DNA of 63,915 nucleotides, the filler included, from Aduncisulcus paluster (Eukaryota), in the NCBI GenBank assembly GCA_024181965.1. It is 10 parts of 10 records of this genome, joined end to end, with 100 filler letters (N's around TTAATTAATTAA, not from the genome) between each part and the next. Parts side by side here need not be neighbours in the genome. Positions count along the whole stretch, not along the records: positions 57,507 to 62,051 come from BQXS01010068.1; 9 more parts are not named here. The stretch is one strand, 5' to 3'. Below the pieces are notes generated by a model that saw nothing but the letters and a program-made list of their open reading frames with translations, was not told the origin of the DNA and did no database searches. Position 1 is the first letter of the stretch, and every line of letters begins with the position of its first letter. The position numbers and the translations under genes were made by a program. Shown here one piece after another: positions 1 through 63,915 of this stretch.

Positions 1-642
1 CAAATAGATCCTGCTGTTGTTCTTGATCGTGGCAGTGGCAGTTCTGTTTTACGGGAACATCAATCACCCCAATCTTTTCCCATAGATATTTCACATGATA
101 CCCATGAAGCTTCACTCAATACTGCACCTCAAGGAATTGGGACAGAGCCATCTTCAACTTCCAGTAGAACTATTCCTTTCCCTGCGGCTCAAGCTATTCC
201 TGCCTTCCATCCACACTCTCAACAAAATGATACAACTCATTCTCAGGGTCCTATTTTTAGATACAGTTCCCAACCCATACCTTTTTCCCCATCCCCTGAT
301 ATGCCATTCTCTCTTCCGGCAATGTACATGCCATTCCCTTCGCCTATTCCACCCTCATCAATGCATTTCAACCCCCATGCCCAGATGCCTATGCCTTCCC
401 ATCACAGTCGTGCCACTCCTCCTCAACATGTGCCATCACACACCCCTCTCTCTCCTCCCATTCGTTCATCCACTTCCTTGGTCCCTCCATCACATCATCC
501 TTCCTCTGGCTCTTCTGCTTCTCAGCATGGATTTGTTCAGTGTATGGTTGACCATTCTTTGGACACAGCGTTGTCAGGGCACACAGTAGCAACGCAAGGA
601 CATCCTCATGCTGTTCCTATTCTTCCCATGCCAAGCACAATC

Positions 643-677
<35 letters not shown>

Positions 678-1026
678 CTCTTCTTCCTCTTCCTCTTCTT
701 CCTCTTCTGCCTCTGGACATTCATATGGTTGTCAGGGTATTATTCCTCTTTCATCTCCACCACATCACCCTCACATCGATGAAAGCATTGACTCTTCATC
801 TCCCGATGAGGATTTTACTTTTCCACCCGACTGTTTCAGCAATCAGCATCACCAACAGGTTGAACATGTGGACTTTTCATTACCTCCAGGAATATATCCT
901 GAAGGAACCGTTGAAGAAGAGGAGAGAAGCCATCAATCTTCTCTATTTTCATCAAGATCGAGAAGAAATCCGTCAGGAGAGCATCATGTTCACAATAACA
1001 TGTTTTTTGAAGTGTGGGGACAGTAA
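1..1026 (+). CDS. Hypothetical Ser/Pro/His-rich protein, 5'-partial
   Basis: The frame of ORF 301..1026 is open back to base 1. It has a poly-Ser (TCT/TCC) tract at about 641-712, ends in TAA and is followed by an AT-rich spacer. Confidence 0.7.
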
Positions 1027-1348
1027 AAATAAATTCAATAATTTGTGTAGAGAAATACAGCTCCGACATATAAAGAAAGCAAAGATATAACAATAAAATA
1101 TTTATAATACCATATTATAAGTTCTATATCCCCAATATGGAAGCCAAAAGGATGATTTTGGCTCGATCTATTTTGTCTTCGTCATATAATGGATTTTGTA
1201 GACTTCAAAAATAATATAAATACATAATATTAAGATATAATATTTTTTCAGGAGGAATTAATTCCTAATTAGATGTTGTTGACTGGGTTAGAGGAGTTTG
1301 TCACTTTTTGCTGTATCTAAAGCTATAAAGAATTCATAACTATTAAAA

Positions 1349-2101
1349 ATGGATGATCTTTACAGAATAGTTTTTATAGGAGACAGTGGTGGGGGAAAAA
1401 CATGTTTGATTCGACGGTATATCGAAAATGACTATTATGCAGGAACAGAGACAACTATTGGCGCGGACTTTTTTCCAAAAACGGTGAATATTCACGGTCG
1501 CCCTGCAAAATTTGCAATTTGGGATACTTCTTATCAGAGGGAATATCCAGTGTTGACTCGTATGTATGTAAGGGATGCTTCTGTTGTGATTATTGTGTTT
1601 GATATTACAGAATCTTTTGAATACACAAAGAAAGTATTTGAACTTGTTATGAAGGAAGCACTGAAAAATCCAATCGTAGCATTTGTTGGAAACAAACTGG
1701 ATTGTGCTGTTGAATCTCGAAAAGTTGATAAATCGACTGCTGAGGCGTTTGCAACTGAAAAGAACATTTTGTATTTTGAGACAAGTGCCTTAACTGGAGA
1801 AGGAGTGAAGGAAATGGTTTCTATAATTTCTGAGAAATGTGTTATGAGAGAGCACATGTTACATTCACTTGATTCTTCAAACAAACACTTATTTCCTTTT
1901 GAGTCTTTCATATGTGATCCCTCAGAAAAGTATTATTTTGCACCCTTTCTTGATGATTATCCCCTTTGTGATATTGACACCTCTCGAGTTGAATCGACAG
2001 AAGGGTATAGCCAGAGCAAATTAGTGAAGTTCTTTCAGGGCAAGACAAGTTTATCATTAACTCCTGATCTGGGAGATGTAAACTTCATAAATAATGAGTG
2101 A
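1349..2101 (+). CDS. Rab-like small GTPase with C-terminal extension, no prenylation motif
   Basis: G1 GDSGGGKT, G2 TIGADF, G3 WDTSYQ (variant), G4 GNKLD, G5 ETSAL. The protein ends FINNE with no CC/CxC/CAAX. Confidence 0.9.
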   Translation: MDDLYRIVFIGDSGGGKTCLIRRYIENDYYAGTETTIGADFFPKTVNIHGRPAKFAIWDTSYQREYPVLTRMYVRDASVVIIVFDITESFEYTKKVFELVMKEALKNPIVAFVGNKLDCAVESRKVDKSTAEAFATEKNILYFETSALTGEGVKEMVSIISEKCVMREHMLHSLDSSNKHLFPFESFICDPSEKYYFAPFLDDYPLCDIDTSRVESTEGYSQSKLVKFFQGKTSLSLTPDLGDVNFINNE

Positions 2102-2238
2102 AAAATATATTAAGATAAGATTTTTATCTTAATGGAATTGATTCGGCAATAGCTGTCATTACCTGGCTTCGAGTGATTTATGTTTCTTGGCAAGATTAAA
2201 TATATACAAGGAATTTAAAGGACGAATATTGGTAATAT

Positions 2239-4382
2239 ATGGATAATGTATTCAATATAACGTTTGTAGGAGGAGTGGAAGTTGGGAAATCATGTTTACT
2301 CAATCGTATTTTTAACAACACAACATATGGTCTTCGAGACAAATATCAAGTTGATGTTTTGGAGGTTCTGTATAGTAAGAAGTATAAAATATATGGTTAT
2401 GCTACTACATTTACAGTATTGGATACTTCTGGGCTGGAGACATTTGAAGCACATACTCAAGCGTGTTTCAGGATGTCTAGCGCTATTATTATTATATTTA
2501 ACGTCACTAGTGTGAAGTCTTATGATGAATTGAAGGAATATTTTACACTTGTAAAGAAAACAAAAGATATTAATCCGATTATTGCACTTGTTGGTAATTA
2601 TCAATTTTATGATCATGGTAATTATGAATTGGCTCTTGCTGTTGCACAACTTGAACCTGAAATTAAAAGATTTGCTTCAGAAAATGGAGTTTTGTATTTT
2701 AAAGCAAATTCAAAGACCGGAGTAGGGGTTGAGGAAATGTTCTCACAAATAGCTGAGACTTGTTTCATGAACAGGCATCATTTGATTCATCATGACTCTT
2801 CACACAAATACACATTGCCCATTCTTGATGAATCTTGTTTGGATGATTTCCCTCTCTGTGATATTGACCCCTCTCGAGTTGAATCGACAGAAGGGTATAG
2901 CCAGAGCAAATTAGTGAAGTTCTTTCAGGGCAAGANNNNNNNNNNNNNNNNNNNNACAACTTGAACCTGAAATTAAAAGATTTGCTTCAGAAAATGGAGT
3001 TTTGTATTTTAAAGCAAATTCAAAGACCGGAGTAGGGGTTGAGGAAATGTTCTCACAAATAGCTGAGACTTGTTTCATGAACAGGCATCATTTGATTCAT
3101 CATGACTCTTCACACAAATACACATTGCCCATTCTTGATGAATCTTGTTTGGATGATTTCCCTCTCTGTGATATTGACCCCTCTCGAGTTGAATCGACAG
3201 AAGGGTATAGCCAGAGCAAATTAGTGAAGTTCTTTCAGGGCAAGACAAGTTTATCATTAACTCCTGATCAGGGTGATGTTAATCTACGAATTCCTTTTAA
3301 AGCACCCCATATTATCAGTCATTTCTATATAAGTAGTCAGAATATTCCAAGTAGTATAAAGAGGTTCAAAATGCATTTTACAACTGTTGAGCAAAGAATA
3401 ATTATCAAAGAATTTTCCATATCCTCTGATATTCCTTCAAAACATTACTTCTGGGAAAAGTTCATTATTGGGATTTCTGTTCCAATTAAAGCATGTTATC
3501 TTGAAGTCCTCTCTCCAGATGGAGATGATAAACAACCAAAAGTGCAATTGCATGCCATTCGATTTGTTATCGATCGAAAAATGGAGAAGCAGAAAGCTGA
3601 AGAGAAACTTGCTAAGATTGAGAAACTTCGTGTTGAAGGTGAAGCCAGACGAGCTGCAGAAGTGAAAGAGGAGCGACGAGTTGAGATCAATGAATTGTTG
3701 AGTGATTTCATCTCTTCCACCAAACAGACTCTGAATGCTTTGAGAGATGATCTTGATGCAACAAAGAAAGAATTAGCGCACACAAAGGCTGAGCTTGAGG
3801 CCGAGAAGACACTTCGAATTCAAGAGAACGAAGAGTTTGAGAAGCAGCTTGAGTTGAAACAAGCCCAGATGGACTCTTTGTCAAGGGAACTGTCGATGCA
3901 TCAACAAACGTCTGAGACGAAACGATTGATTCTTTTCCGTGACATTCGATCTCTGCAACGTGAGCTGTCATGTGTCTCTGCTCGTGTGTCTGGACAGCCA
4001 CCAGAGCTATGTGCAAGTGTGACAAAGACTCATGCTGACACTGTTTCCCGTCGTGTGAGTGTTCTGTCTCCTTTGAGTGAGTATGTTTCTGTGAGTTGTG
4101 ATGTGGACACGATGAGTTCCACATTGATGACAAGCGTTCCATGTTCACTGTGGCACAATGCATTGTCTGATGATGGCACACTCTCTCACAATGCCATGAT
4201 GATGCTTGGGCTCGTGAGTCTGTTCCGAGCTTTGCATGATGGGTGTGATGATGCTTTGAGTGATGATGCTTTGAGTGATGATGCTTTGAGTGATGGTCAT
4301 CTCCATGATACTGACATGAACAATGGTCTTCGCAAGTGCACCATGCATGAGAGTATTCGTCAAGTGACATGCAAGATGAGTG
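2239..4382 (+). CDS. Divergent Rab-like GTPase fused to a beta-sandwich domain and a coiled coil; join 2239-2935 + 3246-4382, 3'-partial
   Basis: G1 GGVEVGKS, G3 LDTSGLE, degenerate G4 GNYQF. Bases 2956-3245 duplicate 2646-2935 across a 20-N gap, so track ORFs 2239 and 3002 are one gene of at least 611 aa. K/E-rich heptads at about 3575-3990. Confidence 0.8.
4247..4294 (+). repeat. 15-bp coding tandem repeat GATGATGCTTTGAGT x3 (DDALS)
   Basis: Directly visible in the sequence. Confidence 0.9.
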
Positions 4383-4482
4383 NNNNNNNNNNNNNNNNNN
4401 NNNNNNNNNNNNNNNNNNNNNNNNNNTTAATTAATTAANNNNNNNNNNNNNNNNNNNNNNNNNNNNNNNNNNNNNNNNNNNN
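4383..4482. other. Artificial contig linker N44-TTAATTAATTAA-N44 (also 11526-11625, 17287-17386, 22074-22173, 29749-29848, 39030-39129, 45440-45539, 57407-57506, 62052-62151)
   Basis: Identical 100-bp construct occurs nine times. TTAATTAATTAA puts stop codons in all six frames. Confidence 0.98.
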
Positions 4483-4592
4483 CATTAGAAGGATTAATTC
4501 GAAACAAAAAAAAGGCTATCACGGACAGTGTTAAAATAACAATTCGTTATATAATTCATCAATATATCGATTTCAACACAATTTCACCACTT

Positions 4593-5294
4593 TTACATAA
4601 AATTATCATCAAAATCATCAGGTTCCATCTCACATTCCTTAGGTCCATCAGAAGTAACCCCAAAATCAAATAAAACATCGTAATCTCTTGCCTTTTTATC
4701 TTCTAACGCCTTCTTTCTCTTTTCTCTATCCTCCTTTTCCTGTTTTTTGGCAGCTTCCTTTACCTTTTTCCTCTCTTCACGATCACGATCTTTTCTCTGT
4801 TTTTCAAAGTCGACAGTGAGATCGTCAGTCATTGTTTTATATATTTTTGCAAGGAATGGCCGATCTCTAGCAACGTTTTTAACCAATTCGACATGTTTTC
4901 TATTTTTAAAAGAGACTGTTCCATCATCCATGGTCTTGGTTTTCATTAAGTTAGCCCAAGGAGTGTAGATAATATCAACAGCTGGTTCTTTCTTACCTTT
5001 AATTGAACGATCTTTGACAATTTGACAACATTCATCAACTATTTTCTGTGGAATATCTTTGTACGATTGACCAGGATTGGGAAGTCGAAGATAAACATGG
5101 GCGGAAGAAAATTTATCTACATGGAACCAAACATCTTCAGGCCATCCCCATTTGATCATGTGCTCATTTTCAAACTATAAAACATATAAGAATTGAAGAT
5201 CGATTAAAATTAATCATAAATCAAGACATACTTTATCTCTTCCACAATATATTACATATTTAGGATCAGAAAGACAGGTAAAATAAAAAACCAT
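4593..5294 (-). CDS. CCDC25: CCDC25/Jlp2 (NFACT-R, DUF814) protein; exon 1 5294-5232, intron 5231-5175, exon 2 5174-4593
   Basis: Spliced product reads MVFYFTCLSDPKYVIYCGRDK|FENEHMIKWGWPEDVWFHVDKFSSAHVYLRL...IIYTPWANLMKT. The 57-nt intron is GTATGT...TAG, phase 0. Confidence 0.95.
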
Positions 5295-5605
5295 TATTTG
5301 ATTTACACCAAAAAATGAAATTATTTTGTTATTTGCCGCCATTCAAATGGTACAAAGCTATAAGTCCTGAAAATATAAATTCTAGTACTTTTTGGTGGAT
5401 ATATTACCTTCGATTTAATTCCTTAGTTTTTTCATGGTGTCATTTGACCAAATCAGCTATAGGGCTTGATTGGCAACAGTATTTGCCAAATAAATTCGCT
5501 ATATTCATAATAATATACAATTAAAATTTAAAAAAGTTGTTATTAGGGAGTATCAACCTCTGCCAACTCGAATGAATTATTCCGAAATTCTTTGACTGAA
5601 TATAA

Positions 5606-7606
5606 ATGATATTTCATAATTCTTCCTTGATTTTTTTGATTATTATCGCTTCTATTTTCATTGGCACCTATGCTGAGGATTGTTGGCTTGCTTCTACCGG
5701 GAGCAAACAAATCATCGAAACTATGATGGATGCCGCTTGTTCTGACAACATTCTCTCGTTCTTAACATGCCCCGGAGGTTCTGACGTATCTCAATTGTTT
5801 GATATTGATGTAGATTTCCATTATTATTTTCTTGATTCTTCTGAAAAACAAGATAAAGATTATCTCTGTCCATCTTTGAAGGGAAAGAAGTCTTGCTGTA
5901 GTGCTGAAACTTATGACTCATTTGAGAAGAACTTTGATCAGTTCCGTACTCTTTTTGTTGAGACACTTTCTGAAATTCCCGAGATGGCCGATTCTTTACT
6001 CGATTTATTAACTTGTGATGGAATTGACAATTTCCTTAGTGATTTGGGAATTGATGTTAAAGTAAGTTCATACATTAGTTGTGGAAGTTACGATGACATT
6101 GTCCTTCAAATCAAAGAAACTCTCCAAAGTTGGTATTTATATGCCACCGCTGATATTGCCAATGGATCCCTTGCTTATGCCAGTGGTTTCTTATGTTTGG
6201 CCTGTGATCCCGATGCTTCTGACTTTTTGGTTGGGGAAGGATTCAGTGTCACTCCATCCACTGCCGAGCTACTCTACAAGGCCCTTATTAGTGTAAATGA
6301 AGTTCATTATCACCTCATTAATCTTATTTTGACAGCTATTGGTAAAGCGGCATCTGCTTATGTGCCTGAAGGTATCATTAACATTGCTGTTGCCCTTTTG
6401 TCTGATCTTGCCACCCATTCGGACAGTGACATTGAAGAGTATGTTCTTAATGATCTTCCCCTGAGTGCCATGGGCATGGATACCTTCATTAGTGCCATCT
6501 TCGAGCTCCTTGTCATTGGAACTCTCAAGGACGATCAGCCTGTCTATTCCCAACTCTACAAGCAGAGTCCTCTCGCTTCTGCCGGCATTGTCCAACGTTT
6601 GAGGAAGCAAGGCTTTTCCTATGATAATGAAATCAAGATGTTCACTCACGATGGTGAATCTGATAGTTCCTTATCTGTGGAAGAGCTCTTGTCATCCGAC
6701 ATTCCTGTTGTGTCCAATATCGCCATGCCACCCATGATTACCCTTGAATCAGCCTTCAAGACCATCCTTCCCGTTCTTTTCGAGGATATTGTGTTCCCTG
6801 AAGAAGAAGAGGAAGAATCCCTTGTTGATCTCAGCATGTCCATGGAGGATCGCCTCAATCCTTTCGGTTACATTGCTTCTGTGAAATCAACAAGCCAAAA
6901 TTCATACTCCTCAGAAGGATTTGATGTCCCTGCCGCTGCTGAGGCGTCTCCTCTTGGAGGTATTGACAATGATGGGTGCTTGCCAGGTGAAATCTGCAAA
7001 ACGACCAATTGGTATCTGATAGGTGGTATTGGTGTGGTTGCGGTCATTGTGATGATAACTGTCATCATCTGCTGTGTAAGAAAGAATATGGGAGGGAAAG
7101 GTAGTAGTCGTGGAGGTGCCTATCGTGCCTCCCACGTATACTCAAGCTCTGTCTCCAAGAAGGAGAGCAAGTCTGGGTGTTGTACCAAAGATCCACATGC
7201 TTCAACCAGTCGTTCTGCCATGAGTGGACCCACCATGACAAACCGTGGTTATGACAGGTCTTCTTATGGTATTCCACAGAGAAGTATGCGTCCAAGGCCT
7301 TCTCCTATCCGTGGATCCTCTCGTTCTGCTTTCCCCACCCCCACTGCCTTTTCCTCTTCTGCTCCAAGCAATCGTTCTTCAAGGCAGGCCCATACTCTTC
7401 CCATGTCCCAGCCGCCCAGCAGATCCTTCAGTTCTTCTCGTCAGTACACCAGTCAAGGATATTCCACCAGTCAAGGATATTCCAGGACTCCAAGTGCTCA
7501 CGTTGGTACAAGATCATCCCTCCATGTCTCAAGATCACATGCTCCTCCCATTCCTTCTTCAAGACCTCCTCAAAGACCAAAATCAAGGCCCCCTATGAGG
7601 AAGTAG
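5606..7606 (+). CDS. Type I membrane protein: signal peptide, Cys-rich ectodomain (possibly folate-receptor/NPC1-N-like), one TM helix, Ser/Pro/Arg-rich tail
   Basis: Hydrophobic N-terminus LIFLIIIASIFIGTYA. CPSLKGKKSCCS and CLACDP motifs. TM segment WYLIGGIGVVAVIVMITVIICCV followed by RK. The domain family call is tentative. Confidence 0.75.
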   Translation: MIFHNSSLIFLIIIASIFIGTYAEDCWLASTGSKQIIETMMDAACSDNILSFLTCPGGSDVSQLFDIDVDFHYYFLDSSEKQDKDYLCPSLKGKKSCCSAETYDSFEKNFDQFRTLFVETLSEIPEMADSLLDLLTCDGIDNFLSDLGIDVKVSSYISCGSYDDIVLQIKETLQSWYLYATADIANGSLAYASGFLCLACDPDASDFLVGEGFSVTPSTAELLYKALISVNEVHYHLINLILTAIGKAASAYVPEGIINIAVALLSDLATHSDSDIEEYVLNDLPLSAMGMDTFISAIFELLVIGTLKDDQPVYSQLYKQSPLASAGIVQRLRKQGFSYDNEIKMFTHDGESDSSLSVEELLSSDIPVVSNIAMPPMITLESAFKTILPVLFEDIVFPEEEEEESLVDLSMSMEDRLNPFGYIASVKSTSQNSYSSEGFDVPAAAEASPLGGIDNDGCLPGEICKTTNWYLIGGIGVVAVIVMITVIICCVRKNMGGKGSSRGGAYRASHVYSSSVSKKESKSGCCTKDPHASTSRSAMSGPTMTNRGYDRSSYGIPQRSMRPRPSPIRGSSRSAFPTPTAFSSSAPSNRSSRQAHTLPMSQPPSRSFSSSRQYTSQGYSTSQGYSRTPSAHVGTRSSLHVSRSHAPPIPSSRPPQRPKSRPPMRK

Positions 7607-8150
7607 TAAGATGATTTAATGCTGTTTTTTGCCATTAAATACCTTTTGGAGTGAGTATTGTTGTATTTTTTCTATAATCTGCTGAATATTTTTTTTTCTA
7701 TCTATTTAATTTGAGGTATTTTCTTGTTATTTCTATTTCTTTTGGAACTTGGCTTCGTTTTTCAGGTTGTTTTTCAAAGTCGTCTACATCAGACAAGATC
7801 CTTGTCATTTCAACGACTTTTTTCACTATCAATAAATTTCGCAACAATTAATAATTTTTTTTTTCTTTGAACTTTCCTGAACTTGTTGTTTTAAGGAAGT
7901 GGCTAGAAACGAATATTCAAATCCGAAGAAATCTATCTCAAAGGGAGAAAGAGATAGAATAATTATAATACATTAAAAAAATATGAGGTATCCCGTATTA
8001 ATTATTTCTGATATCAAATATCCAATTAATGAAGTATTGTTGACTAAAATGATTCGCTGATCAAAAAATGTCATTTTGCTGCAAGCTGTCGAAATTTGAA
8101 CTTTTTTGATTTACTCTCTTTATTTTTGCTTCTCTGAACTTCATCAATTC

Positions 8151-9338
8151 ATGACTCTTTTCGTTCATAATATTCCTACTTCTGTCAACAATTCCTATAT
8201 ACGGGCTATGGCTTCAAATTATGGGACTTTGATCAATTTACAACGTAAACCGGGTGCCAAGTATGTATTTCTCGATTTCAGTTCCGAAGAAGAAGAGAAA
8301 TGTGCTCTTAGGGGATTCCATCATTTCCGATTGAATGGTCATCTTTTGGGTGCCGAACCTGCCAAACGTTCCTTCATCGCCTCTCATAAAGGTTTCCATC
8401 GAAAGGAAAGGGATCAAATTGCTGCCAAAAAACGTGAAGAAAAGGTGTCTACAACATTCCCTAGTCAAGTTCCATCCTATGTAGGTTCTGGAGTTCCATA
8501 CCCTCAATATTATCCTTCACCTTCCCATGGCTACCCTGGTTATCCCGTTTATCCTGAATACTCAACATCTGCCCCCTACTATTATTATCCACCCTCCAGG
8601 GTTCCTCTTGTTTCTCCTCCCGTTCCATCACGTAAGTCATTTCAACCTTCTAAGTCTCCTGAGCAGTATTCCTCTTATGGTTTCCCTCTTCCTCCCAAAC
8701 CCATGTATGCTTCTGGACAAATGAGCCATCCTCTGGTATCCCCTCCTTCATTTCGTTCTGCTATCTCATCTCAAGAGCACTATGTTGCTCAAATGCCTCC
8801 TCAATATCCGAGGTCTGAGTTATCTCCTATTAAATCGCCAAAATACAAGGTCGGTGGTGCTTCTCAATCTTCTCCTCGTTTGCAATTCTCGAACCCGGCA
8901 AGCACTGAATTCACTGGCTCCGTTTCATCTTCCCTCTATTATTCCTTGGACGTTCCTCCCCTCTCGACCCGTAGTATTGACTCTGGGAGTTCCATCGAGG
9001 AAGCCACTGATTCTTACCATGAAGATAATGATTCGAGTCAGTTTGAGGCTCGTAGTTATGAAGATCAAATTCATGCATCACATCATCAATTCTCCGGATT
9101 TCAACTTCAACCTTTTGGCGATGTTGCCCGTAAATCTCACATGGAAAGCTCTGTTCCACTTCAACCCGACTCTCTTGGCTCTTATCCAAGTGAAAAGCCT
9201 CTTGTCGGTCCTTTGACTCAATATTCAAGCACTGTCGATCACCCATTCGCTTCTTTTACCTCTTTTGGAGCTGGTGACGAGCAGCTTGGTTTGACAAAAT
9301 CTCAGCCAAATGTTGGGAAAGTGGATAACAGATGTTGA
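8151..9338 (+). CDS. RRM-domain RNA-binding protein with Pro/Tyr/Ser-rich low-complexity tail
   Basis: RNP2-like LFVHNIP, RNP1-like KYVFLDF, and LNGHLLGAEPAK. First in-frame ATG is at 8151. Confidence 0.85.
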   Translation: MTLFVHNIPTSVNNSYIRAMASNYGTLINLQRKPGAKYVFLDFSSEEEEKCALRGFHHFRLNGHLLGAEPAKRSFIASHKGFHRKERDQIAAKKREEKVSTTFPSQVPSYVGSGVPYPQYYPSPSHGYPGYPVYPEYSTSAPYYYYPPSRVPLVSPPVPSRKSFQPSKSPEQYSSYGFPLPPKPMYASGQMSHPLVSPPSFRSAISSQEHYVAQMPPQYPRSELSPIKSPKYKVGGASQSSPRLQFSNPASTEFTGSVSSSLYYSLDVPPLSTRSIDSGSSIEEATDSYHEDNDSSQFEARSYEDQIHASHHQFSGFQLQPFGDVARKSHMESSVPLQPDSLGSYPSEKPLVGPLTQYSSTVDHPFASFTSFGAGDEQLGLTKSQPNVGKVDNRC

Positions 9339-20900: not shown

Positions 20901-21373
20901 CTTGTAAAGAGAGGATGAGCATATGGAGAACTCTCTCTGGATATGGAGAAACAAAGGAAAGTATTCTTAGAAATGCTTATAAAATTACAAGAGATAAACT
21001 CTCATTCGATATCAAAGACGCGTATAAAATCAAGAACTTTGAAGATATATATTTCAGATATGGACGAAAGGCAGCAATATCAGATCAAATTGGATTTGAT
21101 ACTAAATTATTTTCATCTTTTTCCAAACAGTTTCCCGATATTTCTTTTAATTCTGAGTTGAATTTGCCTATTGCTGCAGAGTCAGACCTTGTGGCTAATA
21201 TCTATGGGGTATCATCACCCAAGCAAAGCAATGGTTATGACTGTGGCGTGTTCACCTCACTTGCCCTTCGAGCCTTTGCATTTGACCATCCTTTTATTCA
21301 TTCACAAAGGGATATGGGCACATTCAGGCATATAATGTTGGTTGAAATGGCCCTAGGAAAGATTATCGAATAG
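17987..21373 (+). CDS. Ulp1/SENP-family (peptidase C48) SUMO protease with a very large insertion; true start uncertain
   Basis: WLNDECVNGY, FNSFFFTTL, IAIPINHHNTHWS, HIDSMG, and C-terminal PKQSNGYDCGVF...HSQRDMGTFR. Confidence 0.88.
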   Translation: MIQKTCIIPVGPSPILICGNQIRNALKSSLGLMDIHSFVKKDLHQEKKRREAISFFKFASDAFISALYKKSKLLQGLNFEREVRRLDYQFSHSDIIAEIPISSSSRTHKISKADLGPLFSRTSWLNDECVNGYIMLLMYHYGKLKNDSGRFKGSIHIFNSFFFTTLTNHATAETITMQYDDEGNIVIFPYRRSFGKQRRSIRPVVSHHPSTFYDHVFSFFNIKRWIVRAGYPCGLFLPFISSFQHQLSPDDSSPNSANFLCSFLPTTHSTPSSPQRIAIPINHHNTHWSCGCVDFHRRIVSHIDSMGYASVRDNIVCRVLMLWMVCEVLYAQYRWMEEEISKYPDSSLKYDSIFTQALPPPQYFHRSHVTALSIYQLAVWEWLKGWKCVCSTSDAVRVWKDEYDEDKEHVYGSSEAGSDSYSPLVADECFPQSFLISLFCAAMKHVDLCVEEEEKEKRERELRQQEWKRKEEMRKQMEAQKLKEPSGKMFQGSSSSTQAFDDEDEVFDISDSDDVPINSPSEKQPQSPPPVEESGSVNESESTEECSCGDSNYGSESVSSSVEAISTSVHSTDTSKHPESNPRRKVLGIGGKDEYIQMRILEEERKKEEEEQKQRMLERGQAMMCPMNAPPLTETEETSGEEHGDGGSYEYDDYSYSYSTNKQIGGGYVPDLTDSIFRKNTPRFSYQHDKEEEKSDPQLFEDDHEVQPSSGGKSDHDLVKTPLSTQHSSLTDGTLFYKRTPSFLPPSSVQMSSSSSQRLGQHQSTRISRDLSMSSRFSVIHSPHIGDHLSRSFSKNTPQSSEMNHTAFPEMMSSVQAASPTLLKSSTIDSESKTMEVFTSLFEKKQDFKTKGYAVWCQYLHSYCTSHGIQSQGQESSLRQEQEESGKETTKKGLLRKRRKFKSSFSSIKPNPRSIASSISSLTLSLSYPSQTGPSSPTISQSGPDQSQIFMPSCYSHEKSSFRMSSICATYACKERMSIWRTLSGYGETKESILRNAYKITRDKLSFDIKDAYKIKNFEDIYFRYGRKAAISDQIGFDTKLFSSFSKQFPDISFNSELNLPIAAESDLVANIYGVSSPKQSNGYDCGVFTSLALRAFAFDHPFIHSQRDMGTFRHIMLVEMALGKIIE

Positions 21374-21769
21374 ATCGTATAGTGTTTGATTATAAATCGA
21401 CGTTGAAGAAATGGATTTTATTCAATTCATAATGAAGATTATTGTGTCCTGCGTATTTCCTCTCATTTCAATTAATTTTCGCGTAAATATTAATTTACTC
21501 AGGTCAACAGTCGGCTTCTTTGATGGGTCGAATCAGAAATTGTGTATAAATCAATTGCTCTGAAAATGATGATATTCATCACGAATAATTCGTGAAGTGT
21601 TACGATTCAATCAATATGACTCATATTCATATTGGATACGAGAGGTTGGTGCTGGGTGATGTGAGAGGGTGTGCTGACAGTTCATCTTTGGATCATGCTC
21701 CATTTCAAACTTTGGAATCCAACTTGGATTGTCTTTGAAAGACAAGGAATGATGCAGAACACAAATCGT

Positions 21770-22052
21770 ATCCCATGAAGCATCGGGGGGTTAGATTCGT
21801 TACAGACATATGGATACCATCGTATTCCGAGTTCTTGATATTTTTGATTTGTAAGCAAAAGCAACTTGAAGTAAAAAATGAACAGAAAGGCAATGATAAG
21901 GATAGAAATGAAATGGAAATATATCCATGTTATTGAATAGCATTGAAATCGTTCATAAATGTTCTTAACACGTGAAATGGAACTATATCCAGTCCTGAGG
22001 GGTCTCCAAAAGCCTGAGATATCGAGAATAAACACTATGGCATGGAAATGAA
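21770..22052. repeat. Dispersed ~280-bp repeat, copy 1 (others at about 57535-57815 in the same orientation and 62510-62785 inverted)
   Basis: Near-identical sequence in all three places, e.g. GGATAGAAATGAAATGGAAATATATCCATGTTATTGAATAGCATTGAAATCGTTCATAAATGTTCTTAACACGTGAAATGG. The ORF track gives nearly identical peptides. Confidence 0.92.
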
Positions 22053-22173
22053 GTCAGCGTGGATGCATATGTCNNNNNNNNNNNNNNNNNNNNNNNNNNN
22101 NNNNNNNNNNNNNNNNNTTAATTAATTAANNNNNNNNNNNNNNNNNNNNNNNNNNNNNNNNNNNNNNNNNNNN

Positions 22174-24322
22174 GCTCTTTCTCACAAACTTCTTTCGTCC
22201 AAGCCTCTTTCGGTTTTGAAGCCCATTATTCGGCCTGCCTTACAACCAATGAAAATTAAGGGTAAACTTGACATTCCCAAGCTTAGTTTTCTTCTAAACT
22301 CGATTTCTTCAATTTCAAAGCTGATGTATATCCTGGCCCGAATTCCTCCACCGTGCTATCTTACTTCTCTGGACTTCCTACGTTTTCCTCAACCTTTGCT
22401 GTTCCTCTCTTCTTCATCTTCACTCTTTTTTTTCTATGTATCTCTTTTATTCCTTCCCAAGACATCCTTTTCCACCCTGGCATGTTCTCTTGCGGCCGCT
22501 ATATTTTCTCCTCGCGAATTTGACACGAGCGTAACGAATTTATTCTGGAGAGAAGAGATTAGATTTAGAGAGGAACACCGTGATCCTGTTCGTTTGAAAG
22601 GAAAAGATATTCTTGGAGTTATTCCAAAGATTCAATCGTGTCCGAGCTCTTCTGACAAAGTTTCTCCTTCTTTCCATCCATTATTAGCTTTTTCTCAAGA
22701 TCTACCTCCAATCTCTGGACTCTCAGTCACTTCATCGTCTTCACAGCCCCATGTAACCTTCTCTGCAAAGAAATCTGTGTCTTTAAAGTCTGTTTTCGGT
22801 TCAAACACCACAGTTGAGTGTTTGTATGTGTGTGATTGTGAGATATGTGAGGATGATGAGATTGTGGGAAGAAGAAGAAGAGGAAGAAGGAGAGGAGATA
22901 AGAAAAAGGCATCGAAAAGGCAGAAAGAATCTTCCATTGTATCTTAGAAAGGCTTCAGACCGACCTGTACAGACAGAAAAGGTGGATGTCCGATCCGATA
23001 TGCTTCGCCTGGGAAAATCGTTCCTTCTTGGGCCAAATGGGCGTATTTTGGATGTTTTTAAGATGTATGTTGTTGGCCCATCTCCTATTTCGATTGGTAT
23101 TGAGCATGTGTTGAATAGTTCAAACAAGGAAGGTATGCTTGGATGTTATTGCGATGATATTCAATCTCTGATGCTCTTTGTTCCTAAATTCGATTCGTTG
23201 GTTACTGTTGATCTTGTGACGATGAGGTGTCGTGTATTGGATTGGACTCCTCGACTGAAAAAGATCCGAAGAGATGTAGGCGCAAGGTCTGCTCGGACTC
23301 GTGATTCTGAACATCCAGAACAGGGAAAGCAGCCATCAAAGGGAATGCTCCTTGAGAAGCTTATTCTCTGTGATATATCCGATGAGGAAGAGGAGGAGCC
23401 TTCGTTTGATGATGATTTTGATGATCATCTCCCACCAATCGGTTCTCAGCATCCAAAGCGAAAAAAACGTCGGCATTCTCCTCATCAGAAATATCTACAG
23501 CCCGTATACCTTGGAGGTGGTGATTTATTGTTGGTTTCTCGGTCTATGTTTATCACAACCAGCATATCCTCAATCAAGAAGAAGATGAAAGTAGCTATAA
23601 AAGGTGCGACACTTCGCCCTTCAGGATTGTGTTTTCTAAAGTCGAAAGGGATCATTGTTTGTGCAACCACTATGTTCTCTATCTGTGTGTATAACGTATT
23701 TTCTGGCGTTTGGTGCCTAATTGATATCAGCAAGGGCATCGTCGATGAACGTCTCCGGACATCGTCTGTGGTGAGTGTATGTCGGACGCCTCTGGATAGT
23801 TCGCATGTATTGTTGAGTATAGGTAATATTTGGTGTGTTTTCGATGCATTGTCCTGTGTTGTGACACCCATCGCGACGCCGGAAGGAGTTGAATTCAGTT
23901 TATTTGGGTTTTTCAGTCATTCAAGAAATAATTCCATGCTTCTCAGAAAACGAGAAACTATTCAAGAAGAAGGGAAAGGGAAAGGGATTGAAATTAAATC
24001 ATATTCATATTATTCCATCTTACCAAAAGAAGAAACAATCCAAAACAAGAAGAAAAAAGAAGAGGAGGAGGAATATGACGATATTCCTTTTCCAATTGTC
24101 TTTTTCTGTCCAAATCAAGCTAGATTCTCGAGTTATTCATGTGACAAAATAGTTTATTATTCCAAATTTAAGCTCCAAATCCATGTATCTATTCAAATTG
24201 GTGATTTTATGCTCTTTTGTGCTGGAGATGCTGGGAAATGGTATTTCTTTGAAATTGAGCAAGATATACCTCAAAAAATGATCAAAAAACGGAAAGGAGA
24301 GGAGAAATGTTCAATCATGTAA
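22174..24322 (+). CDS. Hypothetical protein, 5'-partial, with a probable 1-nt frameshift at about 22867 joining ORFs 22216 and 22814
   Basis: The first frame reads ...CEICEDDEIV. Removing one G from GTGGGAAGAAG continues as EEEEEEEGEEIRKRH in the second frame. Confidence 0.6.
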
Positions 24323-24484
24323 TCAATGTATTATGATCCATATTTTTTTCAAAACACATGAAATTGCTTCTATATTGATCTGTTTTTGGTATTTATAATA
24401 AATTTATCTTACTTATTTGGCCGCCAGGTTTAATTGTATTTTTTTGCTGAATCTACGTCGATAAGAAATATTATTCTTTTTAAA

Positions 24485-27400
24485 ATGGGACTCTTGGATC
24501 ATTTAATACTTGATTCAAGAACTAGAATTGTTCAATTTGATGAAGCAAACCTCGATAATCGGAAATTCGAGCTAGTTATCTATGAATTGGCAGCAAAGTG
24601 TCCAAACATAACAGAAATGTATTTTAGAAAGAATATAATAACTATGATACCTAACTTTACGAGCTCAATGTTTCCTAAACTTGAGATCTTAGATATTTCG
24701 CAAAATCCAGTAATTTCATCACCTGAAATACTTCAAACGTTTATAAACAGGCTTAAAGACTTGCCTTTGTTACATTCTTTATTCATAAATATTGACCGTG
24801 AGGAAGATGAAGAAGCTATTTATTTGAATCTTGAGCGATTGTCTAGTTTGAATGGTCTTCCACTCGAGGAACATGTTGTGATTCCTCCATGTCCTCCTAT
24901 GGCTAATATGATCATTGGTGAAATTGTAGAATATGAATCGTACGAATCTGATGAATCATCTGGAAAAAAACACCATTATTCCGATTCCGAGGAAGGAAGT
25001 TGGCGAAGTCCAAAATCGATGAGTGAAGGGGCAAGTGGGTTTATTGATCATGATTCTAATCATTTTGAGCAGATATCTCGCTCCCAACAGGTTGTTCTGC
25101 TTGGGGTGGAACTCTGTGGACTCGCTGAGGATGAGAAACAGCGTTCTTTGGGGAGTTTATCTCATTTTGATCTTCATCATTCTGATTCGAATCCTCCTAA
25201 CAAACAACTATATAGTCGATACAATTCTGTAATCGATCGATCTCGCCGAGGATATACTCCCTTTATCTCTTCGTCGGTTGAAATTGAAGAATATGAATCG
25301 TACGAATCTGATGAATCATCTGGAAAAAAACACCATTATTCCGATTCCGAGGAAGGAAGTTGGCGAAGTCCAAAATCGATGAGTGAAGGGGCAAGTGGGT
25401 TTATTGATCATGATTCTAATCATTTTGAGCAGATATCTCGCTCCCAACAGGTTGTTCTGCTTGGGGTGGAACTCTGTGGACTCGCTGAGGATGAGAAACA
25501 GCGTTCTTTGGGGAGTTTATCTCATTTTGATCTTCATCATTCTGATTCGAATCCTCCTAACAAACAACTATATAGTCGATACAATTCTGTAATCGATCGA
25601 TCTCGCCGAGGATATACTCCCTTTATCTCTTCGTCGGTTGAAATTGAAGGTGATTCCTCCATGTCCTCCTATGGCTAATATGATCATTGGTGAAATTGTA
25701 GAATATGAATCGTACGAATCTGATGAATCATCTGGAAAAAAACACCATTATTCCGATTCCGAGGAAGGAAGTTGGCGAAGTCCAAAATCGATGAGTGAAG
25801 GGGCAAGTGGGTTTATTGATCATGATTCTAATCATTTTGAGCAGATATCTCGCTCCCAACAGGTTGTTCTGCTTGGGGTGGAACTCTGTGGACTCGCTGA
25901 GGATGAGAAACAGCGTTCTTTGGGGAGTTTATCTCATTTTGATCTTCATCATTCTGATTCGAATCCTCCTAACAAACAACTATATAGTCGATACAATTCT
26001 GTAATCGATCGATCTCGCCGAGGATATACTCCCTTTATCTCTTCGTCGGTTGAAATTGAAGAAGGTCTCCGAGATCTTGTCACATTTTCGTCTTCATTAA
26101 GAGATAATGTTCAAAAAATGGCTAAGTCTTCGACAACATCTCAAGTGACTCCAACCGGACTTGAGTCTCAACTTTCTACAAGTCACTCAACCCTTATCCA
26201 ATCATCTTTGATGTCTATTCAGAAAGATATTCAGGATATGCAGCATTTTGCAAGGGAACTAAGCGATCCTAGTGTCTCTGAACCTTTCGATCTTTCTTCC
26301 TCGACATTTGATATTTCTTCCCCATTCAGTTTTGGAGGTGAAGATGATCGTTCTTTTCATCTTCCATTGCCGTTTGATCTGTCAGTTTTGCTTTCAAAGC
26401 TCTGTCTCGTGGCCTGTTCCTTGTCTTCTCTCCTCCATTCTGTTCCATGGGATAAGACTGTCGATTCCAATGTTGATACCTTCATTGTAGCTTTTCAGCA
26501 TATATGCACATCCTTGAGTTCCTCCGTCAAGTCGCTTGGAGTCACTTGTGTAATGAATGGACGCTCAGAGATGGAGGAAGAAGAGATTGAGAAAAAAGAG
26601 TGTGAATCTCAAACATTTGCAGTCGCATCTTGTGAACAAGGAACTCAGATTGATATTTCTGGTTCTGATATACCCTCTTTGAAGCCAATGAGTGTGTCCA
26701 ATCGTATCAAGAAGGTGAAGAAAGCTAGAGCTAATGTGATTGAACTCAAACAACTTCGGGAAAAGGTCCAACAACTTAGCTCTGAAAATTCATTCTACAA
26801 AAGTCGTTTGAAACAGTTGGAACTCCGGGTTCAAGGAAACAATCGGGATAGAACTTTTGCTGAGTCTTCCATTTCCTCTCACGAAACTCAATCCTCGTCC
26901 GTTTATGACTCCCTTCATCGTGATGGACTTTGTCCAATTGGATCTCCTGAAGGTCAGGGATATGATCCTGGACCAATCAAACTCATCTCTGAATATGGGG
27001 CAGATGAAGAAGAAGAGGGGGATGAGAGTACGCCTATCGTTCTTTCTCTTGTACATTTGAAGACTATGATTCGTGAAATTCTTCGGAGGAGGAATGGCGT
27101 CCAAGAAAAGCGTGAGCATAGCGCAAAAAAGAGCAAAGAGAGTCCCAGGCCTTTGAGTTCGTCTCCGTTACAGGCTATTCCAAAATCCCCAACCAGAAGT
27201 GATTCATCTATCTTTTTACACCAAATTCCTCTGTCATCCTTCTTGATATCATGGTTTAATCGAAAGTATGGCGTTAGAAAGATTATTGTTCGCTGGATTC
27301 GAGCTTTTTATTCTGCCATTGAATCCTTTCAGCACACTGATCTCGATGTTAAAGTGTTTAAGATGGTATTAGATGGCCATTTGGATGAAGGTTTTATTCC

Positions 27401-28124
27401 AAAACGGGATAAATTAATCGAATTGGTGGGAATTCATATGGATAGAAATGTTAGAAACTCAAATCCTCTGATTCGAAAGAAGGATTTAGATGTTAAGATC
27501 CTTAAAATCTTTGAGGGAAAAGAAAAGATTTCAAAGAAGTTGTGTTTGGATATTATTAAAGCCGTTTTTAATAAGAGTGATCAAAAAGGAGTCATGGGTG
27601 AACTCAAGTCATATACTCAAACATTCTCTTCCAAAAACGTTGAGGATGGTGAACTCGAGCTTGAATCGTCGCCTATTCCTTCAAGGTTTTTATCACATGG
27701 ATATTCTCCATCGAAATATGGTCATTCTTTTTCATTATATTTTGAACAGTTTTGTCATGTTTTATCCCAATATTTCCTCTCTTCGCATCTTCGAACTTTG
27801 TCTTCTTTTTCAATGTTGTGGGACAAATGGATGAAATTGGAATACAAATCCACACACAGTTCAACGAGTCGGGCATCTTTACCAGAGATTGTTCCCTATG
27901 GACTGGATGAGGATAAGATGCGAATGTCATGGGCATCTTTTTCACAATGTTTGAAGGATGGGGGTATCTCGTTGAAAAACTGTCTTAAAGGTCAGCAATT
28001 ATGGAGTGGGGGACAAATTATCTCTTTGAATGGCGAAGTACCAGGAGAAATTGGTCATCTCTTGATTTCATTCAGTGATGCTGTGAAAATCATTGGAAAG
28101 GACATTTCTAAGATTCGACTATAA
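24485..28124 (+). CDS. LRR + coiled-coil protein with TSNAXIP1-like C-terminal region; contains a triplicated internal segment
   Basis: LRRs ITEMYFRKNII, LEILDISQNPV and LRR cap LERLSSLNG. Coiled coil LKQLREKVQQLSSENSFYKSRLKQLE. WFNRKYGVRKII...DLDVKVFKMVLDGHLDE resembles TSNAXIP1-type proteins (from memory). ORFs 24434 and 25638 are one gene. Confidence 0.65.
24878..26061 (+). repeat. Tandem triplication: 412 + 360 + 412 bp, apparently identical copies
   Basis: Copies start at 24878, about 25290 and 25650. The same 69-aa alternative-frame ORF appears three times in the track. Confidence 0.95.
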
Positions 28125-29274
28125 AACCATTATATTGTATTGGATATTTTGAAATATTTATTAAAACTGACTTTGATTTTTTTTTTTTTTTTTTTGGATT
28201 GATTATCTCTGGATACTAAACGCTAATTTGCTTTTTCTTTATCATGTTCAAACATCCTACCAGATTTTACGAAATTTTTTTTTTGAAATAATCTTCAGGT
28301 TCTTCTTATTCTTTTTTTATTCATACTATGATCAAATAGTATTTGAGCTGTGGCGGTTTATGTTTAAGTATATAGTACAGATTTTCATTTTTTATATTAT
28401 TGAATCATCTTACATTATTAGCTCAATATATTCTTGTAATATGATATATTCAACCTTTTTGAAATAGCGTTTTCTATTTTTTGAATTGGATTCTTTTGAC
28501 TAATAGCAACATTATAATGGATAATTATGGAGTAATTTTGGGATATTCAGCTGTGTTTTCTCATAAATACATTTGTTGAGTGTTGAAGTTTGAAAATAAT
28601 TCTTGGATTAGTCAATCTCCCAAATTATTGACGAATCTCGTCTTTGCATTGAGTTATAATTGTCATTGAAGTTCATTATATCACTGATATTACAGGTTGT
28701 TAATTGATCTAATGAATAAATATCAAATTTTTTGACAACTCGTCAATGAGGAGAAAGTTGATGTTCTTTTCAAAACTTGTAAAGAATGAGTAAGTTGTTA
28801 ACGACTAATAAATTTGCCAATGGTTACAAAGTTATGGATAATTCAAACTTCTCTCTCAAATTGAGAGAAATCCATCTCTTAGAGGTTGATATTGTTGAGT
28901 TATTGTAAAAATAATCTGTATTATATAATAATGTTGAGTAGAGATGATGGTCAAGGACCGGATATAACCGACCTCATTGTGCATATGTCAACTTCCGAAC
29001 GAGATCCACCGCGTTCTTTCCTCCAGATCTGTAACACAATAAGTTACATATTTAATATCGCGATTTAATATCAATTTACAGTTAAAAATATATGTAAACT
29101 CTATTTTTAGAAAATCTATTTTTAGAAAATCTATTTTTAGAAATTGATTTATTTGATAAAATTAATAATAAATTAATTGTTGTATTCGTTGATTGTAATT
29201 ATTTTCATATTGTATCGTTGTTTTCAAAAATTTCATTTTTTCTTAGAACCATCTAGCCGAAAATTTCATTCGGC

Positions 29275-29347
29275 GGTCACATGGCTCAATTGGCAGAGCA
29301 CCTGACTACGGATCAGGAGGTTGCAGGTTCAAGTCCTGCTGTGTCCG
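29275..29347 (+). tRNA. tRNA-Arg (anticodon ACG)
   Basis: Acceptor GGTCACA/TGTGTCC, D arm GCTC-AATTGGCA-GAGC, anticodon arm CCTGA-CTACGGA-TCAGG (ACG at 29308-29310), T arm GCAGG-TTCAAGT-CCTGC. Confidence 0.95.
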
Positions 29348-29618
29348 AATTTATCCGTTATTACAAGGTTTTATCACTCTTTAAACGTATTTCTAAGCTT
29401 TCCCTAAGGTTTTAGTCAAAGCGTTTGCGAATAGCTTCAACCGTTCGGTAGATAAACATAAAACATCAGGTTTTTACAGCTCCCCAAGCTTTTACCAAAG
29501 TTTTATTACCCTATTACTATAAATCATTGCTGCTTCTGCAGATAACTTTTCTACTTCTGAATATTCTCTTTTTTACATTTCTATCTCCTTTTTCTTACTT
29601 CCATCTAATTTTTTACTA

Positions 29619-29748
29619 ATGAATTCATCTTTTTCCGCTCAAATGTTAAGCGGTTTTGCTAAAAAGCGTTCTTTTGGACGTGGTCTTGCTGTCCTTTGTC
29701 ACAAATTTGGTTTTGCCCTTCCTAAGGCAAACCCTGATGTTTACAATC
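29619..29748 (+). CDS. N-terminus of an unknown protein, truncated by contig end; possible organelle presequence
   Basis: MNSSFSAQMLSGFAKKRSFGRGLAVL... is Ser/Arg/Lys-rich with no acidic residue before position 40, and follows a pyrimidine-rich leader. Confidence 0.5.
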
Positions 29749-29848
29749 NNNNNNNNNNNNNNNNNNNNNNNNNNNNNNNNNNNNNNNNNNNNTTAATTAA
29801 TTAANNNNNNNNNNNNNNNNNNNNNNNNNNNNNNNNNNNNNNNNNNNN

Positions 29849-32800
29849 TGCTCCCAAACGAACTACTGCCTTCCTCGTCCTCTTGTTCTCCATGGGATTG
29901 AGAAACTTCCACTTGAACCTCGTCGCTTTTCTCCTGCTCTTCCAATTGCTGTGTCTTAGGACTCTCCATCTCTTCATGCATGGTTGAATCTCTTTCCCGA
30001 AGTTTCTCTAACCTTCTTTCTCTCTCCTCTTTCTCCTCATCTTCCCCAATCTCTTTATCTAATGCCATAATCTCTTTGAGATTCATCCCAGCAAAGCGTC
30101 CTGGAAGACACAGATATTCACATGATGAGAAATTGAATAGGGAATCAATTTCATCTGAAATACCGCCAAAGAGCATATAAATCAAAGACAGTGCTCCACT
30201 TTCAAGACGATCAATACGAGTGGAACCTTCAATATCGGATGCAGTGGAGTAGGATCTTCCTCTTGATCCATCGTCAGCTTGAGAGTGGCCAAGATCATCA
30301 GCAGATTCTCCAAGGGTCACACCAAGGCAGACAGAAGCACTCTCACGAAGGGATTCCTCGATTCCACCACGAGCGAGGAGGAAAAACGAAAAGGCTGAGG
30401 CAAATGCACGATGGGATAAGAAATGCAGCCCAAGCATGGAGCACAGAGAAGGTATTGAGTGAAATGAGAGCGCTGATAAAGCGGAGAGTGTAAGAGTTGA
30501 TGCAGAGGAGGGAATATTGGAAGAAGAAACGATATGTTGCATAAGAATATCACTCGCGGCATACAGTTTTGGAAGGGATGGAAGAGGAAGAGAAGATCCA
30601 TTAGAATGGGACGCACGCCGACCACTGACACTCAGAGTAGACACTGAGATTTGTGAGAGATCAGCTCCACTCCTTCTTGTTCCGCTCATCGCATGATGAT
30701 TCTGCTCTGTGCCTCCTTCAATATTGACTTTACGACCGATATTACCTCCAAATTTAGCCATCCAGCCTTCATTCCTGAGAGTTTCTTCGTCCACTTCCTG
30801 TCCAAGCCCGGTAGATATGATTGCCTTCTGTTCGAAACCTTCGAGTGATGTCTTCCACTTTCGACCTCCTCTTCTTACCTTCTTCTCTCCCTTCACCACA
30901 GCCATCTCTTGTTTAATGTGGGAGACAAGAGGCATCCTCTCAATGACGGTGACTGTGCTACCGTGGGAAACGGCAACAGATAAAGGGGCTGAGGGTGGAA
31001 GAGAGGATAAAAAGGAAAAGGGAGGAAGAGGAGGGAAAGCAGGAAGTTCAGGAAGCTCTTGGATGAAGGGAAGGAAACCTCCATCACTCGAAGGTGGAGC
31101 TTTCTTAAATTCAACTTGGCTTCTGTTCCATTGTTTCTCGAGAACTTGACCGAGAATTGTCTCTTGCTTGAGATCCTCATTGCAGGCTGTAATTTCACGT
31201 CCAAATGTTGAAGGCATATGAGTGAATCGAGAGATGAATACGTGATGGCGAGGAGATGTAATGGATGGAACACTGACTGAAGATTCTTTATCGGCACTCT
31301 TCGAGTCAGAACCACATTCTTCTACATCAAGCCATATGTCAGCAGTATCCATTTGGAAGGCAATGCTCTCACGGAGTTGTACCGCAGCACCAGAGGAACC
31401 TGGTGATTTTACAGCACCACGGTCCTGAAAGTCATTGTCATGGAGGAAATACTGAAGGCCAGGAGCTCGTCCATCACTGGCATCCCCACCGGATTCGAGT
31501 AGATCCAGTCCTTTAGTTGCAATATCTGAACCCCGAGATCTTGAAGTTTGACTAGGAGAGGATAAGGATGAGCCACCATCCCCTCCTTCAAGAAGAGGGA
31601 TAAGATGGACAACACTTTCTCCCATGGCAGTACCAGCATCATCACAGCTCACAGAATGGGCACCTACGGCAATGACACATCCTGTACACACAGATATATA
31701 TGACAGAAAGGGCGGAAGAAGGATTCCAGTGATGTGCTTGCTTAACGAGCCATTTGAAGACATGACCATGGCTATGGAGTGCTGAGGAGGAAGAGAAGCC
31801 TTGGAACCAAGGTCAGAACTACTTTTGATTACTGATCCATCCATTTTCTGGGCCGATGGCGTATTGTGTCCCACGAGAACAACATCACACTCCCCATCAA
31901 TATGAAGAACGGTGAACATGCGTGTAAGATACTGCAGAGGCCATGTTATCTGCTTTGTTGAACCATTTGATAATGAAACAATCTCAACAAATCGCTTCTT
32001 ATCACCAACCTCAGGAGTAGAATAATACCACAGATTCTTTCCTTTTACGACAACACAAACATCGGGAGAATCGGGAGGGCGGGAGAGAGAAAAGGAAGAT
32101 GTTTCAATATATTTTCCAATTTCAAGAATTCCTGGAGAAGATCCACTAGGAAGATACAAAAGATGTTGGCCAAGTGGAGGTTTCCCTTTGGGTGGAACAT
32201 GGAATATATATTCAAATTTATGAACCGTTTTACCATGAATAACTAGAAAAGAACACGGGTGGAGTGGTTTTGAGGGATCAGGTGGTAAGACTAAGACGAA
32301 ACAACCACCGTCTTTCCATCCAAGAAGTTCGGACGGAGCACATGCACAACCAGATTCATTTTTCATGGTAACTGCATTTGATATTGCAGATGTAATCTTT
32401 TTATCCAGTTTTAAATCAAGCAATTCATATGAAGGATGANNNNNNNNNNNNNNNNNNNNCACTAGGAAGATACAAAAGATGTTGGCCAAGTGGAGGTTTC
32501 CCTTTGGGTGGAACATGGAATATATATTCAAATTTATGAACCGTTTTACCATGAATAACTAGAAAAGAACACGGGTGGAGTGGTTTTGAGGGATCAGGTG
32601 GTAAGACTAAGACGAAACAACCACCGTCTTTCCATCCAAGAAGTTCGGACGGAGCACATGCACAACCAGATTCATTTTTCATGGTAACTGCATTTGATAT
32701 TGCAGATGTAATCTTTTTATCCAGTTTTAAATCAAGCAATTCATATGAAGGATGATGTCTTATAAATTTGTTTTTTCGATTTGGAGTACCATAAGTTATC

Positions 32801-45539: not shown

Positions 45540-48500
45540 ACAACACACACGATGCAAATAGTAGCAAACATAGGAATGGTGTGATGTCCGTGCACATGCG
45601 TGTGATGCCCAAGAACAGAGATGGCATTGGACACGTAACTGAGGAGAGAGGATGGCAGTGAGAGTGAGAAAGAACCAGATAATAGGAGAGATACAAGTGA
45701 TAGAGAAGACATCAGCAATGGAGAGGATAGAATGGACACGGAAGAGGAGAGGAGAGACTCAGTGGAAATAGAGGAAAGGCTGTTACTAGAGGTGGATGGT
45801 ACCGATCGTGTCTTAGAGGAGATTTGAGAGCCAAGCAACTCCCAAGCGGCAGAATCTGGAGGATTTGGTTGAGTGGATACTTTCCAGTCAGCTTCTTCAC
45901 CGTCCTTTTCCTTCTTTCGACGCCTCTCAATTCGTTTCCATGAGCTTCCAAGAGTGTCATCTTTGTCACTTCCTCGTCTCCATGCCTCAGCAATTCTCTC
46001 AGTGTTTGAGTGTGAAGAGAATGAAGTCTCCTCCCACTGTGTTAGTTCTTTGACCAGCAACAAGAAAGATTTGGAGAAGTATGGTGAAGGGAATGAAGGG
46101 GAAGAGATGGGAATTGACGGGAGAGCGAGTGTGCCATTCTGTGGTGACGCTGTCTGGCTGGAAGGTTTAGATGAGGAGGAAGAAGAGATGGATATTTGGG
46201 TTGGAGAATTTGGTCTTATTATGAAGGGAGACTCAGATTTAGCAGACGAGCAATCAGAAGGGATAGGGTTGAAGAAAGAGGAAGGACATGATTGAGGTAA
46301 AGGGAAGGAGGATACACTAAGAAGCCCCATTAAAGAGGATAGTTTAGAATTGATGATAGAGCTTCGTGCCGTTTGAGAAGAATCACTCCCGACTTTCCTC
46401 TTAATTCCTTCAGATGACATTCGAGTGGTTGACGTGGCCTTCTGATTCTTCCGTTGTTTGATGATTTGATCAGTCCTTGTGCGAAGGTATACTTGGGCAT
46501 AGTATAGAATGTTGCTAAGTGTCCGATTATTAGCTATACCGGCCACAACGCCACCGACACCACTTCCACAGAATGTAAGAGCAGTAAAAGCATGTGTAGG
46601 TATATTTGAGGGAGATACAAAGTTACCATATCCACTCCGGTGCCTTGAAGAATGAGTCATATTGGGAGGATAATGAGTGGTTGAAGCAGACACAAACCAT
46701 CTTGTCGTAGGAAGTGTTAGAGGGAGTGAATGGTAGGACTGAGAAGATCTATCGTGGGAAGTCACACTGCTATGTCTACTATCATTACGTTTACGTGACT
46801 TGTCTACACCATCACTCTCACTGGCACATGAAGACCTGCGAGAATCTGGCAAAGAACCACCTTGAATCCTCTCAGCCTCACGTTTTCTCATACATTCACA
46901 CACAGCACACGAAGCACGACTGAGTCGGAGTAACTCGGTCACTCCGTGTTCTGTGGAAGCAGTGAGGAAAGGAAGCCGTTTCAAAGCAGAAGAAAGGGAG
47001 GAAAGAGCAGTAATTGTCGATGGTGGACATGGTGATGGACACATACCAATCACTGTTGTCGTAAGGAAGAGAACAGAACTGAACAACGAAGGGAAAGCAG
47101 AGGCAAAAGTTGGTGTTGAATGAGTACAAATTAAAGCGAGACAGGTTTGGACTAATTCACACCATACGGATGATAAAGAGGAAGAGGAAGCAGGTTTGAT
47201 ACTCTCATCTTCAGCATCACTCTTTGAGTCTTGGGATGCCTTGACATAGTGCGTCTTTGTGTGCAACTCAGGTACACAACAGATAAGCAATGAGAGACAT
47301 CCACTCACAACATCCATAATATTTCTAGAGTTCTTGAGTCTCATTTTACCTTCTTCCGCTCCACCCTTTCGTTCAACAGTAGGACTATCTTTCTGACCAC
47401 TGATTCCAGCGAGAACATCAGTGAGACGATCGAACAACAGAACTACTCCACAGACACCAGTGCCACAGGAACAGAGGTGTTTCCCATCGGTTTGAACATC
47501 AACTCCAATCTCCACCAAATATTCCTCACCATCCAATGTATCAAAACCCTCTGAAGAATCCCCAACGAGTCCACACAACTCACCACAAGCACAGCAGACA
47601 CCGGCCACGGATTTGGTCCATTCACTGATACATATCCCACAAACACTTAGAGCAAGCAGAATACTCGAGTCGATAGATTGAGAAACGTTGGTGTCAACAG
47701 CTTCACGAATGATTTTGCCCATCAGAGAGCACACGGACAATACCAATGAATTCTGTAAAAGCTGAGTGTGGACATGAGGTTTGGAAGGAGGGAGAAGAAG
47801 CAACGAGAGAAGAGAAAAAGCTCTGGATAAAGAAGAAGAGAAGGAAGAGAGAAGGAGAGAAGAAGGAGGAAGAGCAATAAAGGGACTATATTCAACAATC
47901 TTTCCATATTCTGCTTCATATTTGTCCTCTTCAGTCATCGGTTCAGATGGAGAGAGGGAAGAAATAGTTTGACTTTCCTCAGGAATATCCCCAATACTCT
48001 CTCCAAGAAGGTCAAGAAGAGTGTTGAGAGCAGACGAGATTGATTGGGAGAACAATGAGGCTGGTTGATAGAAAGGAGAGGAGATAAGATGGGAACCATG
48101 AGCGTGTGAACATGGGCATCCATTCCCTTCCTTCACATGATGGCAGATGTTACACACAGCCGTGCTTCCTCCACCACGAATGGCAACACTCTCTCCAAGT
48201 GCTTTCCATCCACAGACCAGGATATCAACACAGACACTGAGAGACACAGAAGGGGAGAGAGCAGAGAGAGAGGGCATGTCGGACATCGATGGAGTGTATG
48301 GGGAAACATCTTTGAAGGGATCGGGTGAGTGTTCACTCACGTCAGTGGAAGCCTTAATGTCTAAGGTATCCACAGGGATAACATGAGAAAGAGAGGAAGG
48401 TTTGTGCACCATCAAGTGAGAAGATAACAAGTCAGAGGCTTCTTTACGGGCAGAGACACTCTTCCTTGTTTTCCACAAAGCAGAACAGACACTCTCACGT

Positions 48501-51500
48501 CGATCCTGACCTTTTCCCTGCCTTTCTTGATATCTCACATCCAAACACTCTGTGATACACTTTGGAATACAACGCAAAAGACCAACACAATACTCAGGAT
48601 CATTGACCATCATAGACACAACATGACGAGGGGCCAAATCAGGATCTTGAGGGAAATTCCTTAGAAGGGATACTTTCTCAACTGGAAGAAGAGAACTAAA
48701 TATAGCAACAGATTTTGGAATAGATTTCAATATCGGAGGCACTGCAGAGATTGGAATAGGAGAGAGAGTATTTGAAGTCGATAGAGATACGATATCACAA
48801 TAAGAAGCACCATCTTCTTCCTCCTCCTTGATGATCATTGAAGGAAGTAATGGTTCAGGGGTTGGAGTTTCTCGCTTCTCAGACTTCTTTCTACCCCACC
48901 AACCTTTCCTTGACGATTCCTTCTCCTTTGTTTTCTCCTTGTCTTTCTCATCTGGCAACAACGTTTGTTTAGAGTCTTGGGAACTTCCATAAACACTTCC
49001 ATAGCAGTAACATCCAACATTCCTCAGGGTATCATGGTATAGACGAGGAATAATCAGGGAGAAACACAAAAACTTATCATTCCACAAGTTTTGAATACTT
49101 TTAAACACGGGATAAACATCACATTCTGGCACCCCAGTCTTAGACATGACAGGATTTCCAGTACCAGATTCACAAGAAGTGTCCTGGGAGAGACCTGAGG
49201 AAAGAAGAGTGTCATGCATAGGGGTTGAACCTAAGACACATTGTTTTTCAAAGTCATACAAACTTGAACTCATCATGGATTTGCACTCATCACATAGCTT
49301 GGAAGACTGGGAATCGGATTCAATAGTATAGATGGCACATCCACATGAAGAACAGCGTTTTTTCTGTGGGGATCCATGTTCTCCACTTGTGTTCGACTGT
49401 GGGTTGTGCTGGAGTGAGCCAATAAGAATAGTATCGCTGTGGATAGTGTCAGGAGTGATAATTGGGGAAGAAGGATCGACGGTTGTTGTGAGTCTCCGTG
49501 AGGGAGCACGTGATCTCCTTTGAATGGACATTCTCCTTGATAGCATACCCATCTGATCTTGAATATCACATGATGTGAATCTCCTCCTTTCACCATTTTG
49601 AGTGGAATGTGTGAGATCCACAGATCCAATGCTTTTCTTAACAGAACTCTGAGAGTCATCAACACGACCAGGAATGGCTCCATCTCCACTTACAATAGTA
49701 CTACTGCGTCTCATTGAAGGGAGAGCATCGTGTTCCCACTCACCAGTGCCATCTATAAGGTTGGAAGGAGATATTGAGGATGGTTGAGATAGTAGACTGC
49801 TAGAAAACAATCGGTCACGACTGAAAGCTCTCTCAAACTCAAGTATCTTTGGATCCCTGTCACACGAAGAATCCACTGAAATGTTACTTGAACGATCCTC
49901 ATCTTCTCCTTTAGGTTGGGATGAAGTAGTCTTCAAGACCACAGATGTTGACTTGTTGTTGCTGACAAGATCTCCATTGAAGGTCANNNNNNNNNNNNNN
50001 NNNNNNAACACGACCAGGAATGGCTCCATCTCCACTTACAATAGTACTACTGCGTCTCATTGAAGGGAGAGCATCGTGTTCCCACTCACCAGTGCCATCT
50101 ATAAGGTTGGAAGGAGATATTGAGGATGGTTGAGATAGTAGACTGCTAGAAAACAATCGGTCACGACTGAAAGCTCTCTCAAACTCAAGTATCTTTGGAT
50201 CCCTGTCACACGAAGAATCCACTGAAATGTTACTTGAACGATCCTCATCTTCTCCTTTAGGTTGGGATGAAGTAGTCTTCAAGACCACAGATGTTGACTT
50301 GTTGTTGCTGACAAGATCTCCATTGAAGGTCACACAACGCCTGATATCTTCACGATTCACAGAGGACAACGAATGACGATAAGCAACACAATCCTGAGCA
50401 TCTCCACAAACACACACAAGCATGATCACAACATCATCAATGGAATAATCTGAGGTACAAAGAGATGGGGATTGCTGGGGACTCACAGGAGAAGAAGAGG
50501 AGGAGGTTATCGTATTGTTTGTATTGGTGGCATGGTCAGATTTGGTTGGAGGAAGAAGGGATAAAACAAGAGTACGTGTGCTCTGAACAAGGGCAGGATT
50601 GGATTGGATCCGAGAGATAGAATTCTCAATCTCTAAGTGTGGGTTAGCTGAGCCAAATTGGAGAGGCGCTTTGTCTGAATTGGTGGTTGTATTGGTTTTG
50701 CCTGTGGATACCGGATCATGAGATGTGGCTGAACCAGGCTTTGTATCATTGAATAACCAAACACACTCACATTCCATCCCTCCTGCATTCTTAACAGGAG
50801 TATGAAAGGAACATACAGAGGAGAATAGGGCGTATGGAGTGCAATCTTGGTCAACTTTAGCAGCAGAGGAATCAAACTGTTTGGAGATCGAAGCCTGATC
50901 ATTGGGAGCAATTAGCTTACATCTATTAACATGCGGAATGATTTTCCCACTCTTCCCGCACACAACACATGCTTGAACTGTTATGGGATCCCTCTTAACA
51001 CTTTCGAACATACGCGAATGAAGGTTAAAGAAGGCAGACAACCGTTTGGGTGAGAGAGAAAGAGAGAAAGAGAAAGGAGAGTCCACAAAGGCATCAGGAA
51101 CGATGCAGAGGGGACGTGGGATATTGGAACCAGACTCAGGGGAAGAATGTGAAGTTGCTGAGGATTTTTTCTGTTTGCCAAACTTCTTGTCCATCTCTTG
51201 CCAGAACTTTGACGTGGGATGTTTGCCCATCTTCATCCTTGCCAAGGGATTCATACTAAGCGAAGAGCTCCTTGTATTGGTGTTGCCCAGCGGCCGAAGA
51301 GATCCGTCACGTTTCAGTGTGGATGACATTGAAGATGATCTTGAAGAACTTGGTTGGGATACATCTTGAACACCGGTGCTAAGGTCAGCTGTGGAAGCTC
51401 TTGAAGATAGCATTTTGGGAGTATTCAATGTACGTCCTTCGACATGCACACGGAAGAGTGGAATGGAGGGTCTGAACATAACTGGGAGAAGGCTTGAGGC

Positions 51501-53558
51501 AAGGAGAGGATGGTAGTGCATTTTTGCGACAATACTCACACTTGGAAGAGTAATAACATATCGATGGATGATCATTTCGGCCAGACCATCCCAGAGACAT
51601 GTGGGAAGAAGAGGGAAGACAGTCGAACGGACACCATTTTCAAATGAAATAGATTTGTCATTCTTTTTGCCACACAATCTCCTTGCAGCAGCTTGTTGAG
51701 TTTCCTTGATAACATCCTCAGCATGACATCTTGGGGAATGTGATGATGTCACATGTACAGAAGATGAACCTCCATCGGTGACCTTTGTCTGAGAGTTTGA
51801 TGGCACGTCTGGACCAACATCCTCGATTGACACAAGATCCCCTTCCTCGATATCCTTAGGATCTAGAGGGAGAGCAAGGACATATGGGTTCGTATTTGAG
51901 AGTTCAAGGATGGAATGCTCTTTGCCAGAGGAGTAGAGAGAGGAGGTCGACCCAGCATAAGAGGGGGATTTCCTCATGCGTTTGGAAGAATCCATAAGAA
52001 CTCGAAGGGACTCGGATACAACACCCTTATCGCCATACTTCTTCTTACGATGCTGCTTGGCAAGTTGGACCTGATGTTGCAATAGTTCATGATTGAGTAA
52101 TGAGAACTCACTCAGTGCATCATCAGATGTATGAGTCCGGACCAAGGTCAAAGGAGCAAAGAATATAGGAGTGCTATGAATATTTAATGATACCAAAACG
52201 ACAAAACTGGAAGATTGTGGTGGGAGAGGAAGAGCAGAAAAGGAGAGATCAACAGATTTAAGCATGGAAAACTTTGGTGAAGCACATTCGCTGGCACGAA
52301 ATGAGCTTCGGCTTCGTGATTTTGACTTCCTATTCTTTTCATGAGCGAATTCCTTTCGAAGTTCGAACAAACGTCTCGGGAATCGTTCACCATCACTACC
52401 TACAGAACCCACATCCTCTTCCATCGTTTTGATGGCAGACATACATGCAGTTTCATCAACCAAGTGGACAAGGGGAATATGGGCAGGATATATAACCTGG
52501 GGGGCTGATAGGAGGGTATTGTGAAGCTGCTGAGTATAGAATGAAGTCGTTTGACCGCCAGAACCACCAGAACCGCCCGCTATCTCCGAATATCCCGATG
52601 ATGGAGCAGTCATACCGGTTGTGCTCTCTTTGTCACTGCCAATCGAGGACGAAGATGAAAAGGTACGGCTTCCAGATGATTTGCGCCGGTTTCGTTTATC
52701 CTCTCTCCGTTTACGAATCATTGATCGCCGAACTTCTTTTCTCACTCCTTCAAATGTATTTTGGTGGAAAATACGAAGTTCAATAGACAAATCATCGATG
52801 GGAATGCCCATGTGTTGAGTTAAGAGCATAATTAAGGGAGATATTGGTAAAGATATTGATAAAGAGAGGTCAACTCTCCGAATAGAATGCCTATGAAGGT
52901 GAAATTCCATTGTATGAACACCTGGACAAATACGGGTTTCAGTGTTCCTGGAAAATGAAAAGGACATTGGGACCTTATTGGACGGTAACGAAGGAACAGG
53001 TCGAATTGGGCTTGAGAGCATAAATTCAGTGGGTTTCATACTTCTCTTTATCCTCCCAGGTCTCAATTCTGGTGTAATGGATGGAACTCCTTTTGATAAT
53101 ATTCCATATGGATCTATCTGAACTGAATCCTGGAAATGCCCAACAATATCATCAGAGGCGGCCATATATGTTCTAAAAATGGAAGAATCTTCAATATCTG
53201 TTTCACAGAGCAATTGAGAAGTATTTCTGTGTGTAGAAGCAGAAATAACTTCAAGGACTTGACTATGGGCCTCTTCTTTTATCTTTTCATGTGGAATATG
53301 AATGCTTTCAAGAGTCTTATCGATAACATCTAACATTTTAGGAGTAAGAAGTCTATTGAGGTACTTTCCAAATTTAAAATTAGTTAATAAACAGTTTTTA
53401 TAAACTTCTCCTCCTATTATGGGTGTAGAAGAAGAAGAAAAACTCCTACATGAACTTGACTCAGAAGGAACACGTTTTCTAGCAAATTCATCGCCTTTAA
53501 CTTGCCCTTCAGAAGTACTTATTAAAGAAATATGATTGATTAAATCATCAATCCTCAT
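45540..53558 (-). CDS. Very large Ser-rich hypothetical protein (at least 2550 aa), 3'-partial; 49661-49986 duplicates 50007-50332 across a gap
   Basis: Track ORFs 49911..53558 and 45488..50035 share the duplicated segment TFNGDLVSNN...GAIPGRV and join in frame. Confidence 0.8.
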
Positions 53559-54098
53559 AATGCAGAATCAAGAAGTCAACTTTTTTTATCCATTCACACA
53601 AAGTACCGTCTTANNNNNNNNNNNNNNNNNNNNTGAGGTACTTTCCAAATTTAAAATTAGTTAATAAACAGTTTTTATAAACTTCTCCTCCTATTATGGT
53701 GTAGAAGAAGAAGAAAAACTCCTACATGAACTTGACTCAGAAGGAACACGTTTTCTAGCAAATTCATCGCCTTTAACTTGCCCTTCAGAAGTACTTATTA
53801 AAGAAATATGATTGATTAAATCATCAATCCTCATAATGCAGAATCAAGAAGTCAACTTTTTTTATCCATTCACACAAAGTACCGTCTTACAAAAAAACTG
53901 CATTTATTAGTTATAGACATCAATAAAATAAATAGAAATATAATTATCCCAATATTATTCCATTATTTAACCAGGTATAGGGATTCACCCTCCCTACTGT
54001 AGGGATCTCTCTCAATATCGAAAATATCAAATGGAATTTATATTATACTTTAAATCGTAATATGAATTTGAATATTTTTTGAAAGAAATATTTGAACA

Positions 54099-54299
54099 TT
54101 AGGGCTTAAATTTTAGTTTTTCGCTTACACTTCCTATTGCAGCATCAATCCGTTCATTTTCTGTTAATAAATACTTATTCTCCTTTGAAACTTCTTCTAA
54201 TCTATCCGATATATCATCTAAAGCGGTTAGAAGCTGCAATACTACTTTTATAGCGTCTTCACGGGGAATATCTGCGAAGGAGGAACTTTTAGAAGACAT
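54099..54299 (-). CDS. Short coiled-coil protein, SCOC/Slo1 (DUF2205)-like
   Basis: VLQLLTALDDISDRLEEVSKENKYLLTENERI matches the SCOC pattern LxxLxxRVxxVKxENxxLxxEN. Confidence 0.65.
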   Translation of the reverse strand: MSSKSSSFADIPREDAIKVVLQLLTALDDISDRLEEVSKENKYLLTENERIDAAIGSVSEKLKFKP

Positions 54300-54509
54300 A
54301 TATATTTTTAAATTCTATTATATTATTGAAATGTATCGAAACAAAATAAGAAATGGTTGTAACTCTCAGAAAACCTCAATATATTTTCTGCGAAGTTCGC
54401 ACGAATCGATAGTGAGATAGTAAGAAGTAAAACTCCCAAAAATAAACGATAATATTAAATCTGAACACAATTTATTGTTATTTCCGATGGAAATATAATT
54501 ATTATTTCA

Positions 54510-57406
54510 TCACTTTGACTCATCATCGGTCTTTGCTTCTTCAGCCTTGGCCTGATCACGATCACTCTTCTTTCTGATCTTAATTCCAGCCTCTCTGTGG
54601 GAGCTCTTCCATGAGCTTCCGTAAGAACTATATCCGTAACTCCCACCATACCTATAAGAGCGTCCATAGTAATATCTACTGTAGTCATCTTCATCGTCTT
54701 CCTCAGAAAGACCCTTGTTGTACAACAGAACAAACAAGTTACCCGCAGAGAAGTCAAGGTAGCTGGTCTCTCCATAATACTTCAGACCGCCATACTTTGA
54801 AGCAACACAGGGGATCCATTTCCACTCTTCCCCCTCTTCGATCTCTTCTTCTTCTTCTTCAACTTCCTCGACAGCCTCATCAGAACCCTTGGTCTCAGGA
54901 ACATCCTCAGTGTTGTCTTCCTCATCCTTCTTGCAATCAGACTCCTTTCCATCTTCCTTTTCTTTCTTCTTACGACTCTTCAATTCATCATCCTTGGAGA
55001 TAAGCTTGAGGTTGGAGTCTTCGGTAACAATCTTCAGGATGCTGCGGTATAATCCGGCATTATAGGCACTGCTGTACCTTCCAATCATGGGGACAGCGAA
55101 GACTCCAGCACCAGGCTTCTTAGGGGTGGCGAGCTGAGCATATACGAATGGGTGTGCGATAGATTGGGCACCAGAGGTACTGATTCCGTGGTCAATACGC
55201 TTGTCCTTATCAGTCACACAGAAGTTGGTGGAGAAAACAACATAATGCTTATAATTGAGACTGGACTTAACGAGAGACTCATAAAGATCAGGCTCAATCT
55301 TGTCAGCGAGTAATTTCTCAACCGTTCTCGCTTCCTTCTCTTCATCATCGTTCAGGTAGTAATAGTAATGCTTCTCCTTCTTCTCTCTAATCTCCCAACG
55401 AGCGTACATGATTGCATTTCTGATATCTCCCTGAGGAATAAGATCAACATCGGGCACAAACAGAGGGATCAAATACACTCTCTCGACGGGGATGGCAAAG
55501 TATCTTTTCCCACGGTAAGCGGGATGCTTCTTGACAACATGATGACCGCTGTAGTTCTTCACTGTGGCCTTGCTCAGATCAATGACAGCAAAACGGACAT
55601 ACTCGATAGGAGGGGGAACGACGACCTCAGCTGTGGCGTCGAATCCAGGACAACGGGCTAACATCTGCCTGGCATAATCTGGAGCATGGGAACAGAGATA
55701 ATCAAGAGCCTGTTTCTTGAACTCGTTCACGGTGGTCTTGCCCATCTCAATGTTGATCATCGTGTTCTGATTAAACAGACCAATATCTTCCTTGGCCTTA
55801 GCCTCATCAGCTTCGGCTTGACGGATAGCATCAACATCAATCTTTTCCTTCTTCTCCCTCTTCCTCTTTTCATTCGCGACACGGGCAGCAATCTTTCCGT
55901 TCAAGTCAATGTGTTGCTCAAGACGCTCAATGTTGACAAAACCAACACGAACACGAGCTGAATTCTGATCCTCAGAAGGAGTGGTCCCACGACGGAAGTA
56001 CAACAAAATGAAACGGGTACCATTGTCGTTTTCAGTGATGATATCTTCAGGGATTCGAATGTCAGTGGGACAAAGCTCACGGAGAGTGGGAGTGGAATAG
56101 GCAGAGACATAGTAACTATAAGCACGGATGAACAAGTTAATGTCGTTCTTTTCAATGTCAGCCGGGATGGAACCAGCGGGTCTCTCCTCCTCGGGCAAGG
56201 CAGCCAAGACTTCACGTTGTTGTTTGTAGGCATCATTGATATTGGTACGAACGAATTCAAAGAGACCTGACAGAGTGGTATCTCCCTTAATAGAGGCCTT
56301 CACAAGAGGGGACTTGGTCTTTTCGCCAGAGCCAAGATCATTACGGTGATACACCAAAATGTTCAAATTGCTCGAAGCAAGCTCGACAGCCTTGAATACC
56401 TTCATCATGGAAGAGGTTGGAGTTTCACGAACAGGGGTAGGAGTAACCTGACAGTATACGGAAGAGATACCAATACGACGTGCAAGGGGAGGCAATGGCT
56501 GAGCACTCTTCTCGGCCTTCTCACGTTGTTTCTGAGCCTTTTTGGCAGCTTTGATTTGAGCAGCAACCTTAGCAGCCTCTTCACCAGCGTATCCGATAAC
56601 GTCAGAAGAAGAATCATCATCAGAAGACTCCTCAGAATCATCTCCCACAACACCCTCGTATCTGTAGATCTTACTCTTACTTCCCTCGATCTTAAAGAAT
56701 CCTAGATGTTCATAGGAAGGAATCAAGTATTTGTCACTGTCATCAGGCTCTTCCTCTTCCTCTTCCTCAGGGGGAACTTCTTGACCAGCATCAATGAGTT
56801 TCTGACGCTCAGCCTTCATACGGGCCTTGATCTCATCCATTTGCTTCCTCTTTTCACGTTTGATACTCGCATAGGCCTGTCCAAACCAGATCTTCTTCTG
56901 TGCGGTCAAAGAGTCAAACACAGCCTTCTGAATCGTGGCATAGTCATCGTCGTAACGAATAGAGATGTAAGTGACGATGCAGGTCTTCTCATCAGAGGTG
57001 TCACGATAATAGAAAATAACGGGAAGGACACGAGGTCTGTAGTTGACCCTCCTGGCAGCGGTATAGTAGTAAGACTGTCCGTCACGAGCTTCTTCTTCCT
57101 TGATGAGGCGACGCTCAGTGTTGGTGCAGGGCCAGTGGATGTAGGGGTAGCCGAGCTGAGTGAAGTTCTCCAATTGTGAGGGGGATACGAACTTGTATTG
57201 CTTAGCCTCGATGAAGAGATAGTCTCCGGATTCAATGCCAAGGTCATCAAGAGTTTGATCACTCTTGGAAATCAATTTATCCTCGTCTGGGGAGTGAATC
57301 TTCGCAACCCATTCCTCTTTGAAGATATCGTTGATGATGCCACTCTTATCCTCAAGCGAGTAATCCCACTCAGAGAAACCCTTCTTGTAAGGAGTGAAAG
57401 TATCTC
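54510..57406 (-). CDS. C-terminal part of a USP7/USP47-like deubiquitinase (ubiquitin-like domains), 5'-partial
   Basis: Frame is open to the contig edge. UBL-like DQTLDDLGIESGDYLFIE, and C-terminal HREAGIKI resembling the USP7/USP47 ExAIKI activation tail. The catalytic domain is not in the window. Confidence 0.5.
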
Positions 57407-57529
57407 NNNNNNNNNNNNNNNNNNNNNNNNNNNNNNNNNNNNNNNNNNNNTTAATTAATTAANNNNNNNNNNNNNNNNNNNNNNNNNNNNNNNNNNNNNN
57501 NNNNNNTGGATTTGACTGCGGGGAAATGT

Positions 57530-58060
57530 CATATTCCATGAAGCATCAGGGGATTAGATTCGTAGCAGTATACAGACATATGTATACCATCATATTCCGA
57601 GTTCTTGATATTTTTGATTGTAAGCAAAAGCAAGTGAAAATGAAACAGAAAGGCAAGGATAAGGATAGAAATGAAATGGAAATATATCCATGTTATTGAA
57701 TAGCATTGAAATCGTTCATAAATGTTCTTAACACGTGAAATGGAACTATATCCAGTCCTGAGGGTTCTCCAAAAGCCTGAGATATCGAGAATAAACACCA
57801 TGGCATGGAAATGAAAATAAAACATGTTTTTATCATTTACCAGCATTTAACTCGTTTATATGTGTTTTTTTAAATTTCCAATCTTATCTATTGAAGGGTT
57901 GCTTGTTCAGTCCTCGGTTTTTTCTCGTCGTACAAGCAAATTGTATGTTTACTATATGTCACATCTTTTATTAAATGTATATTAAGAAATATTTTAACCG
58001 GATTCATTCATTATTCTGCTTGTTTTTATTTTTTAGATAAGAAATTCTATCTCTATTCAA
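57530..58060 (+). repeat. Conserved upstream region of the repeat-kinase gene family (inverted copy at about 62259-62790)
   Basis: About 530 bp upstream of ATG 58061 is nearly identical to the reverse complement of the region upstream of ATG 62258. Confidence 0.9.
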
Positions 58061-61000
58061 ATGAGTTCATCCACAGATGCTATTATTCAAACTGTGAAAC
58101 CTGAGTTTGTTCACAAAGGGAATTACTTTTGTTGTCCAATTCCTGGAGATGCCCCCAATATTAAGAGTGCAGCAGTTCCAACTATCGAAGCAATTAATGG
58201 AACTGAGGAAGAAGGAGATCAAGACTACGATCAGAGTTCTTATGCACAAAGGATGATGAAAGGAGAGGGTCATTATGGACTCTTTACTCATATCTCCATT
58301 CCTTTCTCATCATCTTCCCCAATGAAAGGTGCTTATATCTGTCTATATAGCTATTCTGCACCTCCATCACACCTTATCTTCACTCTCACATCTTCAAAGG
58401 GTGAGAAAACATCCAAGAAATACGAGTTTCCTGGATTTAGAGGTCATCGTTGGTATTTCCTTCCTGTTGATCTCCCTGATGTTGTTCTGTGTGAGATTAC
58501 AGGGAAAATCGGAGAAAAAGAATATTTTAGAAGCCATTCTCTCGTTTTCATTTGTAGAGAAGAAACTCCTGAAGAAATCACATCTCGTGAAGCCAGAGAG
58601 AAACTATGGTCTGAAACTCCAGTTGTGAAACCAGAGTTTGTTAAGGAAGGAGGTAGAAAATCTATTCCCATTCCACGTGATGATACAAAGCTTGTAGATC
58701 CTTCGTTCTCAATGGTTAAGTGCAAGAATGACAGGTATAGTAAGGAATCTAAGGAGTATGATCAGAGTTCAAATGCACAAGAAATGTTAAAAGGGGAAGA
58801 TTATGCTCGTTTATCCCATCTTTCCATCCCTTTGCCATCACCTAGTCCTATGAAAGGTGCTTATATCTGCGTGGGTAATCGTTGGAGTTCTCCCTCTCTT
58901 CTCTTCACTTTCACTGATTGTGATGGTAAGAAGATAAACAAAAAGTATGAATTCACAAAACCTAAAGATGATTATGAATGGCACTTCCTTCCTATTGATT
59001 TGTATAATGTTGTATTGTGTGAGATTGAAGGGAAAGGAACGTGGGATGAGACGAATAGTCGATGTTTCCAGATTCCTTCCCTTGTTTTCATTAGTAGAGA
59101 AGAAACTTCTGAGGAAACCCAAGTCCGTGAAGCCAGAGAGAAACTATGGTCTGAAACTACAGTTGCAAAGGCAAACTTCCTTTGGGAAGAGAAAGTAGCT
59201 ATTATATCTGATCGTAGAGGAGATAGAAAATCTAAAGATAGAGATTCTATTCCCATTCCACGAGATGATCCAAAGCTTGTTAATCCTTCATTCTCAATGG
59301 TTAAGTGCAAGAATGATTCGTATTGTAAGGAATCTGAGAAGTATGATCAGAGTTCAGAAGCACAAGAAATGTTAAAAGGGGAAGGTGAAGAGGATTGTGT
59401 TGAATTATCCCATCTTTCCATTCCTTTCCCATCACCTAGTCCAATGAAAGGAGCTTATATCTGTGTTCGATGTTCTCACTTTCTTCTCTTCACTTTCACT
59501 GATTCTGTTGGCAAGAAAACATCCAAGAAGTATGAATTCACACAACCTAAGCATTGGTATGAATGGCACTTCCTTCCTATTGATTTGGATAATGTTGTAT
59601 TGTGTGAGATTGAAGGGAAAGGAGAGTGGAGGATGAACGGGGAAAGTTATAGTTTCTCGATTCTCTCTCTTAATAATCGATGCTTTTGTATTTCCGCCCT
59701 TGTTTTCTTCCGAAATTATTATATTGCCACCTCTCTGATTTCTCACCTTCCTTCCAGTTCCTACAAAACCCTTCCTCACATGTTATTCTCATGTGTCAAG
59801 CCAGAGTTTGTTCATAAAGGAAATTACTCTTGCTGTCCAATTCCTAGAGATGCCCCTAATATTAAGAGTGCAACATTTCCAACTATCAAAGCAATAGATG
59901 GAACCAAGGAAGAAGGTGATAAAAAGTACGATCAGAGTTCTTATGCACAAAAGATGATGAAAGGAGAGTATCATGAAGGAAACTTTACTCATATCTCCAT
60001 TCCTTTCTCTTCATATTCCCCAATGAAAGGGGCTTATTTCTGTCTAAGCAATTATCTTTCTATTGATTCACCTCCATCACACCTTATCTTCACTCTCACA
60101 TCTTCGAAGGGTGAGAAAACATCCAAGAAATACGAATTTCCTGAATTTAGAGGTTGGCATTGGTATTTCCTTCCTGTTGATCTCCCTGATGTTGTTCTGT
60201 GTGATATTACAGGGAAAGGAAGAAGGAAAGAGTATTTTGAAATCTTCTCCCTTGTTTTCACTAGAAAAGAAACACCTGAAGAAATCAAATCTCGTGAAGC
60301 CAGAGAGAAACTATGGTCTGAAGCTCCAGTTGTGAAACCAGAGTTTGTTAAGGAAGGAGATGAAGATTCTATTCCCATTCCACGTGATGATCCAAAGCTT
60401 GTAGATCCTTCGTTCTCAATGGTTAAGTGCAAGAATGACAGGTATAGTAAGGAATCTTGGAATTATGATCAGAGTTCAAATGCACAAAAAATGTTAAACG
60501 GGGAAGATTCTGTCCAATTATCCCATCTTTCTATCCCTTTCCCATCATCTAGTCCAATGAAAGGTGCTTATATCTGTGTGAATTATATGTATAGTTCTCC
60601 CTCTCTTCTCTTCACTTTCACTGATTGTGATGGTAAGAAGACATCCAAGAAGTATGAATTCACAAGACCTAAACATGATTGTGAATGGCACTTCCTTCCT
60701 ATTGATTTGCGTAATGTTGTATTGTGTGAGATTGAAGGGAAAGGAAAGTGGTTATGTGGAAAGAATGATAGAAGTTTCTCAATCTACTCCCTTGTTTTCC
60801 TTCGAGGTGATGATATTCCCACCTCTTCTCCTTCTCTTCCTTTTCCTCTTCCTCTTCCTTGCCGTGCCATTTCTCCATACACTGTTCCACTCGACTCTGT
60901 TACTCTCACTCCAACATCTCCTTCAACCATCACTCCTCAGTGCATCATTGGCAGTGGTGGGTTCGGAGATGTGATCTTGGCTCTTCTTGTGTCTCCGTCC

Positions 61001-62051
61001 TTCCCCACTCCTGCTGTGTTATGTGCTGTGAAATGCATGAAGAACGCGTGCACGCATGAAGAGAATGTGCGTTGTGTGGAGCGAATGAAGAAAGAATTCT
61101 CTCGTCAATGTAAGTTGTATTCCAAGGCGTCGTTACAAAGCTGTATCCCTCGTCCTCTGCATATCCTTGATCTTCTCGATGGTGATCTGAAGGGAACGTT
61201 CGGGATGGCGATGGAGTTCTGTCAAGGTGGGAATGTGATTGAGTTTGCCAAGAGCTGGGCTGTTGATCTCGACGAATGTGATCCTTGTGAAGATGATGAA
61301 GATGACCTTGTGTATGATCCTGTGAAGATCGCTGCTCTGTGTGTGGCTATCATCGAGTGTGTTGCTACCTTGTGTGTTGCGAAGAAGAAGCTTGTTCATC
61401 GCGACATTAAACCCGATAACTTCCTTGTTCGGTATGATGCTTTGAAGAAACAGTGTCATGTTCTTCTTGGAGACTTGGGCTTTGTTGAGATCCGTGACTC
61501 TATGTCTCGCAGTTCTTTCATTACCACAGATTCCTCTTCTTCTTCAACTTCTTCAACTTCTTCAAGTTCTTCAAGATCTTCTTCATCCTCCTCCGAAGAT
61601 CGTCCGTTTGTATTCAAGACATCGATCGTGGGCACTCTGTGTTACAATGCACCCGAGAGTCTTGCCAGTGGGTTTTACTGCCAACGCAGTGATGCATGGG
61701 GAGTTGTGCTGACAATATGGTCTCTCTTCAATGATATGAAGCAGCCTTTCATGACTCATCCCAAGGTGACAACAATTCCATATTCTGAGGATTATGACAA
61801 GAATCTTATTGATGTTTTAGGAGAGCTCACAAAGAACAAGAGTTGCCACCCACAGCTGACAGACAGTGAGATCTTCTGTTCCCTTGAGACGATTGAAGGT
61901 GGGAAATACAATGCCGTGTATCAAGTGTTTCTTGCCGTGTTCGATGGTCTGTTGAACCCTGACCGTCTGAAACGAATGACGATCCACCAAGCCCGCTCTC
62001 TGACGAATGATATCAAATATTTACTGCCGCGTCTTGGAGAAGGGTGGGAAT
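58061..62051 (+). CDS. Ser/Thr protein kinase preceded by five tandem ~170-190 aa repeats (A-B-B-A-B), 3'-partial
   Basis: Repeats start at about 58094, 58622, 59162, 59795 and 60329. Kinase from about 60944: IGSGGFG, AVK, HRDIKPDN, DLG, GTLCYNAPE, SDAWG. No signal peptide or TM segment seen. Confidence 0.93.
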
Positions 62052-62151
62052 NNNNNNNNNNNNNNNNNNNNNNNNNNNNNNNNNNNNNNNNNNNNTTAAT
62101 TAATTAANNNNNNNNNNNNNNNNNNNNNNNNNNNNNNNNNNNNNNNNNNNN

Positions 62152-62258
62152 CTCTTAATATTGGGGGCATCTCTAGGAATTGGACAACAAGAGTATTCTC
62201 CTTCATGAACAAACTCAGGTTCTACAGTTTGAATAACAGCATCTGTGGATGAACTCAT
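62152..62258 (-). CDS. 5' end of a paralog of the 58061 repeat-domain gene (not in ORF track), truncated by contig edge
   Basis: Reverse strand reads MSSSTDAVIQTVEPEFVHEGEYSCCPIPRDAPNIK versus MSSSTDAIIQTVKPEFVHKGNYFCCPIPGDAPNIK. Confidence 0.9.
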
Positions 62259-63299
62259 TTGAATAGAGATAGAATTTCTTATCTAAAAAATAATAAAAAC
62301 AAGCAGAATAATGAATGAATCCGGTTAAAATATTTCTTAATATACATTTAATAAAAGATATGACATATAGTAAACATACAATTTGCTTGTACGACGAGAA
62401 AAAATGGAGGACTGAACAAGCAACCCTTCAATAGATAAGATTGGAAAATTTATAAAACACATATAAACGAGTTAAATGCTGGTAAATGATAAAAACATGT
62501 TTTATTTTCATTTCCATGCCATGGTGTTTATTCTCGATATCTCAGGCTTTTGGAGAACCCTCAGGACTGGATATAGTTCCATTTCACGTGTTAAGAACAT
62601 TTATGAACGATTTCAATGCTATTCAATAACATGGATATATTTCCATTTCATTTCTATCCTTATCCTTGCCTTTCTGTTCATTTTCACTTGCTTTTGCTTA
62701 CAATCAAAAATATCAAGAACTCGAAATATGATGGTATACATGTGTCTGTATACTGCTACGAATCTAATCCCCTGATGCTTCATGGAAGAGTGACATTTCA
62801 TTCCACCCAACTCCAACTCCAACTCCAATGCCAGATCCTGATCATCTGATACATCCGAGACTGTGATTTGTGATCTGTGTTCCTATTCTTTGGAATGGGG
62901 TGCCATCTATCATATGCCATTTTTTCAAAGCTCTACCATAAAATCCATGCCTGGAAGCCCGAGTGGAAATATCTTGACCGTCCCCCTGGTTGATAAACTC
63001 CTTGAGGGTTCCGATACATTTAATACTGAGCTTTGGATTAGTTCACTGCTCTGTGCTCCTTGTTTTTGGAATGTGGGACATCTATCCTATGTCAAAGCTC
63101 TACTATAAAGAAATAGTAACTCATACCCCAAAGATGAACTATCAGTACATCCTTGAACCACAACCAACCTACAACCAACACCAACCAACCTACAACCAAC
63201 CCCTCAGCGTGTCATATTGATTGAATCACGTGTGACTGGAATGAATGTTGCTGAGGGTCAGCGTTCCCCTGGTTGATAAACTGATTGAGGGTCAGCGTT

Positions 63300-63915
63300 C
63301 CCTCGTCCATGCCAAGAGGGGAGTTCCTAGACTCGACGAAGAAGTTTGTGGAAGTCTGCCCATGAAGCCCGTCATGTCGCCCTCTTCCTTGTCGGTGAAT
63401 CTCTTTTATACCCTCAAATCAATGAACTGATCCTCGAGCTACACCGCAGAAAGTTGATCACATTCCTCGTTTCGAACTCCCAGCTCCCCGAGAAACTCAA
63501 GACCATGCCCCCCCTGTCACCCAGTTGTATCTCTCTGTTGACGCTGCTAATCCGGACACATTAGCCGAAATCGACCGTCCCTATGTCGGCAAAACTGACG
63601 CCTGGCGCCGATTGAACGAGAGTTCTGTCCATTTTATCCACCCGTCAAGAGAGGACAGCCATCCGAATCACTGTCATTAAGAAACTGAATTGCCGTCGTG
63701 AAGACATTCCTGGGTATGTCAAACTCATTCGTTTGGGACCTCCATGCTTCATTGAGCTGAAAGCCTTCTCGTTTGTTGGTGGAACAAGACATCGTCATGC
63801 TTTCTTTCTTTCTTCTCTCTTGCCAACGTTTACTCCAGCCAGACCAGTGTGTTGAGTATGCAAGGTGGCTTGAGGCTGCCCTTGAAGGTGATTACAGGGG
63901 CTGTCAGTGTCCACC
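63300..63915 (+). pseudogene. TYW1: Frameshifted fragment of TYW1/Taw1 (radical SAM tRNA 4-demethylwyosine synthase)
   Basis: Consecutive segments in changing frames: HVALFLVGESLLYPQINELILELHRRKLITFLVSN / VTQLYLSVDAANPDTLAEIDRP / RTAIRITVIKKLN...PCFIELKAFSFVG / VEYARWLEAALEGDYRAVSVH. No CxxxCxxC motif seen upstream. Confidence 0.85.

Follow-up and report, generated by a model that had tools for sequence, protein, structure and literature searches.

Candidate repertoire of diversified binding units on soluble kinases of the protist Aduncisulcus paluster

Aduncisulcus paluster appears to possess a very large family of soluble kinases, found in this species only, whose tandem units would form a diversified, germline-encoded binding repertoire, a reading that we consider somewhat better than an even bet. 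The member analysed here lies in a window of 63,915 nucleotides (the whole stretch of DNA studied, 10 parts of the genome joined with filler) and is read from one open reading frame of contig BQXS01010068.1, in which five units of about 175 residues, in the order A-B-B-A-B, are followed by a protein kinase domain. The frame runs on the plus strand from 58061 to 62051, unbroken over 1330 codons in DNA of about 40% G+C, and is still open at the contig end; its stop is expected some 20 to 60 codons further, and the C-termini of gene models P0016 and P0027 extend past the point where it is cut. The initial annotation had drawn the feature from 58061 to 60810; the start was right, but the gene continues to 62051, where the contig end truncates it. 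All 25 peptide strings quoted in that annotation are found at the expected places in the translation of 58061-62050. The protein begins with MSSSTDAIIQ, and its units, delimited by motif anchors and MAFFT alignment, are A1 (type A, aa 10-186, 58088-58618), B1 (type B, aa 187-366, 58619-59158), B2 (type B, aa 367-575, 59159-59785), A2 (type A, aa 576-755, 59786-60325) and B3 (type B, aa 756-925, 60326-60835), all on the plus strand.

The kinase that had been proposed is recovered on the plus strand by Pfam PF00069 over aa 962-1311 (60944-61993), with 49.2 bits against a cut-off of 31.7 and an E-value of 6e-13. Its catalytic motifs are all present (GSGGFG at 964, the CAVKC lysine at 988, HRDIKPDN at 1113, DLG at 1138 and APE at 1197), with a serine-rich insert (61532-61594, plus strand) between DLG and APE, and the HRDIKPDN catalytic loop marks it as a predicted Ser/Thr-type kinase. 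The best solved relatives were reached at only E 1e-6 and were receptor tyrosine kinases matched over short stretches; a word-index search with the kinase domain gave relatives in A. paluster only. In agreement with the cytosolic location claimed earlier, neither a signal peptide nor a membrane segment is apparent in the sequence: the kinase core contains all of the five most hydrophobic windows of 19 residues, and the Pro/Ser/Thr-rich linker that precedes the domain (60836-60943, plus strand) is without hydrophobic segment. The proteins of the family appear, on these grounds, to be cytosolic and soluble.

Units of the same type are 68-79% identical within the gene, and in a tblastn search of the window one unit found the others at E 1e-31 to 1e-122, far beyond chance. 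The MAFFT alignment showed 57 invariant columns and a framework (IPIPRDDP, SPMKGAYICV, LLFTFT, EWHFLPIDL) that is almost constant, with the differences bunched at the sites which the initial annotation had named. These differences had been described as hypervariable loops; loops they are, but not loops only, alternate positions of the last strand varying too. Four patches can be located on unit B1 (all on the plus strand). Hypervariable patch 1 (residues 60-64, profile columns 61-67, 58796-58810) stands just before the first core strand and enters it, at a place of variable length; hypervariable patch 2 (residues 86-89, columns 89-92, 58874-58885) is the loop after the strand ending AYICV; variable patch 3 (residues 114-119, columns 117-122, 58958-58975) is the loop before the EWHFLPIDL strand; and hypervariable patch 4 (residues 141-153, columns 144-156, 59039-59077) comprises the last loop together with alternate residues of the last strand. 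Unit B2 carries in addition two insertions, one of 15 residues close to its beginning and one of 11 in its last variable loop, and its join to A2 (aa 550-578, 59708-59794, plus strand) is non-canonical, being unlike every other inter-unit join in the family and unlike the usual helix or gene start.

The fold of the unit was approached through an AlphaFold2 model of B1, which reached a pLDDT of 96.4 and a pTM of 0.87. Searched with Foldseek against the PDB, this model gave 18 matches at E <= 0.001, among them APC10/DOC1, the muskelin discoidin domain, CBM32, an F5/8C domain and the lectin domain of lectinolysin; weaker matches (E 0.002-0.003) included IFT25, neuropilin b1 and DDR1 (rank 49). 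The likeness to APC10/DOC is a structural one (1jhj at E 1.4e-4, TM 0.47-0.52), and known domains in general were matched at E 6e-5 to 3e-3 with a probability of 1.00 and a modest TM of 0.4-0.54. CBM32, F5/8C, muskelin, neuropilin b1 and DDR1, jelly rolls of the galactose-binding-domain-like class, fell between E 2e-4 and 3e-3; a search of a viral structure library led to F5/8C and discoidin proteins, and language-model features gave weak leads to CBM32 and F5_F8_type_C. The best reading of the model is a jelly-roll beta-sandwich of about 110 residues, of the galactose-binding-domain-like class, extended at its N-terminus and followed by a linker helix at its C-terminus, which would bear out, for the fold, the ligand-binding surface suggested initially. 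Domains of the discoidin, CBM32 and DOC kinds bind their ligands through the loops of one sandwich end. From the strand order, the four variable patches would lie at this ligand-binding end, in its loops and on neighbouring residues of the first and last strands that point outward. Against the repertoire reading stand the modest TM values and the fact that B1 residue 129, which is hypervariable, would fall at the opposite end by strand order. Against it also count the sequence searches: Pfam gave no match to F5/8 type C (PF00754), CBM32 or APC10/DOC (PF03256) and, besides the kinases, no family at E <= 0.1 except HYR_4C (0.053, far below cut-off), and a profile of 46 unit sequences found no PDB sequence at E <= 10. 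An HSP20/CS-type fold, suggested by the source names "NudC domain" and "small heat shock protein RTM2-like", was rejected, since the two proteins so named have no Pfam family and the fold search points elsewhere.

The strongest evidence for a repertoire comes from the family as a whole. Computed over 404 aligned units, the per-site entropy amounts to 2.6-4.0 bits at about 19 core columns and to less than 0.8 bits at their neighbours, and insertions and deletions fall at the hypervariable sites; the variation is confined to fixed positions and not uniform, as had been foreseen from the single gene, and at about 20 such positions per unit the residues come close to random between copies. Patch 1 has an entropy of 2.7-3.8 bits, with columns 60-62 gapped in 71-79% of type-B units; patch 2 (2.7-3.4 bits) shows 174 distinct four-residue strings in 217 type-B units, and patch 3 (1.6-3.7 bits) 177 distinct strings in the same number. 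In patch 4, for which the 217 type-B units show 209 distinct strings, columns 152, 154 and 156 carry 3.6-4.0 bits against 0.6-0.8 at columns 153, 155 and 157. A limited pool of shuffled loop cassettes was rejected, 146-201 of the 217 patch strings being singletons. Even where two units agree at every one of the 66 framework columns (217 pairs), they have only 23.5% of their hypervariable residues in common, against 15.7% expected at random. The same dissociation is met between whole genes: four separate gene models have a linker and kinase 97-99% identical (88-216 of 90-218 residues) and agree at 107-126 of the 130-134 other unit residues, but only 3-12 of 23-24 hypervariable residues are common.

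Comparisons at the DNA level covered only the five units of the window (four unit pairs) and 35 codons of a paralogue on the next contig. The unit pairs gave 0.36-0.51 differences per nucleotide in hypervariable codons and 0.06-0.13 elsewhere, that is, 3-8 times more. Between B1 and B3, the hypervariable codons differ at 33 of 72 nucleotides and the other codons at 24 of 402 (Fisher p 4e-16); the other three pairs gave p-values of 5e-7 to 2e-10. Codons changed at two or more bases make up 10-13 of the 21-24 hypervariable codons and 3-8 of the 130-134 others. Relating dN of the hypervariable codons to dS of the other codons, we obtained 2.05 (bootstrap 0.94-4.46), 8.44 (3.7-25.6), 2.64 (1.27-6.33) and 2.38 (1.12-4.95) for the four pairs. 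The framework has a dN/dS of 0.11-0.18 and is near-constant even at many synonymous sites. The excess of dN/dS anticipated by the initial annotation is found in part: dN of the patches exceeds the surrounding dS two- to eightfold, but inside the hypervariable codons alone dN/dS is 0.5-1.6. Each pair offers only about 10 synonymous sites for this last ratio, and the apparent dS is itself raised within these codons, so that positive selection is not cleanly established.

These values leave room for concerted evolution without adaptive diversification, a serious contender which we nevertheless place clearly short of even. Gene conversion would homogenise the framework among hundreds of units, and unconstrained surface positions would drift to saturation, their divergence blocking or bounding the conversion tracts; the proteins would have an ordinary scaffold or kinase-adaptor function and the sites no specificity. 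The dN/dS within the patches fits neutrality, the raised apparent dS goes in the same direction, and a rise of framework identity from 0.5 to 1.0 brings hypervariable identity from 0.09 to no more than 0.235, as if framework similarity did not measure age. Mosaic histories are also visible. The non-coding region upstream of the gene (57507-58060), a repeated element common to the paralogues according to their alignment and to contig depth, is identical to that of the next-contig paralogue at 515 of 523 aligned bases (98.5%), and the coding start of this paralogue (first 107 coding bases, 62152-62258, minus strand) at 97 of 107 bases (90.7%), with 6 of 35 codons changing the residue and 3 differing codons synonymous; this disparity points to gene conversion or recombination. 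Likewise, P0220 is identical to the window gene from the last loop of B3 onward and differs upstream. These mosaics, the shared 3' block of P0220 included, count against a repertoire, and framework conversion could produce this pattern equally well. Four observations fit this neutral scenario poorly. The patches are 4-13 codons long and flanked by 30-65 identical bases, and frequent conversion should homogenise them, unless selection removes such events; in three of the four pairs, codon positions 1 and 2 differ oftener than position 3 in the hypervariable codons; the variable positions would coincide, in the predicted fold, with its canonical binding end; and an entropy of 3.6-4.0 bits at every second residue of a strand, next to residues that hardly vary, exceeds ordinary surface drift for a family of 70-80% overall identity.

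If the repertoire reading is correct, each unit would be a distinct germline-encoded binding site, and an array of two to fifteen units could bind a ligand that is multivalent or composite, be it a glycan, a peptide or a protein. This would gather the kinase domains or free them, and these might then phosphorylate downstream targets. The diversity would arise by duplication and exchange among paralogues, and selection would keep it at the binding positions. Constant scaffolds with hypervariable binding residues are a hallmark of recognition systems (antibodies, VLRs, plant and fungal NLRs, receptor kinases), and to our knowledge almost all of those described so far belong to animals, plants and fungi. 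We tentatively suggest, as a more specific proposal that we find rather doubtful, an intracellular system, germline-encoded and without known counterpart elsewhere, that would sense non-self (prey, symbionts, viruses or conspecifics) through hundreds of cytosolic kinases, each with several discoidin-like domains whose binding ends are individually randomised, much like antibody CDRs on a constant scaffold, rather than through LRR, Ig or NOD modules; the sensing or immune role proposed initially is likewise an inference.

The nearest known systems differ from the A. paluster family in several respects. Discoidin/F5-8C, CBM32 and APC10/DOC domains would have the fold class in common with the unit, judging by Foldseek, but the unit is without sequence relation to them and has its own extension and linker helix, its own motifs and tandem arrays of up to 15 copies; in the literature, we found no instance in these families of near-random residues at fixed positions over hundreds of paralogues. 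DDR1 and DDR2 likewise have a discoidin-type domain and a protein kinase on one polypeptide. These receptors are tyrosine kinases that cross the membrane once, carry a single discoidin domain outside the cell and bind collagen, whereas the A. paluster family is huge and hypervariable, with 2-15 units, an HRDIKPDN loop and no apparent signal peptide or membrane segment. Plant LRR receptor kinases, NLRs and lamprey VLRs also combine a conserved scaffold, exposed hypervariable residues and a large lineage-specific repertoire, with a kinase output in the receptor kinases; but theirs is an LRR solenoid, the receptor kinases are membrane-bound and the VLRs are somatically assembled, none of which was seen in the A. 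paluster family. The cytosolic fungal NLRs (HET-E/D, NWD), whose repeats are of the WD, ANK or TPR type, have near-identical repeats with concerted evolution and repeat exchange, and few hypervariable positions that are under positive selection and map to the binding surface (PMC4986451). The window gene may resemble them, since it shows near-constant repeats with hypervariable positions that would, by strand order, be at the surface, but its same-type identity of 68-79% is below the 85% that defines such repeats (PMC4986451). Fungal NLRs differ from it by a repeat that is a 30-40-residue solenoid element instead of a 175-residue autonomous domain, by an output through a NOD NTPase and a death or effector domain instead of a kinase, and by variation that is largely allelic instead of between paralogues. 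Pfam found no NACHT or NB-ARC domain in the window protein, and an NLR-like fusion, P0071, was rejected, its NACHT/STAND matches being P-loop noise within an ABC transporter.

The lineage-specific character supposed initially is supported by the database searches. Of 214 fetched proteins, 211 contained the unit, with 614 unit matches in all and arrays of 2-15 units per protein (15 in P0109). Every named relative (77 of 77 and 30 of 30 matches, hence 107 of 107) comes from A. paluster or from the transcriptome of its strain, the identity of the strain linking that transcriptome to this metamonad (PMC9933649); two matches of the transcriptome set attest transcription of the family. A profile search of 1.84 billion representatives returned 167 matches and found no convincing unit outside A. 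paluster: among 20 weak matches looked up, 17 were from this species, and the other three (a nematode, a planthopper and an unnamed record) matched only through many short stretches. We found no published description of the unit or of the kinase family in the literature. The unit would be a new domain family; the new architecture would be that of discoidin-like sandwich arrays joined directly to a soluble kinase. The host is a deep-branching, free-living relative of Giardia, and the family may fill a substantial share of its 29-Mb genome. Were the sites under diversifying selection, the way in which bacterivorous protists tell food, symbionts, viruses and kin apart would become testable, and the family would offer a natural library of small, confidently folding binding domains.

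A repertoire might also be aimed at the cell's own proteins, each paralogue bringing its kinase to another endogenous target, a substrate or a structure, in the manner of DOC, muskelin or IFT25-type domains, with no sensing of anything foreign. We hold this to be improbable, even though intracellular protein-binding domains (APC10/DOC1, muskelin, HECTD3, BIRC6, IFT25) are among the best structural matches, the proteins appear cytosolic, and LRR, MSP, ABC-transporter and other domains accompany the units in gene models. Where LRR, MSP, nitroreductase, chromo/integrase or AAA domains are fused to units, however, two gene models may have been merged, and these fusions were set aside as evidence. 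Endogenous partners would not need hundreds of almost unique sites, near-identical kinases with unrelated binding residues would be unexpected, and none of the other organisms searched has the family.

Very unlikely, in our opinion, is that the gene is an artefact or debris, made by chimeric short-read assembly of collapsed repeats, by pseudogenes or by mobile-element sequence. The A. paluster assembly was built from 150-base short reads and is fragmented, with an N50 of 4.6 kb and 25,863 contigs (PMC9933649), so that the combination of patches within one gene may be partly chimeric. On the 4.5-kb stretch, 18,269 read-derived contig pieces map at >= 90% identity, none spanning it and none covering more than about 250 bases of it. 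In run X1, the summed contig depth, which is not a copy number, is 250,000-1,600,000 over the repeats against 1,405 over the unique B2-A2 join, which we take only to indicate that the framework recurs many times among the reads, and it is as high over the upstream region as over the repeats. The irregularity of this join and one gene model in which units are joined to chromo and integrase fragments add to the suspicion. Yet the frame is open for 1330 codons, the framework is constrained (dN/dS 0.11-0.18), the catalytic motifs are intact, the unit is predicted to fold very confidently, and members derived from the transcriptome exist. Moreover, patches of 4-13 codons fit inside one 150-base read, and chimeras, although able to reshuffle such patches, cannot give rise to them; the irregular join itself is reproduced in an independent read assembly, one 254-base contig of run X1 covering 59603-59856, join included, without difference. 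These data also carry a warning for assembly: short reads give a poor picture of hypervariable repeat families.

Programmed site-directed mutagenesis, somatic or germline, that would write the variable codons as in diversity-generating retroelements or antibody hypermutation is scarcely credible, for although the differences are confined to short patches with several bases changed per codon beside long identical runs, and apparent synonymous change is raised there, the changes mix 13-18 transitions with 13-18 transversions per pair without single-base bias (retroelement targets show adenine-only changes and a nearby reverse transcriptase), ORFs and Pfam revealed no reverse transcriptase or template repeat on the 4.5-kb contig, and the one variable patch linked to the B2-A2 join within a read-derived contig shows no difference there, a weak argument as contigs drop rare variants.

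Two minor observations may be added. Run X2, which is RNA by guess only, gave no cover over 59635-59786 and little over 57811-57962. Several gene models of the family, for example P0023 and P0027, start inside the upstream element.

The gene opens at an ATG at 58061 and stays open for 1330 codons up to the end of its contig (57507-62051; 4,545 bases). Residues 1-925 of its product are made of five units of about 175 residues each, with 57 invariant columns common to all, in the order A1 (aa 10-186), B1 (aa 187-366), B2 (aa 367-575), A2 (aa 576-755) and B3 (aa 756-925). These match each other by tblastn with E values of 1e-31 to 1e-122, and all 25 peptide strings quoted in the initial annotation (58061-60810) were found where expected in the translation. 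A Pro/Ser/Thr-rich linker separates B3 from the protein kinase domain, whose presence, also announced there, was confirmed by a match to Pfam PF00069 (E 6e-13, aa 962-1311). The domain retains the full motif set (glycine loop, beta-3 lysine, HRDIKPDN, DLG and APE) and, judging from these motifs, the kinase on the same chain as the units is apparently competent. Between DLG and APE it presents a serine-rich insert of 21 Ser/Thr/Arg residues (61532-61594); the underlying DNA is a tandem repeat of 9 or 18 bases, and the insert is possibly a phosphorylation or regulatory element. No 19-residue window outside the kinase core ranks among the most hydrophobic, and the protein begins with a polar stretch; the product is therefore most likely soluble and cytosolic.

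Variability was measured on 404 distinct near-complete units aligned to a profile, of which 217 were type B, 92 type A and the remaining 95 of other subtypes. Among the type-B units, an entropy of at least 2.6 bits, the maximum possible being 4.32, was reached at 19 core columns (52, 61-65, 67, 89-92, 121, 132, 144, 146, 147, 152, 154 and 156), whose neighbours were almost invariant: columns 152, 154 and 156 showed 3.6-4.0 bits versus 0.6-0.8 bits for columns 153, 155 and 157. The patches also hold the gaps and insertions, type A units vary at the same sites, and the four variable sites reported initially proved to be the main ones, with further variable positions in the N-terminal extension (columns 12-14, 24, 27, 40 and 45-46). 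The hypervariable residues are enriched in D, E, K, Y, S, N and R (D+E+K+R 42%, Y+W+F+H 16%). The diversity of the units includes length variation; insertions lengthen B2 by 11 residues in the last hypervariable loop (59624-59665) and by 15 residues close to the unit start.

In 217 unit pairs identical at all 66 low-entropy columns, 23.5% of the hypervariable residues were shared versus 15.7% expected from column frequencies, and a rise of framework identity from 0.5 to 1.0 brought hypervariable identity only from 0.09 to 0.235; since the columns were chosen by entropy, the identity levels themselves are circular and the informative part is the weak coupling between the two. Each patch presents 174-209 distinct strings among 217 units, and most of them are singletons, which rules out a small pool of loop cassettes. 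Four separate gene models, namely the gene and the family proteins P0220, P0221 and P0237, are 97-99% identical in linker and kinase (88-216 of 90-218 residues), and in their A and B units only 3-12 of 23-24 hypervariable residues coincide, versus 107-126 of 130-134 others.

AlphaFold2 modelling of B1 with a 46-sequence unit alignment gave a mean pLDDT of 96.4 and a pTM of 0.87. Foldseek returned 18 PDB matches to this model at E <= 0.001, including APC10/DOC1, the muskelin discoidin domain, CBM32 modules, an F5/8C domain and the lectinolysin lectin domain, followed by IFT25, neuropilin b1 and DDR1 (E 0.002-0.003), with TM-scores to the PDB matches of 0.4-0.54. Matches in the viral structure library were F5/8C and discoidin proteins, and language-model features gave weak leads to CBM32 and F5_F8_type_C. 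Because these structural matches come with no sequence-level match in Pfam or among PDB sequences, the unit is a new sequence family of a known fold class; domains of this class use their end loops to bind glycans, lipids or peptides.

The variable sites were placed from the secondary-structure string of the B1 model and the alignment column map. Patch 1 (B1 residues 60-64) covers the beginning of the first core strand and the residues immediately ahead of it, patches 2 and 3 lie in loops (residues 86-92 and 112-118), and patch 4 lies in the loop 139-149 and at alternate residues 149, 151 and 153 of the last strand. The conserved PSPSPMKG and DCDG turns fall in the connections between the patches. 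Since successive connections of an up-and-down sandwich alternate between its two ends, the four patches should share one end, assuming that the two 20-residue "strands" of the model are hairpins or arches; hypervariable residue 129 would lie at the opposite end. The shared end is presumably the one with which discoidin, CBM32 and DOC domains bind their ligands.

DNA comparisons covered the five units of the gene and 107 coding bases of one paralogue. Same-type units show identical runs of up to 65 bases interrupted by short patches with several changed bases per codon, the differences per nucleotide being 0.36-0.51 in hypervariable codons versus 0.06-0.13 elsewhere (Fisher p 5e-7 to 4e-16). 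Framework codons are under purifying selection (dN/dS 0.11-0.18), and each unit carries around 20 near-random positions on this constant, selected framework. Dividing dN of the hypervariable codons by dS of all other codons gave 2.05 for A1-A2 (bootstrap interval 0.94-4.46), 8.44 for B1-B3 (3.7-25.6), 2.64 for B1-B2 (1.27-6.33) and 2.38 for B2-B3 (1.12-4.95). These ratios favour the diversification initially proposed for these sites; against it, dN/dS within the hypervariable codons alone was 0.5-1.6, with a synonymous count made unreliable by multi-hit codons and only about 10 synonymous sites. On the next contig lies the paralogue, whose identity to the gene is 98.5% over 523 upstream bases and 90.7% over the first 107 coding bases, with three synonymous differences. 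Downstream from the last loop of B3 the gene matches P0220 exactly, and upstream of it the two differ. Given this mismatch and this partial identity, the paralogue histories are mosaic, and recombination or gene conversion, for which a test was initially suggested, is part of the family history, not separable from positive selection on this DNA.

We lean towards a reading in which each unit would be a distinct binding site, arrays of units would provide multivalent or composite recognition, and ligand binding would control the kinase through clustering or release. Its main rival is concerted evolution of the framework, with surface positions that are unconstrained and without specificity; it appears less likely to us. 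A role of the binding sites in immune or non-self sensing is the boldest reading that the data allow, and it is advanced tentatively. That the units target endogenous partners is held improbable beside patch strings that are mostly singletons.

In domain content, the closest known systems are the discoidin domain receptor kinases, membrane tyrosine kinases that carry one discoidin domain each. In behaviour, the closest are the highly internally conserved WD, ANK and TPR repeats of fungal NOD-like receptors, for which the relevant passages of PMC4986451 describe concerted evolution together with positive selection at a few binding-surface positions. Unlike these receptors, the gene has no NOD domain and its repeat is a whole domain; its same-type units are 68-79% identical, whereas the same passages give above 85% for the fungal repeats. 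A search of the full texts in one literature library returned no description of this family or of any hypervariable discoidin-type family.

The family is huge and lineage-restricted. The B1 query matched 77 proteins of 731-2328 residues and 30 of 99-315 residues, all from Aduncisulcus paluster by name or from the transcriptome set of NY0171, a strain of this species (PMC9933649). The five-unit profile gave 167 matches at E <= 0.001 against 1.84 billion representatives; among the weakest listed matches, 17 of the 20 looked up were A. paluster, and the other three (two of them from a nematode and a planthopper) look spurious, with only 6-31 short stretches each. Unit matches numbered 614 over 211 of 214 fetched proteins, up to 15 in one protein; 80 of the 214 matched the kinase domain of the gene, and a precomputed kinase Pfam domain was present in 42 of the 77 long B1 matches. 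Type A usually comes first, then type B (88 A-to-B transitions versus 7 A-to-A), and "AB" is the commonest array when every unit is typed. Family-wide, more than two subtypes follow a positional grammar, A being almost always followed by B, and in some long proteins distinct subtypes (e.g., those with KCAYICL or SIKGAYISV) adjoin the kinase. In six gene models outside the window (P0050, P0062, P0064, P0066, P0071 and P0013), units are joined to LRRs, MSP, chromo and integrase fragments, a nitroreductase fragment, an ABC transporter or an AAA ATPase. Such joins may reflect genuine domain shuffling or the merging of adjacent genes; the chromo/integrase model hints at retroelements next to family members.

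The genome was assembled from short reads into 25,863 contigs totalling 29.4 Mb, with an N50 of 4.6 kb (PMC9933649). In DNA sequencing run X1, 18,269 read-derived contig pieces fell on the 4.5-kb stretch of the gene at >= 90% identity, a count that indicates high repetition in qualitative terms only. The non-coding 550 bases or so upstream (57507-58060), which correspond to the upstream region of the paralogue (62259-62850), are as repeated in these contigs as the coding repeats, and could serve as a common promoter or belong to a duplicating unit; ORFs of about 100 codons on their opposite strand are spurious. At the B2-A2 join (59708-59794, aa 550-578) the sequence departs both from the standard inter-unit helix (REETPEE...REAREKLWSE) and from the start that the genes normally have (MSSSTDAVIQT). 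The gene has the appearance of an A-B-B piece joined to a full A-B-kinase gene of P0220 type, and a small intron could be hidden there. One independent read-derived contig matched this join without difference; since the assembly is fragmented and the longest contig span over the gene is about 250 bases, the unit combination may be partly chimeric. For the family as a whole, some of whose members come from the transcriptome, an assembly artefact or debris is very improbable, and programmed mutagenesis as the source of the variable patches is the least credible alternative.

Nine N-runs in the window carry the TTAATTAATTAA linker (4427, 11570, 17331, 22118, 29793, 39074, 45484, 57451 and 62096). 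Together with a number of 20-base N gaps they divide it into 15 blocks from at least ten contigs; the window being several molecules, genes on either side of a linker are not genomic neighbours. On a different contig from the gene, an acidic and lysine-rich ORF of 921 codons (54510-57275, minus strand) had no Pfam family above threshold. Five further long ORFs, 828-1927 codons in length and located on other contigs (33294-39077, 45488-50035, 49911-53558, 29793-32552 and 25638-28124), had none at E <= 1e-5; much of the large coding content of this genome is unannotatable. Another ORF, of 1128 codons (17987-21373), ends in a C-terminal Ulp1/C48 protease catalytic domain (E 1e-9).
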